DNA of 64,000 nt from a virus (Duplodnaviria > Heunggongvirae > Uroviricota > Caudoviricetes), in IMG/VR virus record IMGVR_UViG_3300032516_000008, positions 29,092 to 93,091 of that record. The stretch is one strand, 5' to 3'. Position 1 is the stretch's first letter. The number at the start of each line of letters is the position of its first letter. The position numbers were made by a program, and so were the translations under genes. Under the pieces are notes generated by a model. It had not been told where the DNA came from and did no database searches. It saw only the letters and a list, made by a program, of their open reading frames with translations. This document shows, in pieces, positions 1 through 64,000 of the stretch.

Positions 1-1293
1 CAACTAGTTAATGGAAACGTAGTTGAGTCATTCATAATTGAATCTAACGGAACATCTATAGACGTCAACGACACTAATGCTATTAACTTTTTGATTGGTA
101 TTGCACTAACAGATATAATTAGGGTTACATACAAGTATAAGAAGGCTGATCCTGCAATTTTTAGTAATCAGCCTGTTGAGTCTATAAATTCTGTTACTAC
201 TAGTACAGGCCAGATATTACAAGAAGGCACGCAGTATCTGTTTAATAAAGTTGACAACATATTGCTTACAGGTAATTCAGTAGATGCTCAGCGCAGTGTT
301 CAATTGTTATTTGATGCAACTACCGGATTGCCAGTTGGCGATTTATTTGATTACAGCGAGAACGTTAGTTTAGTTGGTCAAGAATATAAATCATTAGGTA
401 AAAAGGGAATTGACAGATACACTATTGTAGTTATTGATCTTACTGGTACTATAGTGTATGATATTAACAATGATTACGTGCTACAGATGCCGACGACGCA
501 ATTCGGCTATATTAGTATTGCTAGATCATTGTTGTCAACTATTACTGATGGTCAAACCGTTATTGTGTCGTATAAATATGGAGAATCAATCACTGTTTCA
601 TACAATGTGAATTCACTAGTCAAGATAATACAAGATAAAGTAGATGTTCGTAGGCACATCACTGCTGATGTATTAGTCAAATCAGCTAATGAAATAAACG
701 TCGACATTGAATTCACAGTTAAGCTTAGATTGAATGCTGAAAGTCCTGTAGTTATTGACACGTTAACATCTGAATTATATACATTGTTTGATCAGAAAAA
801 TATGGGTGACCGTATCAATCAGAGTGACATTATTGCAATAGCTGACAACAATAACGGTGTTGACTACGTGATAATGCCATTGACAAAAATGGCAGTGTCA
901 GACGGTACTCATATTGCTAATGAAATTATCCAATCTAACACTGTATGGACGGTTTATCAGACAGGCATAACAACATCATATAGAACTGCAAGTAATGTGC
1001 TAAGATATAGTACTGCTGGAAGTGCTAGTGACGTATCTAAGTTCTGGAGAATTAGTGCAAATGATGTGGCATTACAATTAGTAAATTCGCGTGATGATGT
1101 TGTAAATGGTTTAAGTAGAGGGTTCATCGACAGTGACGGTTCATTATACGTTTCAACTGCTGACGGATCTAATCCTGACAATTATGTAATAACTGCTGCA
1201 TACAATGTTTCAGGCGAGACAGGATCAAAAGATATCGTGGTCACTGACTTAGATTACTTGAATTTGCAATCATTAGTAATTCACACAATTTAA
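1..1293 (+). CDS. baseplate J-like (gp6/gpJ family) baseplate wedge protein, 5'-partial; the frame is open from window position 1
   Basis: The ORF 91..1293 has no stop between position 1 and 91 in the same frame, so it continues upstream of the window. Motifs resemble the baseplate J family. It sits directly upstream of the giant fibre gene. Confidence 0.5.
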   Translation, partial: QLVNGNVVESFIIESNGTSIDVNDTNAINFLIGIALTDIIRVTYKYKKADPAIFSNQPVESINSVTTSTGQILQEGTQYLFNKVDNILLTGNSVDAQRSVQLLFDATTGLPVGDLFDYSENVSLVGQEYKSLGKKGIDRYTIVVIDLTGTIVYDINNDYVLQMPTTQFGYISIARSLLSTITDGQTVIVSYKYGESITVSYNVNSLVKIIQDKVDVRRHITADVLVKSANEINVDIEFTVKLRLNAESPVVIDTLTSELYTLFDQKNMGDRINQSDIIAIADNNNGVDYVIMPLTKMAVSDGTHIANEIIQSNTVWTVYQTGITTSYRTASNVLRYSTAGSASDVSKFWRISANDVALQLVNSRDDVVNGLSRGFIDSDGSLYVSTADGSNPDNYVITAAYNVSGETGSKDIVVTDLDYLNLQSLVIHTI

Positions 1294-1306
1294 TGTGAGG
1301 TAGATC

Positions 1307-4300
1307 TTGGCAATACCTGTAACAAATAGTAATATATCCACTAGTTGGTGTACTAGCTTTTTTGCTGTCATACTAGAGACTAATGAACCCAGTCATTCGT
1401 ACTATACATTAGATGGATCAGATCCATTAATTCTCATAAATCCGTCTAGACGACTATATACTACACCGTTCATTATTGAGACTGAAGGCACGACAACTGT
1501 AAAATACTACTCAATTAGTATATCTACTAGTGAAGCAAATGCTGTACAGACTGAATCTGTCAAGATTGACGGTATTGCTCCGGTATCTACAATTCATGTC
1601 AATATCCAACCCGATGGTGAAAATGGTTGGTATCAATCACTACCGGTCATAACAATAACTGCTAATGATATTGTTTCTGGCGTTGACAAAATCTATTACT
1701 CTTGGGACGGCACTACATTCCAAGAATACTCTGTAGCTCTTACAATACCTGGTGAAGGTATTCACTATTTGCAGGTCTATGCTACAGATACTGCTAGTAA
1801 CAAAGAAGATATTCAAACTATAGTCTTCAAGTACGATAACGACGCACCGACGACTGCTATTACAGTTCCGTTAGACGTCGTTCATGTACCTGTAACTATT
1901 AACTTCACTATAACTGATTCTGCTTCTGGTCAACAGTCAACATACTATACTACAAATGGCACTACTCCAACTAGAGATTTGACGCCTGCAACATCATTTG
2001 AGATCAAGACGTCAGGTTTATATGTTGTAAAGTTCTTCTCTGTGGATAATGCTGGAAACGTTGAGACTGTTAAAGAGTCAATACCGTTTAGAGTTGAAAT
2101 TTCGACTGGTGCTTTACAAGTATTGATGACTGAAAGTTTTCCGATTAATGGTGAAAACGGTTGGTATAAATCATCACCACAAATCGGATTACTAACTACT
2201 AAACCTGACTTAGTAACTCAATTACAGTACAAGATTGCGCCTAGAAACAAACCCACAACAGCAACGTATACAAGTACTGTTCAAATCACTGGACTGATTG
2301 ATTTGTCCGGTGGTTCATTTATTGCTCTTGAGATTGATCAGTCTAATACACCAATTGTCATTAACATTCGCGGTGTAGATTCCACAAAGACGTCAATACA
2401 AGACATTATTGATCAGATCAATAATACAATTGGTGGTGATGTACCGATAGCTACAGAGACTGGTTCTGATGGCTTAGCGGGTACTGGTTATGTTACAGTT
2501 ACATCGCCAACTAGTGGTTCAGGATTATCCACATCAGAAATTAAGTTTGTAAGTCCAGGAACATATGATGCAACAGAGACTGTATTTGGTCTTAGTGTTG
2601 ACATGTATCCTCATACATTTACAGAAACGTATTTGTATGTAAATTATACTGGTCATTTTGTGCTTCCTGGTGATGGTATTTGGGAAGTAGCTGCTACTGC
2701 AAGTACTGACACTGAGACAGCAACTGTAGAGAAAGTTTATCAGTTAGATTCCACTGCTCCAGTTACTACTTTGACAGTAGTTCCAGATCATGGTAGTGGA
2801 TATTATACTACTACACCTGATATTTCGTTTTCAGCTGTAGATATTACTTCAGGTGTAAGTAAGATAATCTATCAGTTCGATGAAGATCCTACTTTAGAGT
2901 ATCATCCTGAAGATGGACCGATACAATTACCTTATACTTCAAAAGTAATTCGACTGATATATTTCTCTGTTGATGTTTCTGGAAACGTAGAAACACCACA
3001 AGAACGTCTGTTTGATTATGATTTTATTGAGCCAAGTACTGCGACTGATGCTACTGCAATTAATGCATACAATGATCTCAATATAATCTTGTCGTGGGCC
3101 CATGTAATTGAAAATAATGATTTTTATCCGATGTTGACAGATTCATTGCGACAAAATTTGACGACATATACTGATTGGTCGTCAATGATGACGTATTTGA
3201 ATGTAATGAACGTAGATTCAACTGTCAAAGTGTTTACAGCTGACGCTCTGACTAATTTTTTAACGACATCAGTGTCACATAATCTTAATACGGGTAATGT
3301 ACTACAGTTTCAAACAACGGTGCAATTGCCTGATCCGTTATTGACTGGTAGATATTACTACGCAGTTAGAATATCGGCGACTCAAATTCGAGTAGCTGAT
3401 ACTTATCGTAATGCTCTCGCAAATCATTGGATTGATATAACTAATGCAGGCATCGGTATACAGTCATTAAATCGAGCAAAACCAGAAATAGTAGTATCAG
3501 ATCCATTACGTATATTCTTGAAGCCCGTAGATGATAGGCAATATACAATAACAGATGAAATAATATCGACTAAAGATGACACTAAAAACGAACTTACGAT
3601 CGCTCATAAGTTCTTGTTTAGTGTTTCTAACGTATACAACGAAACAACAGCTACTACATTAACTGTAAGTTACATTTCTGACAACAAGATCTATACTAAC
3701 GAAGCGTTTGTAGATACTGACGTTATCAAAGTCAGTTATATCTATTGCGGCATCAGTCATGTCTATTATGCAATAAATGGTCAGCCTACAACATTATCAC
3801 CTGAAGGTACAACAATTGACCTTCTTGAAAATGGCGTTAGTACTATTAAGTGGTTTGCCGTTGATGCTGCCGGTAACACTGAAGATGTAAAAGATCTTGG
3901 TGCGACTGTTGCAATTTTGAATCGAGCTCCTGTAGTTAATGTAAGTATTGTAAAGAATACTGATTATACAGATTTCTCACCAAATGGTGATAATGGGTGG
4001 TATAGACTCGATCCATCTGATATTCCATTACGACCATCAATAAAAGCTGAAGTTTCAAGTCCTAATGTGTTTGTGTTTAATGAGCATTCTACATTAATAA
4101 GTGTGTCTGGTCCGGGACCATTCACTTGCGTATATCAAACATTACAGATCAATACGACATATGAGACACTAACTGCTGCTACTAGAGTGCAAAATAAAAC
4201 ACAGTTAGAAACATATGCTGTCGTTTCTGTGTCAGGAAATCAAATAACGATTACAGCCAATGCAGTGCCATTAATTAGTGACAATGTTGAAGTAGACTAT

Positions 4301-7300
4301 ACGTATTGTACATTGTTTGATACAGCATTAGGATCTAACGCTAAGCAAATAATTATTGGTGACATTGATGATCCTGATATTGAAGTTGACTTTTCTGACA
4401 AGACTGATCCGTTTATCTATCCTGACGATATAGTTCCGCCTATACCGTCGTATGACATACAAGGCCCGAAAGACATAACGACTATAGTAGTTGACAAGCG
4501 TGGTCGACAGACTACAAACACTTCTATACCACAATTGTCTAGTCGCAATACATTAAAGTTGGATACTAATCCGCCGATTTCAACTGATGATGCTATTAGT
4601 GGTTGGACGGTAAATAATGTCACAGTTACGATTACTTCTAATGATTATGAAGTACCGTTACCTGATCCATATCATCAGTCATCGTCAGGTACTAACAGGA
4701 TATTATATAGCACTGATGGAACAGATCCGACAATATTAGGTCCTGCATCTTCGGTCGTATTGACGCTTTCTAGTACTGGTCAATACATTGTAAAGTATCG
4801 CGGTGTTGACAATGCTGGAAATTACGAAATTATTGAAGAATCGTTGCCAGTACAGATTGACAAGACTGCTCCTGAAACTACAGTTGACGCATTGCCACCA
4901 GATGGTAATAATAATTGGTATGTGACATCGCCAAGTATAGATTTAGATGCAGTTGATCCGGATTCAGGAGTCTATCGTACATATTACAAATGGGATAATG
5001 TAATTGCTTATTCGACATATTTGTCATCATTGTTGATACCGTCTGAAGGTATTCACGTATTACACTTTTATAGTGTCGATAACGTTGGTAATGTTGAATC
5101 TGTAAAGCAGCATATTTTTAAGCTCGATACTACAATACCAATCACTACAGATAGTATAACGACAAATTGGACAAATGACGCATTACTGCAATTGACAATT
5201 GACGCTGTACATTCCAGTGTTTATCGAACATATTATGAATTTGCAGTAGATCCAATAATACCGCCTGATCCTACTACAAGTTCATCATATACTGTCACAG
5301 AAAAAATACCGTTTGCTGCAAGTGGTATTTACAACATCAAGTATTTTACAGTTGACAATGCTGGTAACGTTGAAGCTGTGAAGACTGCTTCAAATTCATT
5401 GCGATTAGATTTAGAGAAACCGGCTGTAACGTCTATAGATCCTGCAAATCTTGTATTTACAGTACAGACACATTTGACTGTGAATTTTGCTGATGCATTG
5501 TCTGGTATTGATGTTGATACTGTTAGAATAGTTGTTGACGATATTGAGTATTCTACAAGTAAGAATTCAGCATTCTTTTCATATACGGGTGTGTTACCAT
5601 ATAATACTTTGCAAGTTCAAGTTGGACCAATTGCAAGTATTCCAAATTTTCAAGATCTAGATAATGTTGTTATTTATGCTAATGATAATGCTGGTAACGC
5701 GTTAATCCCTGTTGTAGTTGGTATATTTCCGACAGATACGACTGCGCCGTATATTAGAGGGTTTTGGCCGAAGCATAAAGCTGAGGATGTGTCTAGAGAT
5801 ACAAATGTGATGATTTTCTTGGATGATGACGTGTCTGGTGTCGATTTGCGAACTGTTAGTGTTAAGATTGCAAATACTACTTACACTGTGCTTACTACAG
5901 ATGTGATAGCTGTTACTTATTCTGGTTTATTGCCGGATGTGTTTTTAGATGTGCTTGATAACAATTTGTATGTGACAGTTGGTGGTATAGTAGTTGCCAC
6001 AGCAAATTTGACGCATGATCAGTATTCAACGGTTAAGAAAGTTAGTGTATTTTTAGATGCGATACCGGGATTTACTGCGGTTGTTATTGATAAGGATTAT
6101 GATCAGATTTCAAGTTTAGAGTTCATTAATTTGTATCATGTGCAAGTGAATCCGACGTTTACAATGTTTGTGGCTAGATTTGAAGATAACAAGAATGTGT
6201 ACTTTATACCGAGAAGTCGCGGTTATCTACTTGCAATTACACCGTCAGAGACGTTTGAAGATAAGTACATGGTTAATGTGTCAGTTGATGCTAGAGATTA
6301 TAGTAACAATGTAATGACGACTGAGAATTACTTTTTCACTTGTAAAGATATAGCTACGCCGCCAAGAGAGTATAGGGATAGATGGTATCAGTATCATATT
6401 GATATTGTGAATAGGATTTTGGGTAATTTAGAGAGTACGTATAATAAGGATTCAGAGTCAACAGTGTTTTATGGTTATTTCAAGTCATTGGCTCTTGAAA
6501 TTGCCAGATCAATGCAAGTGACAGAAGATTATTCTCGTGACAATTATTATCAGCAGACACGATCAGAATTGTTGTATCAGAATTTGGGATATTTGTTGAA
6601 GTTTGAGCCAAGGGCAGATTTTTCGCATGATAGATATCGAGAAGTGTTGTTAGTGTTGATGCAGATGTTTTTCAAGGGATCAACCAAGGAGAGCTTGATT
6701 GAGGGTTTGTCAGTATTTCTTGGTGTGCAATCTGTTTCTATTCGAGAGTATTTGAATAATATAGCATGGCAATTCATGTTTTCGTTTGATGTTAATATTG
6801 GGACGATACCTATTAGAAATTGGGACGAGTTTAATGCAAATGTAACTGCAGTATTGAAATTGGTTAAGCCGGCACATACTTATTTCTTGTTAAGGTATGT
6901 ATTCTCTGAGATTATTAGGACTAAGGACATACAAGATGAGATTGTTAGGTGGGATTTTGCTTATCGTGGCACTGAAGATGTTCGCACAGATTGCGCAGCT
7001 AAATACAAGAAAGCAGAGATAATAACAGAGAACGTGACAGCTCAGTTTGATGGTACAAACAATTGTTGTTATGCATATTATAAACCGATATTGAACATAG
7101 CTGAGACAAAGATAACTACTGATCCAACAGACATCCAGCTTGTAGTTACGCCTGCTGGCCCACCGATATCTGTGATATCAGTTAACGGGTTTACTGGTAA
7201 GATATGTTTAAGTAGGAACCCATTAGTGACAGAGACTGTCAAAATTATCTACAAATTTAATAAATACGTCATATACAGAGAACTTAGATTATATACGAAT

Positions 7301-7780
7301 ACTTATACAGTTACTGCTGGTGCTTTTGATTTAACTAAGAAAGCGCTGCTGAATCAGGTTAATGTTCCTAGTGACGCAATAATTGCATATGATATTCCTG
7401 AAGGATTACATGCACATATATGCGAGACAAGAATGTTCTCAGATGTGCATTGGGGTGGACTTAACGAAATAGTTAAGAAACCTGAAGAGACATTATTTTT
7501 TAATGCTAGTGATTTTAATCACGAGCGAGTTGAGTTAGACATAAAAGAGAAAGTTAATTTTGGTATATTGGCTAGAGAGCAATTTGAGTTGCCTATTGAG
7601 CAAGTGATGATGAGATTTGCAATACCGTATCTTGAGAGTGTTACAACTGTAGATAATGAATATGGTTTTTGTCACGAAACAAATGCTCATCCGTTTACAA
7701 CAAATGATTTAGATTCTATTACTAATGAGTCTACAGATATGTTGTTCTTCTGGATTGAACGATTCTTTGGAGGATTTTAA
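1307..7780 (+). CDS. giant tail fibre/baseplate-associated protein (2157 aa) with N-terminal chitobiase/beta-hexosaminidase C-terminal domain (CHB_HEX_C)-like domain and at least 8 tandem Ig-like repeats
   Basis: TTG start with a GAGG ribosome-binding site 7 nt upstream. The repeat motif DG-x-NGWY...SGV...Y..DG...Y...G.H.....D.AGN.E recurs at least 8 times. N-terminus has a YTLDGSDP domain motif. A bacterial Ig-like domain follows near residue 1480, then about 600 aa of unknown C-terminal sequence. Confidence 0.7.
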   Translation: MAIPVTNSNISTSWCTSFFAVILETNEPSHSYYTLDGSDPLILINPSRRLYTTPFIIETEGTTTVKYYSISISTSEANAVQTESVKIDGIAPVSTIHVNIQPDGENGWYQSLPVITITANDIVSGVDKIYYSWDGTTFQEYSVALTIPGEGIHYLQVYATDTASNKEDIQTIVFKYDNDAPTTAITVPLDVVHVPVTINFTITDSASGQQSTYYTTNGTTPTRDLTPATSFEIKTSGLYVVKFFSVDNAGNVETVKESIPFRVEISTGALQVLMTESFPINGENGWYKSSPQIGLLTTKPDLVTQLQYKIAPRNKPTTATYTSTVQITGLIDLSGGSFIALEIDQSNTPIVINIRGVDSTKTSIQDIIDQINNTIGGDVPIATETGSDGLAGTGYVTVTSPTSGSGLSTSEIKFVSPGTYDATETVFGLSVDMYPHTFTETYLYVNYTGHFVLPGDGIWEVAATASTDTETATVEKVYQLDSTAPVTTLTVVPDHGSGYYTTTPDISFSAVDITSGVSKIIYQFDEDPTLEYHPEDGPIQLPYTSKVIRLIYFSVDVSGNVETPQERLFDYDFIEPSTATDATAINAYNDLNIILSWAHVIENNDFYPMLTDSLRQNLTTYTDWSSMMTYLNVMNVDSTVKVFTADALTNFLTTSVSHNLNTGNVLQFQTTVQLPDPLLTGRYYYAVRISATQIRVADTYRNALANHWIDITNAGIGIQSLNRAKPEIVVSDPLRIFLKPVDDRQYTITDEIISTKDDTKNELTIAHKFLFSVSNVYNETTATTLTVSYISDNKIYTNEAFVDTDVIKVSYIYCGISHVYYAINGQPTTLSPEGTTIDLLENGVSTIKWFAVDAAGNTEDVKDLGATVAILNRAPVVNVSIVKNTDYTDFSPNGDNGWYRLDPSDIPLRPSIKAEVSSPNVFVFNEHSTLISVSGPGPFTCVYQTLQINTTYETLTAATRVQNKTQLETYAVVSVSGNQITITANAVPLISDNVEVDYTYCTLFDTALGSNAKQIIIGDIDDPDIEVDFSDKTDPFIYPDDIVPPIPSYDIQGPKDITTIVVDKRGRQTTNTSIPQLSSRNTLKLDTNPPISTDDAISGWTVNNVTVTITSNDYEVPLPDPYHQSSSGTNRILYSTDGTDPTILGPASSVVLTLSSTGQYIVKYRGVDNAGNYEIIEESLPVQIDKTAPETTVDALPPDGNNNWYVTSPSIDLDAVDPDSGVYRTYYKWDNVIAYSTYLSSLLIPSEGIHVLHFYSVDNVGNVESVKQHIFKLDTTIPITTDSITTNWTNDALLQLTIDAVHSSVYRTYYEFAVDPIIPPDPTTSSSYTVTEKIPFAASGIYNIKYFTVDNAGNVEAVKTASNSLRLDLEKPAVTSIDPANLVFTVQTHLTVNFADALSGIDVDTVRIVVDDIEYSTSKNSAFFSYTGVLPYNTLQVQVGPIASIPNFQDLDNVVIYANDNAGNALIPVVVGIFPTDTTAPYIRGFWPKHKAEDVSRDTNVMIFLDDDVSGVDLRTVSVKIANTTYTVLTTDVIAVTYSGLLPDVFLDVLDNNLYVTVGGIVVATANLTHDQYSTVKKVSVFLDAIPGFTAVVIDKDYDQISSLEFINLYHVQVNPTFTMFVARFEDNKNVYFIPRSRGYLLAITPSETFEDKYMVNVSVDARDYSNNVMTTENYFFTCKDIATPPREYRDRWYQYHIDIVNRILGNLESTYNKDSESTVFYGYFKSLALEIARSMQVTEDYSRDNYYQQTRSELLYQNLGYLLKFEPRADFSHDRYREVLLVLMQMFFKGSTKESLIEGLSVFLGVQSVSIREYLNNIAWQFMFSFDVNIGTIPIRNWDEFNANVTAVLKLVKPAHTYFLLRYVFSEIIRTKDIQDEIVRWDFAYRGTEDVRTDCAAKYKKAEIITENVTAQFDGTNNCCYAYYKPILNIAETKITTDPTDIQLVVTPAGPPISVISVNGFTGKICLSRNPLVTETVKIIYKFNKYVIYRELRLYTNTYTVTAGAFDLTKKALLNQVNVPSDAIIAYDIPEGLHAHICETRMFSDVHWGGLNEIVKKPEETLFFNASDFNHERVELDIKEKVNFGILAREQFELPIEQVMMRFAIPYLESVTTVDNEYGFCHETNAHPFTTNDLDSITNESTDMLFFWIERFFGGF

Positions 7781-7921
7781 TGCAGATTAAGCAGGCTAAA
7801 AAGGCAGCACCGGCAATGAAAGAGCAAGTGCCTCGAGTTAAGTCTGATGCAGCTATTGGTATAATGAAGCATAAAGATGGAACCATTGAGAAGAGAAAAT
7901 TCTAACAAATTTGGAGGAAAT

Positions 7922-8446
7922 ATGCAAGAGACTAATTATCGATGGATTAAGCGTGGTGACATCTTCATGACAATGAAGCATAAAGATGGTACTATTGAGA
8001 CACGTGTAGAACAGAATGTAATTGTAGATCAAGCATCTTATTTGATGGCACAGTTGATGTCAGATAATGCCGGTCTGGGAACTTATGTGCCTGGGTTGAA
8101 GACATTAGCAGTTGGTACTGGCGATCCCGGTTGGGATTTGCAGAATCCGCCTGTTGCAACTGCAGTGCAAATAGCGCTTGTTAATGAGTTGTTTAGAAAG
8201 ATATTCAATCGAGTGTATTATGTAGATACGCTTGGTGTTGAGTCACTGACTCGTACCAATATAGTTGATTTTGAGACAGTGTATAATGATACAGAAGCTG
8301 TTGGTGCGCTTGTTGAAATGTCATTATTTGGCGGGACTGGATCAACAACGCCGGGCGGCGGAGATATGGTGAACTATCATACGTTCCCTGTCTGGAACAA
8401 ACCAAGTACATCTACGCTGACAATCTGTTGGAGATTGACATTTTAA
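7922..8446 (+). CDS. tail-collar fibre-like N-terminal domain protein (small virion or tail-fibre accessory protein)
   Basis: GGAGG ribosome-binding site before the ATG at 7922 (track ORF starts at 7877). The motif LKTLAVGTGDPGW resembles the phage tail-collar fibre domain. Located in the structural module. Confidence 0.4.
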   Translation: MQETNYRWIKRGDIFMTMKHKDGTIETRVEQNVIVDQASYLMAQLMSDNAGLGTYVPGLKTLAVGTGDPGWDLQNPPVATAVQIALVNELFRKIFNRVYYVDTLGVESLTRTNIVDFETVYNDTEAVGALVEMSLFGGTGSTTPGGGDMVNYHTFPVWNKPSTSTLTICWRLTF

Positions 8447-8504
8447 GTGAGCTAACATGCCTAGTTGACTTAAGGTGAGAAATAAAAATGAATGAAGGGT
8501 TGAC

Positions 8505-10961
8505 ATGAAATTTCTTGCTTTGATACAGAATGAATTTTTGCAGTTGCAAGCAAGCAGCATGTTCAAGACTGCAAAGAAGCAGTCTTTGAAGTCTTTTGAT
8601 AAAGAGATGGGTGAAAAGCGTGTGTCGAATCCGAGTTCTAAACGTGATAAGACACGTACAATAAAGATTAAGTCATTAAAGAGTGGCGATGAACGTCAAA
8701 AGGGCTTGTACAAACAGTTATATAAGCAATGGAAGGGTTCTAAGACTAAGAAAGTTGATACAAAAAAGCAAAAAGCTAAGTTGCCTAAGAAGCATCTGAC
8801 GCAATTAAAGAAAGAGTTTGAAGATAAGAAAAAGCAGCTTAAACCTAAGAAAAAATCATTGTCAGAGGCTGCTAAATATCGAAAATATTTAGAAAATCGT
8901 AAGAATCTTGAATTGCGTAAGAAAAAGAAATTGCCTGAAAAATCTAAAGTTGTTACAAATGCTAACGTTCCAAAAGAACAAAAAGAAGAAATAAAAGCTG
9001 ATGAATTACAGCAGAAGTTACAAGTTGAGAATGAACAGAGATTGAAAGCTATTGGTGACAAAACTGATAATCAATATAAGACCACAATTGAAACTGTCAA
9101 GAAAAATGAAAGTCAAATATATAGAGATGCAAGTAATTTGAGCGATCCTGCACCTCCAGATCCACAGAAATTGAAAAATATTCAGCAATATCAAGAGTCT
9201 TTAGATCGTGCATTAAAGGCAATGGATGTAGGTGATGCGCAAGTTTCAGATGTTGTCAATAGTCCTAATGTAGTAACGTACAAATTGAGTCTGAAACAGC
9301 TTTTAGATAAAGACAAAGCTAAGGCAATGCATAAGCTATTGTCGTCTGAAAGTAAGACCGTCATGAGTCATTTTATTGGTAAGAAAGAGAATGTTACTAT
9401 TACTGAAAATAGAGATACAGATACTATTGATGTTCATGTACCTAAAGGCACAGATTTAAGAGATAGAGATCCTGTATCGTTTAAAGAGTTGATTACAAAT
9501 GATGCGTTTGTGAAAGCTTCAAAAGATCCTACTAAATTGCCAATTGCGTTTGGTAAAGACGAGAACAACAATACAATAACTTACGATTTTAGTAAAACTC
9601 CTCACTTGATAGTTTCTGGTGCCACTAAATCAGGTAAGTCTGTGTTTAATCAGAGCATCATAAATTCAATTCAGATGGGTAAGTCACCTGATGAAGCCAA
9701 GATGATTTTGATTGATGCTGCTAAACAAGGCGCAGAGTTTGCGCAATATAAGGATAGTGAATATTTAGATAGACCTATAGCTGCTAATGCAAAAGAAGCA
9801 GAAGAGTCATTGCAAGCACTAAGTGATGAAGTCAATCGAAGAAACAATTTCTTTAAGAACACTAGTGGTTTGACAGGTATGAGCTTTAGGAATATTGAAG
9901 ATTGGAATTCGTTTATTGCTAAACAGCCTGAACAAATGAATGATAGTGAAAAGAAAGCGTTTGATCTAATACCGGCTGAGCAGCGTAAAAAAATGCATCG
10001 AATTGTGACGATAGTAGACGAAGCTAAAGATTTGTTTAATAAGGAAGTTAATCCGAATGCTGCAAGATTATTCAATTTAGTTGATCACATGCTAACAGTT
10101 GCTAGATCTGTCGGTGCTCACATGGTTATTGCAACGCAGTCACCTGCAAAGCAAAATATACCTGGAAAGATTCAGGCAAATATTGGTGCTAAGATGACTT
10201 TTAGATTGCAAAACAAGAGTGATGCTGAAAATATCGGTGTATCAGATGCTACAGATCTATTGATGTATGGTGACGGATATTTTGAAGACCCATCTATTGG
10301 TGGTGCACCTACAAGACTACAGACTGGATTCATTGATAAAAATGACGATGCAAAAATTACTAGCGTAACTAGAGGTGAACAAAAATTCATTGAGAAAGAA
10401 AAAAAGCCTGAGTTACCGACAGTACAGAGATTCAAAGCGACAGATGATCCAGTATATATTGAATTTCAGAAGCAAATGGCTGGTGTTCGTGAAAAACTTA
10501 ATGCACAACGCGAAAGACTCGAAGGACGATCAAAAGAACTTGATGCTAATATAGATAAAATACGAGCTCAGAGAGAAGAATTACAAAAACGACGTGAAGA
10601 ACGCCAAAAACAACTTGAAAAAACTCGTAGTGATCAAACTGACATCAAACGACAAAAAGAACGCACACCGTCTGATATTGATGTAGCTGAGCAGCCTGAA
10701 CAGCCTGAAGAGACTGACATTGACCAACTATTAGCTGATACAAGCAAAGGTCCTGAAACGAAATCAGAACCTGATATATCTGATAAGGACGCTGTTCGAA
10801 GAGAAATAGATGAAATTACAAAGCCTGAACCAGTAAAAGAACCTGTAAAATCTAATGATCCATTCCTTAAAAAAATTCGTGAAGACGCTGCAAAAAAGAA
10901 GATGGAACCTAAAAAGAAATCAATGCTTGATAGAATCAAAACACTACTTGGTAAAAAATGA
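8505..10961 (+). CDS. FtsK/SpoIIIE-family DNA translocase ATPase with Lys/Glu-rich N-terminus and C-terminal coiled-coil
   Basis: Walker A GATKSGKS, motif IDAAKQG (FtsK IDPK-like), Walker B VTIVDE, and VIATQSPA...ANIGAKMTFRLQNKSDAENIGVSDATDLLMYGDGYF, which parallels FtsK ATQRP...RIAF.V.S..DSRTILD..GAE.LLG.GDML. The N-terminus starts MKFLALIQNEFL. Confidence 0.85.
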   Translation: MKFLALIQNEFLQLQASSMFKTAKKQSLKSFDKEMGEKRVSNPSSKRDKTRTIKIKSLKSGDERQKGLYKQLYKQWKGSKTKKVDTKKQKAKLPKKHLTQLKKEFEDKKKQLKPKKKSLSEAAKYRKYLENRKNLELRKKKKLPEKSKVVTNANVPKEQKEEIKADELQQKLQVENEQRLKAIGDKTDNQYKTTIETVKKNESQIYRDASNLSDPAPPDPQKLKNIQQYQESLDRALKAMDVGDAQVSDVVNSPNVVTYKLSLKQLLDKDKAKAMHKLLSSESKTVMSHFIGKKENVTITENRDTDTIDVHVPKGTDLRDRDPVSFKELITNDAFVKASKDPTKLPIAFGKDENNNTITYDFSKTPHLIVSGATKSGKSVFNQSIINSIQMGKSPDEAKMILIDAAKQGAEFAQYKDSEYLDRPIAANAKEAEESLQALSDEVNRRNNFFKNTSGLTGMSFRNIEDWNSFIAKQPEQMNDSEKKAFDLIPAEQRKKMHRIVTIVDEAKDLFNKEVNPNAARLFNLVDHMLTVARSVGAHMVIATQSPAKQNIPGKIQANIGAKMTFRLQNKSDAENIGVSDATDLLMYGDGYFEDPSIGGAPTRLQTGFIDKNDDAKITSVTRGEQKFIEKEKKPELPTVQRFKATDDPVYIEFQKQMAGVREKLNAQRERLEGRSKELDANIDKIRAQREELQKRREERQKQLEKTRSDQTDIKRQKERTPSDIDVAEQPEQPEETDIDQLLADTSKGPETKSEPDISDKDAVRREIDEITKPEPVKEPVKSNDPFLKKIREDAAKKKMEPKKKSMLDRIKTLLGKK

Positions 10962-11425
10962 AAGATATAGAATCAGTAATCAGACCTTGTAAGAAAAAAG
11001 ACAAAGACAGTCGACCAGGCAAAGAACAAAAGGTCTGTCTATATACTAGTGACGGCTCTAAATTACTTGGTCGACATCCATCTAAAGAAAAGGCATTACG
11101 TCAAGAAAGAGCAATTCAAAAACATAAACACTCAAATACTATCAGTAAAGAATTTGCTAAAATGGCACTTAATAGAGCTACCAGTGAATGGTGGAACAGC
11201 CTATCAATTGATGAACAACGAAGACATTTGAAAGATCATCCAGGATCACACTATAGAATTCGAGCAAGAGATATTCCTATCGGAACGACGCAATTCAATA
11301 ACGGTCAATACAGATTGCTAACACATGACAAAGGTTGGATTGCATTTGACCAAGATGAACATAATGAATTAGAGGCTGAAAAAGAAAGAGTCAAATCATA
11401 TTTAGATGACAGCAGGAGCAAATAA
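10958..11425 (+). CDS. hypothetical protein sharing the W..LS..EQ..YL..HP.S motif with the 59.6-61.4 kb paralog family
   Basis: ORF with start overlapping the upstream stop (ATGA). Motif WWNSLSIDEQRRHLKDHPGS. Confidence 0.5.
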   Translation: MKDIESVIRPCKKKDKDSRPGKEQKVCLYTSDGSKLLGRHPSKEKALRQERAIQKHKHSNTISKEFAKMALNRATSEWWNSLSIDEQRRHLKDHPGSHYRIRARDIPIGTTQFNNGQYRLLTHDKGWIAFDQDEHNELEAEKERVKSYLDDSRSK

Positions 11426-14301
11426 TGTCAACACTTGACTACGGCACCGGAGTATCTAGAACACTACAGCCTGAATTTCACGGGTACGATACTCTAATAT
11501 TTCAAGATGGTAAACCTGTCCTTGATTCAGAACTCAATCTATTATTTGACGTCATATCAGACAAGTTTCAGAAATACATTTCAAATCAAGCCCAAAGCGG
11601 CTTCTTAAATACTTCATCATTTGCATTCAATGCCACTTGGTCAAACAAATTTCAAATGCCCCAAGACTTTGCATTCGTAAATGGCTGGCAAGTAAATGTA
11701 TTATCTTCTGGTACATCTGATATTAACTTGAGTGCAGCTTCACTTGGTGCCGGTAATCATCGATACGATTTCATATTCCTTGAAGTATGGAAGACGATGA
11801 TATCTGGCGGATCGACAGATTACAAACCAGATGCTACACATATTTACAAAGAAGGCAATGTTCAAAATGTCACTAGCACATTAGCTGATGACATTATTGA
11901 TCCAATCATAGCAGCTGTTTATCCTGAAACTACTAAGCGAGTACAGATTCAGTATAGACTTCGTATTCAAGAAAATGTAGCTGCTCCAAGTGCTCAAAAT
12001 TCAAATATATTTGATGCAATCACCTTTGCTCAAGGTGGTGCGTTACTGCCTGTAAACCCATTTAATTTCTCAAACATGGGTGCATCTACAGGTGATTACG
12101 GGCTGTGGAGAGCAGGTAACGGAGACATTGCATCAAGATCACAACTTAAGAGTGTTGATGGTTACATTTATGCCATTCCTGTAGCACTAGTATTTAGACG
12201 GTCAATATCACCTTTCATTGATGAAGATTTGAATGGTCAGCAAGCATCAGATGTTGTAATTGGCGGAATATCTGATAGACCTGACGGATTATTCAATGAT
12301 TCAGTGGCGCAACAAGATGTAATTGACTTGCGGCACAAACTTGTGTTTGGAAAACAGATTACTTATGAAGAAATTTTGAAGTCATCTGTACAAGAACTAT
12401 TGACTGGTCAAAACAATGTTCGACGACCAATTACTATTAAGTATGACGCATTTAGCGATGCAGCAATAACAGGTTATTCAATAGCTTGCGCAGCTGACAA
12501 AACTAGAACTACTATTAGTGATTTGCAAACAACAGTCGTGTCAAATGTTGTTAGACTTAATACTGTCGATACAGATTCTTCTCAAGACTATTATCGAGCA
12601 ACCGGTCTTGGCAATTGGGCTAATGGTAATACTATTGTAGTTAAAGCACCTGCAGGTTCTCCTGCTGGAACAATTATTCTTGGAACTGATGATGCTGGTC
12701 CAGGTACAAAACCGTATGTATATATGAATACTGTAGGACTAGTAGATGTTGTTGGATCATGGTTAAACACTGGAACAGCTACTGCTACATTTACATTAGG
12801 TACTAATGTTTCATTAACTAATCAAGAGATTTGGATTGTTTACGATGTACAGTATCCAAGTAATTACGGTTTGACGTTTGTACCAGACGAAGTACTATCT
12901 GTGAATTACGTGAATGCAGCAACTTTTCCTATAGCACAAATTGCTTACAATCCTCATAGTGGTATAGTTCGATCAGGCACTAACATGTCTGACACGTCAC
13001 TATATTCAATGAGACATTCAAAGCAGTTGAATTACAATCATACTGGAACTGTTAATAGTTATGCTGCAAATTATCAGACAGCAATGCGAAATAAACAAAT
13101 AAGTGTAACGCCGATAGTGTCATCAACTACATCAGTTAATGGTAGTACTCGTACGATGTTCGTTACAAATACAAGCAACACATCTAGACGAATATATTTA
13201 CCATTTGCTACAAATAAGGTGTGGATGGTTCGTGGTGTGTATACTACATCTACTGGTACTACAGAAATAGCGTCTGAGCCATTTACAGCGCAGAATCCTT
13301 CAATGATTTCAGGGCAAGTGTTTAGACATCCGTCGGGCGGAATTCATGCGCCATATTCGTTTGCTAAGATATCGTCAATAGTGTATGTACCGTTAGCATT
13401 GGATCTTATTATTGCTGGTTGGGCACCTGTTTATCGACAGAGTTCAAGTGGTGACATTGATCAGTTTGTGTTAGTGAATAGTAGTGGCGCAATTTATTCA
13501 CCGCCGTCATCTAATCCGGCAGATTTCCAGATGACGTATAAGAGTATACCTACTGCTAGAGTGAATGCGTATGTTACAAATAGCGTTGTTCCTGTAGACA
13601 ATTGGATTACAGTTCTTGATAGTGCAATAATTGTTGATGGTCAGCAATTGTGGATTGATATGGATTATATTGCTGAACCTCATGATGGAGCTCAAGTTAA
13701 GATTTCATATAAGCACTTACCTTACCAGGGTATGGTTGAAGCTATTGAACTTGATGCAACGCTAAAGACACTGTTAGGTTACGCTCATACTGATGGTACA
13801 GCAAATGTTACAGTTAATATTGATAGTAAGACGTATATTAGACCGTTGATATCGAATTTGCCGACACCGTTAGATGTTGAGCATTTGACGAAGGGTGATT
13901 CAATAACTGGTGTTGCTAGTCTTGGAAAGTTTGCATCAGTTGATGTATGTCATAGTGTTGCAAGTTTGTTAGAGTATGCGACAAGTTCACAGTCAGTTTT
14001 GAAGATAGATGATGTGATAACTGCTAGATACAATGCAGGTTTGAATGCAGTTGAGCGTGGCGGTAATGAGGCAACGTCATTGAAGTCAATAATGATGATG
14101 CCGTTAGTAGTTGCAAATTATAAGCAAGTAGCAGTGTTTGGAATAGCTGTTGCTTCTACAGGATTTGCAATGAAGAATGAGTTAGTGTTGTATGTGTGGA
14201 CATATTCGAACAATGATGCTGCGAATCAGTTGACATCAGCAGATATAACTCATATTGGTGTAGATTTTTACTTCATAAAGAATAGACCGTTAATTAGATA
14301 A
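11425..14301 (+). CDS. 958-aa putative virion structural protein (tail fibre or receptor-binding candidate)
   Basis: Long ORF with Ser/Thr/Asn-rich beta-type sequence, followed by an intrinsic terminator. Located among structural genes. Confidence 0.35.
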   Translation: MSTLDYGTGVSRTLQPEFHGYDTLIFQDGKPVLDSELNLLFDVISDKFQKYISNQAQSGFLNTSSFAFNATWSNKFQMPQDFAFVNGWQVNVLSSGTSDINLSAASLGAGNHRYDFIFLEVWKTMISGGSTDYKPDATHIYKEGNVQNVTSTLADDIIDPIIAAVYPETTKRVQIQYRLRIQENVAAPSAQNSNIFDAITFAQGGALLPVNPFNFSNMGASTGDYGLWRAGNGDIASRSQLKSVDGYIYAIPVALVFRRSISPFIDEDLNGQQASDVVIGGISDRPDGLFNDSVAQQDVIDLRHKLVFGKQITYEEILKSSVQELLTGQNNVRRPITIKYDAFSDAAITGYSIACAADKTRTTISDLQTTVVSNVVRLNTVDTDSSQDYYRATGLGNWANGNTIVVKAPAGSPAGTIILGTDDAGPGTKPYVYMNTVGLVDVVGSWLNTGTATATFTLGTNVSLTNQEIWIVYDVQYPSNYGLTFVPDEVLSVNYVNAATFPIAQIAYNPHSGIVRSGTNMSDTSLYSMRHSKQLNYNHTGTVNSYAANYQTAMRNKQISVTPIVSSTTSVNGSTRTMFVTNTSNTSRRIYLPFATNKVWMVRGVYTTSTGTTEIASEPFTAQNPSMISGQVFRHPSGGIHAPYSFAKISSIVYVPLALDLIIAGWAPVYRQSSSGDIDQFVLVNSSGAIYSPPSSNPADFQMTYKSIPTARVNAYVTNSVVPVDNWITVLDSAIIVDGQQLWIDMDYIAEPHDGAQVKISYKHLPYQGMVEAIELDATLKTLLGYAHTDGTANVTVNIDSKTYIRPLISNLPTPLDVEHLTKGDSITGVASLGKFASVDVCHSVASLLEYATSSQSVLKIDDVITARYNAGLNAVERGGNEATSLKSIMMMPLVVANYKQVAVFGIAVASTGFAMKNELVLYVWTYSNNDAANQLTSADITHIGVDFYFIKNRPLIR

Positions 14302-14325
14302 AATTGAATAATTTGATTAGAATTA

Positions 14326-14349
14326 GCCAGCGAAATGCTGGCTTTTTTA
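14326..14349 (+). terminator. rho-independent terminator
   Basis: GCCAGC-gaaat-GCTGGC hairpin followed by TTTTTT. Confidence 0.7.
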
Positions 14350-14389
14350 TGTGAAAAATCATAGCTTTTTTGCATGACTTATTGTTATT

Positions 14390-15841
14390 ATGATCAAAAT
14401 TGAAGTCAACAACATAAACAGCAAAATAGTTGGTAACATTGACAATACCATAATCTATGACCTATATGCTGCGATGACATACAAGACAAGCGAGTTCAAT
14501 GGATTCAACTTTGTCACAATTGATCATGTTCTATACAACAGACAAAAACAATCTTTTCCCACTGGACTATTTTCAAAAGCAGCTGATGTTCTTGAAACTC
14601 ACAAGATTGATTACGATGTCATTGACAATAGACTAAAACCTGCTACAAACAAACCATTAAAACTACACGCTAAACTTAGACCTTACCAAACTGACATCGT
14701 TGAAGCCGCTATTGATCATCAGCGATTTGTAATTCAAGTAGCAACTGGCGGCGGTAAAACAGTTATTGCCGGTGCTATTCTTGCTAAATTGAATATGCCG
14801 TCAATATTTGTAGTGCATACTGGTGATTTATTTGAGCAAGCTTATGATGACTTGACTCAATTATTACAGATCCCTATAGGTAAAATTGGCGGTGGTGAAT
14901 GTGATATCAAAAAAATCAATGTTTGTATGGTTCAGACAATTCATGCAGTGTTAGGTAAAGAATACGTGCCATTTGATGAAGTTGAAAAAGAGCAGATGGA
15001 AAATGACACTATCGTCAAGAAAAGCTATTTGAGAAATGATAGCATTAAGAGATTTTTGCAAACTGTTCAATGCATTATGGTTGACGAGTGCCACCACTTG
15101 TCGGCAAATTCGTATGTCGAAACAATGAAAGTCTGTAAAAGCAGTTATTTCAGAGGAGGTCTCTCTGCTACCCCTGAAACCGGCACTGGTCGTGACATGG
15201 TACTGCAAGCTTATGCTGGAAGCATTGTGGCACAAGTTTCTGCATCATACTTGATTGAGCACGAGTATTTAGTGAGACCGAAGATTTATTATTTGCAGGG
15301 GTCAAAAAATGCAGCATATAAGTTTAGTAGGAAAAAGTACAAGACGATTTACAAACTGTATATTGTCAACAATACATATAGAAATCAGTTGATAGTAGAT
15401 TGCGTTAAGCGACTTCATGGTCTTAACAAATCCATCTTGATAACAGTTACTACAAAAAATCATGGTCATTTGTTATTAAAAATGATACGAGCGATTGACG
15501 GTATATCGTGCGAGTTCATATACAGTCATGTTGACAAAATGCTGAGAAAGAAGTATATTGACCAAGTTAGAAATAAGCAGCTAGACGTGATTTTAGGGAC
15601 GTCCTTAGCCGATGAGGGTTTGAATATACCCGCGCTTGATTCACTGATATTAGCAGGTGGTGGTAAATCACCGACAAGAGTGATACAGAGAATAGGTCGG
15701 ACATTGAGATTGTCAGATGGCAAAACAGAGGCTATCGTGATAGACTTTAAGGATAATTTACGGTACTTGATTGGACATTACAAGAAGCGTCGAGCAATTT
15801 GTGAGCAAGAGAGACAGTTCCAACTGATTGATAGCTTTTAA
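14390..15841 (+). CDS. SF2 DEAD/DEAH-box helicase (type III restriction Res-like)
   Basis: Walker A VATGGGKT, DEAH box MVDECHHL, helicase C-terminal motifs QRIGRTLR. Confidence 0.8.
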   Translation: MIKIEVNNINSKIVGNIDNTIIYDLYAAMTYKTSEFNGFNFVTIDHVLYNRQKQSFPTGLFSKAADVLETHKIDYDVIDNRLKPATNKPLKLHAKLRPYQTDIVEAAIDHQRFVIQVATGGGKTVIAGAILAKLNMPSIFVVHTGDLFEQAYDDLTQLLQIPIGKIGGGECDIKKINVCMVQTIHAVLGKEYVPFDEVEKEQMENDTIVKKSYLRNDSIKRFLQTVQCIMVDECHHLSANSYVETMKVCKSSYFRGGLSATPETGTGRDMVLQAYAGSIVAQVSASYLIEHEYLVRPKIYYLQGSKNAAYKFSRKKYKTIYKLYIVNNTYRNQLIVDCVKRLHGLNKSILITVTTKNHGHLLLKMIRAIDGISCEFIYSHVDKMLRKKYIDQVRNKQLDVILGTSLADEGLNIPALDSLILAGGGKSPTRVIQRIGRTLRLSDGKTEAIVIDFKDNLRYLIGHYKKRRAICEQERQFQLIDSF

Positions 15842-15939
15842 CTTCAGATAATCCTTCCTTAATCACTGCTACGTATACTGCTTATTTGACCACAAGTTTG
15901 TGTAAAGTTATCGACAATTTTTGCCAATAAGTACTCATA

Positions 15940-16857
15940 ATGACGTATTTTGATATCGAAACAGTCATCTTAGAAAAGTATATCAATGAATTAAGCAGTG
16001 ATGCGTTCAAAGTCCTACTTAAAATGATCTATCTTGCTCGCACAGTAAGTGACGATGTGAGTATTCGTAATGCTAAAACATTACGAAAAACTATAGGCAT
16101 CAACATCACTTCTGCTGACAGTGTTTGGAAAGAATTAGTCAATTACGGTATTGTAATTGAAAAAGAACATGAAAATGCTATAACATATGTTTTGAATGGT
16201 AGAAAGATTAGACAAGACAATTCTGAATTTTCAGCTAAAGATCATCTTAGAAATATTAGAGTAACTGTTTTCACAGATGAACAAAAGCAAGAAGAACAAA
16301 AACAAGTATCTGATGAATTTATCAAGCAGAAAATTCAGCTTGTACTTTCTAAACCTAGCAGCATTCTAATAGAATCACTACTTAAGACAATCAAACTAAT
16401 ACAGCGACATTGTATGGAGAGAGACAAGCGGTTTACTGTTGGCACTATTGCACAGTTTTTACTCGACATGTCGAATTTTGATGAAGCCATTCTAAATGAA
16501 GCTTGTCACAAGTATAATGATAACCCTAAAATAGCTGGACAACGAGGATTCAGATATGTCTTCAAGATGGCTGAAGGTATCTCAATGGAATTGCAAGACA
16601 AACCTCGTGTCAACAAAGAGGCTATTTTACAAGAAACAGAAAAACAAAAGCAATCAGGCACTCAAAAGTTCTCTATCAAACTAGCTACAGGTAATGTCCT
16701 CGATAATGCTATTTATCAAAAAATGCTAACAAATAACAGTGTTGATGAGTTAGTGAGATTGTGGCGCATGGGTGCTGACATTCTACGGACTGAGAATAGA
16801 GAAGATGAATTATTTTCAGACTATGAATGGCTAAAACTTGAGCATGAAAAAGTATAG
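15940..16857 (+). CDS. DnaD-like replication initiation/primosomal protein (winged HTH)
   Basis: N-terminal winged-helix-like region and C-terminal Y...I...W-type motif. Position is immediately upstream of the loader and helicase genes. Confidence 0.45.
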   Translation: MTYFDIETVILEKYINELSSDAFKVLLKMIYLARTVSDDVSIRNAKTLRKTIGINITSADSVWKELVNYGIVIEKEHENAITYVLNGRKIRQDNSEFSAKDHLRNIRVTVFTDEQKQEEQKQVSDEFIKQKIQLVLSKPSSILIESLLKTIKLIQRHCMERDKRFTVGTIAQFLLDMSNFDEAILNEACHKYNDNPKIAGQRGFRYVFKMAEGISMELQDKPRVNKEAILQETEKQKQSGTQKFSIKLATGNVLDNAIYQKMLTNNSVDELVRLWRMGADILRTENREDELFSDYEWLKLEHEKV

Positions 16858-16865
16858 TATAGACT

Positions 16866-17603
16866 ATGAATCAAAAGCGAAATTTCTTAGATCATTATTT
16901 TCGAATGTTTGAATTGTCAGAATTTGACGGTCTTCGACATGTCATAAAAGAAGAAAATAATGAACTCAAACGACATCTGCTACTAGCCAACATTCCTGCA
17001 AATTATCATTCGTTCAATTTCAATCATGTCATTGACACTTGGAGCAATGACGTTGCTAATGATGAGTCTATACAGAACTACACGCTGTATTACAATAACC
17101 TTGAAAAAGCTAGAGAGAATGGCACTGGATTGTTCTTCTCTGGTACACATGGTCTGGCAAAGACAACTGCTGCAATAGTTATTTCAATTGAAGCTATAAG
17201 ACAAAAGTTCACTGCTTATTTCATATCAATGACTGACTTGGTAGATTTCATAACTTCAGGTTGGAAAGATTACAACTTGAAATTGAAATACCAATACATT
17301 GTCACAAATGTAGATTTTCTAGTAGTAGATGATATTGGTCGTGACTATCATGTACAAACTAGCCAATCAACTCAATTTCTAGACAAATTGTTCGTCACCA
17401 GATGTAATCAAAAAAAGGTGACAATACTTACATCAATGCACGACATAACTTCATCGTCAACAATTTTCAATGAATCACTAGTAGCATTATTGAAGTCAAA
17501 TTTGATCGAGATACGACTTGTTGGATCAGATATTCGACAAGAAAAATCAAAAGTGCTTTTAGAACAACTTAGTCGAACTGGAAAAAAAGGCCATCGTGTC
17601 TGA
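16866..17603 (+). CDS. DnaC/IstB-like helicase loader ATPase
   Basis: Degenerate Walker A GTHGLAKTT and Walker B LVVDDIGRD. Located upstream of the DnaB-like gene. Confidence 0.6.
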   Translation: MNQKRNFLDHYFRMFELSEFDGLRHVIKEENNELKRHLLLANIPANYHSFNFNHVIDTWSNDVANDESIQNYTLYYNNLEKARENGTGLFFSGTHGLAKTTAAIVISIEAIRQKFTAYFISMTDLVDFITSGWKDYNLKLKYQYIVTNVDFLVVDDIGRDYHVQTSQSTQFLDKLFVTRCNQKKVTILTSMHDITSSSTIFNESLVALLKSNLIEIRLVGSDIRQEKSKVLLEQLSRTGKKGHRV

Positions 17604-19014
17604 CAAATTATTCACTGCAATAGCTAGCGAAAACAAACTACTCAAAAGTCTCATTAATCATGACACTATTGATGCGCAGGCTGCTGTTCGCAACATAGAG
17701 AAACTAATTGACAGCTGCGTCTCACCGGAATGCTTTACAACTGACTTTAGAAGTTGGCTATTTTCAACTATAATGATGCACTACCATTCGTATGCATCTG
17801 CCCTCACTATAGATCTTGTTAAGCAGAAAATAATCAAGAAGTACAAAAAAGAACAGTCAATTGCTGATGCAAAAGCACTATTTGAAAAGATACTAAACAG
17901 GAAATTTGAACAACAAGAATTAGAACCAATTGTTGACGAAATCAAAAATCTATTTCATATACGACAAATATTTGATGCTACACAGGGCGTATTATCAGAC
18001 TTGAAGTCAATTAAAGAAGGTACTAGAGATGTAAGTGCTGCACCGTTGATTCGAAAACTAGAATTAACATTAGACAAAATTAATGATCAAAGTACTCGTG
18101 ATCGTATTATTGAAGAAGATGCGTTCATGAGTGTTGATGATGATATTGCTGAAATAAAAGACAGACATGACAATCCGGAAAAATATAGAGGTGTTGAAAC
18201 TGGTATTCCTCCACTAACACTTGCTACCGGTGGATGGATGGGCGGAGATTTAATCACAGTGATGGGTCGTACAGGTCAAGGAAAGTCAATCGTACTATTG
18301 AATTTTGGATATTCTGCTTGGGAAGCCGGATTTAATGTATTGTATGTGACGATTGAGATGCCGATAATGCAGCAAAAACGGCGTCTATATTCGAAGATGA
18401 CCGGCGTTCCATACTTCAAAATGAAAAATGCCGATTTATTAACTGATGAAGAGCTGCTATATATTGAACAGAAGGTTAAAGAAGAAAGAAGCAAGCGTGA
18501 AAATGTATTCATGATTTTAGATGCACCATCAATGTGCAAAGCTAACTTCATTGAATCAAGAATTAATAGTTTTGAGAAATCAAGTGGCAAGAAGATACAT
18601 TTGATATTGGTAGATCCAATTTATTTGATGAAGCCAAATGTAGATGACGATGATCCTGTAGGTGCAATATCGTGGGACTTGAAATTGATGGGTAGAAAAT
18701 TGAATGTGCCTGTCATAAATGCTAACCAGATTAATCGTGAAGGTCACAAGAGGCATCTGCAAGGTAAAGATATGGATGCCATGGATTCGGCTAGTTCTGA
18801 TAGACTTGGTCAGAATTCGGATGTCATGTTGGGAATAATATCAGATGAACAACAATGGTTGAAGATGACAATTGTTAAGTATCGAGATGGTCGAGGACCA
18901 ACGTTGTTCCTGAAGAGAAAGTTTGATGTAATGAGTATTGAATATGATGAAGAATATAATGAGCATGACGAGATAATGAAACAAATTACAGGAGAGGCAC
19001 CGTCTGATGAGTGA
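17596..19014 (+). CDS. DnaB-like replicative DNA helicase
   Basis: RecA-fold motifs VMGRTGQGKS, YVTIEMP, ILVDPIYLM, NANQINREG. Length 472 aa. Confidence 0.8.
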   Translation: MSDKLFTAIASENKLLKSLINHDTIDAQAAVRNIEKLIDSCVSPECFTTDFRSWLFSTIMMHYHSYASALTIDLVKQKIIKKYKKEQSIADAKALFEKILNRKFEQQELEPIVDEIKNLFHIRQIFDATQGVLSDLKSIKEGTRDVSAAPLIRKLELTLDKINDQSTRDRIIEEDAFMSVDDDIAEIKDRHDNPEKYRGVETGIPPLTLATGGWMGGDLITVMGRTGQGKSIVLLNFGYSAWEAGFNVLYVTIEMPIMQQKRRLYSKMTGVPYFKMKNADLLTDEELLYIEQKVKEERSKRENVFMILDAPSMCKANFIESRINSFEKSSGKKIHLILVDPIYLMKPNVDDDDPVGAISWDLKLMGRKLNVPVINANQINREGHKRHLQGKDMDAMDSASSDRLGQNSDVMLGIISDEQQWLKMTIVKYRDGRGPTLFLKRKFDVMSIEYDEEYNEHDEIMKQITGEAPSDE

Positions 19015-19176
19015 TAAAGGACAGTTATTTGATAAGGCGGTAGTGTGTGACATAGTCGCTGCTGCGATTATTTTGTTTATGGTTGAAGAACGAAAAGAAG
19101 AAATTGATGAAGATGAAGTGGCAAACTACGTCATTAAGTCATTTCCGCGTATACTAGAAACAGTGACAGATGCTTA

Positions 19177-19836
19177 ATGTCAACAGGTGACGTTGAAGTC
19201 TTTTACTATAGTTTGTACAATGCGACACTTCTTGGTAACAGCCAAGATGCTAAAATGTTCTTGGATCTTTTACGTGATGAATTTATAGCAGATGAAAGAA
19301 ACTTTGAGACACTGAGAGCTGATGACCGCTGGAATCATTTACAACAATTATCAGCTGCTGTTGAAAATGGCTTAACTGTCAAGAATTTCAGTTACAAAGA
19401 CGATAATGTTGATGCACCAAATAAAGATGATCAGCAAGTAGCGCTTGAGAGTGACTTAGTAAAGTTGATTTGTAAAGATCCTGACTGTTTGAAACAACTA
19501 TTTGGTGCATCAGATGATTTTTACATTTACAATATAGAGCATCCAACAAAGTACGGCAAAGTAGATATTGTTGCAAAAGACGGTTTGACAGTATACGTTA
19601 TTGAAACAAAGAAAAGTCACGCAAGATTCAGCGTCGTTTCGCAGATTGACAAGTACTTGCTTGACTTCAAACTCAAACTGATTTTGAAACAATGGAACAA
19701 AATTGTCGGTGTAGTAATTGCAAACGGTTATATTGATGGTGTTGCAAAAGAGCTAGTAAAATTAGGTGTGATACCGATAAAGTATAGATACAAGAATAAC
19801 TTGTTGAGATTACGCAAATGTCGAAAAGAAGAGTGA
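19177..19836 (+). CDS. PD-(D/E)xK family nuclease
   Basis: Motif GKVDIVAKDG...VYVIETKK (D...E.K catalytic core). Confidence 0.45.
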   Translation: MSTGDVEVFYYSLYNATLLGNSQDAKMFLDLLRDEFIADERNFETLRADDRWNHLQQLSAAVENGLTVKNFSYKDDNVDAPNKDDQQVALESDLVKLICKDPDCLKQLFGASDDFYIYNIEHPTKYGKVDIVAKDGLTVYVIETKKSHARFSVVSQIDKYLLDFKLKLILKQWNKIVGVVIANGYIDGVAKELVKLGVIPIKYRYKNNLLRLRKCRKEE

Positions 19837-20004
19837 TCATTCCAGAATTGGTAACTATTGCAAATAGATTGCGTAGCCAAGGACATAGTTCAACAGCTGA
19901 TAAACTACAAGGTAAGCGAGTCATTGTAAAGCCTGCAACAATAAAAAAGACTGACACTACAGACAAAGCAGCTAAATTCAAATTTCTTTGTGAAGGAGAT
20001 TAAA

Positions 20005-21300
20005 ATGGAAGCTAAGTTGAAAAGACAGGCAACGCCGCACAAGATTAGATTAGTTGAGAGTCCTGAAGAAGTCAAAAAGCTGATTGATGTCGTCTATGAT
20101 AAGCTCAAGCCGACTATTTCAGCTAATGGTTTCAGAAAAGGTAGTGTGCCTCGTGAAGTAGCTGAGAAACAACCTCACTTCAACAAATACACTGCTTATT
20201 CAGAAGTATTTGATGTGCTGTACAAAAGAGCTCTTGAACAATTGAAGCTTGAAGTTGTTGAAGCATCTGATTTTGAAGTCGTTGGTCCATTTGAGGATAA
20301 TGTGCCATTGACAATTCAGGCTACAGTGTATTTGAAGCCGGCAGTTGAACGATTTGACATTAATGAAGTTAGTGTAGTGAAAAATGTCACGGTTGTATCA
20401 GAACAAATGGTTGATGATCAGATTAAGACAATACAAAATTCAAAGGCTTTGTTTGATAACATTACTGATTCAAATTATGTGATCAAAAACGGTGATACTT
20501 TGATCATAGATTTTTCAGGTCAAGTAGATGGCAAATCATTTTCTGGTGGAACAGCCAAGAATTTTAGATTTGTTGTTGGCGAGACTAAGTTCATTAGCGG
20601 TTTTGAAGAACAGATGGTCAAGTTTAAGTTGAATGAAGAAGGTAAGGTCATAACCAAGTTTCCTGATGATTATCATGCAAAAGAGTTGCAAGGTAAGAAC
20701 GCTGAATTTACTGTGAAGATTACAAAAATCGGTTCAAAACAGATTAAGACTATTGAGCAACTTGCAAGTGATGATGATAAGACGGTGGATGGATTTCGAC
20801 AAGCTGTTCGTGACAAACTTATTGTAGATCATGCTAAAATTGATGAAGAGAATTATGAATCTGACATTTTAACCCAATGTGTGTTGAAGGCTAAGATTGA
20901 GCCGATACCGACTGCTATGATTGAGTGGGAACTTGCTAATGAATGGCATCAGCTTATGTATCGGATGGATACAACTGAAGCAGATTTTTTGAAGAAGAAT
21001 AAGAATGGTAAGGACGTATTTTATGCTCAAAAGAGACCTCGAGTTGAAAAGACTCTTGAAGTAAAGATATTTCTTGATCATGTTAGTATGGTCAATAATT
21101 TTACGGCATCTAAGGAAGAAGTTGAGGCTTTCGTTGTTAATAGAGCTAAGACGCTGAATAAGAGTGACGAAGAAATAGAAGCTGTTCTTGAGAATTTGAA
21201 GAAGGACACAAATTATCGTGCAAGTGAAACAGCTGTTAAGCATGAAAAGGCTACTAAGTGGTTGTCTGATTCAGTAAGGAAGAATGTTGAAAACGCTTGA
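20005..21300 (+). CDS. tig: trigger factor homolog (ribosome-associated chaperone/PPIase)
   Basis: N-terminal GFRKGSVP signature, central FKBP-type PPIase region GDTLIIDFSGQVDGKSFSGGTAKNFRFVVGETKFISGFEEQ, length about 432 aa. GGAG ribosome-binding site 8 nt before the ATG at 20005. Confidence 0.75.
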   Translation: MEAKLKRQATPHKIRLVESPEEVKKLIDVVYDKLKPTISANGFRKGSVPREVAEKQPHFNKYTAYSEVFDVLYKRALEQLKLEVVEASDFEVVGPFEDNVPLTIQATVYLKPAVERFDINEVSVVKNVTVVSEQMVDDQIKTIQNSKALFDNITDSNYVIKNGDTLIIDFSGQVDGKSFSGGTAKNFRFVVGETKFISGFEEQMVKFKLNEEGKVITKFPDDYHAKELQGKNAEFTVKITKIGSKQIKTIEQLASDDDKTVDGFRQAVRDKLIVDHAKIDEENYESDILTQCVLKAKIEPIPTAMIEWELANEWHQLMYRMDTTEADFLKKNKNGKDVFYAQKRPRVEKTLEVKIFLDHVSMVNNFTASKEEVEAFVVNRAKTLNKSDEEIEAVLENLKKDTNYRASETAVKHEKATKWLSDSVRKNVENA

Positions 21301-22078
21301 TTTCAACTTATCAGCATCCACAATAAATTACTTTTGCACGTGTCCTTGGGCGTTTAAGCAAGATAAAGTGCTTAAACGCCCGACTCTTAAAGTGCCAAGT
21401 GCTCCATTAGTGCTTGGTCAAGCATTTCATAAATTGCTAGAGTCATTTTACGAACAAAAAACGTTTAGGGTATATGATCTGTTCAAAAATTGGGAGAAAT
21501 TTTTTGATATTGAAGTCAAAGTGCAAAAGGCTGAAAAAATAGAATTGAAATATGCAAGAGGCTCAGGTTTTACGCTGATAAAAAACTGGGTCGCTATGGC
21601 AAAAGAGAACGATTGGATGCATGAGTCTATAGGGTCAGAGCTTGAATTTAAGCAACCGTATAGTAATAGTAGGTTTTTGATTAATGTTCACGGGTACATG
21701 GATTTACTTATTGAAGTAAATGGTAAGATCTACATTTTGGATTGGAAAACAGGCAAACACAGTGCAGAGAAGTATAGATTGCAGGCGATACTTTACAGTT
21801 GGGCTCTTGCTAAGCAATTTGATATGATTGAAGATTGCGTGAGGTTTGTGCATCCGTCAAAGAAAGAGAATAGAATAGTTGATGTGAAAGTTACAGATGA
21901 AGATTATTACGCTGTGATGAAAAAAGTTGACAAGATGTTCGATGCAATAGAAGCAGATTGTTTTGAGAAAGTAGTAAGTGATAATTGTAAATGGTGTTCA
22001 TGGACTGATTGCCCTCATAACATTAATGAAAACGGTAAGCTTCTTGCTAAAAAAATACTAGAGGAGGACAATGCATGA
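21284..22078 (+). CDS. Cas4/RecB-like PD-(D/E)xK exonuclease with Fe-S cysteine cluster
   Basis: N-terminal CTCPW cysteine, catalytic DLLIEV...ILDWKTGK, C-terminal C-x2-C-x4-C (CKWCSWTDC). Confidence 0.65.
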   Translation: MLKTLDFNLSASTINYFCTCPWAFKQDKVLKRPTLKVPSAPLVLGQAFHKLLESFYEQKTFRVYDLFKNWEKFFDIEVKVQKAEKIELKYARGSGFTLIKNWVAMAKENDWMHESIGSELEFKQPYSNSRFLINVHGYMDLLIEVNGKIYILDWKTGKHSAEKYRLQAILYSWALAKQFDMIEDCVRFVHPSKKENRIVDVKVTDEDYYAVMKKVDKMFDAIEADCFEKVVSDNCKWCSWTDCPHNINENGKLLAKKILEEDNA

Positions 22079-22494
22079 AGATGTTACTGTCTATACTAGT
22101 ATGTAGCTCTATTGTCAGCGCGCAATTGACGCCATTAGATTCATTACTGGCTAGAAGTGCTAGATCAAAAACACTTGCGTCAGAACAGTTTGGGTTCAAA
22201 CATGTTGAATTGACTCCGCCGGCGCAATTGTTTAATGTATTACCACCGTTACCGCCATTGCCGACTGTAAATCAGTATATTACAGTTCATGAATATGACA
22301 AAGATATGGCCAATGTACAAGCTTCAATAAGTAAGATGACTACTATAATGGAGAACTTGCAAGCTCAATCTGATTCTCATCGAAACAATCTTGACATTGT
22401 CATCAAGATTATCGAAGCTTTAGTAGGTCTAATTGGTGCAGTCTCTACGCTAATCATAGCTTTCTATGGCATTAAAAAGTCAAAGAAAAAGTAG
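22075..22494 (+). CDS. small secreted/membrane-anchored protein
   Basis: N-terminal signal-like segment and C-terminal transmembrane helix followed by a KKSKKK tail. Confidence 0.4.
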   Translation: MKMLLSILVCSSIVSAQLTPLDSLLARSARSKTLASEQFGFKHVELTPPAQLFNVLPPLPPLPTVNQYITVHEYDKDMANVQASISKMTTIMENLQAQSDSHRNNLDIVIKIIEALVGLIGAVSTLIIAFYGIKKSKKK

Positions 22495-22506
22495 ATCGGC
22501 CTATAG

Positions 22507-22545
22507 AAAAAGCTGTAGATTATTGATTTCTACAGCTTTTCTCTT
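22507..22545 (+). terminator. rho-independent terminator
   Basis: AGCTGTAGA-ttattgatt-TCTACAGCT hairpin followed by a T-rich run. Confidence 0.7.
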
Positions 22546-22609
22546 GTTGTTTCTAGTAAATCTACGCCTTACAATATGACTATACTATAAGGACTAACCA
22601 AGGAGAAAC

Positions 22610-24562
22610 ATGAAGAAAAATGTCAAAGCTGAAGTTGAACGACTTGCTTCAGAAATTAGGCTTCATCGGTATCTGTACTACAACAAAGAACCTCGAATTT
22701 CAGATCAAGTCTATGATGCAATTCTTGAACTGTTGAAGCAGCTTGATCCTGAAAATCCTGAGTTGAAGAAGACCGGCGCACCGCCGGATTCTGAGAATGG
22801 TTGGCAAAAAGCCGAACATTCGATCTCAATGGCATCGCTTGCAAATGCAATGACCATTCCTGAATTCAACAAGTGGATTCAGTCAAGCGGAATTCAAGGA
22901 AAGACATTGGTTCTTGAAGACAAGTTTGACGGTGCATCGTTAGCATTGAACTATGTCAATGGCCAACTTGTGCAAGGTATAACGCGAGGAGATGGTAAAG
23001 TTGGTGATGATGTTACTGTTAATGCAAAGTTGATGAAGTTTGTCAAACAGACAATACCGGAGAAGATTACTGCAAGTCTTCGTGGTGAAGCAATCATCCT
23101 CAATGCTGACTTCGAAAAACTCAACAGTCTGCCCGGAGTGTCATTCTCAAATCCTCGAAATGCTGCAAATGGAATTCTCAAACGATTTGATGGCAAGTAC
23201 ATTGAATACGTTTGCGTGATTCTCTATGACATAGTTTCACCTGATGTTTCGTTTTCGTTTGAAACTGAAAAGCTTGATTACTTGTCTAACACGTTGGGAT
23301 TGGTAACGACCAATTACAAGTTGGTTACTCCGGCCGAAGTCATCAATGTTCGTCAACAGTATATGGATTCAGATCGAGCAAAGTTGAAGTATAACATTGA
23401 TGGTTTGGTGATTAAGCTCAACAACATCACTACGTCAAAAGAGCTCGGTATTCATTCCAATGGTGATCCCAAAGGTCAAGTGGCTTTCAAGTTTGATCCT
23501 CGAGGAGTAGCTACTACTTTGCTTGACTGTATTTGGGAAGTTGGTAGAACCGGTGTTGTTTCACCAAATGCAGTTTTGGATCCTGTGAATATTGATGGTT
23601 CGATGGTGAAAGCCGCTCTATTGTGTAACATCGATGAAATCAATCGACTTGGTGTTGGCATTGGTGATACTGTTTTGGTGATCAAAGCAGGAGAGATCAT
23701 TCCAAAGGTCGTGCAAGTCATCAAGTCTGCCGGAAAGAAAATCACAGCTCCGACAGTTTGTCCTTCATGTAAAGGACCGTTGGTGAAAGATCCTGATGGT
23801 GCATATTTGGTATGTGAAAGTGACAATTGCGTTGGTAAAGAGTTCAGAAAGCTTCGTCACTGGGTCGATGTTTTGAAGAAGCGAATGAGTTTGACTGATA
23901 TAGGAGAAAGTACAATTCGACAGTTGTATGAAAAAGACTTGGTGAAGGATCCTGCAGATTTCTACACTTTGTCAATGCAAAAAGTTGCTAGTCTTGATAG
24001 GTCAGGAGACAAATCAGCGAAGAAAATCGTTGAAGGGTTTGAAAAATGCAAAGAAATGGATGTCGTTACTCTTCTATGTGCACTTGCAATTCCTGCTCTC
24101 GGTGAGACAATGGCTGAATTGATCACTGACGAGTATGATTTGTACGCATTGATGGAAGAAGTTACAGAGACTGATTTGGCTAAGATTTCTGGTATTGGTC
24201 CTTCAAGAGCAAAGGATGTTGTTGAAGGATTGGAACAACGACGACCATTGATTGAGAAGTTGATGGGTTGTGGTATCAAGATCAAAAAGCCAGTGGCCGT
24301 TACATTACAATCTACGAAACTGCAAGGTAAGTCATTCCAAGTGACTGGTCCATTGACAAAGATTAATCCGGCAACGCAGAAAGCATACAAGCGAGAAGAA
24401 TGGTATGAGCTGGTTCAAGCGAATGGTGGAGAGATTAAGCGAGTGGGTAAAGAGTTGAATTACTTACTCGCATGTCGACCAAATAGTAACAAACTTTCAA
24501 AAGCGAGTGCGATGGGTATTAGCGTGATACCTGAAGCTGACTTTTGGAAAATGATGGAGTGA
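22610..24562 (+). CDS. ligA: NAD-dependent DNA ligase
   Basis: Adenylation motif EDKFDGAS (KxDG), Cys4 zinc finger CPSCKGPL...CESDNC, HhH region, C-terminal BRCT. Ribosome-binding site AAGGAG. Confidence 0.85.
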   Translation: MKKNVKAEVERLASEIRLHRYLYYNKEPRISDQVYDAILELLKQLDPENPELKKTGAPPDSENGWQKAEHSISMASLANAMTIPEFNKWIQSSGIQGKTLVLEDKFDGASLALNYVNGQLVQGITRGDGKVGDDVTVNAKLMKFVKQTIPEKITASLRGEAIILNADFEKLNSLPGVSFSNPRNAANGILKRFDGKYIEYVCVILYDIVSPDVSFSFETEKLDYLSNTLGLVTTNYKLVTPAEVINVRQQYMDSDRAKLKYNIDGLVIKLNNITTSKELGIHSNGDPKGQVAFKFDPRGVATTLLDCIWEVGRTGVVSPNAVLDPVNIDGSMVKAALLCNIDEINRLGVGIGDTVLVIKAGEIIPKVVQVIKSAGKKITAPTVCPSCKGPLVKDPDGAYLVCESDNCVGKEFRKLRHWVDVLKKRMSLTDIGESTIRQLYEKDLVKDPADFYTLSMQKVASLDRSGDKSAKKIVEGFEKCKEMDVVTLLCALAIPALGETMAELITDEYDLYALMEEVTETDLAKISGIGPSRAKDVVEGLEQRRPLIEKLMGCGIKIKKPVAVTLQSTKLQGKSFQVTGPLTKINPATQKAYKREEWYELVQANGGEIKRVGKELNYLLACRPNSNKLSKASAMGISVIPEADFWKMME

Positions 24563-24578
24563 TACAAAGGAGGAGTTT

Positions 24579-24770
24579 ATGGCAGACAAGGAACGGTACT
24601 TAGACGCTGCAGCGACTTTTTCACAGACTTTCAAGAGATCGCCTGCCGGAAGAGAGTCATGGGCCATTCATACAATTCTAGATGGAGAGAATCAGTTAGA
24701 TGTATTGAAAGCACATCGCATTCTTGCAGGGGTTGAGCCTCAACCTAATGGAATTGTTGTGACAGGATAA
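24579..24770 (+). CDS. hypothetical protein
   Basis: AGGAGG ribosome-binding site and ORF. Confidence 0.4.
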   Translation: MADKERYLDAAATFSQTFKRSPAGRESWAIHTILDGENQLDVLKAHRILAGVEPQPNGIVVTG

Positions 24771-24820
24771 GTTTGGTGATGTGTCATAGTTGGAACGTCA
24801 TATCTTAAAATTGGGAGCAA

Positions 24821-25186
24821 GTGATGAATGATATCAAGACAAGTCAACTTACGAGTGAGTTACAGACGCTTGAGAACTTTGCAAGAGCCAATGACATGAA
24901 GGGCATTTTGAATGCTATTGATCGCATACGAAAAGCTAATAGCATAGTTGACTCAATGTCGATTGAAGGCATTCGCAAAACTGTGTCTGAAATAGCGCAC
25001 TATGCTAACACGGGTGACTTTGAGATTGCTCATGGTAAAGAAGATGATCTTTACGAGTCGTTTGTTGACCATGTTGCAATGATCGGTGACTGCGTTGGTC
25101 GCTCACATACAGAAGTACTAGTCGAGTTGCAAAGGCTGGCAAACGAAGTGCTTACGACTAGAAATATCAGTTTTCAGAGAATATGA
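24821..25186 (+). CDS. hypothetical protein
   Basis: ORF in an operon context. Confidence 0.35.
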   Translation: MMNDIKTSQLTSELQTLENFARANDMKGILNAIDRIRKANSIVDSMSIEGIRKTVSEIAHYANTGDFEIAHGKEDDLYESFVDHVAMIGDCVGRSHTEVLVELQRLANEVLTTRNISFQRI

Positions 25187-25998
25187 ACTACAAAGATATA
25201 AGTACGGTAAAATCTGCAGCAGTCGTCAATCTTGCGCATTACAATTCTGAGATGCAAAAAGCGCTAATTGACAAGTTGTTTTTTCTTGACAAAACTGAAG
25301 ATGCTTCAGTGTTTGTTGATTATGGTTGTGCAGATGGTGCGATGATCAAGCTAGCTCATGGCATATTGCCCGACAATCAATATGTTGGGTTTGATAATTC
25401 TAAAGAGATGATTGCTGCAGCAAGACTTTCATGTAGAGGTATAGATCAGATCGGGTTCGTTTCTGACGTCGTTGCGCTTCAAAAAGTGGTCCATGAATAT
25501 CGAGCTGCTGACAAGAAAATTTGTTTGAGTCTTATGAGTCTTATTCATGAAGTGTATGAGTATGGACCAGACACAGTCAAAGAATTTTGGGCTGCAGTTT
25601 TTTCAAATGACTATGACTACATAGCAATTCGCGATATGTGCGTGTCAATGACTACAAGTCGACCAAGTGATTCATTAAGTGTTGCAAAGATAAGAATGCG
25701 TTATGATAAAGATTTGCTTGCACAGTGGGAAGCGCACTGGGGAAATCTCAATGAAAATTGGTCACTGGTACATTTTCTATTGACATATCGGTACGTTGAT
25801 AGTTGGGATCGTGAATTTCGAGAGAATTACTTACCATTGTCATTAGAAAATCTGTTCAATCTTATTCCCGAAAACTGGGAACCCACTTACATTGAACACT
25901 ATACGCTACCGTTCATTCGTCAACAAGTGATGAAAGATTTCAATGTGGACTTACAAGATCGCACACATGTCAAGCTTGTTTTGAAGAGGACAAAGTGA
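25183..25998 (+). CDS. class I SAM-dependent methyltransferase
   Basis: Motif I VDYGCADG. Confidence 0.55.
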   Translation: MNYKDISTVKSAAVVNLAHYNSEMQKALIDKLFFLDKTEDASVFVDYGCADGAMIKLAHGILPDNQYVGFDNSKEMIAAARLSCRGIDQIGFVSDVVALQKVVHEYRAADKKICLSLMSLIHEVYEYGPDTVKEFWAAVFSNDYDYIAIRDMCVSMTTSRPSDSLSVAKIRMRYDKDLLAQWEAHWGNLNENWSLVHFLLTYRYVDSWDREFRENYLPLSLENLFNLIPENWEPTYIEHYTLPFIRQQVMKDFNVDLQDRTHVKLVLKRTK

Positions 25999-26176
25999 CC
26001 ACAACTTTGACGATTGCACTTTCGGAATCGAGGCTTAGAGCCGGTACTCGAAGGAGGGTACGGATTGTCCTCGTTGTACGAATAGCAGTATAGCCCTTAG
26101 CAGGGAGTACCCGGGATTGAATTCCCGTAGGCGTACACACAAAGTGCAATTGTCTTTTTTTTTCAATGATCACATT

Positions 26177-27277
26177 ATGAGTACAAAAACAAAAATACAG
26201 AGCGTTTGTTTCACTATCACTGGTGAGTTCATGACTGATCATGCTAGAAGTCTGGTTGTTGAGAATGAATGGGAAAATGCCGTTAGATTTTTGAACAAGT
26301 CTCTTGTTGGCATAGATTTCAATACAATTGTAGCAGTGCTTTCAGGCACAACAGAGTTTACTGGTGATTCAAATGTAGGTATAGGACTGACTAAAAAAGC
26401 AGATGTCAAGTACATGCAAAGACTTGACGAAATGTATGGCCATTATGTAAGAATTGGTCAGAAATGGTTTGTGCCATATTCTTATGTGACGTCTTATGGA
26501 TTTCATGACATTTCATATTACAAAGACAATTTCTCAACTGTCAATTTTGATCAAAGAAGAAATCTAAATGCTGATCAAGAGGTTAGCGACAGTAGGGCAA
26601 GATTCTATTGTAAAGATAAAGATAAAGACAGGATATTTTGTCTCAAATGTCCTGATCGAGAGATGCATTGCGTATTGTTTGAGAAAATAGCTGCGCCGCC
26701 AGTCTGGATGGACGTCGAGAAGACGCCGCAACAAGCAGTAAATGCTTGCCGGAATCTTCAAGAAGATGGTCATTTGTTCCGTTATACTACTGAAGATTTG
26801 CCTATAGCTTTTCGAAAGAAGTATGATGAAGAAGACATTGTAGTCTCAGAGCGAAATGAAGACAAAGAAACACAAGAAAAGCGAATAGAATTAGAGCGAC
26901 CAATAATAGATTCTCAATTGACGTCAAAGTTTGGTTGGTTTAGTCCAGAAGGACAGTTTTACGGATGCGAATATGCAGGTCATATTTATATGGCTGAGAG
27001 AATTGTAAGAATCACATTGAGCAATGTTGACTGGGAAGATGACACAGGATACATAAACAACAGATCAGAATGCATACTTGAAGATCTTGGTTGGATCAAG
27101 GTTGGAGGATTCGGTCAGAATTCATATTTTACTGGAGATAAATTAAAGGCAACACAGGCGCAACAAAACTCAGTTTATGATTGGTGTACAAAGCACAATG
27201 AAAGATATCCAACAGAATATTTCGAAGCAAACATGGCAACGTGCAGTGACAATTTCAATAAATTAAGAGAAGATTAA
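26177..27277 (+). CDS. hypothetical protein
   Basis: Long ORF. The start is uncertain between 26117, 26177 and 26231. Confidence 0.4.
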   Translation: MSTKTKIQSVCFTITGEFMTDHARSLVVENEWENAVRFLNKSLVGIDFNTIVAVLSGTTEFTGDSNVGIGLTKKADVKYMQRLDEMYGHYVRIGQKWFVPYSYVTSYGFHDISYYKDNFSTVNFDQRRNLNADQEVSDSRARFYCKDKDKDRIFCLKCPDREMHCVLFEKIAAPPVWMDVEKTPQQAVNACRNLQEDGHLFRYTTEDLPIAFRKKYDEEDIVVSERNEDKETQEKRIELERPIIDSQLTSKFGWFSPEGQFYGCEYAGHIYMAERIVRITLSNVDWEDDTGYINNRSECILEDLGWIKVGGFGQNSYFTGDKLKATQAQQNSVYDWCTKHNERYPTEYFEANMATCSDNFNKLRED

Positions 27278-27286
27278 ATCTTTACC

Positions 27287-27682
27287 GTGAAAAACTATTT
27301 GAAAGTTCTTTCTGTTCCCACATGGGTTTATCATTCTCTTGATGAGCTTGATGAAGCGTCTTCGGATCTTTGCGAGATATCTCCCGTATTGAACAGAGAC
27401 GGATACTACTACAATAGAAAAACGAGAAAAACGTGGATTGAATTTAATCATAAAGCTTGGAATTATTCAACTGTCGAGGCATTTGAATCTGAGCTAAAAC
27501 ACATAGATCCAGAGATGGAAACGAATGTATATCAAAGTCTGTTATCAATTGTGAAAAAGTATAGAATTTCATTCAGAAATCTTGAAAGTAGATTCTGGAC
27601 CGAGTATCGAACTAGGGAATTGAGAGATATTAGGCGAAATGCATCTTTATGTTGTTTGGGAATATTGAGGAAGTCCCAATAG
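27287..27682 (+). CDS. hypothetical protein
   Basis: ORF. Confidence 0.35.
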   Translation: MKNYLKVLSVPTWVYHSLDELDEASSDLCEISPVLNRDGYYYNRKTRKTWIEFNHKAWNYSTVEAFESELKHIDPEMETNVYQSLLSIVKKYRISFRNLESRFWTEYRTRELRDIRRNASLCCLGILRKSQ

Positions 27683-27690
27683 GAAAATAC

Positions 27691-27891
27691 ATGCAACAGA
27701 ATATTTTGAAGCAGACTAAGCGCAAATTTCAAGTCAGTGTAGATGCGCCTGAAGCAACAATTGCAGAAATTGCAGAGTATATTCGACTTGCTCTGTTGTC
27801 ATGGTGTGGTGGTTTTAGACCTGAAGACCCGATGTTTAATGTTAAGTCAGTAACTGTTCGATCACTAAAGGATAAATATGTCTCACGCTAG
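27691..27891 (+). CDS. hypothetical protein
   Basis: Ribosome-binding site AGGAAAA before the ATG at 27691. Confidence 0.3.
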   Translation: MQQNILKQTKRKFQVSVDAPEATIAEIAEYIRLALLSWCGGFRPEDPMFNVKSVTVRSLKDKYVSR

Positions 27892-28777
27892 ACTTTCTTC
27901 AGTGTCTTCATCAGGCACATATTTGAATGATTGTTTGCAAGCGCAGCATCACTATTTGTGTTTAGAGATTGAAGATCCTGACAAAAAGACATTGTGTCGA
28001 ATGGCAATGTCTTATGATCAGTTTGTTCGAATACTTACTGATACAAGTTCTGTAACTGTCACATTAGAACGATATCGTGATCGTGAAGGTAACTTGGTAG
28101 TTGAAGCCGTGAAAAAGCCTGAATCTGTTCAAGATCGAATGGTTGACAGAATGGGTGAAGTTCATGAATCGCTTAGTAATAGGATAAAGGACTTAAGAAA
28201 AGATATTTACGAAGCTCTCAATGATGGAAAAGCTGGAAAGAAAACGCTTGAACAGTTACTTCACAATGCTAAAGTCATTGAAGAGCACTTTGAATCAAAT
28301 TCAGCTTTCATCGTACAACAGGCATCCGAAGAAATAAAGACAATGCAGGAATGTGCAAAGAGTCAACTGGCAATGTTTCTCACTGAACGCGGTGTTCAAA
28401 ATGTAGATGTCGCTCCTTTACTGCAGCAATCAAATAAGCTGTTACCAGCATCTGATATAAAGCCTGTTAAAGAAGTGTATGAATTGAAACAAAGAATAGA
28501 GAAGCCAATTGATGATATGACTGCGTTAGAAGTTTCAGACGCAATTACTGCAGAATTGAAAAGGTTGCAACGGTTAGTGAAACTTTATGAAGAAGATCGA
28601 GCGCCTTTGTTTGCATGCGGCGCTTCAGCCTCTAAAGGTGCAGTTGAGATTCGATATATTTCATATCAAGGTTCAACAAGGGTTGACTTAGCTGAAGCAA
28701 AAGACTATTTGAAATTTCTACGAACTGTTACTGATTTGAGTCATTTCAAACGTCACTTCGAATTCAAAAGAGTATGA
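27878..28777 (+). CDS. hypothetical protein
   Basis: ORF. Confidence 0.4.
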   Translation: MSHARLSSVSSSGTYLNDCLQAQHHYLCLEIEDPDKKTLCRMAMSYDQFVRILTDTSSVTVTLERYRDREGNLVVEAVKKPESVQDRMVDRMGEVHESLSNRIKDLRKDIYEALNDGKAGKKTLEQLLHNAKVIEEHFESNSAFIVQQASEEIKTMQECAKSQLAMFLTERGVQNVDVAPLLQQSNKLLPASDIKPVKEVYELKQRIEKPIDDMTALEVSDAITAELKRLQRLVKLYEEDRAPLFACGASASKGAVEIRYISYQGSTRVDLAEAKDYLKFLRTVTDLSHFKRHFEFKRV

Positions 28778-29181
28778 CAGAAAATTACTTGACAAAAAAC
28801 TTGTGTGATATCGGAATCTGTAAGTCAGTGGCAGAAGCCAAACGATTCGTGCTTACTGGTGGTTTGAAAGCACTTGCAAAAAAGTATTCATTAGTAGTTT
28901 TGCAAGGATTGAAAGAAGGAAACAAGTTCTATTCATTGTTCAGTGGCGATGATCCTACAATTATACATGATGGTACTATTGCTTACAAAATATTACTATT
29001 TACTAACAGCGATAAAGAAGCGCAAATGGCTTGTGGTCACGGAATAAGTCTTGAACAAGATTATACAAACGTGTCATCGTACTTACTGAAAACTAGTAGA
29101 GGTGCCTTTACTAAAGCTGAATGTGATCAACTAGCGACAGTGATTACTGTGCAAAGTATTAGAGAGGGACGGTACAGATGA
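28774..29181 (+). CDS. hypothetical protein
   Basis: ORF with ATGA start-stop overlap. Confidence 0.4.
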   Translation: MTENYLTKNLCDIGICKSVAEAKRFVLTGGLKALAKKYSLVVLQGLKEGNKFYSLFSGDDPTIIHDGTIAYKILLFTNSDKEAQMACGHGISLEQDYTNVSSYLLKTSRGAFTKAECDQLATVITVQSIREGRYR

Positions 29182-29423
29182 ATAATCAAGCGTATACTTC
29201 TACTGCAAAGATGTGGTGGCAAAAGAATAGTGGTAGACTTGGTAGTGAATTGAATTGGGATACTTTTTGCGAGATATGGATGGCATCAATAAATAGTGAA
29301 GATCAGAAAACAGAAAATGTTCATACTGAAACGTCAGATGAAAGATTGAAGAAAGAATTGAAAATGTTTTTGACTCATACGGGCAGGAGTATTGATGAAA
29401 AAGCTGACACAAGAACAAATTGA
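29178..29423 (+). CDS. hypothetical protein
   Basis: ORF. Confidence 0.35.
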   Translation: MNNQAYTSTAKMWWQKNSGRLGSELNWDTFCEIWMASINSEDQKTENVHTETSDERLKKELKMFLTHTGRSIDEKADTRTN

Positions 29424-29565
29424 TGATAGAATGGTTGTGTGGGATGAAGCTATTGATCACATGGATGGTGATGTGTATGACAACAATAGTGAATATCAGC
29501 AAGGCGTTATTATACGTAAGCAAATGATGAGAATGAGAGATAAATTTTACAAAAAGCATAGTTGA
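29395..29565 (+). CDS. small hypothetical protein (56 aa), not in the supplied track
   Basis: AGGAG ribosome-binding site 8 nt upstream of the ATG at 29395. The ORF reads MKKLTQEQIDDRMVVWDEAIDHMDGD... Confidence 0.35.
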   Translation: MKKLTQEQIDDRMVVWDEAIDHMDGDVYDNNSEYQQGVIIRKQMMRMRDKFYKKHS

Positions 29566-29573
29566 GTTTGTTG

Positions 29574-30299
29574 GTGAATGATCAAATAGGTATTACAGAA
29601 CGTGGTGATCCTGCTATTAACTGTCAATGGTGCCAATGGGTTATTGACGGTAATCCTGCTATTTTGATTACGAAAGATCCTCTTAGCCTATTCGATCATA
29701 TCAAAGTTATCATTGAAGATGGCAAACGCGAAGAAGTCTATCCCAGATTTCCAAATATCATAGTACATACGACAATTACTGGTTTTGCCAGATCAGTAAT
29801 TGAGCCAAATGTGCCTGACGTTGACGTTGCGTTACTAGGATTTGAAGAACTTTGTAAATTGTTAGGTCCGCAAAGAATAGTGTTGCGCATTGACCCAGTG
29901 GTGCCTACAGATGCGGGTATTGACACGGCGCATGACATATTGTGTAGGGCTCAGAAGCGATTTAAGACTCGAGTGAGAGTGTCATTTATTGATCAGTATG
30001 ATCATGTCAAAAAGAGGTTCAAAGATATTGATGTTGAATTGCCGTGGACGACATTTCATGCACCGTTAAAGTTAAGAAAAAAGGCATGGGAAAGACTTGG
30101 TCAACCGGAAGTATGTGGTGAACCAGATTTTGAATGTACAGGATGTATTTCAGCTAAAGACTGCGAACTGCTTGGTATACAACCTATTGACAAGTTCTCA
30201 AAGCAAAGACCTTGTTGCGCATGTCTTGGTAATAAAAAAGAGTTGTTGAACAGTAAGTCTCAGTGCATTCATCGCTGTGCATATTGCTACTGGAGGTGA
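29574..30299 (+). CDS. Cys-rich hypothetical protein (possible metal/Fe-S binding C-terminus)
   Basis: The track ORF begins at TTG 29562, with an in-frame GTG at 29574. C-terminal cluster CGEPDFECTGC...CCAC...CIHRCAYCYW. Confidence 0.4.
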   Translation: MNDQIGITERGDPAINCQWCQWVIDGNPAILITKDPLSLFDHIKVIIEDGKREEVYPRFPNIIVHTTITGFARSVIEPNVPDVDVALLGFEELCKLLGPQRIVLRIDPVVPTDAGIDTAHDILCRAQKRFKTRVRVSFIDQYDHVKKRFKDIDVELPWTTFHAPLKLRKKAWERLGQPEVCGEPDFECTGCISAKDCELLGIQPIDKFSKQRPCCACLGNKKELLNSKSQCIHRCAYCYWR

Positions 30300-30301
30300 T
30301 T

Positions 30302-30496
30302 GTGCCTAAGAATGATCATAGAGTGCTATATAGTATCGATCAAATTCGTTTGTTGAAATCAGATGAACATCATTTGAGTGCTAATGAACATTTTCTACTT
30401 CAGTTACTTCAAGATACAGTTTCAGAAATACAAGAGCTTAGGGCAAGAGTAATTACTTTAGAAAACGATAAGACAAAGTTTGATATTTCATTGTAA
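30302..30496 (+). CDS. hypothetical protein
   Basis: GGAGG ribosome-binding site before the GTG at 30302. Confidence 0.3.
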   Translation: MPKNDHRVLYSIDQIRLLKSDEHHLSANEHFLLQLLQDTVSEIQELRARVITLENDKTKFDISL

Positions 30497-30730
30497 TTTA
30501 GTGTGATTAGTTGTCAATATGGCAACTGATGAAGAAATTATTTTGAAGTTTATGGAAGTAGCTATTGGGTGACGATATTTGGATCATGAGTGCAAATCCT
30601 GGTCAAATTGTCGAACATGTGCATATAGACATACCATTGTATAGAGTAAAAGATATGAAACGAACAAAACAGTTCACTGATTACGTGTATTATATTGAGG
30701 ACAAGCTAAACAATTTATAAGGAGGGCTAC

Positions 30731-31312
30731 ATGAACGAGTGGTGGGTAGGTATGTCAGCAATTGAACACGTCTATTGGTTCATTGCAGTTATAGCAAGCA
30801 CAGCATTGCTTATTCAAGCAATCTTGACATTTGCTGGTATGTCGCATGATTCTATTGACTTTCATCACGATGTGTCAAGTGGTCATGGTGACATGCAAGC
30901 TCATTTTCAATTGCTAAGTATTAGATCGCTAGTTGCGTTTTTCACAATGCTTGGTTGGAGTGGCATAGCACTAATTCATGCAAAAGGTGCATTGAACAAT
31001 CCTGTTTTGGTTGTAGTTGTATCGATTATAGTCGGTAGTGTATTTGCTGTGGTAGTTGCTGGTTTTTTCTATGGAATGACAAAGTTAGTTAGTAGTGGTA
31101 ATGTAGATATCAAAAATACGATTGGTCGAACAGCTAGTGTTTATTTGAAAATTCCTGCTAATATGTCAGGTACTGGAAAAGTGAATGTCATGATTCAAAG
31201 TCAAGTAAGAGAATTTGATGCCATGAGTAAAGATCTTACGGCAATTCCGTCAGGGTCACCAGTAAAAGTAGTAGATGTCCAAAACAATACTTTAATCGTT
31301 GAAAGGGGCTAG
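30731..31312 (+). CDS. YqiJ/NfeD-like membrane protein
   Basis: Two N-terminal transmembrane helices plus a C-terminal OB-like soluble domain. AAGGAGGG ribosome-binding site. Lies immediately upstream of the flotillin gene, as in the yqiJK operon. Confidence 0.55.
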   Translation: MNEWWVGMSAIEHVYWFIAVIASTALLIQAILTFAGMSHDSIDFHHDVSSGHGDMQAHFQLLSIRSLVAFFTMLGWSGIALIHAKGALNNPVLVVVVSIIVGSVFAVVVAGFFYGMTKLVSSGNVDIKNTIGRTASVYLKIPANMSGTGKVNVMIQSQVREFDAMSKDLTAIPSGSPVKVVDVQNNTLIVERG

Positions 31313-31313
31313 T

Positions 31314-32708
31314 ATGTATCTGTTGATTGCTGCAGCAGCTGGCGTCATTATCTTGTTCGTGCTTTTTATCTCGGTTCTTACGAGGTATAAGAAGTGTCCG
31401 TCAGACAAGATATTGATTGTGTATGGAAAAGTGGCAAAGGGTAGTACTTCAAAGTGCATTCATGGTGGTGCGGCTTTTGTATGGCCTATCATTCAAGACT
31501 ATGCATATTTGGGTCTTACTCCAATGCAAATTGAAGTACCATTGCAAAATGCATTGAGCAAACAGAATATTCGAGTCGATGTGCCTTCAAATTTCACAGT
31601 TGGTATTTCAACAAAGCCTGAGATTATGACGGCTGCTGCTGAACGACTTTTGGGTTTACAATCCAAAGAGATTCAGGGTATAGCTAGGGAAATTATCTTT
31701 GGCCAACTTCGTTTGTCAGTAGCAACAATGGACATCGAAGAAATTAATGCTGATAGAGACAAGTTCCTTGAGAACATTTACAAGAATGTTGAAGTTGAAC
31801 TTGAGAAGATCGGTCTGCGATTGATCAATGTCAATATTACTGACATTCAAGATGAATCTGGTTACATCAAGTCTCTTGGGCAGAAAGCTGCTGCAGAAGC
31901 ACTTAACAAGGCTAAGAAAGATGTAGCTGAGAAAGATCGTGATGGAGCAATTGGTCAGGCAAATGCTGATAGAGATAAGAGAGTGCAAGTTGCAGGTGCA
32001 AATGCTACAGCTGTTGAAGGTGAAAATGCAGCTCAGGTGACAATTGCAAATTCAACATCAGATATGCGACAGAAGAAAGCTGAAGCTGAACGAGCAGCTA
32101 TAGCATCAGAAAAGGTTGCAACAGCAAAAGCTTTGCAAGAAGCCTATGCTGCTGAACAAATTGCTGAAGCGACTCGTGCAGACAGAGAAAGAGCTACACA
32201 GACTGCCAATGATGTTGTCAAAGCTGAGATTGACAAAAAGAAGATTGAGATTGCGGCTAGTGCTCAGGCTGAGAAACTGCGACTTGAAGCTAGAGGTCAA
32301 GCAGATGCCACATATGCTAACCTTGAAGCTCAGGCAAGAGGACTTAAGGAGATGTTGATCAAGCAGGCTGAGGGATTGAAAGAGATTGTTGCAGCTGCCG
32401 GTAACAATCCACAGCAGACTCAGCAAGCAGCAATGTTGATGATTATCGATAAGTTGCCTGAAATAGTCAAGACTCAGGTTGAGGCTATTAAGGGTATTAA
32501 GATCGATAAGGTTACTGTTTGGGACGGTATGGGTAATGGTTCAGGCAATGGCAAACCAACGACTGCCAATTTCTTGTCAGGTATGCTTGGATCAGTTCCT
32601 CCATTGCAAGACTTGTTCAATATGGCAGGAATGAAGTTGCCAGAGTATTTGGGAAAGACTCCTGAGAAACCGGCAATTACAACTGAAACAACTGAAGTTA
32701 AGGGCTAA
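31314..32708 (+). CDS. flotillin-like SPFH-domain protein (YqiK/FloA-like)
   Basis: N-terminal transmembrane helix, SPFH/band-7 domain, and a long Ala/Glu/Gln-rich coiled-coil (EA repeats). Confidence 0.75.
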   Translation: MYLLIAAAAGVIILFVLFISVLTRYKKCPSDKILIVYGKVAKGSTSKCIHGGAAFVWPIIQDYAYLGLTPMQIEVPLQNALSKQNIRVDVPSNFTVGISTKPEIMTAAAERLLGLQSKEIQGIAREIIFGQLRLSVATMDIEEINADRDKFLENIYKNVEVELEKIGLRLINVNITDIQDESGYIKSLGQKAAAEALNKAKKDVAEKDRDGAIGQANADRDKRVQVAGANATAVEGENAAQVTIANSTSDMRQKKAEAERAAIASEKVATAKALQEAYAAEQIAEATRADRERATQTANDVVKAEIDKKKIEIAASAQAEKLRLEARGQADATYANLEAQARGLKEMLIKQAEGLKEIVAAAGNNPQQTQQAAMLMIIDKLPEIVKTQVEAIKGIKIDKVTVWDGMGNGSGNGKPTTANFLSGMLGSVPPLQDLFNMAGMKLPEYLGKTPEKPAITTETTEVKG

Positions 32709-32907
32709 TATGAAGACAGTACAAGATGAAGTAGGTAAAAGTGCATGGATGTCTTGGCCTACTGGTGCAACAGTCGCGATAGAACGGTTAGAAAGTTTCA
32801 TTCAAGATATTAAGTACAAAGTAGAATCAGCACAAAGAACAGGCAATGACAAATATCTTGAAGAAATAATCAAGTCTATCGATCGCGAATAAGTAGTTGA
32901 GAGAAGG

Positions 32908-32945
32908 GAAGGGCTGGTAGTAGAAACACTCCGGCCCTTTTTCCT
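32908..32945 (+). terminator. rho-independent terminator
   Basis: GGGCTGG...CCGGCCC hairpin followed by TTTTTCC. Confidence 0.6.
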
Positions 32946-33574
32946 GTTCGAGAAGCGATTATTGAATCTGAATCGGTTTCAAAGCTACTGATCCTGGCCG
33001 AAATCGAGGACGAATTATAGCGCTTTGTCACGCTATAAATCTCTATGACTCTGTCTTTAACTAATCTCCTTATTGACTCTGGCAGCGAAAGACAACGTAT
33101 TATACGCGTCAATTTGACATTAAATTTACAACAAATTCTACAATTGTACTTGAACGCAGACTCAGCGATGAAAACATGTCAAAGTTTACAAATGAAAATA
33201 AAATTACTATTTGTAAATTTCTATGACTCGACGTCGCTAAATAGAAGCAGTAAAATGGCAAAACATCGTTTGGCGACAATGAGACTGATGTTCAGCTCAC
33301 AATAGTATGTCACATGCTGCATCGACAATTGTCAACGATAAACGCATAGACTATTTTTGCGAAGCATGATAACTGTTCGTGAAATCTGTAGAGAATTTAG
33401 CATGTCCAGAAGCACTGTTAAACGGTTGATAAAGCGAGTGAAATTACTGCTCATACTTGATATTCGAAAATATTCTAGGCTTACTGCTAATGAGCAACAA
33501 CAAAAGCCAAGCTTTGAACGTTCGCTGTTTTTTTAGAAATTAGTTAACTCTCTGTTATTTCTACGCAATTTGAC
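32946..33574 (+). promoter_or_regulatory. 630-bp AT-rich non-coding region upstream of the PolX gene with hairpin and repeated motifs (candidate promoter/origin region)
   Basis: No credible ORF. Perfect 8-bp inverted repeat TTATAGCG-ctttgtca-CGCTATAA (about 33015-33038). Direct repeats TCTATGACTC (33039, 33219) and CAATTTGACAT (33109, 33566), which contain TTGACA. Confidence 0.35.
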
Positions 33575-33589
33575 ATGATTACTACTAAT

Positions 33590-35248
33590 ATGATAAACCA
33601 AGACGTTGCAAAGATTCTCTACGACATTGCTGAAATAAAGCAGCACCAGAATGATAACAAGTTTTCAATCGGTGCCTATAGAAAAGCTGCTAAATTCATT
33701 TCTAACCTACCTACGCCGGTCTCAGAATTGGATCTTTTGACCACCAAAGGTATTGGTCCTAAGATTGCGAACAGTATACTAGAATTCCTCTCTACTGGCA
33801 AAGTTCAATTTATCGTAGATAATCAGGCGTGCTTGAACGCTTCTCAGAAAGTCGAAGAGTTGCTTAGAATTGAAGGAATTGGCGAGAAAAAGGCATTGAA
33901 AATCTACGAGACACTCGGGATATCTATGATTGCTGAGTTGAAAGTTGCTATTGAGAATGGCAAACTTGCACAGGTTTTCAAAGACAAAACGATCGAAAAC
34001 ATCAAACAAGGCATAGAATATCTTGAGACAACTCGTGGTAGAATTCGTCTTGATGAAGCTTTGGAATTAATAGTACAAATTCATAGTGAACTGAGAGAGT
34101 TTTGTGACAGGATTGAATTTTGTGGTTCTTTCAGACGGTCAAAGTCAACCATTGGTGATATTGATTTTGCAGTTGTATCGAGCGATAGCGATTTTTTACA
34201 GCGATTTGCAACCTTACCAATAGTTGATAAAGTTATAGATATTGGTAAGAAAAAAGCATCAGTTTGGGTCAAGGGTATTCGCATCGATTGCTACATCTTT
34301 GAAGCAGACACTTTTGAGTCTGGTGTTATGCATCTTACAGGTTCTGCAGATCATAATGAAGAGCTTCGTAGAATTGCAAAATCAAAGGGATTAATTCTAT
34401 CACAGTACGGTCTTTACAGACGATTCGGTGACGAACGAACTGGTGACCGTCTTGATGATGGTACTGAGACTAGCATCTACAATTCCCTTGGATTCAATTT
34501 CATACCACCAGAACATCGTGATGATGTCTCTCAGTTTGGAAAGTATCGCATTGATCAACCAGCAGTGAATTTATTGAAGGCCGATGATATTGAGTGTGAT
34601 TTTCATACTCATTCAACATGGTCTGACGGCAAATCAACGATTGAAGAAATGGTGCAAGCTGCGATAAGGCAAGGGCTAAAGGGCATAGCAATAACAGATC
34701 ATTCACAAGTAATTTCTACGAAAGTACTGGCAGTCGATATTAAACGGAAGATTGGCGAGATAGAAGTCTTGAGGATGAAATATCCAACCATTAAGATATT
34801 AATGGGGAGTGAAGTTAACATTAAATCTGATGGTTCACTCGATTACTCAGATGAAATTCTCGACCAACTTGACATTGTAATTGCATCAATTCACGTTCAT
34901 ACAAAGCAAGATGTCACAGAAATGTATTGCAAAGCAATTCGCACTGGTAAAGTCCACATCATAGGTCATCTAACAGGTCGACTCATAAATCAACGACCTG
35001 GTCATGTCATGAATGTTGAAGCAATTCTGCAAGAGTGCAGGAATCATAACGTCGCCATAGAGTTTAATTGTCAACCAGATAGACTAGATGCTGATGAAGA
35101 TGTCATACGAAGATGTAAGGATATGGGCATCAAAATTGCTATTGGGTCAGATGCTCATGAAAAAAGTCAGATTCAGTATTCTAAGACATTTGGATTGTGG
35201 ATTGGTCGTAGAGCGTGGTTGACAAAGAATGATTTACTGGAGGCATAA
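33590..35248 (+). CDS. family X DNA polymerase (Pol beta-like) with C-terminal PHP phosphoesterase domain
   Basis: HhH GIGPKIA, nucleotidyltransferase GSFRRSKSTIGDIDFAV, PHP motifs DFHTHSTWSDG and ITDHS. An alternative start at 33575 is possible. Confidence 0.8.
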   Translation: MINQDVAKILYDIAEIKQHQNDNKFSIGAYRKAAKFISNLPTPVSELDLLTTKGIGPKIANSILEFLSTGKVQFIVDNQACLNASQKVEELLRIEGIGEKKALKIYETLGISMIAELKVAIENGKLAQVFKDKTIENIKQGIEYLETTRGRIRLDEALELIVQIHSELREFCDRIEFCGSFRRSKSTIGDIDFAVVSSDSDFLQRFATLPIVDKVIDIGKKKASVWVKGIRIDCYIFEADTFESGVMHLTGSADHNEELRRIAKSKGLILSQYGLYRRFGDERTGDRLDDGTETSIYNSLGFNFIPPEHRDDVSQFGKYRIDQPAVNLLKADDIECDFHTHSTWSDGKSTIEEMVQAAIRQGLKGIAITDHSQVISTKVLAVDIKRKIGEIEVLRMKYPTIKILMGSEVNIKSDGSLDYSDEILDQLDIVIASIHVHTKQDVTEMYCKAIRTGKVHIIGHLTGRLINQRPGHVMNVEAILQECRNHNVAIEFNCQPDRLDADEDVIRRCKDMGIKIAIGSDAHEKSQIQYSKTFGLWIGRRAWLTKNDLLEA

Positions 35249-35568
35249 TGATAAATGATAATCGAAAAACAGTATACTATTGGACTAGTCGTCAAGATTT
35301 GATGGTGTACTGTGCGACGTATTTCTGTATGACTTCACAACAAGTTAAAAAAGCTATTGAACATGCTCAGTCTACATTTCAAGTTCGCAAACAAAAAGCA
35401 ATCGACCCTCGAGATCTATGGCAAAAGACAGGATTAACTATAATCAAAGGTATAACAAAACGAGCTCCGTGCTGCACGTGTAAAGATTCTTGTAGATATC
35501 TGATTGATTCAGTTTGTACTTGGAGTTCAGCTTGTCCATGGCGAGATGATATAAGGAGGATGACATGA
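35248..35568 (+). CDS. Cys-rich hypothetical protein
   Basis: ORF. Confidence 0.35.
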   Translation: MINDNRKTVYYWTSRQDLMVYCATYFCMTSQQVKKAIEHAQSTFQVRKQKAIDPRDLWQKTGLTIIKGITKRAPCCTCKDSCRYLIDSVCTWSSACPWRDDIRRMT

Positions 35569-35657
35569 TTCGAGAAAGCAAAGTGTACACGATCAGTTGC
35601 AAGTGCGGTGCTAGCATTGTCGTGGACAAAATTGACAAGGCAAAAGATCAAGGTTGA
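35565..35657 (+). CDS. tiny ORF (30 aa) with strong ribosome-binding site
   Basis: TAAGGAGGATGAC followed by ATG at 35565. Confidence 0.25.
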   Translation: MIRESKVYTISCKCGASIVVDKIDKAKDQG

Positions 35658-35660
35658 CAA

Positions 35661-35951
35661 ATGCATTCAATGCTTGGTCGGTGGAATGAGTCATCAAAAG
35701 ATTTTTGTCCGGTATGTGTCGAAAAAGAAAGACAACGAAAGTACAATTCATCTGACATTTGGGAGCGCATATCTGCCGGATTTTATGACGATAATCCTGA
35801 CAAATTTCGTGATGACGCAATTGAATTTGTAGGTCTCAAGGGTCATCCTAAAGCTGACAAGGCTATGGCACAGGCAGTCGAAGATGGTCATTCTGGAGGT
35901 CACAGTGAGATTTTTAACGCGTTGATTCGATATGCTGAAATAATACTGTAG
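35661..35951 (+). CDS. hypothetical protein
   Basis: ORF. Confidence 0.35.
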   Translation: MHSMLGRWNESSKDFCPVCVEKERQRKYNSSDIWERISAGFYDDNPDKFRDDAIEFVGLKGHPKADKAMAQAVEDGHSGGHSEIFNALIRYAEIIL

Positions 35952-35961
35952 GGCACACAAG

Positions 35962-36204
35962 ATGTTTACTGCAGAAATTCGCATCAATGGATGTATTGTC
36001 GGCATATTACACGCACAAAACAAAGGTCATTTGTCATGTGGTACAAATGGTAACTTTCGAAAATATGATTATGAGTATTACGAGCCGTCAGTGGGCATCA
36101 TTGATGAACGTCAACCGTTACATAAAAAAGGATCAATAGTAGTTGATAGAGACTGCGGATTGTCAGCAATTATCGGTGAAATATTCACAGAGATTAACAA
36201 ATAA
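35962..36204 (+). CDS. hypothetical protein
   Basis: ORF. Confidence 0.35.
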   Translation: MFTAEIRINGCIVGILHAQNKGHLSCGTNGNFRKYDYEYYEPSVGIIDERQPLHKKGSIVVDRDCGLSAIIGEIFTEINK

Positions 36205-36788
36205 TGGACGCAGCAAAACTAGTTTGCAAATTGGCAGAAGTCTTTGGTGACCGCGTTATTGTTAGATCACAATATCATATTCAAATAGTAGACGCAACAA
36301 AAGGCTATCACGACATTTGGGTTAGCAAGATAGGATATGTCAAGTTTAAGGCAGCAGGCGATCGTAAAACGCATGAAGATGTCGATCTTAATTTCATTGT
36401 GAACAATGTTAGATCACAAGTCAAAACTAGTATTGAAAAAATGCAAGAGATGCTTGATGTAGCCAAGTTTATGAACCAGTGTGAAAAAAGGGCTACTACA
36501 ATTGGATCAGCTATATTCACAGATGCTGGTTTCAAAAATGGTCAAGCAAAAATTGCAGCTATATTGGTTGATGGCAATAACATTGATGCTAAGTCACGAA
36601 TAATTCAAGCTGCTAACAATACAGCTGCTGAATATGAAGCTGTCGTTCTTGGCTTATCAATGCATCCATTGCTGACAGTTTACAATGACAACCAATCAAT
36701 GGTAAATACTTGTCAAAATGTACGTGTGAAATGGTTGCCTCGAACTAACAACAAGGCAGCTGACACAATAGGAAACTTAAGAAAGTAG
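36204..36788 (+). CDS. RNase H (RNase HI-like) with about 100-aa N-terminal extension
   Basis: Motifs FTDAGF..., TAAEYEAV, YNDNQ, and NNKAADTIG (compare NN.AD.LA of RNase HI). Ends with TAG and is in frame with the next ORF. Confidence 0.65.
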   Translation: MDAAKLVCKLAEVFGDRVIVRSQYHIQIVDATKGYHDIWVSKIGYVKFKAAGDRKTHEDVDLNFIVNNVRSQVKTSIEKMQEMLDVAKFMNQCEKRATTIGSAIFTDAGFKNGQAKIAAILVDGNNIDAKSRIIQAANNTAAEYEAVVLGLSMHPLLTVYNDNQSMVNTCQNVRVKWLPRTNNKAADTIGNLRK

Positions 36789-37058
36789 GTGGCAATGCCA
36801 GTTCGAAAATATTTCTACAAAGAAAACGGTAAAACCAAACAGAACACTTGGTGTGGATCATGTCAAGCCGGTCCTTTTCGTGAAGATGAGGAAGGTGTGA
36901 AGTTTTTTAAGTATCCTACTCGTTACGATTTGTGCGTAGCATGTGCAAAGCGTAACAATGTGGTTCCACATACACTTCCTCAGAAATCAAAAAACGTGTC
37001 ACCATTCAAAAAGACACAAAAGAAAAAGACAGCACAGGATACTGTAGATGCTGAATAA
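36789..37058 (+). CDS. zinc-ribbon protein (possible read-through extension of RNase H)
   Basis: CGSC...CVAC. GTG start is in the same frame as the upstream gene, separated by a single TAG. Confidence 0.35.
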   Translation: MAMPVRKYFYKENGKTKQNTWCGSCQAGPFREDEEGVKFFKYPTRYDLCVACAKRNNVVPHTLPQKSKNVSPFKKTQKKKTAQDTVDAE

Positions 37059-37467
37059 GTTGTCACAAAACGAAAAGAACGAGATCATTGCGTTAGCGAA
37101 AGAACTCAAAGACACGCCAGTGATCTCATGTGTCGGTGAATGCGTTGATGAATGTCCTCGCAGGAAGTTGATCAAGAGATTGCGACAGATTGAACGTACT
37201 ATTGGATTTACGGTTACTATTGATGAAGTTTTGAATGTTAATAGCGACGCGATTTCAAAGAAACAATTGTCCAGCGATATTTTGTGCTGTCCGTTTTGCG
37301 GGAATCCGGCAGAGATTTATTCGGGGTCGCACCTTGATCTTGGTCCATCATATGATTCAAAACCGGGCGTTGGTTGCGTCGTATGTCATTTCGTTATTCA
37401 AAGGAAAACGGTGCGTGAGGCTGTTGCGGTATGGAATTGCCGGGCAGGAGAACAATTATGCATCTAG
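37048..37467 (+). CDS. protein with C-terminal Lar-family restriction-alleviation domain
   Basis: CCPFCGNPAEI...GCVVCHFVIQRKTVREAVAVWNCRAGE matches the Lar family CPFCG...W-N-R pattern. Confidence 0.55.
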   Translation: MLNKLSQNEKNEIIALAKELKDTPVISCVGECVDECPRRKLIKRLRQIERTIGFTVTIDEVLNVNSDAISKKQLSSDILCCPFCGNPAEIYSGSHLDLGPSYDSKPGVGCVVCHFVIQRKTVREAVAVWNCRAGEQLCI

Positions 37468-38033
37468 ATAGTATTACAATAACAACGTGTACTCGTGTAG
37501 AATCACTTATTGGCAAATGCATCAAGTTTGACAGTCGAATCAACTTTTTAGTTGGTGAAAATGGTAGTGGCAAATCTACTATTTTACGGGCGTTAGGAGG
37601 CAATAAATTAAGTGATGATGTCCTGCAATTTAAGACAGATCTTTCAGATCCAAATGCAAAAGAGAAATTACAAAGCTACTACTTTGATTCTGAAAAAATG
37701 AATCCAAGAGTAAGATCAAGAGTAGAAACAGTTTTTGATGCTCACATGTTGTTCATGTCTCACGGTGAATGTTTGATGATCTGTACAGACATGATCAAGA
37801 AGATTCCAAAAGACAACAATCATTTGTCTTTACTTGATGAACCGGAGAGCGGCATTTCGCCATGGAATCAAGTGAAACTTCGTGACGTGTTAATTGAACA
37901 GTCAAAACATTGTCAAATCATAGTTGCGACTCATTCATTAATTTTGACAAAAATGAATATTGGTCAAGTCATAAAGTTAGGACCAAAGATCACTTATCAT
38001 TCGCCCGCATCTAGTTTTGATTGGCAAGTATGA
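37458..38033 (+). CDS. small ABC/RecF-like AAA ATPase
   Basis: Walker A GENGSGKST, Walker B/H-loop region LSLLDEPESGISP...IIVATHS. AGGAG ribosome-binding site before the ATG at 37458. Confidence 0.6.
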   Translation: MHLDSITITTCTRVESLIGKCIKFDSRINFLVGENGSGKSTILRALGGNKLSDDVLQFKTDLSDPNAKEKLQSYYFDSEKMNPRVRSRVETVFDAHMLFMSHGECLMICTDMIKKIPKDNNHLSLLDEPESGISPWNQVKLRDVLIEQSKHCQIIVATHSLILTKMNIGQVIKLGPKITYHSPASSFDWQV

Positions 38034-38236
38034 CAGTTCAGATTGACATTCGTGGTAATATCGGTCAGCAAATCAAGACTATTCGTCAATCATTGGGTTT
38101 GACATTGGCTGATGTTGCAAAGGCTATCAATGAATCAGAACCATTGCTATCTTATTACGAAAACAATAAGCGTCAACAAAGTGTAGATATTCTCAGAAAG
38201 TTTTTGAATTTCTGTGATCGAGTGAAAAAATGCTAG
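38021..38236 (+). CDS. XRE-family HTH transcriptional regulator
   Basis: IRQSLGLTLADVAKAINESEPLLSYYENNKR. Confidence 0.6.
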   Translation: MASMTVQIDIRGNIGQQIKTIRQSLGLTLADVAKAINESEPLLSYYENNKRQQSVDILRKFLNFCDRVKKC

Positions 38237-38934
38237 TGAAGATTACAACTCAATGCCAAATGGGCTGCAGTCATTGCATGGAAGATGCAAAATCTGTTGG
38301 CGAACACATGTCTCTTGAAACTTTCAAGAAAGCACTTGATTTCATTGAGCGTGTATATTCTGGTCAACGTATTATACTGGTAAGCGGCGGTGAACCGACT
38401 GATCATCCGCAGATTCAACAGTTTTTGAATGAATTGAAAGACTGGAATGCCGTTCTTCTAAGTAATGGACTATTTTGGTCTGATCTTAAGACTCGAGAAA
38501 TGATTCTAGCATCAAATGTCCTTATTCAAGTCTATAATGATCCAAAATATTATCCACTGAAAGTAGAACCTATCGATCATCCTCGAGTACTATTTGCTGA
38601 TAAAATCAACCTTCTTAGTCCCATTGGACGAGCAAGAAATTTGAGTGAGATTGCAGGTCGCACATCGCCACTATGTTTTAACTTCAGAAGCTTTTGCAAA
38701 ACGCTGAGAGACTTTCAAAAGGCAGTAATGCTTTTGAGAACAAAGGGTAAAATTTGTTCACCATCAATTGATGTTCATGGCAATGTCGTTACTGGTGAAT
38801 CTAGATTTTGTTATAAGATCGGCACTGTTGATTCTTCATTCGATGAGCTGCTACAAAACACACTTAATATGTCATGTAATAAGTGTGGCCTCGAAGACAA
38901 TCTTCCAGCAGTATACAAGAACGCAATTCACTAG
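38230..38934 (+). CDS. small radical SAM enzyme (QueE-like or activase-like)
   Basis: CQMGCSHC (C-x3-C-x2-C) and glycine-rich SAM motif VSGGEPT. Length 234 aa. Confidence 0.6.
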   Translation: MLVKITTQCQMGCSHCMEDAKSVGEHMSLETFKKALDFIERVYSGQRIILVSGGEPTDHPQIQQFLNELKDWNAVLLSNGLFWSDLKTREMILASNVLIQVYNDPKYYPLKVEPIDHPRVLFADKINLLSPIGRARNLSEIAGRTSPLCFNFRSFCKTLRDFQKAVMLLRTKGKICSPSIDVHGNVVTGESRFCYKIGTVDSSFDELLQNTLNMSCNKCGLEDNLPAVYKNAIH

Positions 38935-38940
38935 ACAAAG

Positions 38941-38994
38941 AAAGGGCCGGCAAAAATCCACTTGAGATGGAATCTCGCCGGCCCTGTTCTTTTC
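38941..38994. terminator. bidirectional intrinsic terminator at convergent junction
   Basis: AGGGCCGGC...GCCGGCCCT stem with inner hairpin, A-run upstream and T-run downstream. Confidence 0.6.
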
Positions 38995-39029
38995 AATACG
39001 TCTAATTTCTAAATAATTGGTCGGTGCTA

Positions 39030-39175
39030 CCGAACCGATTGCGCGCGATCAATTTTTCAAAATGAAAGCAAAAGTGTAGGGGCTAATTACAGCGACCCTT
39101 GCGCGCCATTTTTTTAATAAATCCTAAATTCAAAGTTTTATAATCTACTATATTCAATTAGATGTGCGCGCTACA
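39030..39175. promoter_or_regulatory. three spaced GC-palindromic TGCGCGC motifs in AT-rich convergent intergenic region
   Basis: gattGCGCGCgatc (about 39037), cttGCGCGCcatt (about 39096), atgtGCGCGCtacat (about 39160), about 60 bp apart. Confidence 0.3.
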
Positions 39176-39233
39176 TAAAAACGTCCTTTGTTGAGTGAAT
39201 AGTGTTTTTAGTAAGCGATAGCAAAAATAATAG

Positions 39234-39866
39234 TCAGGTCTGTTGTCGAAGATTTGACGCTAACCATTTTTTTGCCTCTTGACTAGTGTATATCTCATTG
39301 TTATCAATTATCTTACAAAATTGTTCGTATGAAATCTTTGGGAAAGCATGAATCGCTGAATCTAGTGAAACATTGTAGATTTTAGATGGACAATCTTTAT
39401 AGACATCAAATCTAGCATTGCCTCGTATATAGACCATTTCATCTTGTGTACCGCGATGTACAATGTCATGAAAGTGACTCTTATCATTAACAAATCGTCC
39501 ATCAAATCCAAGCAGATAAATCTCTTTGAATTTCAAAGCTATACCTAGCGATAATGAGAATAGTCCAACTAAATACGGATGATACAGTCCTTTTGACAAC
39601 CCGTCTAGTCCATGATATTCTTTTGCTGATAATAGCTTGAATACGTCTGCTGGCACATCACGACTGTCTCTTGTGATTTTAACGCATTTGAGGTTGTTTA
39701 TTACTTGCTGATGTTTAGAGTAGAAATCTCGATCAATCCAGATTAGTGCTGTGGGATCGTAATAGTGGCAAACGAAATTCAAACCAAATGTGAACTCATG
39801 ATTGAGCTTAGCTAAGTCAAATCCTTTTATGCTTGATCCGCCGCCGATGATTACTAATCTATTCAT
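39234..39866 (-). CDS. Cst-II-like (GT42 family) sialyl/nonulosonic-acid transferase-like protein
   Basis: RLVIIGGGSSIKGFDL matches Cst-II VIIAGNGPSLKEID. LGIALKFKEIYLLGFDGRF matches Cst-II ALGYKEIYLSGIDFY. A conserved NDKSHFH region is present. Confidence 0.5.
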   Translation of the reverse strand: MNRLVIIGGGSSIKGFDLAKLNHEFTFGLNFVCHYYDPTALIWIDRDFYSKHQQVINNLKCVKITRDSRDVPADVFKLLSAKEYHGLDGLSKGLYHPYLVGLFSLSLGIALKFKEIYLLGFDGRFVNDKSHFHDIVHRGTQDEMVYIRGNARFDVYKDCPSKIYNVSLDSAIHAFPKISYEQFCKIIDNNEIYTSQEAKKWLASNLRQQT

Positions 39867-42800
39867 TTTTGTATTTTCTTGATGCTTGAAAATGCTCTAT
39901 AACAGGTTTGCCAGCATCTTTCATTAAGTCAAATATTTGGCAATAAGTGGATGGCAAATGAAATACTTTCAATGAATGTAATGTGCTGACTGCCTCATGC
40001 AAATAAGATTGATCGAGTCTGTATTTCGTTCTATCTGCATTTACTAATTCAGTCCATTTAGCTAACAATTTTAGTGCACCGATAGTACAGTTGAAATACA
40101 TAGTGCCACCAAGAAGTTCAGTACTACCATTTGATTTAATTCTTGGATGAAATGCGAAATCAAACTCATTTAATGTAGATAGAAGTTGCGGATCTTGCTG
40201 TATTATGGCATCACAATCTACCCATACTACAGGTCGGTTATGCTTATTTAGCATGTCTTTGACAAATGTTGTACGATAGAAACAGTTATTGAACCAACTT
40301 CCTTGTGAATTAATACCGACAATTTCATAATCTAAATTGAATCGCCTTAATGAAGCTTCCAACTTCTTATATTCGTTTTCATAGCCTGTATTTTTTGTGT
40401 AGTAAGATATGAATAATGGTTTTACTAATCTAGATATCACAGGAGCGCATTCGACTTTTGCTATGTCATCAGCACATTCAACTTTTGCTATGTCAGGAAC
40501 ACATTCGATTTTTGCTATGTTAGATATGGGTTGCAATTTCAACGGTTCATGTTCAATTTGTATTTGCGGTTTAGTTACTGGTTTTGCTAGTTCACATTGA
40601 ATTAATTCTGAAAAAGTAGTTTGCTCAGTTTGTACTTCTAAGTTGTCGAATGTTAATTCATTTGAATTTGGTAATGACTGTATGAATTCATCGCCAAGAT
40701 TTTTTATGTCTTTGAATTTGTTTTGCATAATTAATTCAAACGCTTTATCCCATAAACTTTGATTAGCGGCCCAACTAAAAAACTTCAAAATATACTGTCT
40801 ATTTCTCTTACCTACTTCTTGTCGCAGTGACTTACTATTACTAAGTAATGACAATCGATTGTTCATTTCTGAAATAACATTTTCTTCAGGCAATGTACTT
40901 ACGATCCATTCTTTATCTAACAACATTCCTATACAACCAACCCTTGTTGAAACTACAGGCAATCCACAAGACATGGCCTCTAATACTACTCTTGGCATAC
41001 ACTCGCTAATACTTGTCAATACTAGTACATCAATTGAGTGATAAAATAACTTCATGTCATTTAATGATCTACCATCAGAGAAAAACTGCTTGCCCCAGTC
41101 ACTTTTCTTAATAACATTGAATTTTAGTTTATTTAGTAAATGTGGTCGCTTTACATCACGCAAACAACCGGCCCAACCAACTATAAAGTTATTGTCATCT
41201 TTCACGGCTGCAGTAAAGAAGTTGGTATCAATTGATTCTGGTAGAAACGCTACAGACTTATTAGGATACATGTTGTTCAAACAGTCCAGATGTCTCATAG
41301 ATATTGACACTATAAGATCTGGGTCAGTGTCATATTTTAGTTTTGATTCTCCACCATAACCACCAATAACTTTGATGCCTTTTTGTTTTAATACTGAAAC
41401 TAGACTGTTGATTTTAGCATGATCAATATTTGGTGCATGAATGTACACTATGTCTGCATCTATGTCAGTGACATCGATTAATCGTTTGTATGTGATATCA
41501 TGCGAAGAATACAGTTGTTGTTCTTTTGCTACAAAATAGTATGCCCAACCAAATTGGTCAATTATTTTGCAAATTCTAAGCTTTTTAGGAACTGGTTTAG
41601 ACTGTGTTACTATTTGTTTTGTTAGTGGCTTATATTCATCCCAATTTCTGAAACACATTTTGCATGTGTCTGTCATCTTATTAACGTCACATAAACTGTC
41701 TCTTAGTTTTCTAGCACTATCATTTAACCAAACATTTTCAAAATTCTTAAGTGATCCATTAGCTCTATTTGGTGCATAAACTGATCCGCAAAATGTTACA
41801 CTACCATTGCCGTTTATTCCTATTGTAGTCCAAGGTATTTGACAATTGCAACGAACTTCATTACGGTTTATTAATGTCGGAAATACCTTAATCAAATTAG
41901 CTTCGGGCAGATCTTGTAATGCATCAATTTTATGCTTGTCATCATATGTTAACACTTCTTGCCAAAACGACTCGTCATTATAATCGCTTGCTAAGTGCGG
42001 TAACAGATTTAATAAGTGCACAGTCTTTACACCTAAAGAGTTCACTAACGTCAAAAATTCAGGAATATATCGTAGATTACTTTTTGTGCATACGTAGGAA
42101 CAATACGTGGGTAAACCATTACTTACGCAGAGTCCTATTCCTTGTAAGACAGTATTAAATATCAATGATTTGTTTATTTCATTATGCATCTTTGCATTTG
42201 ACGCGTTTAAGCTTATAGATATATAGTCTGGTCTGTTTGCTAATAGGCTATTGATTTTTTCAACTATTAGTGATCCGTTTGTTATTAGTCCAACAACTTT
42301 GTTTCTTGATTTTAGAAATGATATGATGTCAAAAAGACTATCACATAAAAAAGGTTCTCCGTAGCCAGCACAACAAACGCCTCTAATTGATGGATGTTTG
42401 ATTAACAGATCACTGACATTTTTTAGTGTCATGTCAATCGACTGTTCAATTGATTGCGAATTACGATAGCAAAATCTGCAGTTGAAATTACATTTTGATG
42501 TTAGATACAGGTTTGCACTAACAGGTGGATTCATAAAACTTCTCATTGTTTCAAACGATGTATTTCTGTTTCTAAAGTCTTTCTCACCAACTTGAACAGC
42601 GTCTGTAATCAGACTTGTATATGCACCAAGTAAAGCATATAAATTCTGTTCAGTTGGTTCAGCTTTCAACATTGACCATAACTTTACAGGTAGGTCACTC
42701 ATCCAGATATATTTGAACTGTTTGAATTTGTCAAGTAAATTACGATATCTATCAAATATTCCTTCATTAGACCAATATGGTGCATGCTGGCCAACTACAT

Positions 42801-43245
42801 TAGTCATTAATGTAATTTCATATTTGTCATTTTTCATTCTATCCATTTGTTCAACTTCGCACGACATTGAGGACAAGTCGTATGGATATCTCTTAAGTAT
42901 GTCGTGCTTGTAAATCTTGACACCATAAATTTCAAAATTCAAATGTACATCAATCAACTTACAAGCAATCATAGCTGTCATTGGTGCAGATTCAACAGCA
43001 TACTTGTGTAAGGTTTCAATACCGTTTGCATTCATGACCATATCTTCATCAATTTCAATATAGTATCGAGTCTTGCAAGAATCTATCATGCACTGAAAAG
43101 CTCTTGACATTGGATGAACGTTTTTGATAATCTCGACTTTGAATGAAACTGTTTGAGAGTTTAATGACTGCAAGCATGCGTCATAGCAAGGATTATGACC
43201 GCTACTTATGACAAAAACTGTTAAGTCAGATAAAAACACGCTCAT
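39859..43245 (-). CDS. four-domain enzyme: GT2 glycosyltransferase - radical SAM/SPASM - GT4 glycosyltransferase - linker repeats - GT-A (DxD) nucleotide-sugar transferase
   Basis: N-terminal GT2 motifs (VFVISSGHN...SLNSQT, EIDEDM). Radical SAM LTSKCNFNCRFC plus GYGEPFL, with SPASM-like cysteines CNCQIPW...GSVTFCGSVY. GT4 motif EAMSCGLPVVSTRVG. 3x IAK(I/V)EC linker repeats. C-terminal VWVDCDAII. Confidence 0.7.
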   Translation of the reverse strand: MSVFLSDLTVFVISSGHNPCYDACLQSLNSQTVSFKVEIIKNVHPMSRAFQCMIDSCKTRYYIEIDEDMVMNANGIETLHKYAVESAPMTAMIACKLIDVHLNFEIYGVKIYKHDILKRYPYDLSSMSCEVEQMDRMKNDKYEITLMTNVVGQHAPYWSNEGIFDRYRNLLDKFKQFKYIWMSDLPVKLWSMLKAEPTEQNLYALLGAYTSLITDAVQVGEKDFRNRNTSFETMRSFMNPPVSANLYLTSKCNFNCRFCYRNSQSIEQSIDMTLKNVSDLLIKHPSIRGVCCAGYGEPFLCDSLFDIISFLKSRNKVVGLITNGSLIVEKINSLLANRPDYISISLNASNAKMHNEINKSLIFNTVLQGIGLCVSNGLPTYCSYVCTKSNLRYIPEFLTLVNSLGVKTVHLLNLLPHLASDYNDESFWQEVLTYDDKHKIDALQDLPEANLIKVFPTLINRNEVRCNCQIPWTTIGINGNGSVTFCGSVYAPNRANGSLKNFENVWLNDSARKLRDSLCDVNKMTDTCKMCFRNWDEYKPLTKQIVTQSKPVPKKLRICKIIDQFGWAYYFVAKEQQLYSSHDITYKRLIDVTDIDADIVYIHAPNIDHAKINSLVSVLKQKGIKVIGGYGGESKLKYDTDPDLIVSISMRHLDCLNNMYPNKSVAFLPESIDTNFFTAAVKDDNNFIVGWAGCLRDVKRPHLLNKLKFNVIKKSDWGKQFFSDGRSLNDMKLFYHSIDVLVLTSISECMPRVVLEAMSCGLPVVSTRVGCIGMLLDKEWIVSTLPEENVISEMNNRLSLLSNSKSLRQEVGKRNRQYILKFFSWAANQSLWDKAFELIMQNKFKDIKNLGDEFIQSLPNSNELTFDNLEVQTEQTTFSELIQCELAKPVTKPQIQIEHEPLKLQPISNIAKIECVPDIAKVECADDIAKVECAPVISRLVKPLFISYYTKNTGYENEYKKLEASLRRFNLDYEIVGINSQGSWFNNCFYRTTFVKDMLNKHNRPVVWVDCDAIIQQDPQLLSTLNEFDFAFHPRIKSNGSTELLGGTMYFNCTIGALKLLAKWTELVNADRTKYRLDQSYLHEAVSTLHSLKVFHLPSTYCQIFDLMKDAGKPVIEHFQASRKYKNE
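40445..40525 (-). repeat. 3 x 27-bp tandem repeat encoding IAK(I/V)EC(V/A)xD linker units inside the multidomain gene
   Basis: gcRcattcRaYttttgctatgtYa repeated three times. Confidence 0.8.
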
Positions 43246-43772
43246 ACTTTTGTCGCTTCTACATTTAAGCTAATAAGAGTTCCATTTATTTTATCTTGTG
43301 GAATATATGCTTGACTGTAGTCATCAACATCTGCATGCTCTGTTAGTCTCCAATCATAACGTCTAATATCTTTTGCACCTGCTAATTCAAGTACATGTTT
43401 CAAAGACTTAAAGTCAAATCCTGTATAGTGAAAATTGTACAAGTAATTGCACCTACCAAATATAGGGCCTAGTATTAATGAAATATCATCTGTTTTCTCA
43501 TATACTTTAAGTAGACTTTGCATATCTGGCACAGATATTCTCAATGTACCATTTACTTTTAGCACTCTTAACCATTCATGAAGAACATCTATAATGACTT
43601 TTTTGTGAAAGTGCTCTAATACATGACAACTATAAACTACATCACATGATTCATCTTCAATCATTGGTAGACGATCAACACTATTCACTATATCAATATG
43701 AGGGTATTCTATAACATCAATGTGCGTATAGCCAGGGATATATCGTTTGCCGCAACCTAAATGTAACTTCAT
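43242..43772 (-). CDS. class I SAM-dependent methyltransferase
   Basis: MKLHLGCGKRYIPGYTHID motif I. Confidence 0.6.
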   Translation of the reverse strand: MKLHLGCGKRYIPGYTHIDVIEYPHIDIVNSVDRLPMIEDESCDVVYSCHVLEHFHKKVIIDVLHEWLRVLKVNGTLRISVPDMQSLLKVYEKTDDISLILGPIFGRCNYLYNFHYTGFDFKSLKHVLELAGAKDIRRYDWRLTEHADVDDYSQAYIPQDKINGTLISLNVEATKV

Positions 43773-44731
43773 TATTTTGTCCTTGTTGCAAGTATATTTG
43801 ACAGTTCTAATAATTGATCGTGATAATGTGACTGACAGTCAAATCCTAAGTCTTTACATAGAAATCTCATGCATGACTCAAAAGTTCTCATACCAACTAA
43901 GACTTTTTGATGTTTTGCAATTGATTGCTGATACTCTTGAATTTTTTGTCGCGACATGCTTTTAAGATATTTCATTAGATCAGCTTCAGACCAGAAATCT
44001 CTGTAATCAACGTAGCACTCTTTAGGAATAAATGTTGACGCATCTTTTGGCCCTAAATAAACAGGTATACAACCAGCTGCTATCAAATCGAACGGTTTTT
44101 CAGTCAAGTGACCCAAATCTAATTGACTTTCTATAGCAAAAGCAAACGTATAGTCTGATAGCAGTTTCACTTTAGCAGAATATCGCGGTAAGTTTTTGTC
44201 GCAAGCATCACTAGAATCTTTCTTAATTTCTAATGGTACTGGTTTATCTGAACTTCCATAAACATCCATACCCAAATCTTTGAACTTGCGAATTATAGTG
44301 TTTCTTGGCTCACCATCACGAAAATAGTTGGTTATAACAGTACCAATGAATTTTGATCGGTTATTGACTGGACAACATTCATCTTCAGTAATCCACATCG
44401 GTATCGGCATATATTTAACAGTGTCACCATCAACATCAGTCGAATTATAAGTATAGATTCTTCCAAACTTTTGCTGATATCTTAGTCTAAATCCATGAGG
44501 CTGACGATAACGACCCTCGTAATGAATCAATACTCGTTTTGAATAGTCAAATCTGTCAATGACTGCTGATACTAGTTCTCTGCGAGCAGCATCATAAGGT
44601 TGAAATACTACAAACCAATCATCTTTACTTGGTTCAACATCTGCTGTAATATTTTTGACTTCAATACTACAGTACTTATACCAATGCCAATAAGACATAG
44701 TATAGATCATCGTTGCTCCATCAATTGCCAC
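43772..44731 (-). CDS. GT10-family (alpha-1,3-fucosyltransferase-like) glycosyltransferase
   Basis: YTFAFAIES...GHLTEKPFDLIAAGCIPVYLG matches the FucT motif YKFYLAFENS..DYITEK....GAVPVV. Confidence 0.55.
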   Translation of the reverse strand: MAIDGATMIYTMSYWHWYKYCSIEVKNITADVEPSKDDWFVVFQPYDAARRELVSAVIDRFDYSKRVLIHYEGRYRQPHGFRLRYQQKFGRIYTYNSTDVDGDTVKYMPIPMWITEDECCPVNNRSKFIGTVITNYFRDGEPRNTIIRKFKDLGMDVYGSSDKPVPLEIKKDSSDACDKNLPRYSAKVKLLSDYTFAFAIESQLDLGHLTEKPFDLIAAGCIPVYLGPKDASTFIPKECYVDYRDFWSEADLMKYLKSMSRQKIQEYQQSIAKHQKVLVGMRTFESCMRFLCKDLGFDCQSHYHDQLLELSNILATRTK

Positions 44732-45309
44732 TCTTGCACAGTTAGTAAATTGAGTATTTGCTTTCTATACTTACAAAGAAAAGCAAAATCAAACATTGTT
44801 TCAGCACATTCAAATAATTCTTGCTGTCCTGGCTTTATAATTCCAATGCCTTCATCTACATCAATAGTACAGATTGACAAATTAGGATCAAACATTCTAT
44901 AAAACAATATTGCTTTCCAAACTGATCCGTTCCAATGAGACACAGTAATGTTCTCTGTTTGATGAACTTCTAATTCAGGATTACAATCATGTAAAAGTAT
45001 AATTCCGTCAGTACTCAAACATTTTAGTGAATTTGAAATGTCTTTGATCACTTGAGCTGCTTTGTGATCGCCGTCTATAAAAATGATATCGTATTGACTA
45101 GTATTACTTGAGAAAAATGCATCAGAACTCATAAGATGATTACAGGGATTTACAGGATCAACTGCATCTTTTACTGCAGCACTAATTTTGTTGAAATTGG
45201 CAGATGCATTTCCAATGCCTATTTCAAGATAACGACAATTTTGTTTTTTGCTTGTGTAGAAATTGATGATGTCTGTTCTATTCATGATTTTTTCCAGTAT
45301 GCTCCCCAA
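44707..45309 (-). CDS. SAM-dependent methyltransferase (CmcI/class I-like)
   Basis: IFIDGDHKAAQVIKD...DGIILLHDC. Confidence 0.45.
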   Translation of the reverse strand: MGSILEKIMNRTDIINFYTSKKQNCRYLEIGIGNASANFNKISAAVKDAVDPVNPCNHLMSSDAFFSSNTSQYDIIFIDGDHKAAQVIKDISNSLKCLSTDGIILLHDCNPELEVHQTENITVSHWNGSVWKAILFYRMFDPNLSICTIDVDEGIGIIKPGQQELFECAETMFDFAFLCKYRKQILNLLTVQEWQLMEQR

Positions 45310-45983
45310 GCGTCAATAATGACGATCGGATCGTGAATATTATGTAGTTTTCTAAAATCTTCAACAGCTGTTCTGCAATTTACCCAGTTATAATCATCAA
45401 TAATAACGAACCCATTTTTCTGGACTTTATGATATAACGCAGTTAATGAATCCCAAGTTGACTCATATAAGTCACCATCTAATCTCAATACAGCAATTTT
45501 ATCTATCATACTATTTGTAAGAGTATCTTTGAACCAACCCTTTAGAAATACTACATTAGTGTCTAGTAATGCATACTTTTCAAAATTATGCTTTACTTGA
45601 TCAACATCAACTCTTAAATAGTCAATGGTATGCATAGTACTATTCTTGTCAATTGGATACTTTTCTGTATTAGGCGCAGGCAAACCTTGAAAAGAATCAG
45701 CTACAAACACTTTTCGATCTGTAATATTGTATGCTTTCAAAATACCTTGCATAAAAATTACAGCACCACCACGCCACACACCGGTTTCAATTAGATCACC
45801 TTGCACATCATTTGCTATAACACTTTCGACACAATGTTGTATATTGTCAAGTCGTTTACGGCCTATCATAGTGAACGCTCGCTTAGGCCAATACGTACCA
45901 TTAGTTGTATGAGTCGTCTCTTCTTCATATATTATGTCAAGCAACGATCGCTTCAGCAAATCTAAGTACAGCTCTTTACACAT
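45282..45983 (-). CDS. TylF/MycF-family macrocin-type sugar O-methyltransferase
   Basis: FTMIGRKRLDNIQHCVESV...GDLIETGVWRGGAVIFMQGIL...RKVFVADSFQGLP matches the TylF signature. Confidence 0.7.
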   Translation of the reverse strand: MCKELYLDLLKRSLLDIIYEEETTHTTNGTYWPKRAFTMIGRKRLDNIQHCVESVIANDVQGDLIETGVWRGGAVIFMQGILKAYNITDRKVFVADSFQGLPAPNTEKYPIDKNSTMHTIDYLRVDVDQVKHNFEKYALLDTNVVFLKGWFKDTLTNSMIDKIAVLRLDGDLYESTWDSLTALYHKVQKNGFVIIDDYNWVNCRTAVEDFRKLHNIHDPIVIIDAWGAYWKKS

Positions 45984-46796
45984 TTAGTACTCAAATCTAT
46001 TCATTGTGTTAACGCTTGCATGTATTTGACACGTGTTATTAATGTCACCTCGTAAAATACATATCCATAAGCCTGCATTGTTAGTATCATAAACTACATA
46101 CTTACACTTACTCAAAATAGCAATCGCAGCCAAATAATTGACACCCAAATCGTAATTACTCATTTTTGTATCACGTTGTAAATTATGCATCACTTGATCT
46201 GTTTTTGTCAACGGCATTTCTTCAATGTGAAACGAATTAGGTAACTCGTGTTTGAAATAGTCTAATGCCTGTTGTTGATCTGTCTGTATAAGTACCCTAT
46301 AATTTGAAATGTCCTTAATCGGACTGATTGGTTTCAAATAATACTTTGGATGCACTCTTGGCACTTCAAGAATTTTATCAGTACCTCTATAAAGAATTGC
46401 AATAGTGTGATCAAAATCTATACTGTACTTTTGAATAAATGATTCTTGTTTAACTATTACTTCACTAGACAAATTGAAATATGTATCTCTAATTGGTTTT
46501 AGTACACTAAAATCAAACTTATTACAATCACCAATCATTGCATTAAAATAAATGTCTTGTCCTGTCTTAATATCACTGTTAACTGTCGTAAAATATAGAT
46601 CATAAACATTTCGACTCAATCTGTCAGGCTTGTTCCAAGCTGACGTATATGGCCATAATATTTTCACAAGTCTTGACGCATTTTTGTGTATCGATAGTAG
46701 ACTCTTAAATGTCACGCTAGCATTAGATAACAAACCACAATCATGTTTGTCAAGACTTAATGTGCTATTTTCTTGATCGTATGTTACGCCGTACAT
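45984..46796 (-). CDS. hypothetical protein in glycosylation island
   Basis: ORF tightly packed in the operon (ATGA overlaps). Confidence 0.4.
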   Translation of the reverse strand: MYGVTYDQENSTLSLDKHDCGLLSNASVTFKSLLSIHKNASRLVKILWPYTSAWNKPDRLSRNVYDLYFTTVNSDIKTGQDIYFNAMIGDCNKFDFSVLKPIRDTYFNLSSEVIVKQESFIQKYSIDFDHTIAILYRGTDKILEVPRVHPKYYLKPISPIKDISNYRVLIQTDQQQALDYFKHELPNSFHIEEMPLTKTDQVMHNLQRDTKMSNYDLGVNYLAAIAILSKCKYVVYDTNNAGLWICILRGDINNTCQIHASVNTMNRFEY

Positions 46797-47848
46797 TATA
46801 GGTTCTTTTCTAATATTCTAATTTCTCTAGAACTAACTATTACTTCTCTAGTTTTGAAGCCTGTCAATTGCAATATGTACTCGTCAAAATTGTCTCTTTT
46901 AGATTCATACATCCATGAGAACTGATCTTCATTCGGATTTGGTAATGTATAGATTATAAACTTAGTCTTTTGTGCTACTGTTTGCAAGAATTTTTCAAAC
47001 ACTTCTATAGGACATAATCTCGATATATGATGCAGTATTGCTAGACACAATGTGCAATCTGCACTTTCACTAGTCTCAATGTAGTCTATTGCATTTGTAT
47101 TATGACAAGAAAACCCTATTTTGTTTAGCAGTATACTTGCTATTTGAAATCTAATTTTGTCAGATTCAATGCCTATACCATGCTTAATCAGATCTTTTAG
47201 TTTGTAAAGAGTGAAACCGTGACAAGTACCCAAATCTAATACGCTGTCAATCTTGTTTTGTTTGAAGAAGTCGCAGATAATTTGCTCTTTGTTACCGTCA
47301 ATTGCTGTGGCCCAGTCACTAAAGTCAGGATGCGGTATCGGCTGATATAGCATTTTGTTAGGATACAAATCTTCAATTTCTTTGTATAGTTCAGCCCATC
47401 CCGGTAATCGCTCACATATTGTAACTTCTATAGGCAACCGCTTGAAAGTCAATAAGCTTATTCTATGCATGCCATCCCAAATGTCAATGGCGCCATTACA
47501 GCGAACTTTCACAGGTCTATATCCATAATAGTGCGCAGAATTCGTATCAGTTTGCAATATGCTATATTCCTCTTGCCACTTAGGAGCTATCAAATACATA
47601 GCTCTATATCTAGCACATTGCTTCACAATGTCATCTTCATTTTTCAATATTCCGCCCCACACAACATTGTCAGCTATAAACATTGACATTAACCATTTGT
47701 AATAGAAAGTAGATTCTAAAGGTATGTCAATATTTTCTTGCCATTGCTGCGCGGTCAAATAATGAGGACCAGATTTAATGAAATCTAGTAAATCAGTACT
47801 CCAAGGATCATTACCAATTAGTACTTTTTTCGGTATCATAATTTTCAT
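46796..47848 (-). CDS. protein with C-terminal class I SAM methyltransferase domain
   Basis: DSVLDLGTCHGFTLYKL motif I. Confidence 0.5.
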   Translation of the reverse strand: MKIMIPKKVLIGNDPWSTDLLDFIKSGPHYLTAQQWQENIDIPLESTFYYKWLMSMFIADNVVWGGILKNEDDIVKQCARYRAMYLIAPKWQEEYSILQTDTNSAHYYGYRPVKVRCNGAIDIWDGMHRISLLTFKRLPIEVTICERLPGWAELYKEIEDLYPNKMLYQPIPHPDFSDWATAIDGNKEQIICDFFKQNKIDSVLDLGTCHGFTLYKLKDLIKHGIGIESDKIRFQIASILLNKIGFSCHNTNAIDYIETSESADCTLCLAILHHISRLCPIEVFEKFLQTVAQKTKFIIYTLPNPNEDQFSWMYESKRDNFDEYILQLTGFKTREVIVSSREIRILEKNL

Positions 47849-47915
47849 CTAAGAGATCAAAAAAAAAGCTGATAACATATTCTATGTCATCAGCTTTTTC
47901 AAATTTATGAATTAG

Positions 47916-48596
47916 TTACACTCTTCTAAAAGGCTGCTCAAACGGTGACGGTGCAGTTATACTAACTCCCATTGCTGCAGGTCTGCCAGTTGCAGGTTTT
48001 GCAACAACATTAACGATATAATTGTAAGCATCACTCCAAATTGATCCATCATTCACTCGTACAGGTATTGATCGTGAAGTAGTTGACAAACTACCTTCAA
48101 TTAAAATCTTCACTGATGTACTGGTTGATGAAATTATCGAGTATCCTATACCAGTAGAAGCTAATAGTGTGAATTGTTGAGGATATATCTTACTAGTAGT
48201 AACAATCAAATTGTTAAGAGCTATGGTAAGATATGAACCAATGTACAACTTAGGAAAACTAGTCTGATTTGAAATAACAGGCATCTCAACAACTGATACA
48301 CTAAGACCAAACCAATCACTCCATGTTGAACCACCGTCATTACTAATTCTAACAGCGACGGATAATGAACCAACATAACTAGTTGTAGGAATGACGTCAA
48401 ATTCTTCTACTATACCTGAATCTTGATTCACTGCATAATGAGCTCCAGCTTGACCTTCAATCACCCAATCTTTTCCACTACCATCAGGAAAATCAGGATC
48501 ATCAGTGAATAGATCTACCAAATGAACTACTAATGTCTTGTTTTTTCCTGAAACAATCGGACTAACTCTTTGACCAGTAATAACAGGAGTTGCCAT
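47916..48596 (-). CDS. Ser/Thr-rich Ig-like (cadherin/BIG-like) domain protein, first gene of minus-strand island
   Basis: AGGA ribosome-binding site on the minus strand. Two beta-sandwich-like segments with S/T-rich stretches (SSTSTSV, LSTTSRS). Confidence 0.45.
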   Translation of the reverse strand: MATPVITGQRVSPIVSGKNKTLVVHLVDLFTDDPDFPDGSGKDWVIEGQAGAHYAVNQDSGIVEEFDVIPTTSYVGSLSVAVRISNDGGSTWSDWFGLSVSVVEMPVISNQTSFPKLYIGSYLTIALNNLIVTTSKIYPQQFTLLASTGIGYSIISSTSTSVKILIEGSLSTTSRSIPVRVNDGSIWSDAYNYIVNVVAKPATGRPAAMGVSITAPSPFEQPFRRV

Positions 48597-48933
48597 ACAT
48601 TTGTCCTTTCAATAATGTTGATTACTATGATTGTTTAGATCAGATTCAAATTTGACAGTAAATTGCGAAGGGCTTCATATTTAGAGTGATAGAATAAAAC
48701 AATGATCAATTACATGTGGTTTTTCTACGATTATAGGCGTGATTAATGTTCTTGGGAAATAATTGTACATCTTTTGATAATTTGATTATATTATACACAA
48801 GAACGATTTTCACTAAAGGAACGAAGATGCGAATTACCACCAGTACGTTTAATAATAACACGTACAGTTGTTGCTTTAATAGCAACAGCAAACTGGTGGA
48901 GTTCGTGTAGATAGATAACTCAAAATCTTCTAC

Positions 48934-48973
48934 TAAAAAAGCTCCACTGGCGAAAGTCAATGGAGCTTTTTTA
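48934..48973. terminator. bidirectional intrinsic terminator
   Basis: AAAAAAGCTCCA-ctggcgaaagtca-ATGGAGCTTTTTT. Confidence 0.7.
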
Positions 48974-48989
48974 TTGGGACGAAACTTAT

Positions 48990-49050
48990 GAAGTATGCTG
49001 CTTTAGCTGAAGCGGTCCAGCGCAGGTTTGAAACTTTTTTTATTGGGATG
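48990..49050 (+). pseudogene. degenerate 5'-half tRNA copy (tandem duplicate of the tRNA-Phe upstream unit)
   Basis: Repeat of TTTTTATTGGGAYGAA followed by a TAGCTGAAGCGGTCCAGCG D-arm-like segment, but no 3' half. Confidence 0.3.
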
Positions 49051-49053
49051 AAC

Positions 49054-49125
49054 GGAGACTTAGCTGAGATGGATTAGCGAGTGGTTGAAGCCCACTAGAG
49101 GACAGCTCGATACTGTCAGTCTCCA
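49054..49125 (+). tRNA. tRNA-Phe (anticodon GAA)
   Basis: Manual fold: acceptor GGAGACT/AGTCTCC, D-arm GCTG-AGATGGAT-TAGC, anticodon arm AGTGG-TTGAAGC-CCACT, T-arm GACAG-CTCGATA-CTGTC. Confidence 0.75.
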
Positions 49126-49196
49126 TTCTTCATGCGGTCAAGTTCTAGACTTTATCTTGTATTGATAGTTCGTAATGTACTAACAAGGAGTATATT

Positions 49197-50438
49197 ATGA
49201 ACATATGTAAATGCGGTAAATCATTCAAAAATGCAGGAGCGCATGCTATTCATCGTAATAGTTGTCTTTATGTTAAGCATCCAAAAGAATGTGAACTCAT
49301 TAGATCAGATTATAAAAATAAGTTGTTAATTTCAGATATCAAGAAAAAATATTGTTTCACAAGAAATGAAATTCATGCAGTTGTCAAAGACATATTACGA
49401 AGTGATAGCGAGACAAATAAAATTGCCCATACAAACCCTAATAGAAAAAAATATCATAATATCAATAGTAATTTTGCTAAGAAAGTGATGTGTGAAAAAT
49501 GTAAAAGAACAATTAGTGTTGTAAATCTTTATAAACATACTTGTGTAAGTGAAGAAGTTCGTGAAAGTATAATCAAGTTATATAATCTAGGCTTATCACC
49601 AAGGGATATAAGAGCGAAAGGATATGACAAAAGGGTCATTAGTTTTTCATTAAGTCATAAAAGACGATCTTTGTCTGATTCTATTAAAGCTAGATATAAA
49701 AATCATCCAGAGACATTTAAGCTTTCTAAAGCAACAAAAGATAAGATTAGACAATCAATATTAAAAGCTAGACAAAATGGAATTGCTTATAGTTGGACAA
49801 GAAAGAAGCCATCATATGCTGAAAGTAAATTTCACGAATTTTTAGTTAAGTTAGGATTGAAAGAAAATGTTGATTTTTTTACAGAATTTCCATTTTCTAT
49901 TTATAGAGCAGATTTTTATTTTCCAAAACATAAACTTGTAATTGAGATTGATGGTGAACAACATGTAAAATATGATGTAATACGAGAACGAGATAAACGA
50001 AAAGATGAATATTTGAAAAATCATGACATTAAAGTTTTAAGGATAAGATGGAAAGATGTGCATCATAATCATGAAGTAATTTATGATGAAATTAAAGACA
50101 TTTTGAATAATTCACAAAACTTTGAATTAAGACTAGATACTTTCACTAAAGCACAAGCTAGACGGTTACAACTATTGACAGAGTTTGAAATAAATCGTGA
50201 TCAATTAAAAATTGAAAAGCAACAAATAAAAAAGCTAGAGCAACAAGCTAGAACTGCACAACAAACTAAAGACATTTTACAAAGTGATTTTACAAAGCGT
50301 GGCACAGTCGAAAATCTTAGTAATAAATGGAATGTCTCACATACACAAGTTAGACGGCTCGTGAATAGATATATGACATGCTGTGCGGGCAACCGCTTAG
50401 GGGTTCGAGTGCCTTCTCGTCAGCCATTAGTTGCATGA
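49197..50438 (+). CDS. free-standing homing-endonuclease-like protein (N-terminal Zn-finger/NUMOD-like repeats + DUF559/Vsr-like PD-(D/E)xK nuclease domain)
   Basis: CKCGK...H...C motifs and a C-terminal YRADFYFPKHKLVIEIDGEQH...RDKRKDEYLKNHDIKVLRI. Confidence 0.6.
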   Translation: MNICKCGKSFKNAGAHAIHRNSCLYVKHPKECELIRSDYKNKLLISDIKKKYCFTRNEIHAVVKDILRSDSETNKIAHTNPNRKKYHNINSNFAKKVMCEKCKRTISVVNLYKHTCVSEEVRESIIKLYNLGLSPRDIRAKGYDKRVISFSLSHKRRSLSDSIKARYKNHPETFKLSKATKDKIRQSILKARQNGIAYSWTRKKPSYAESKFHEFLVKLGLKENVDFFTEFPFSIYRADFYFPKHKLVIEIDGEQHVKYDVIRERDKRKDEYLKNHDIKVLRIRWKDVHHNHEVIYDEIKDILNNSQNFELRLDTFTKAQARRLQLLTEFEINRDQLKIEKQQIKKLEQQARTAQQTKDILQSDFTKRGTVENLSNKWNVSHTQVRRLVNRYMTCCAGNRLGVRVPSRQPLVA

Positions 50439-50443
50439 TTTGT

Positions 50444-50520
50444 TGGCCCGTAGCTCAGCTGGCAGCAGCGAGCGGCTGTTAACCGCTAGGTCGTAAGTTC
50501 AAACCTTACCGGGCCAGCCA
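50444..50520 (+). tRNA. tRNA-Asn (anticodon GTT), CCA encoded
   Basis: Acceptor TGGCCCG/CGGGCCA, anticodon arm AGCGG-CTGTTAA-CCGCT, T-arm GTAAG-TTCAAAC-CTTAC. The D-arm is atypical. Confidence 0.7.
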
Positions 50521-50594
50521 TTTTTTTTAACTGAAAGGAGATATGATGACGTCCAAACCAATGCGCACTTAGTGGCGCTAACAAAGGAGTCATC

Positions 50595-50831
50595 ATGTCG
50601 CATCCGGTTAGCAAGAGAGATCGCTTTCTTGTTGGGGTCAAGAAGAGTAAGAAACGCGTAACTAACTTTTACACGTATCTTACGAAGTTAGAGCATCCTG
50701 AATGGGTTGCAAGAGCAGAACAGATGCGAAGAAATACTACAAAGACTTGTTCATGTAGCGGGTGCGGCAATCCGAGAAAGTATTTTGGTGAGAAAACAAT
50801 GCAAGAAAAACGTTACGGAGAGTTGGAGTAA
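50595..50831 (+). CDS. hypothetical protein (Cys motif CSCSGCGNP)
   Basis: ORF with GGAG ribosome-binding site. The 3' end overlaps the start of the tRNA-Ser gene. Confidence 0.35.
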   Translation: MSHPVSKRDRFLVGVKKSKKRVTNFYTYLTKLEHPEWVARAEQMRRNTTKTCSCSGCGNPRKYFGEKTMQEKRYGELE

Positions 50832-50901
50832 TGGTATCTCAGCAGTTTGCTAAACTGCCGACCGAAAGGTCTTGTCGGTTCGAATCCGGCACTCTCCGCC
50901 A
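50817..50901 (+). tRNA. tRNA-Ser (anticodon GCT), long variable arm, CCA encoded
   Basis: Acceptor GGAGAGT/ACTCTCC, anticodon arm GCAGT-TTGCTAA-ACTGC, variable arm GACC-GAAA-GGTC, T-arm GTCGG-TTCGAAT-CCGGC. Confidence 0.8.
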
Positions 50902-50921
50902 TTCTAGTCTTTGAGGATCTG

Positions 50922-51272
50922 ATGTGGATAGACGATAAAAGTGATGGTTGTGTGTATGACACAATTGATTGTAATAAGTGTGGCAATTGCGGTCGGAAGT
51001 TTGACATAGAAGATGAGGATAAATTGGACTTCATTGTAGAAAATGAAACAGTAAATATATCATTTCAGTCAATGAATGACATGTTACAGATGCATGTGCA
51101 TTGCGGAATGAAGTCCAAGAAGATACCGTTGCTATTAGAGAAACATCAAGTAACAAAGATCTTGAGTAAACTTGATGATCTTAAAGAAAGAACATTTGAA
51201 TCATTTGACTATTTTACAATGATAGTTGCAGGCTGTGCAGAAACAGTAATGAAAGGCGGAATGCACAGATGA
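50922..51272 (+). CDS. hypothetical protein
   Basis: The track ORF at 50847 starts inside the tRNA-Ser gene, so the likely start is Met at about 50922. Confidence 0.3.
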   Translation: MWIDDKSDGCVYDTIDCNKCGNCGRKFDIEDEDKLDFIVENETVNISFQSMNDMLQMHVHCGMKSKKIPLLLEKHQVTKILSKLDDLKERTFESFDYFTMIVAGCAETVMKGGMHR

Positions 51273-51658
51273 AACAGTATCCGTCAATTTCACATGATAT
51301 ACGATCGGTTCAAGCGTATGCGTTCGACAAACTTGATGGCTCGAATATTCGAGCGGAGTGGCATCCAAAAAAAGGCTTCTGGAAATTCGGTAGTAGAACA
51401 AGACTGCTCGGTACTGACCAGCCGTGGCTCAGTAAAGCAGACGAACTCGTCAAACATAAATATGGAGACGAACTCTCAAAGATTTTTAGGGCACAGCGGT
51501 ACGAGAAGGTCGTGGCATTTTTTGAATTCTACGGTGCAAACTCATTCGCAGGACACCACGTAGACGAGCAACATACAGTCACGTTAATTGATGTAAGTGC
51601 TCATCGACATGGTATTGTACCACCAAAGGAATTCGTGAAATTGTTTTTGCACAATTAA
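51269..51658 (+). CDS. truncated nucleotidyltransferase (RNA/DNA ligase-like) N-terminal fragment
   Basis: Motif I-like DKLDGSNIR and motif III-like VAFFEFYG. Only 129 aa, and it ends immediately before two tRNA genes. Confidence 0.35.
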   Translation: MKQYPSISHDIRSVQAYAFDKLDGSNIRAEWHPKKGFWKFGSRTRLLGTDQPWLSKADELVKHKYGDELSKIFRAQRYEKVVAFFEFYGANSFAGHHVDEQHTVTLIDVSAHRHGIVPPKEFVKLFLHN

Positions 51659-51661
51659 TGT

Positions 51662-51736
51662 GACGGCATAGCCAAGCTGGTAAGGCAGCAGTCTGCAAAA
51701 CTGTTATCGGGAGTTCAAATCTCCCTGTCGTCTCCA
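51662..51736 (+). tRNA. tRNA-Cys (anticodon GCA), CCA encoded
   Basis: Acceptor GACGGCA/TGTCGTC (one GU pair), anticodon arm GCAGT-CTGCAAA-ACTGT, T-arm GGGAG-TTCAAAT-CTCCC. Confidence 0.7.
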
Positions 51737-51743
51737 TATAAGT

Positions 51744-51816
51744 GCCGCTATAGCTCAGTTGGTAGAGCAACTGCTTCGTAAGCAGTAGGTCGGAGGTTCA
51801 AATCCTCTTGGCGGCT
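51744..51816 (+). tRNA. tRNA-Thr (anticodon CGT)
   Basis: Acceptor GCCGCTA/TGGCGGC, D-arm GCTC-AGTTGGTA-GAGC, anticodon arm ACTGC-TTCGTAA-GCAGT, T-arm GGAGG-TTCAAAT-CCTCT. Confidence 0.8.
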
Positions 51817-51886
51817 TTTCATTGACAATTGGCATGATTAATCGTATATTGGAATTTTCTATCATTCTATGTAAGGAGAAAATGAA

Positions 51887-52186
51887 ATGGTTATCTGTGA
51901 GAACGTGAAGACATGTGGAATTCTCAAGACAGCTACGGCCGGTAAAAACAAAAATGACAAGATGATTATTGCATGCGATCATGCAGCTGAGCACGAGCAT
52001 ACAGAAAAGTGCGCGAACTCAATGTGTCTGCGTTGCAGTCCGGCAGCATCAAACTGTGTTGAAGTGCTCAAACCGGTTGAAGAGGCACTTGTCGCTGCTG
52101 TAAATACAGTTATCGATGCACCTCACGTAGAAGCAGCAAAGACTGAACCGGATGTCATCGAACAACAACAGGGTTGTCCTGCTTAG
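51887..52186 (+). CDS. Cys-rich hypothetical protein
   Basis: ORF with ribosome-binding site AAGGAGAAAATG. Confidence 0.4.
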   Translation: MVICENVKTCGILKTATAGKNKNDKMIIACDHAAEHEHTEKCANSMCLRCSPAASNCVEVLKPVEEALVAAVNTVIDAPHVEAAKTEPDVIEQQQGCPA

Positions 52187-52326
52187 CATGGAATCATGAA
52201 GTTTTTCAATAAGGATGTAGCTATGTTGTAGATTATCGGCTTCACATAGGTGCACATACGAGCACCGCCTGATATACTTCTACGTTAATTGTCTGTCAAC
52301 AAACAACAATAAACTAGGAGTATATC

Positions 52327-52620
52327 ATGGATTTGACAATTCTTAAGAATGAACTCAAGACTAAAGCCCTCGAGATTCGACAGACTAAAGTCGAACTTTC
52401 AAAACCTCATGATGCTGCAAGCGCATTAAAGCAATGTCAATTGCACATAATGAAAAGTCATATTCGGCTCAAACATATTGCGTATTGTATTCTGAGAGGA
52501 ACGCCGTATGAGCGTATTGAAAAGCCTCGCGAAGGTAATGAGCCGAACATGGACATTGTTCAACAATTTATCCGGGAGATCCAACATGGACAAGCCAAAG
52601 ATGTATGTGCTTGTGCGTAG
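52327..52620 (+). CDS. hypothetical protein
   Basis: AGGAG ribosome-binding site. Confidence 0.4.
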   Translation: MDLTILKNELKTKALEIRQTKVELSKPHDAASALKQCQLHIMKSHIRLKHIAYCILRGTPYERIEKPREGNEPNMDIVQQFIREIQHGQAKDVCACA

Positions 52621-52891
52621 TGATCTTGCCGAGACATACAGATGTGTGCAAGGTACTCATGCATTAGCGCAATTCGCATTGAGATATCCTGAGGTATTTC
52701 GCCAGTGGAATAATGGGCATTTGATATTTTTGAGTGTCCGCTTTGCAAGTGGAATCGAACATTGGTCAAGTCTTTTGTGTTTGCAAAATAAATTGTCTGC
52801 GACATTTATTGAACCAGATCAAGACAATAGACCAACAGCTGTAGCTTGTTATGACACTGGTGAGATTTTCAAATCTCTACCGCTTGCATGA
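52586..52891 (+). CDS. peptidyl-tRNA hydrolase, PTH2 family
   Basis: KMYVLVRSDLAETYRCVQGTHALAQFAL matches the PTH2 pattern K.V.VVR.DL.M..GK.AAQ..HA. Length about 101 aa. GGGAG ribosome-binding site before the ATG at 52586. Confidence 0.6.
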   Translation: MDKPKMYVLVRSDLAETYRCVQGTHALAQFALRYPEVFRQWNNGHLIFLSVRFASGIEHWSSLLCLQNKLSATFIEPDQDNRPTAVACYDTGEIFKSLPLA

Positions 52892-52898
52892 TGGAAAT

Positions 52899-52970
52899 GC
52901 CTCGATAACTTAGCGGTCAAAGTGACGGTCTCTAAAACCGTTATCGCCAGTTCAAATCTGGCTCGAGGCA
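52899..52970 (+). tRNA. amber suppressor tRNA (anticodon CTA, reads UAG); short variable arm, discriminator A
   Basis: Acceptor GCCTCGA/TCGAGGC, D-arm ACTT-AGCGGTCA-AAGT, anticodon arm ACGGT-CTCTAAA-ACCGT (U33, anticodon C34 U35 A36), T-arm GCCAG-TTCAAAT-CTGGC. Confidence 0.7.
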
Positions 52971-53142
52971 TTTTTCATAGCTATTCTAATTGACTATTAT
53001 ACTATGGCTAAAAACATAAGCTGTAGAGTCTGCAGTAAATCATTCAATGTCAAAGAATCGACGCGTGTATACGGAGACATACCAGCAAATCACAGATGCT
53101 GTTCTGCGCGATGTTATACAGAATTTTTGAAAGGTGTAGATA

Positions 53143-53664
53143 ATGACGCCAGCACAACTAAAAGCACAACTAATTAGTCGAGTGCATCGTCTGAATGAGT
53201 TTCTTAAGATGCCAGAGACTCCTGACTGGATTATTGACAATGAACGGAAGTTTATTGAAAGGTCGTACCAACATCTAAAAGACATTGGTATAGACGCGCA
53301 GCAATATCTAGAATCTGACCAGGGTAAGACTGACTATCTCATGTATGCAGTAGATCATGACGGTCGAAATGCTGCAATAGACCGTTGTACTAGCTGTGAG
53401 CATTATGAAATGATTGATTTAGAAATTGGCAGAACTGATATTCAGTGCGAACTGAAAGTTGAATTGTTTCCTGATGCTTGTCGTGCTTTTCGTGAAGCAG
53501 AAGATTGTGATACACGATTTCAAATGATGTCATTAGAACGATGTCAAAATTGTCACAATGCTGTTATGGTCAAAGAATTTAATGACATAGAATTTCCTTA
53601 TTGCTCAAAAAAGCTAAATCGTATTAAAAGAGATTGTTTGAGTTTTGATCCAAAGGAATTTTGA
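53143..53664 (+). CDS. Cys-rich hypothetical protein
   Basis: ORF. Confidence 0.4.
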   Translation: MTPAQLKAQLISRVHRLNEFLKMPETPDWIIDNERKFIERSYQHLKDIGIDAQQYLESDQGKTDYLMYAVDHDGRNAAIDRCTSCEHYEMIDLEIGRTDIQCELKVELFPDACRAFREAEDCDTRFQMMSLERCQNCHNAVMVKEFNDIEFPYCSKKLNRIKRDCLSFDPKEF

Positions 53665-54332
53665 TGAAGCGATCTACTCTAATCGAATCAAAAATTCGAG
53701 CGTACAATCCAAAAGGCGATCTTGCACACACTGCTCGTTTAATTCTGGCCATGTGTGATGTGAATCATGTTTCTACAAAAGATCATTTGGAAAGAGTAGC
53801 ACTGCTTGCAGAAGCAACAGCAAAGAAACTGCGAAAAGATGCAAAAGCTGCCTTTTTTGCAGGTCTTCTACATGATGCCGGCAAACTTTTACTGCCAGCT
53901 CAGTTATTTGACGGACATAACATAGATGCAGTAGAATACGATAATGTAAAAACTCATGCCCAAGCAGGCTACAAGGCTCTCAAGAAGCTGCACATGTTCA
54001 CGGCTCTTTGTGCAGGTTTGCATCATAATCTTTACAAAGCAGGTTACGGTTTAGATCGAAATGCTTTTCCTGAGAATTGGTCACCGTCAACTATCAAAAA
54101 AGTTTTGGAAATTTCAACAATCATATCTATTTGTGATTTTGTGGATGCTTTTAACAACAGAAAAACAGAAATCAAAGACGGATCTGATAAAATTGAACAA
54201 CCGGATTTGAAAAGCATGCTGTATACAAAGTACGGAGATGACAAAGAAGTCGTCGATATTATTCTTTTTCTATACAAGACTTGTAATTTCAATACTTGGA
54301 CAAAGCATGTTTCACGTACCAAATCTGTATAG
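53661..54332 (+). CDS. HD-domain phosphohydrolase (HD-GYP-like features)
   Basis: H...HLERVA...LLHDAGK...GLHHNLYKAGYGLD (compare HD-GYP HHE..DG.GYP). Confidence 0.5.
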   Translation: MMKRSTLIESKIRAYNPKGDLAHTARLILAMCDVNHVSTKDHLERVALLAEATAKKLRKDAKAAFFAGLLHDAGKLLLPAQLFDGHNIDAVEYDNVKTHAQAGYKALKKLHMFTALCAGLHHNLYKAGYGLDRNAFPENWSPSTIKKVLEISTIISICDFVDAFNNRKTEIKDGSDKIEQPDLKSMLYTKYGDDKEVVDIILFLYKTCNFNTWTKHVSRTKSV

Positions 54333-54672
54333 ATTTCGAAAGCAAAATCATCCATATACGAGCGAAGACTCGGATGGTAACAATGGCGCATTTTTTGTGC
54401 CAACTACAAACTGCATGACAGTGTTTGCTATAGCTAGTGACGGTTATGGTTGGGAGCACGTTTCAGTGTCATTGAAGAATCGATGTCCAAATTGGATTGA
54501 AATGAGTGAAGTCAAAGATCTATTTTGGGATCAAGAAGATGCAGTTTTTCAATTTCATCCTCCCAAAAGTCTATATGTAAACCAACATCCTCATTGTTTA
54601 CATTTGTGGCGGCCAATAGGAATTAACATACCAATTCCTGATCCTGCTCTAGTTGGACTCAAAAATGTATAA
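54307..54672 (+). CDS. hypothetical protein
   Basis: ORF overlapping the 3' end of the HD gene. The start is uncertain. Confidence 0.3.
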   Translation: MFHVPNLYRFRKQNHPYTSEDSDGNNGAFFVPTTNCMTVFAIASDGYGWEHVSVSLKNRCPNWIEMSEVKDLFWDQEDAVFQFHPPKSLYVNQHPHCLHLWRPIGINIPIPDPALVGLKNV

Positions 54673-54684
54673 GGAGATGAAGGC

Positions 54685-54882
54685 GTGAAAGCAGTTTACA
54701 ATATAGACCCTGATCAGGGTGCTGTAGCGTTGCTTACTAAAGTAACGTTGCCCGGATACAAAGTGGTAAAAATTACTCGAAAAGGTAAGATCGCTACAGT
54801 AGAATATGATAAGGTTACTATAGGAATTCAAATACCAATTCTTGACTCTATTCTTGTTGGAACAAGTCGTGATTTGTCTTGA
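54685..54882 (+). CDS. small hypothetical protein
   Basis: TAAGGAGA ribosome-binding site, GTG start. Confidence 0.3.
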   Translation: MKAVYNIDPDQGAVALLTKVTLPGYKVVKITRKGKIATVEYDKVTIGIQIPILDSILVGTSRDLS

Positions 54883-55714
54883 ATGTAATAAAGTGGTTAG
54901 GGCAATAGTTTATAGACATTTACAGTCATGTTGTGGATTGAGTGTTAGAGAGTACAAGAAAAAGCATGGTGTAACTAAGATTGCTGATGATGACGTTCTA
55001 AATTCTTATGCTTGTAAAGACGAAAAGAATGGACGATGGATAGGACGAAAATTAGTAAAAAGCTTTTGTCTAGATTGTGGCAAGCAGTTGAAGAGGAGGC
55101 CGGGCCCAAAAGCGTCAGGATTGTGTAAGTCATGCGTTCAATTAGGAGAACGTAACAATTTTTATAATAAAAAGCATTCGTTAAAAGCTCGCGAGCAAAT
55201 GAAGAAGAATCATTATGATTGCTCGGGAGAAAATAACAGTTTCTTTAATAAGACGCATTCAACTGACTCATTACAACTTATGAGTCAGTCACATGTTGAA
55301 AATTGGAAAAATTACAGTAATGAGAAAAGATGGCAGATTTTAATAAATTGGATTTGCGCGGGCACAGCTAAACATTCAAAAACTTCAATAGAAGAAACTA
55401 TTAATTCAGTTTTGCTATTTCTTGGATTAAAAGAAGTTGATGACTATAAGAGGAACACTCAAATTGGTAAATACAATGTTGACTTTTTAGTGTATAAGAG
55501 GCTAATAATAGAGTGCTATGGTGATTATTGGCACAAGAATCCAAAATATCATAATTCATCAAATGATGAAGTAAAACGACTAAAAGATTTAGAAAGAGCG
55601 CGTTATTTAGAAAGTAAGGGTTATAAGTTTCTGTATTTTTGGGAAGATGAAATTAAAAATGACATTAAAAGTGTGACAGACAAAATGATAATGTTTTTAG
55701 AAAGTGAGAAATGA
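54842..55714 (+). CDS. free-standing homing-endonuclease-like protein (Zn-finger + NUMOD3-like repeats + DUF559/Vsr-like nuclease domain)
   Basis: CLECNK...C, CLDCGK...CKSC, repeated NNFYNKKHS / NSFFNKTHS motifs, C-terminal KYNVDFLVYKRLIIECYGDYWH. Paralogous to the C-terminus of the 49197 gene. Confidence 0.6.
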   Translation: MTLFLLEQVVICLECNKVVRAIVYRHLQSCCGLSVREYKKKHGVTKIADDDVLNSYACKDEKNGRWIGRKLVKSFCLDCGKQLKRRPGPKASGLCKSCVQLGERNNFYNKKHSLKAREQMKKNHYDCSGENNSFFNKTHSTDSLQLMSQSHVENWKNYSNEKRWQILINWICAGTAKHSKTSIEETINSVLLFLGLKEVDDYKRNTQIGKYNVDFLVYKRLIIECYGDYWHKNPKYHNSSNDEVKRLKDLERARYLESKGYKFLYFWEDEIKNDIKSVTDKMIMFLESEK

Positions 55715-56878
55715 ATGTTTTCATATAAAAAAGATCAATTTCGTGTGCCAGTAAAAGTCTGGATGAACGAAAGTAGCTATTATGCTGATGATGCAATGGT
55801 TAAACAAGTAGAGAATTTGGCAATATTACCTTTTGTATTTAGTCATATTTCTTTGTCTCCTGACGGGCACGTTGGCTACGGGATGCCAATTGGCGGCGTT
55901 ATGGCAACCAAAGGCGTCATAGTTCCAAATGCTGTTGGTGTTGACATTGGTTGCGGCATGTGTGCAGTTAAGACGTCATTGCAATCAATTGACAAAGATG
56001 AATTGAAAAAGACAATGGGAAGGATTCGTGAAGCAGTCCCTGTAGGATTCGAACATCACAAAGAGAAAATATCGTGGGAAGGGTTTGATCGAGCACCTAA
56101 TGTAGCAATTATTCAACAGCAATTGAGTACAGCACAGACTCAGCTTGGTACGCTAGGAGGTGGCAATCACTTCATTGAGATTCAAAAGGGATCAGATGGT
56201 TTTGTTTGGGTCATGCTACATTCTGGTTCTCGGAATTTTGGCTTGAAAATAGCCAATGAATATCATAAGAAAGCACAATGGCTATGCGAGAAATGGTATT
56301 CGAGTATACCCGACAAAGACCTTTCGTTTCTTCCAATGGAAACAAAAGAAGCACATGAATACTTTGATGTCATGAAGTTTGCACTTGAGTTTGCAAAAGA
56401 GAACAGATTTCGAATGATTGACGCAATAAAACAATCATTTGATATTTCAGGAATTACGTTTGATGAAACAATCAACATTCATCACAATTATGCAGCTTGG
56501 GAACATCATTTTGGTGAAGATGTCATTGTTCACAGAAAAGGTGCGACATCAGCCAGAAAAGATCAAATCGGATTGATACCCGGTTCTCAAGGTACAAAAA
56601 GCTATGTAGTACGTGGCAAAGGTAATGAAGATTCATTCATGTCATGCTCGCACGGTGCTGGTAGAAAAATGGGACGGAAACAAGCACAAAGAGAATTGAA
56701 TTTAGATGCCGAAAAGAAACTACTTGATGATCAAGGCATCATTCATGCCATTCGAAATAAAGCTGACTTAGATGAAGCTGCCGGTGCTTACAAAGACATA
56801 AGTGTTGTTATGGACAATCAAAAAGATTTGGTGGATATTGTAGTAGAACTTTCACCATTAGCTGTCATAAAAGCATAA
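55715..56878 (+). CDS. rtcB: RtcB-family RNA 3'-phosphate ligase
   Basis: VGVDIGCGMCAV, GGGNHF, HHNYAA, and SCSHGAGRKMGR metal/GTP-binding motifs. Length 387 aa. Confidence 0.85.
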   Translation: MFSYKKDQFRVPVKVWMNESSYYADDAMVKQVENLAILPFVFSHISLSPDGHVGYGMPIGGVMATKGVIVPNAVGVDIGCGMCAVKTSLQSIDKDELKKTMGRIREAVPVGFEHHKEKISWEGFDRAPNVAIIQQQLSTAQTQLGTLGGGNHFIEIQKGSDGFVWVMLHSGSRNFGLKIANEYHKKAQWLCEKWYSSIPDKDLSFLPMETKEAHEYFDVMKFALEFAKENRFRMIDAIKQSFDISGITFDETINIHHNYAAWEHHFGEDVIVHRKGATSARKDQIGLIPGSQGTKSYVVRGKGNEDSFMSCSHGAGRKMGRKQAQRELNLDAEKKLLDDQGIIHAIRNKADLDEAAGAYKDISVVMDNQKDLVDIVVELSPLAVIKA

Positions 56879-56890
56879 CTGGAGGAAAAA

Positions 56891-57088
56891 ATGAGCAAGG
56901 AGTCTCGGCGTAAAAGTGCTTTGACCAGAGTCATCAAGTATTTCACAACGGCAGTTGATGCTGGCAACAAAGACATGGCCGGCAAACACTTTGTAATTCT
57001 TCAAAGTACTGCTACAGCTCTTGGAAAGATAGAAGAAGTCAAGAAAGATCTGGCTGGCACAATTTCAAAGTTTCAGAAGATGACATGA
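56891..57088 (+). CDS. small hypothetical protein
   Basis: GGAGG ribosome-binding site. Confidence 0.35.
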   Translation: MSKESRRKSALTRVIKYFTTAVDAGNKDMAGKHFVILQSTATALGKIEEVKKDLAGTISKFQKMT

Positions 57089-57121
57089 AATCAACTAAAC
57101 TTTGCGCATCAAAACACAAGT

Positions 57122-58015
57122 ATGTTGAATACTGGATTTAGCGAGATCACTGAAGAGCGAGTAAAGTATACAGGAAATGGTTTCTGGTACTGTGAACTTG
57201 CTTTAACAGGAGTATGCAACTTTCATTGTAAGTATTGCAATAGACTAAGATCAGAAATCGATTATGAAACTGTTCGCAAATTCATTTACGCTGAACGAAA
57301 TTCTTTACGCCACATTCAATTGACGGGCGGAGAACCTACAACCAGTATTTATTTGTACTACTTATGCAGTTTTATAAAGGCTCACAAAATCAGGTTAGGG
57401 CTTTCAACAAATGGTTCTGCATCATTAGATTTGTACAAAGGTCTTCATGTAGATATGTTTTCGATATCACTTGATGATTATGATACTCAAATACTGATTA
57501 ATCGAGGTTATGAAAATCCTCAGCGTGTAATCGATAACATCAAAGCGCTATCTAAATTGACGTATGTCAACGTTGGTATTGTAATTGACTCACTCAATCG
57601 AGATAGAATTGAACAGATCATTCAGTATGTCCTTGGGCTTGGCGTACATGACATAAAGTTGTCAATTTCAACACATGATGAAGTCATGCCTGTATTTAGT
57701 GATTGCGATTATTCAAAGTATCCTATTTTGAATTATCGCGTGACAAGATTCAGACAAGGTAAAAACATGCGAGGGATTGATAGACCTTTCAAGTGCGAGA
57801 TTGCAAAGAGTGATATCTCTATAGTAGGTACAAAACATTATCCTTGTTTAGTTTATGCTAGAGAAAAGGGTAATGCTATTGGTGAAATGTCAGGAGACAT
57901 TAAAACAGATCGATTGAAGTGGTATAAGAAACACGAACCGAAAAATGATCCTATTTGTAGTAAGTATTGTATGGATTTCAAGTGTGATTTCAATCTAGCA
58001 GTTGGAGAGAAATAA
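57122..58015 (+). CDS. radical SAM enzyme (MoaA/viperin-like core) with C-terminal Cys-rich auxiliary-cluster-like region
   Basis: CNFHCKYC (C-x3-C-x2-C), QLTGGEPT, and C-terminal C...C..C plus CSKYCMDFKC. Confidence 0.6.
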   Translation: MLNTGFSEITEERVKYTGNGFWYCELALTGVCNFHCKYCNRLRSEIDYETVRKFIYAERNSLRHIQLTGGEPTTSIYLYYLCSFIKAHKIRLGLSTNGSASLDLYKGLHVDMFSISLDDYDTQILINRGYENPQRVIDNIKALSKLTYVNVGIVIDSLNRDRIEQIIQYVLGLGVHDIKLSISTHDEVMPVFSDCDYSKYPILNYRVTRFRQGKNMRGIDRPFKCEIAKSDISIVGTKHYPCLVYAREKGNAIGEMSGDIKTDRLKWYKKHEPKNDPICSKYCMDFKCDFNLAVGEK

Positions 58016-58197
58016 ATGCCATCAGATATAAGAGGTGGTAGAGGCAGAAGTGCTATTTACAATTGGCGTGTCAAGTGCGGCAATAAAGAGGTGTTTTCTA
58101 ACCCAGTTAAAGTTGTATGTAGTGTTTTTATTAGAGAAAACAAAAAGAAGTTTCAGAAATTGAAATTAGTTCCGCCAAATTATTAGTAGGAGAAGAA

Positions 58198-58407
58198 ATG
58201 AAGAAAAAACACCGTGATATAATTGTAAACGGACTGCCTTACGCATGGACTTATCAGCAAAGTGAGCAAGGTGGTGAATTAAAGATATGGAAGAATAAAA
58301 AAGTCATCTACAAAAGTCAAGTGGAAAGTACTGTGTCAGTTACGCCGGCATACGTTGCAGAGTTGATAACAGCTACAGAGGATTTCGGTGACGTGTCAAG
58401 TAAATAG
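58198..58407 (+). CDS. small hypothetical protein
   Basis: GGAG ribosome-binding site. Confidence 0.35.
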   Translation: MKKKHRDIIVNGLPYAWTYQQSEQGGELKIWKNKKVIYKSQVESTVSVTPAYVAELITATEDFGDVSSK

Positions 58408-58809
58408 TTAGTCATCAAATATAAAGCCCGAACCATTTGACAGCTTGTCTAATATCTCTCCGAAATTGCTACTATCAATTTTCCTGCTATAGATTGTCAA
58501 TTTGTCGACCAACAAACTTATCACTAAATCATTGTCATCATCTTTCACTTCAAATTCATACCTCATGTCTTTGTTTGCTAAATCTTCATTTATTATCTGC
58601 ACTCGCTTTCTTACAGTTTCACGATAATCAAATTGCTTTTTCTTACGAGACAGTTTTTGCGCAAACTGTTTCTTGACAATAACATCACTTTTGACTTTTT
58701 CTGAAAACACTATTCCTTCTACGACATGTGATGGCAACTTAAACACTGGAGTAGAAGGGTTCACTCTCATAGTGATATAGTCACGATCAAAACATAAGAA
58801 AATAATCAT
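58408..58809 (-). CDS. hypothetical protein (only minus-strand gene in this region)
   Basis: ORF. Confidence 0.35.
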   Translation of the reverse strand: MIIFLCFDRDYITMRVNPSTPVFKLPSHVVEGIVFSEKVKSDVIVKKQFAQKLSRKKKQFDYRETVRKRVQIINEDLANKDMRYEFEVKDDDNDLVISLLVDKLTIYSRKIDSSNFGEILDKLSNGSGFIFDD

Positions 58810-58845
58810 TTGATAAGAACGTAATTTCAGTAGATTGGAGGCTAT

Positions 58846-59184
58846 ATGTCTTTTATCAAACGACTCATTGCTAAAATACGTGCTAGAAAAAACAAACCTG
58901 ATATTTATGTAGGCGTATTACCTCAAAGCACTCAAAACACTGTTATAGAAAAAAATGATTGGGAACTTGAATCTTCAGCTACGTCTGACAAAGTTCTAAA
59001 AGTCAAATATCAAGAAAAGTACGGTGCTGAAAAAACTGTCTATTGTATGGCTGTCTTTTATAATAGCAAAACTCGAGTGTATAAACTAGATGCTCCGTGG
59101 TTTCAAAGCGTAACACTTGAACAAGAAAATCTTGTAAGTAAAGATATTGTACTAATTAACAAGACAGAGATGCCGCAAGGATAA
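58846..59184 (+). CDS. hypothetical protein
   Basis: GGAGG ribosome-binding site. Confidence 0.4.
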   Translation: MSFIKRLIAKIRARKNKPDIYVGVLPQSTQNTVIEKNDWELESSATSDKVLKVKYQEKYGAEKTVYCMAVFYNSKTRVYKLDAPWFQSVTLEQENLVSKDIVLINKTEMPQG

Positions 59185-59187
59185 ATA

Positions 59188-59604
59188 ATGAAACATATTG
59201 CAAAAATTCAGAAGGAGTTTTTGAAAGTCGCTTTAGACGACTTGATGCTAAACAAAGGATCATTAGTCAAGTTGCAAGGCGTACCATTTGAACTTAAGGA
59301 TAACACTGCTGTTGCAGGAAAACAAGAAAATCTTGATTTGGTAGCTACTAACAAGGAACCAAGTTTCTTTCAGGGTACTAAGTATCGCGACCCAACTGAT
59401 GTGGAACTTCTAGAAATACATGAAAGTGGGCCTACAGGTGAAGATTTGATGAAAGGTTTCGGCTATGCTATGATCGGAAGAGGCATGTTGAATAATGACA
59501 ATAAGGCCATGATTATCAGTGCCATTGAGAGACTGTGCAAACTACAATCAAGTAATAAAGGGTACTGGGCAGCTTTAGAACAAGCAAAGTCTATGAGTCG
59601 TTAG
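59188..59604 (+). CDS. MKHxAxIQxEFL-leader family protein 1
   Basis: N-terminus MKHIAKIQKEFL. TAAATAATG stop-start coupling. Confidence 0.5.
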   Translation: MKHIAKIQKEFLKVALDDLMLNKGSLVKLQGVPFELKDNTAVAGKQENLDLVATNKEPSFFQGTKYRDPTDVELLEIHESGPTGEDLMKGFGYAMIGRGMLNNDNKAMIISAIERLCKLQSSNKGYWAALEQAKSMSR

Positions 59605-59606
59605 TC

Positions 59607-59867
59607 ATGAAACATTTAGCTACTATACAGTGTGAGTTTTTGATTCAGGCGAAGCAATATAGCCGTCGATGGCTTAAGATGAATATGCAACAACAGCGAC
59701 AATATCTTGAGGATCATCCAGGATCAAAGAAAGTCGTAAATGCAAAACCATCAAAACGAAAAAAATATAGACTAAAGCCAAAGTATAAGAAGGTTCGTAA
59801 GAATGAGAAAATGCGGCAAATGAAAACAAATCGAACGATGGATACATTACTAGGAGTAAGTAAATGA
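59607..59867 (+). CDS. MKHLATIQ-leader family protein 2 (Lys-rich, HPGSKK motif)
   Basis: N-terminus MKHLATIQCEFL and W..QQQRQYLEDHPGSKK. Confidence 0.5.
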   Translation: MKHLATIQCEFLIQAKQYSRRWLKMNMQQQRQYLEDHPGSKKVVNAKPSKRKKYRLKPKYKKVRKNEKMRQMKTNRTMDTLLGVSK

Positions 59868-60349
59868 AACATCTAGCAATTATTCAGACAGAGTTTTTGA
59901 AGTCAGCGCGCAAATGGGAAGATTGGTCATTAGAAGATCAAAAGACTTATTTGAAACGACATCCTAAGTCTAAAAGACGCATACATAAATTCACAACGCC
60001 CGGTCAACAACGAGTTAAAGAAGAATTAGCTAGCAAATTTGATTCTGAACATCCTGCACGAAAAAAGGACCTTAAAAAGCTTACTAATTTATCGAGTCAA
60101 TTTGAAAAAGATAAGTTCGAAGTACGTGAAGATTTTGAGGATAACGTTTTTACTGTTACAAACAAAAAAGGTTTTGAGACAGTGTTCAGATTGACAAATA
60201 AAGGTAACTTTACTGCGATTGTAGAAGGTTATTCAAGTGATATTCCTCTCGGTGACGTTGGTAAAACTTACAAAGACTTAAAAGAAATCGTAAGGTCTAT
60301 CAATAAATCGTGGATGAAAGAAAATGACCCACATGGAAATGAGTGGTAA
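59864..60349 (+). CDS. MKHLAIIQ-leader family protein 3
   Basis: N-terminus MKHLAIIQTEFL and EDQKTYLKRHPKSKRR. Confidence 0.5.
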   Translation: MKHLAIIQTEFLKSARKWEDWSLEDQKTYLKRHPKSKRRIHKFTTPGQQRVKEELASKFDSEHPARKKDLKKLTNLSSQFEKDKFEVREDFEDNVFTVTNKKGFETVFRLTNKGNFTAIVEGYSSDIPLGDVGKTYKDLKEIVRSINKSWMKENDPHGNEW

Positions 60350-60350
60350 T

Positions 60351-61388
60351 ATGAAACATTTAGCCACTATCAGCAAAGAATTTGTTGAAAAAATTGCAAA
60401 AACGTATTGGGACGACCTTAGCTACTTTGAACAACGACATTACATCCAAACTCATCCAAAAACTACTAAGAGGATAACTGCTACTCCTCCAGTAGCTGAC
60501 AAGGGTCAACAAATGTGTCCCTTGTGCCACACTAAATTTGTTGACAGAGACAAGACGTTAGCTCATATTAGAGATTTTCATTCGTTTACTGATACTACTC
60601 CAGAAACTATGGAAGCTTACAATTCATTCAAGAAAGTTCGCGATCGTGCTAAAAAGACAAAATTTGCAGAACTACTACCACCTCTATCTAGACCCAATGA
60701 AGAAATACATGATGCCATTTTCAAGAACTACGGTAGAAGCGCTCGTCAACAATTACAAAAACTAAAAGAACCAGTCAAATACGTATTTGTAGGTGAAGGT
60801 GGCGAATACGTCAAAAATGAATCTAAATTTTATGACAACTTAGTAAGCAAACTCAAACTTACAACAGTATTTGATGAATCATCTGGTGATGAACCACAAT
60901 CTGTTATAGCTGACATATCTCAAGGTGACAAAGAACAAGTAATTACTGGCAAATCTGGCGGTGAATACATACATATGCGAATAGCCATGGGCAATATTGA
61001 CGGCTCAACTGTTGTAGTTCATGATTTTGAACGTCAAGGCACGACATATGTAAAACCATCAAATCGCCCGATGCCCTACACAACTTCCGGCATTGAACTA
61101 TTCATCGGTGCTACAGATGAAGAAAACAAAACCTGGGAACAAAGAAAACAAGAAAAAATAAATCGACCACCCAGAAAAGATAGACCTCTAACTGAAGATC
61201 GAGTAAGACGCTTAGGTAGACAAATTGCTCGTGAACTCAAATCAGATGACAAATATGATGATTCAGCAGTATATGATGTAGCAGAAAACTACTTAGTAAC
61301 TACACCCGGCCTAAAAGACTTCTTTACGAATAAAGGTGTTAAAGAACAGTTCATGTCGGCTGCATTCGCAGATTATATAAGTCTCTAA
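60351..61388 (+). CDS. MKHLATIS-leader family protein 4 (C2H2-like CPLCH...H segment)
   Basis: The internal Met at 60351 gives MKHLATISKEFV, plus FEQRHYIQTHPKTTKR. Track ORF starts at 60324. Confidence 0.5.
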   Translation: MKHLATISKEFVEKIAKTYWDDLSYFEQRHYIQTHPKTTKRITATPPVADKGQQMCPLCHTKFVDRDKTLAHIRDFHSFTDTTPETMEAYNSFKKVRDRAKKTKFAELLPPLSRPNEEIHDAIFKNYGRSARQQLQKLKEPVKYVFVGEGGEYVKNESKFYDNLVSKLKLTTVFDESSGDEPQSVIADISQGDKEQVITGKSGGEYIHMRIAMGNIDGSTVVVHDFERQGTTYVKPSNRPMPYTTSGIELFIGATDEENKTWEQRKQEKINRPPRKDRPLTEDRVRRLGRQIARELKSDDKYDDSAVYDVAENYLVTTPGLKDFFTNKGVKEQFMSAAFADYISL

Positions 61389-61399
61389 CAATAGGGGGA

Positions 61400-61624
61400 T
61401 TGATGAAGAAGCTGATTCTGTTTACTGTCTGTTTTGTTTTTGCAACTGTTGCAGCACAACAAGTCACTGCAAAAAAAGAGTCCAAGTCTGTTGAAACAGC
61501 GAAAGTCGTTGCTGTCGCTGAAACCACAAAGGTCGTAACTTGCGATACGACTCTAATTATCAAGATACTCACGACGACGACCACTACAGCGACAAAAGTT
61601 GACACGCTCAAAAAGGCCAAGTAA
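61400..61624 (+). CDS. small secreted protein, paralog A
   Basis: N-terminal signal peptide and Thr-rich sequence. GGGGGATTGATG ribosome-binding site. Confidence 0.4.
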   Translation: MMKKLILFTVCFVFATVAAQQVTAKKESKSVETAKVVAVAETTKVVTCDTTLIIKILTTTTTTATKVDTLKKAK

Positions 61625-61642
61625 ACACCCAAAAAGGAGATA

Positions 61643-61855
61643 ATGATGAAGCTCGGTAAAAAGTCTAGTATTGTGGTAGTTGCTATTATTGCAGCTGCAA
61701 TTATTACTGGCGGTTTGATGCTGTCAAACAGTGCTAAAAAGTCAGAGGCAAAGCCCGCAACTACAACAGCAATTGCTAAAGTAGACACTGTAACAACGAT
61801 AATGGTTGACACTGTCAAAACTACTAAAGTCAAAGAAGTAGCTAAAAAGAAGTAA
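61643..61855 (+). CDS. small membrane-anchored protein, paralog B
   Basis: AAGGAG ribosome-binding site, transmembrane helix, KVDTV/TTT motifs shared with paralog A. Confidence 0.4.
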   Translation: MMKLGKKSSIVVVAIIAAAIITGGLMLSNSAKKSEAKPATTTAIAKVDTVTTIMVDTVKTTKVKEVAKKK

Positions 61856-61865
61856 ACACAATTAA

Positions 61866-61897
61866 GTAGCGCTTCAGTAATGAGGCGCTACTTTCAA
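61866..61897 (+). terminator. rho-independent terminator
   Basis: AGTAGCGC-ttcagtaatgag-GCGCTACT followed by TTTC. Confidence 0.6.
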
Positions 61898-62620
61898 ACT
61901 GCTACATTTAACATCCAGCTATAAAGTCATTGATGAAATTTGCATAATATATTTCATGCAACTAACTTATAAATTCACTTCTAAACATACTAACGCTAGC
62001 AAACTAGAGTCTATACGAGAACTCTCTAAAGTTTACCAGAAATACTATAATACATTATTTAGTGAAGAGTTAATAATCACTGGAGTGATTCTATCACTTA
62101 TGTTAGAAAGTAACGAGTCAATGTTAGCTTTCGCTTGTTGTTCGCATGTTTGCTTGTATCGTTCTGAAAAGTTCTCATTAGAGAATTTTTCTATTATAGG
62201 TAGATATTTGGGTAGTGACCCGTTTTTGTAGAAGTCGTGTAGGCTTTTAGACACGACTGATACTAAAATAATTCTTCATTATATCAATAAATATCATCTA
62301 TGGTTTCGTGAGTCAGTCAAGATAAGAAATACAGACGTCCCTCAAGAGCTAATGAAACTAGTAAGTTTGGTTTATCTACGCTTGTTAAAGTGATTATTGT
62401 TTTATATTCTCAGGAATATTCAAGAAAACCTGAATACTTTGAAAAACACGAGAGTGTAATGCAAACCCTACAACTTCATACTGCACCTATAAAACGTGTC
62501 AAGCGACACGCAGTGTTGGGGTTGTCCTATTTATCATGGCTATCAGTTGGATACGAAGGCTATGATAAATCGTGGACAGGCGGGGCTTGAGTTAATCCTA
62601 AACACTTAGGCTAAACACAA

Positions 62621-62656
62621 AACCCCGCCGGTCAAATCGATCGACGGGGTTTTTCT
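62621..62656 (+). terminator. rho-independent terminator
   Basis: CCCCGCCG...CGACGGGG followed by TTTTTC. Confidence 0.65.
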
Positions 62657-62858
62657 ATTTTAGGGAGGCTCGCCATGGACAAATTTGAAGTCTCAAAATG
62701 CTTCCTCCCTAAAGACACATTTGACGATTTTGTTGAAATGGCAAAACAAGAACAAAAATGGGGCCGGAAACCAAAACCAATCACAAAATTGGTCTGGCAA
62801 AATGATAACTTGAAAGGAGCGAGTCCAAATGGACAGTGACAAATCTGACAAACGTTTG

Positions 62859-62948
62859 GGCTCCGTCACCTAGCGGATCGAGGGTAACAGATTTTTAATC
62901 TGTCTGAGCTTACGGCTCACATCGCAGGTTCAAATCCTGCCGGGGCCA
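62859..62948 (+). tRNA. type II (long variable arm) tRNA with anticodon TTT; identity ambiguous (Leu/Ser-like body, Lys anticodon)
   Basis: Acceptor GGCTCCG/CGGGGCC (one GU pair), 3-bp D-stem with 12-nt D-loop, anticodon arm ACAGA-TTTTTAA-TCTGT, variable arm TGAGC-ttacg-GCTCA, T-arm GCAGG-TTCAAAT-CCTGC, discriminator A. Confidence 0.55.
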
Positions 62949-62958
62949 CTGAATTTAT

Positions 62959-63036
62959 GGTGGATGTAGCTCAATTGGCTAGAGCATCGGATCGTGATTC
63001 CGAAGGTTGTGGGTTCGAGGCCCATCATTCACCCCA
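62959..63036 (+). tRNA. tRNA-His (anticodon GTG) with encoded G-1 and CCA
   Basis: G-1 pairs with discriminator C73. Acceptor GTGGATG/CATTCAC, D-arm GCTC-AATTGGCTA-GAGC, anticodon arm TCGGA-TCGTGAT-TCCGA, T-arm GTGGG-TTCGAGG-CCCAT. Confidence 0.7.
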
Positions 63037-63090
63037 AGCTAGTTGCATGATTCAATTGACAATTACTAGTGATCTTTGAAATAAGTAAAT

Positions 63091-63164
63091 GCCCGCATAA
63101 CTCAGTTGGCTAGAGTAAGTCACTTTTAATGACTAAGCCGTTGGTTCAAATCCAACTGCGGGTA
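63091..63164 (+). tRNA. tRNA-Lys (anticodon TTT)
   Basis: Acceptor GCCCGCA/TGCGGGT, D-arm ACTC-AGTTGGCTA-GAGT, anticodon arm AGTCA-CTTTTAA-TGACT, T-arm GTTGG-TTCAAAT-CCAAC. Confidence 0.8.
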
Positions 63165-63178
63165 CTTACATTGAATTA

Positions 63179-63255
63179 GGGCGCGTAGCAAAGTTGATTA
63201 ATGCACTTGATTCTTAATCAAGAGATCGTCAGTTTGAACCTGACCGCGCTCACCA
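63179..63255 (+). tRNA. tRNA-Lys (anticodon CTT), CCA encoded
   Basis: Acceptor GGGCGCG/CGCGCTC, anticodon arm CTTGA-TTCTTAA-TCAAG, T-arm GTCAG-TTTGAAC-CTGAC. Confidence 0.65.
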
Positions 63256-63307
63256 GTTAAAGCTCTTTGACATATTGATGATGAAGCACATTTGAGAACG
63301 TAATTAC

Positions 63308-63391
63308 GCGAGGATGGCGGAATTGGCAGACGCACTGGGCTTAGGACCCAGCGGAAGTAATTCCTTGCGAGTTCAACTCTCGCTCTTCGCA
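63308..63391 (+). tRNA. tRNA-Leu (anticodon TAG), type II
   Basis: Acceptor GCGAGGA/TCTTCGC, D-arm GCGGAATTGGCAGACGC (Leu-like), anticodon arm CTGGG-CTTAGGA-CCCAG, variable arm GGAA-gtaa-TTCC, T-arm GCGAG-TTCAACT-CTCGC. Confidence 0.8.
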
Positions 63392-63498
63392 TATTATACA
63401 AGATCAAACTTAGAACCGGAAACGGTACCAGTTCCCAAGGCACTCGACAGTGTGCCGGCAGGACTGGTCGTAGGAATGATCAACTGTCAGAATTTCTT

Positions 63499-63581
63499 GC
63501 GGATGTGGTGAAATGGTAAACACACTACTTTGAGGTGGTAGCGGGAGCAATCTCGTGCAGGTTCAAGTCCTGTCATCCGCA
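63499..63581 (+). tRNA. tRNA-Leu (anticodon GAG), type II
   Basis: Acceptor GCGGATG/CATCCGC, anticodon arm CTACT-TTGAGGT-GGTAG, long variable arm, T-arm GCAGG-TTCAAGT-CCTGT, discriminator A. Confidence 0.7.
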
Positions 63582-63600
63582 TTTCGGAGTTGACTGTATT

Positions 63601-63674
63601 TGGGAGCGTAATTCAAAATGGTAGAATATCGGACCGTCTATCCGAAAGTTGCGGGATCATACCCCGTCGCTCCC
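63601..63674 (+). tRNA. tRNA-like gene, probable Asp (anticodon GTC) with atypical anticodon and T loops (possible pseudo-tRNA)
   Basis: Perfect acceptor GGGAGCG/CGCTCCC, D-arm ATTC-AAAATGGTA-GAAT, anticodon arm TCGGA-CCGTCTA-TCCGA (C33 and U37), T-arm GCGGG-ATCATAC-CCCGT (A54 and T58 swapped), discriminator G. Confidence 0.45.
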
Positions 63675-63762
63675 GTTAATATCTGCAGTACAACAGCATG
63701 GCATTAGATTGATCATCTATCTCATACACAAGTTAGACGATTTTTGCAAAAGTATGATAACT

Positions 63763-63835
63763 AGGCGTGTGGCTCAATGGTACAGCACCGGTCTCCAAAA
63801 CCGACACTTTGGGAGTTCAAATCTCTCCACGCCTG
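63763..63835 (+). tRNA. tRNA-Trp (anticodon CCA)
   Basis: Acceptor AGGCGTG/CACGCCT. Close overall match to E. coli tRNA-Trp (GGCTCAATGGTA...CACCGGTCTCCAAAACCG...GGGAGTTCAAATCTCTC). Confidence 0.8.
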
Positions 63836-63848
63836 ATTTTTAAGTTTT

Positions 63849-63926
63849 GCGGTAGTAGCCCAGTTGCTCTAAGGCGTCTGCCTTCCAAGCAGAATATCGC
63901 GAGTTGAAATCTCGCCTACCGCACCA
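63849..63926 (+). tRNA. tRNA-Gly (anticodon TCC), CCA encoded
   Basis: Acceptor GCGGTAG/CTACCGC, anticodon arm TCTGC-CTTCCAA-GCAGA, T-arm GCGAG-TTGAAAT-CTCGC. Confidence 0.75.
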
Positions 63927-63932
63927 AGTAAC

Positions 63933-64000
63933 GGCCCGTTCGTCTAGTGGTTAGGACACATGGTTTTCAACCATGCAGCACCAGTTCAATTCTGGTACGG
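63933..64000 (+). tRNA. tRNA-Glu (anticodon TTC), 3'-truncated by window end
   Basis: GGCCCGT TC GTCTAGTGGTTAGGAC, anticodon arm CATGG-TTTTCAA-CCATG, T-arm ACCAG-TTCAATT-CTGGT. Matches the E. coli tRNA-Glu D-arm. Confidence 0.7.

Follow-up and report, generated by a model that had tools for sequence, protein, structure and literature searches.

A phage tRNA with a type-II body and a lysine anticodon, one of a broad class of long-armed phage tRNAs that appear to keep type-I identities

A tRNA gene at positions 62859-62948 of the window (the whole stretch of phage DNA analysed, 64,000 nucleotides) joins a type-II body to the anticodon UUU. To our knowledge, and by textbook account, a long variable arm in bacteria is restricted to the tRNAs for leucine, serine, tyrosine and selenocysteine. 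Judged by its sequence, this tRNA is one member of a broad phage class in which type-II architecture is combined with type-I identity, a class of which we found no description; for 7/5 long-arm phage lysine tRNAs in particular, none was found in the full-text literature, and one may exist beyond that coverage. Our overall reading, held with slightly better than even confidence, is that the molecule is a functional lysine elongator with type-I identity marks on a type-II body and that its arm probably serves escape from immune tRNases. The gene, its parts and its neighbours are as follows.

62859-62948, plus strand: long-variable-arm tRNA with anticodon UUU and A73, without an encoded CCA (ARAGORN, Rfam RF00005, MFE fold)
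62859-62865 and 62941-62947, plus strand: acceptor stem GGCUCCG/CGGGGCC, 7 bp including U4.G69 (sequence)
62868-62885, plus strand: D arm ACCU-AGCGGAUCGA-GGGU (sequence)
62887-62903, plus strand: anticodon arm ACAGA-UUUUUAA-UCUGU with U33, A37 and A38; anticodon UUU at 62894-62896
62904-62923, plus strand: variable arm, 20 nt (MFE fold, sequence)
62924-62940, plus strand: T arm GCAGG-UUCAAAU-CCUGC, differing from the E. coli lysT T arm in one loop base
62948, plus strand: discriminator A73 (sequence)
62960-63036, plus strand: tRNA-His(GUG), 11 nt downstream of the long-arm tRNA
63091-63165, plus strand: type-I tRNA-Lys(UUU) (ARAGORN, Rfam)
63179-63255, plus strand: type-I tRNA-Lys(CUU) (ARAGORN)
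55715-56878, plus strand: RtcB-type RNA ligase (tRNA repair), given for context only (PHROG 1075, E = 1.8e-119; Pfam RtcB)

Read as sequence, the gene is 90 nt long and forms a 7/5 cloverleaf. ARAGORN calls it at 62859-62949 on the plus strand as "Lys" with anticodon ttt at position 36, the 91 nt of the call including one trailing base. Rfam RF00005 matches it from end to end (model positions 1-71) with 52.8 bits, the gathering score being 29, and the MFE structure shows a cloverleaf plus one additional hairpin at -35.8 kcal/mol (z = -4.18), a value that none of 200 shuffled sequences equalled. The architecture is genuinely type II (class II), with a variable region of more than 10 nt that contains a stem-loop. 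The long-arm architecture, the UUU anticodon and the discriminator A proposed in the first-pass annotation are thus confirmed by ARAGORN, Rfam and the MFE fold, and the type-I tRNA-Lys(UUU) lies downstream where that annotation had placed it. The same annotation had allowed that the call might be a tRNAscan or folding artefact, a suggestion refuted by the agreement of two programs and the thermodynamic fold; nor did software yield a different anticodon, ARAGORN returning the same UUU.

The D stem consists of three Watson-Crick pairs and U13.G22, and the D arm of 3 bp with a 12-nt loop described earlier is the same structure as the one of 4 bp with a 10-nt loop given here, U13.G22 being counted differently. 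The D arm is of the Ser/Tyr type (AGCGG, then UCGA), a form common to the long-arm tRNAs of XacN1, X1 and LR745206. Positions 8 and 9 are U8 and C9, and A26 lies between the D and anticodon arms. The variable region, CUGAGCUUACGGCUCACAUC, is made up of a C, the stem strand UGAGCU (62905-62910), the loop UAC, the stem strand GGCUCA (62914-62919) and an unpaired tail CAUC (62920-62923); the length of 20 nt reported before stands, and the stem, previously given as 5 bp, has six pairs, one of them U.G. All of the universal features for the L-shape and for work on the ribosome are present, namely U8, A14, G18G19, the TUC loop and the 7/5 stack.

Three other assignments were considered and rejected. 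A shifted register, which would give the anticodon UAA (Leu) or UUA (ochre), has no supporting 5-bp stem. In the 8/4 fold of allo-tRNAs the eighth pair would be U at position 8 opposite C at position 65. A tRNA-Sec has an 8/5 body, a 6-bp D stem and UCA, and here we find 7/5, a 4-bp D stem and UUU.

The window, from an uncultured phage, has a G+C content of ~37% and 16 tRNA genes by ARAGORN. It shares sequence with a 99.6-kb ENA contig (L001, ERZ27248201) and a 12.6-kb JGI contig (L003, 3300031707), and the long-arm tRNA is identical in the two assemblies. The phage has at least 25 tRNA genes, 24 in L001 plus a tRNA-Phe at window position 49054, and these include three Ser tRNAs (all with G73 and an encoded CCA), four Leu tRNAs and one Tyr tRNA. 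Helicases, an NAD-dependent ligase, an FtsK-like protein, PolX, a trigger-factor homologue and an SPFH protein are also encoded in the window, and no aminoacyl-tRNA synthetase gene was seen. HD, RtcB and radical-SAM genes lie between the two tRNA clusters, and a PTH2-like gene lies further on; the presence of RtcB, HD and PTH2-like genes around the clusters is consistent with a role in defence, as a suggestive observation only.

Several routes to relatives of this phage yielded little. Blastn of the tRNA against GenBank phages returned just three partial T-arm matches, megablast of 24 kb against GenBank phages found no related phage, and an exact 27-mer spanning the anticodon and variable arm had no match in IMG/VR. 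The neighbouring 354-aa protein led to no relatives, and RtcB led to six loci that had no tRNA cluster of use here. A metagenome scan with the 18-nt D-arm sequence recovered only the phage's own JGI contig and four chance matches that are not tRNAs. In IMG/VR the same sequence occurs once, in L011, a contig of 128 kb from a related phage at ~80% identity; around the tRNA its flanks match the window at 75-90%.

The syntenic tRNA of L011 differs from ours at 3 of 90 positions. One difference changes the wobble U to C, giving the anticodon CUU (loop UUCUUAA), which is still a lysine anticodon; the other two lie in the extra arm, where an A-U pair becomes G.U and a U.G pair becomes U-A, so that both preserve pairing. 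The gene order there is long-arm tRNA, His, Lys(UUU) and Leu(UAG); the adjacency to tRNA-His is the same as in the window, and the type-I Lys(CUU) is missing. Both lysine anticodons are therefore covered in each phage, and the only CUU carrier seen in L011 is the long-arm tRNA. Selection for a functioning lysine decoder would be expected to leave such a pattern. It also bears on a further idea in the first-pass annotation, that the gene might be a known Leu or Ser tRNA with a sequencing error in its loop, which fails given an identical sequence in two independent assemblies and a homologue in a third phage.

The partial T-arm matches led to Xanthomonas phages X1 and BUDD, in which a tRNA of 86-87 nt with the anticodon CUU adjoins a normal Lys(CUU). 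Searching with the X1/BUDD sequence added XacN1, Serratia phage BF, six Erwinia jumbo phages and two uncultured phages of ~635 kb; in one of these two, three long-arm genes (UUU, UUU, CUU) come after a type-I Lys(UUU). When IMG/VR was scanned for the junction of CAUC with the T arm, at 15 kb or less per contig, 118 loci were obtained, and among their 876 distinct tRNAs there are 14 long-arm lysine tRNAs. In 185,579 species genomes, a scan for the Lys(UUU) loop followed after 20-29 nt by a T loop, with UUU and a consensus T loop required, gave 81 stretches; 31 are long-arm tRNAs (30 with the anticodon UUU and one called UUA), and most of these belong to phage-like loci that contain 4-26 tRNA genes. 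Actinomycetota MAG contigs also contain solitary long-arm tRNA(UUU) genes, set among housekeeping genes and in no visible phage context. Pooling cultured jumbo phages, huge uncultured phages, IMG/VR contigs and a few MAG contigs gave 57 distinct long-arm tRNAs with lysine anticodons.

The anticodons of these 57 are UUU (44) and CUU (13) with no others, a count that is informative for the 26 members from outside the UUU-requiring scan, the remaining 31 having come from it. The discriminator is A in 42 and U in 13, and the U73 members count against the lysine reading. Variable regions span 13-20 nt, most commonly with the 3' tail CAUC, and hairpins of at least 3 bp form in 53 of the 57 arms through 38 different stems, compared with 32% of shuffled arms. 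The longest arm and U32 are peculiar to our tRNA and its L011 homologue. When the cloverleaf and arm of ten sequences were aligned, 97.4% of cells were paired and 15 of 23 pairs had changed on both sides; none of 500 shuffles reached as high, and slid controls collapsed. The two variable-arm pairs that can be aligned covary, with 100% of cells paired, and the acceptor stem of the long-arm lysine alignment retains 7/7 pairs, five of them with compensatory changes. Our tRNA has every feature by which we define the group: a 7/5 body, a lysine anticodon, A73, a hairpin with a CAUC-like tail and a D loop of the form AG(Y)GG..CGA.

With the arm and anticodon loop left out, which leaves 63 positions, the nearest relatives of our tRNA are the long-arm lysine tRNAs of BUDD, X1 and XacN1 (44-47 of 63). 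They are followed by the XacN1 long-arm Asn and LR745206 long-arm Lys tRNAs (43 each) and by Tyr tRNAs (41.5), and the phage's own type-I Lys scores 35. The Serratia BF member aligns over its full length with E. coli lysT, whose variable loop is 5 nt, except for a 10-nt insertion in that loop, and its 5' half is 93-97% identical to the ordinary tRNA-Lys of many enterobacterial phages; E. coli genomes searched by blastn with the BF tRNA returned nothing within the E-value limit. By these alignments the BF lineage is clearly a tRNA-Lys of enterobacterial type whose variable loop has gained a hairpin. The long arm appears to have arisen more than once, by insertion into a type-I body in BF and, in the XacN1 and window type, together with a type-II D arm.

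Most long-arm genes stand without a short counterpart. In the loci examined, 99 of 126 (for lysine, 13 of 15) have no short partner with the same anticodon, and in two loci (L064 and L097) both lysine anticodons are found on long-arm tRNAs only. Because most have no short partner and two loci have long-arm forms for both lysine anticodons, the long-arm genes look like decoders and not spares. Conventional and long-arm Lys(UUU) stand side by side in the window phage and also in a 424-kb contig (L044), an arrangement that, like the RtcB gene of the window phage, would fit a role in defence.

Lysine is not the only isotype affected. Tyr, Ser and Leu aside, long arms also turned up on tRNAs for Thr, Asn, Met, Pro, Cys and Gly, and an early notion that the phenomenon is confined to class IIb (Asn, Asp, Lys) was dropped once the Thr, Gly, Cys, Pro and Met forms were known. 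The discriminators of the XacN1 long-arm tRNAs are those expected for each isotype (U73 for Gly and Cys, G73 for Asn, A73 for Thr and Lys), and its long-arm Gly and Thr tRNAs have the expected first acceptor pairs as well. An IMG/VR sample, chosen by T-arm motif, contains 107 long-arm tRNAs that are not Leu, Ser or Tyr: Thr 26, Lys 14, Asn 14, Met 12, Pro 10, Ile(UAU) 6, Gly 5, Cys 5 and others. Isotypes in these counts come from ARAGORN anticodons only and discriminators from our own script, and "long" means at least 80 nt without CCA, so a few odd calls are possible. In 88 of the 107 the discriminator is the one held by the majority of short forms of the same isotype, which the short forms themselves match in 470 of 594 cases; shuffling gives an expectation of 38 +/- 4.6, and none of 10,000 shuffles reached 88. 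Charging that is blind to the anticodon is disfavoured by this agreement, since such a scaffold would have no reason to retune its discriminator.

Within the same sample, long arms are enriched on anticodons ending in U (Thr, Lys, Asn, Met, Ile), with an odds ratio of 3.3-3.4 (p = 2e-8), and the enrichment persists at p = 6e-5 after tRNAs with the scan motif are dropped. Lys(UUU), Thr(UGU) and Asn(GUU), the targets of AriB, are among those isotypes, and the enrichment is in this respect consistent with a role in defence; the observation is suggestive only.

LysRS is a class II synthetase expected to approach its tRNA from the variable-region side, and a 20-nt arm could hinder it. The arm departs from the type-I body of cellular tRNA-Lys, which has a variable loop of 4-5 nt. 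In other respects the molecule looks like a lysine acceptor. Lysine identity is determined by the anticodon and A73, and UUU moved into other tRNAs confers it (PMC9976931). The bacterial class II LysRS identity set, U34-U35-U36 with A73, is present here. AAA is the second commonest codon (47 per 1000), so systematic misreading of it would be very costly. Reassignment of AAA or AAG was considered and rejected, as these codons align with K in RtcB homologues: when the phage RtcB is compared with six of them, K is the top residue at AAA (65 of 150) and at AAG (11 of 35). On this evidence we regard charging with lysine as likely.

We propose that host LysRS would charge the long-arm tRNA through its anticodon and A73, and that the tRNA would read AAA and probably AAG. 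Across the class, a long arm and a type-II D arm would have been placed on isotypes that are normally type I, with isotype identity marks retained. The extra arm would alter the shape of the elbow and of the anticodon-stem region; it leaves the core beside the 3' strand of the anticodon stem, where its rigid 6-bp helix could get in the way of enzymes that bind on that side. The host's tRNA-Lys-depleting immune tRNases, such as PrrC, PARIS AriB and those of Schlafen type, may then fail to bind or cut it, and lysine decoding could continue during infection. The phage would hold a second, structurally distinct Lys(UUU) isoacceptor beside the conventional one, together with an RtcB repair ligase.

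The enzymes invoked in this proposal do attack tRNA-Lys(UUU): PrrC, RorSlfn5 and AriB all cleave it, AriB between positions 40 and 41 (PMC10264068, PMC12409363, PMC13056530), and phage tRNA variants that resist such tRNases rescue infection (PMC10264068, PMC12409363). AriB targets Lys(UUU), Thr(UGU) and Asn(GUU) (PMC12409363). Our tRNA keeps U36-A-A-U-C beside the AriB cut site, with a difference only at position 41; escape from AriB at the level of sequence is not evident, because this motif is kept. Certain defence nucleases act on type-II tRNAs or on variable loops, as is reported for Septu and tRNA-Tyr (PMC13096335), and for this reason a long arm is not generally protective. A counter-defence role for the arm, which the first-pass annotation had listed among its alternatives and which we favour, is accordingly a tentative suggestion, one to which we give somewhat less than an even chance. 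We are a shade more hesitant about its general form, in which the switch to type II is a counter-defence measure whereby exposed ANN decoders (Lys, Thr, Asn, Met, Ile) would be rebuilt on a long-armed scaffold, still charged by the host and left uncut by nucleases that read shape; should it hold, the window tRNA is the longest-armed lysine example found so far.

The molecule could instead be a faithful lysine tRNA whose arm has nothing to do with defence, being an insertion that the molecule tolerates, an aid to stability or a point of attachment for a phage enzyme of modification, processing or RtcB repair. All support for lysine charging applies equally to this explanation, and it accommodates both the solitary genes among Actinomycetota housekeeping genes and the long-arm Pro, Gly and Cys forms, whose isotypes are not known favourites of tRNases. 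Yet compensatory change maintains the arm across very diverse phages, and the arm recurs preferentially on ANN-decoding isotypes. Its apparent repeated origin argues for selection as well, though it specifies no particular pressure. We consider an arm unrelated to defence rather unlikely.

If, on the other hand, the tRNA acted outside translation as a decoy or sponge, it would mimic the anticodon arm of tRNA-Lys and soak up or inhibit nucleases or some other factor. Retention of the U36-AAUC motif beside the AriB site would suit such a function, as would a normal tRNA-Lys(UUU) with the same anticodon close by, and over-expressed viral tRNAs have been raised as possible AriB inhibitors (PMC12409363). 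A pure anticodon-arm decoy, however, would not need the conserved, covarying acceptor stem and discriminator of these molecules, nor the full set of universal tRNA features that ours retains. Moreover, a long-arm tRNA is the sole carrier seen for a lysine anticodon in L011, L064 and L097, and most long-arm genes lack a short partner in their locus. A decoy is, in our estimate, distinctly improbable.

A further reading is mischarging, in which TyrRS, or less likely LeuRS or SerRS, charges the type-II body and lysine codons are partly read as something else, whether deliberately or ambiguously. Of these synthetases, TyrRS is the one that poses a residual risk. The core bacterial Tyr identity set is A73, U35 and G1-C72 (PMC9976931), and all of it is present in our tRNA, whose closest canonical relatives after other long-arm tRNAs are Tyr tRNAs; T-stem composition is uninformative for separating Lys from Tyr among phage tRNAs. 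Precedents exist in allo-tRNAs, which receive Ser or Ala with any anticodon (PMC5389517), and in nematode nev-tRNAs of class II with Gly or Ile anticodons, which are reported to decode an alternative leucine code (PMC3333845). Against TyrRS, the Tyr anticodon GUA is absent, with neither G34 nor A36, and C1-G72 occurs in 5 of the 57 family members compared with none of 47 phage Tyr tRNAs. Family anticodons are confined to UUU and CUU, as would fit an anticodon that serves as identity element, a point that draws its weight mainly from the 26 members noted above. Other long-arm isotypes have switched to the cognate discriminator (U for Gly and Cys, G for Asn), a change that would be sensible only for cognate charging, and general misreading of so common a codon as AAA, which like AAG aligns with K, would be costly.

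The Ser/Leu-type mis-acylation put forward in the first-pass annotation finds no support. Serine identity takes G73 together with a long variable arm (PMC7609411), and the A73 of our tRNA stands against the G73 of all three Ser tRNAs of the phage, SerRS needing G73. A73 would suit leucine, but the D loop UAGCGGAUCGA is unlike the GAAUUGG/GAAAUGG type of the four phage Leu tRNAs. The nearest relatives are long-arm tRNAs with lysine anticodons, and discriminators in the class track the anticodon isotype. We judge a Ser or Leu mischarger unlikely because of the lysine identity set, the normal meaning of AAA and AAG, the abundance of AAA and these isotype-tracking discriminators. A mischarger of any kind would have been a natural device for recoding lysine codons; the evidence points away from it, and we hold mischarging overall to be very unlikely. 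That the gene is a pseudogene, an assembly error or a software artefact is scarcely credible, as ARAGORN, Rfam and the thermodynamic fold concur on a sequence identical in two assemblies, and the few changes in the homologue are all compatible with function while the flanks are so much less conserved.

If the preferred reading of a lysine elongator on a type-II body is true, class IIb LysRS, and by extension AsnRS, ThrRS and others, must tolerate such a body, and the architecture of tRNAs would count among the traits that can evolve in phages. The tRNA is a concrete and testable candidate for sustaining lysine decoding when hosts destroy tRNA-Lys, and long-arm scaffolds could serve the engineering of orthogonal or nuclease-resistant tRNAs. 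The long-arm class goes unseen in annotation pipelines that take the name of a tRNA from its anticodon alone. The XacN1 paper makes no comment on its long-arm tRNA-Lys genes, and the GenBank label is simply tRNA-Lys.

Like canonical bacterial Tyr, Ser and Leu tRNAs, the window tRNA has a 7/5 cloverleaf, a stemmed long arm, a D stem of 3-4 bp and a large D loop. It shares A73 with Tyr and Leu, and its body is closest to Tyr among canonical ones. It is unlike them in its anticodon UUU (CUU in the homologue) and in having neither the G73 of Ser, nor the G34 of Tyr, nor the D loop of Leu. Nematode nev-tRNAs are likewise class II with anticodons for type-I amino acids, but they are eukaryotic and come with a reported alternative leucine code (PMC3333845), whereas the discriminators of the window family are matched to isotype; the two are unrelated. 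Allo-tRNAs are also long-armed, metagenomic in origin and provided with anticodons of the "wrong" isotype, including one example for a lysine codon (PMC5389517, Mukai et al. 2017). They differ in an 8/4 or 9/3 division of acceptor and T stems and in charging with Ser or Ala regardless of anticodon (PMC5389517), while the window family is 7/5 and its discriminators follow the anticodon.

The tRNA-Lys(UUU) of T5, which counters the PARIS nuclease AriB, is similar in being a phage-borne Lys(UUU) isoacceptor kept with tRNA repair functions, and in reading the codon whose host tRNA PrrC, AriB and Schlafen-type nucleases attack by preference. It is a type-I tRNA, however, and escapes by two point changes, at positions 39 and 41 (PMC12409363); in the window tRNA the whole architecture is changed, with a 20-nt arm and a type-II D arm, AAUC is kept and resistance is putative. 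Molecules of the same kind as ours are already deposited as "tRNA-Lys" of XacN1, X1, BUDD, Serratia BF and Erwinia pEa_SNUABM phages. The Xanthomonas members share with the window tRNA its D-loop motif, CAUC junction, T arm and acceptor type, and the deposited members differ from it in their shorter arms, of 3-4 bp with a GAAA-type loop, and in a C at position 32.

Among the IMG/VR loci retrieved with the T-arm junction motif (CAUC followed by the T arm; L026-L143), long-arm tRNAs are concentrated on U-ending anticodons, namely Thr UGU, Asn GUU, Met/Ile CAU, Lys and Ile UAU, and the long arm is present in 6 of the 13 tRNA-Ile(UAU) genes. The species-genome scan, which required a Lys(UUU) loop and a consensus T loop, returned, among others:

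L164, L173, L174, L177, L188, L205, L211, L218, L223 and others: long-arm tRNA(UUU), discriminator U
L155, L156, L157, L166, L168, L190 (Actinomycetota MAG contigs): single long-arm tRNA(UUU), A73

The discriminator-U group, with acceptor GGAC../..GUCC-U, is outside the known Lys identity set of anticodon plus A73. In the six Actinomycetota contigs the tRNA has genes for DsbA-like, thiolase and alcohol-dehydrogenase proteins as its neighbours, and neither an integrase nor a tRNA cluster was seen; it may therefore be a cellular long-arm tRNA-Lys.

Other features of this phage's DNA are the following:

window 19990-21300 (+): full-length trigger-factor homologue (Trigger_N, FKBP_C, Trigger_C)
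window 31299-32708 (+): SPFH/flotillin protein
window 49197-50438 and 54842-55714 (+): homing-endonuclease-like ORFs (DUF559/NUMOD3, HNH PHROG)
window 52898-52971 (+): type-I tRNA, anticodon CUA (amber-suppressor type; ARAGORN label 'Pyl')
window 53661-58015 (+): HD phosphohydrolase, RtcB ligase and radical-SAM protein, between tRNA clusters
window 62620-62655 (+): G+C-rich hairpin, then a T run (AAAACCCCGCC...GACGGGGTTTTT)
L001 (99.6-kb ENA contig) 19408-19923: fusion of a PTH2-like peptidyl-tRNA hydrolase with an NrdR-type zinc ribbon, farther downstream

The HD phosphohydrolase, RtcB and radical-SAM genes make up a tRNA-care neighbourhood, with the PTH2-like gene lying beyond it, and the homing-endonuclease-like ORFs are scattered among the tRNA genes. 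The hairpin with its T run looks like a terminator, one that the terminator scan did not pick up because its loop is long; downstream of it, directly ahead of the tRNA cluster, lies a 54-codon ORF (62675-62839). Despite the CUA tRNA, the window shows no evident recoding of TAG: this codon is the stop of 11 of its 55 crude ORFs.

Xanthomonas phage XacN1 (L022) also carries two CUA tRNAs, and genes similar to the SPFH/flotillin gene lie near the tRNA clusters of XacN1 ('Band 7') and Xanthomonas phage X1 (L025; 'SPFH'). Arm swaps in these phages include:

XacN1 39053-39138: long-arm tRNA-Gly(UCC), discriminator U
XacN1 42569-42659: long-arm tRNA-Thr(UGU), discriminator A
XacN1 45202-45290: long-arm tRNA-Cys(GCA), discriminator U
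XacN1 45979-46067: long-arm tRNA-Asn(GUU), discriminator G
X1 8506-8583 and 27276-27352: tRNA-Leu(CAA) and tRNA-Leu(CAG), only 74-75 nt

In all four XacN1 tRNAs the discriminator is the base typical of the isotype, and the short X1 Leu tRNAs, which lack the long variable arm, are the reverse of the type-I to long-arm swap.
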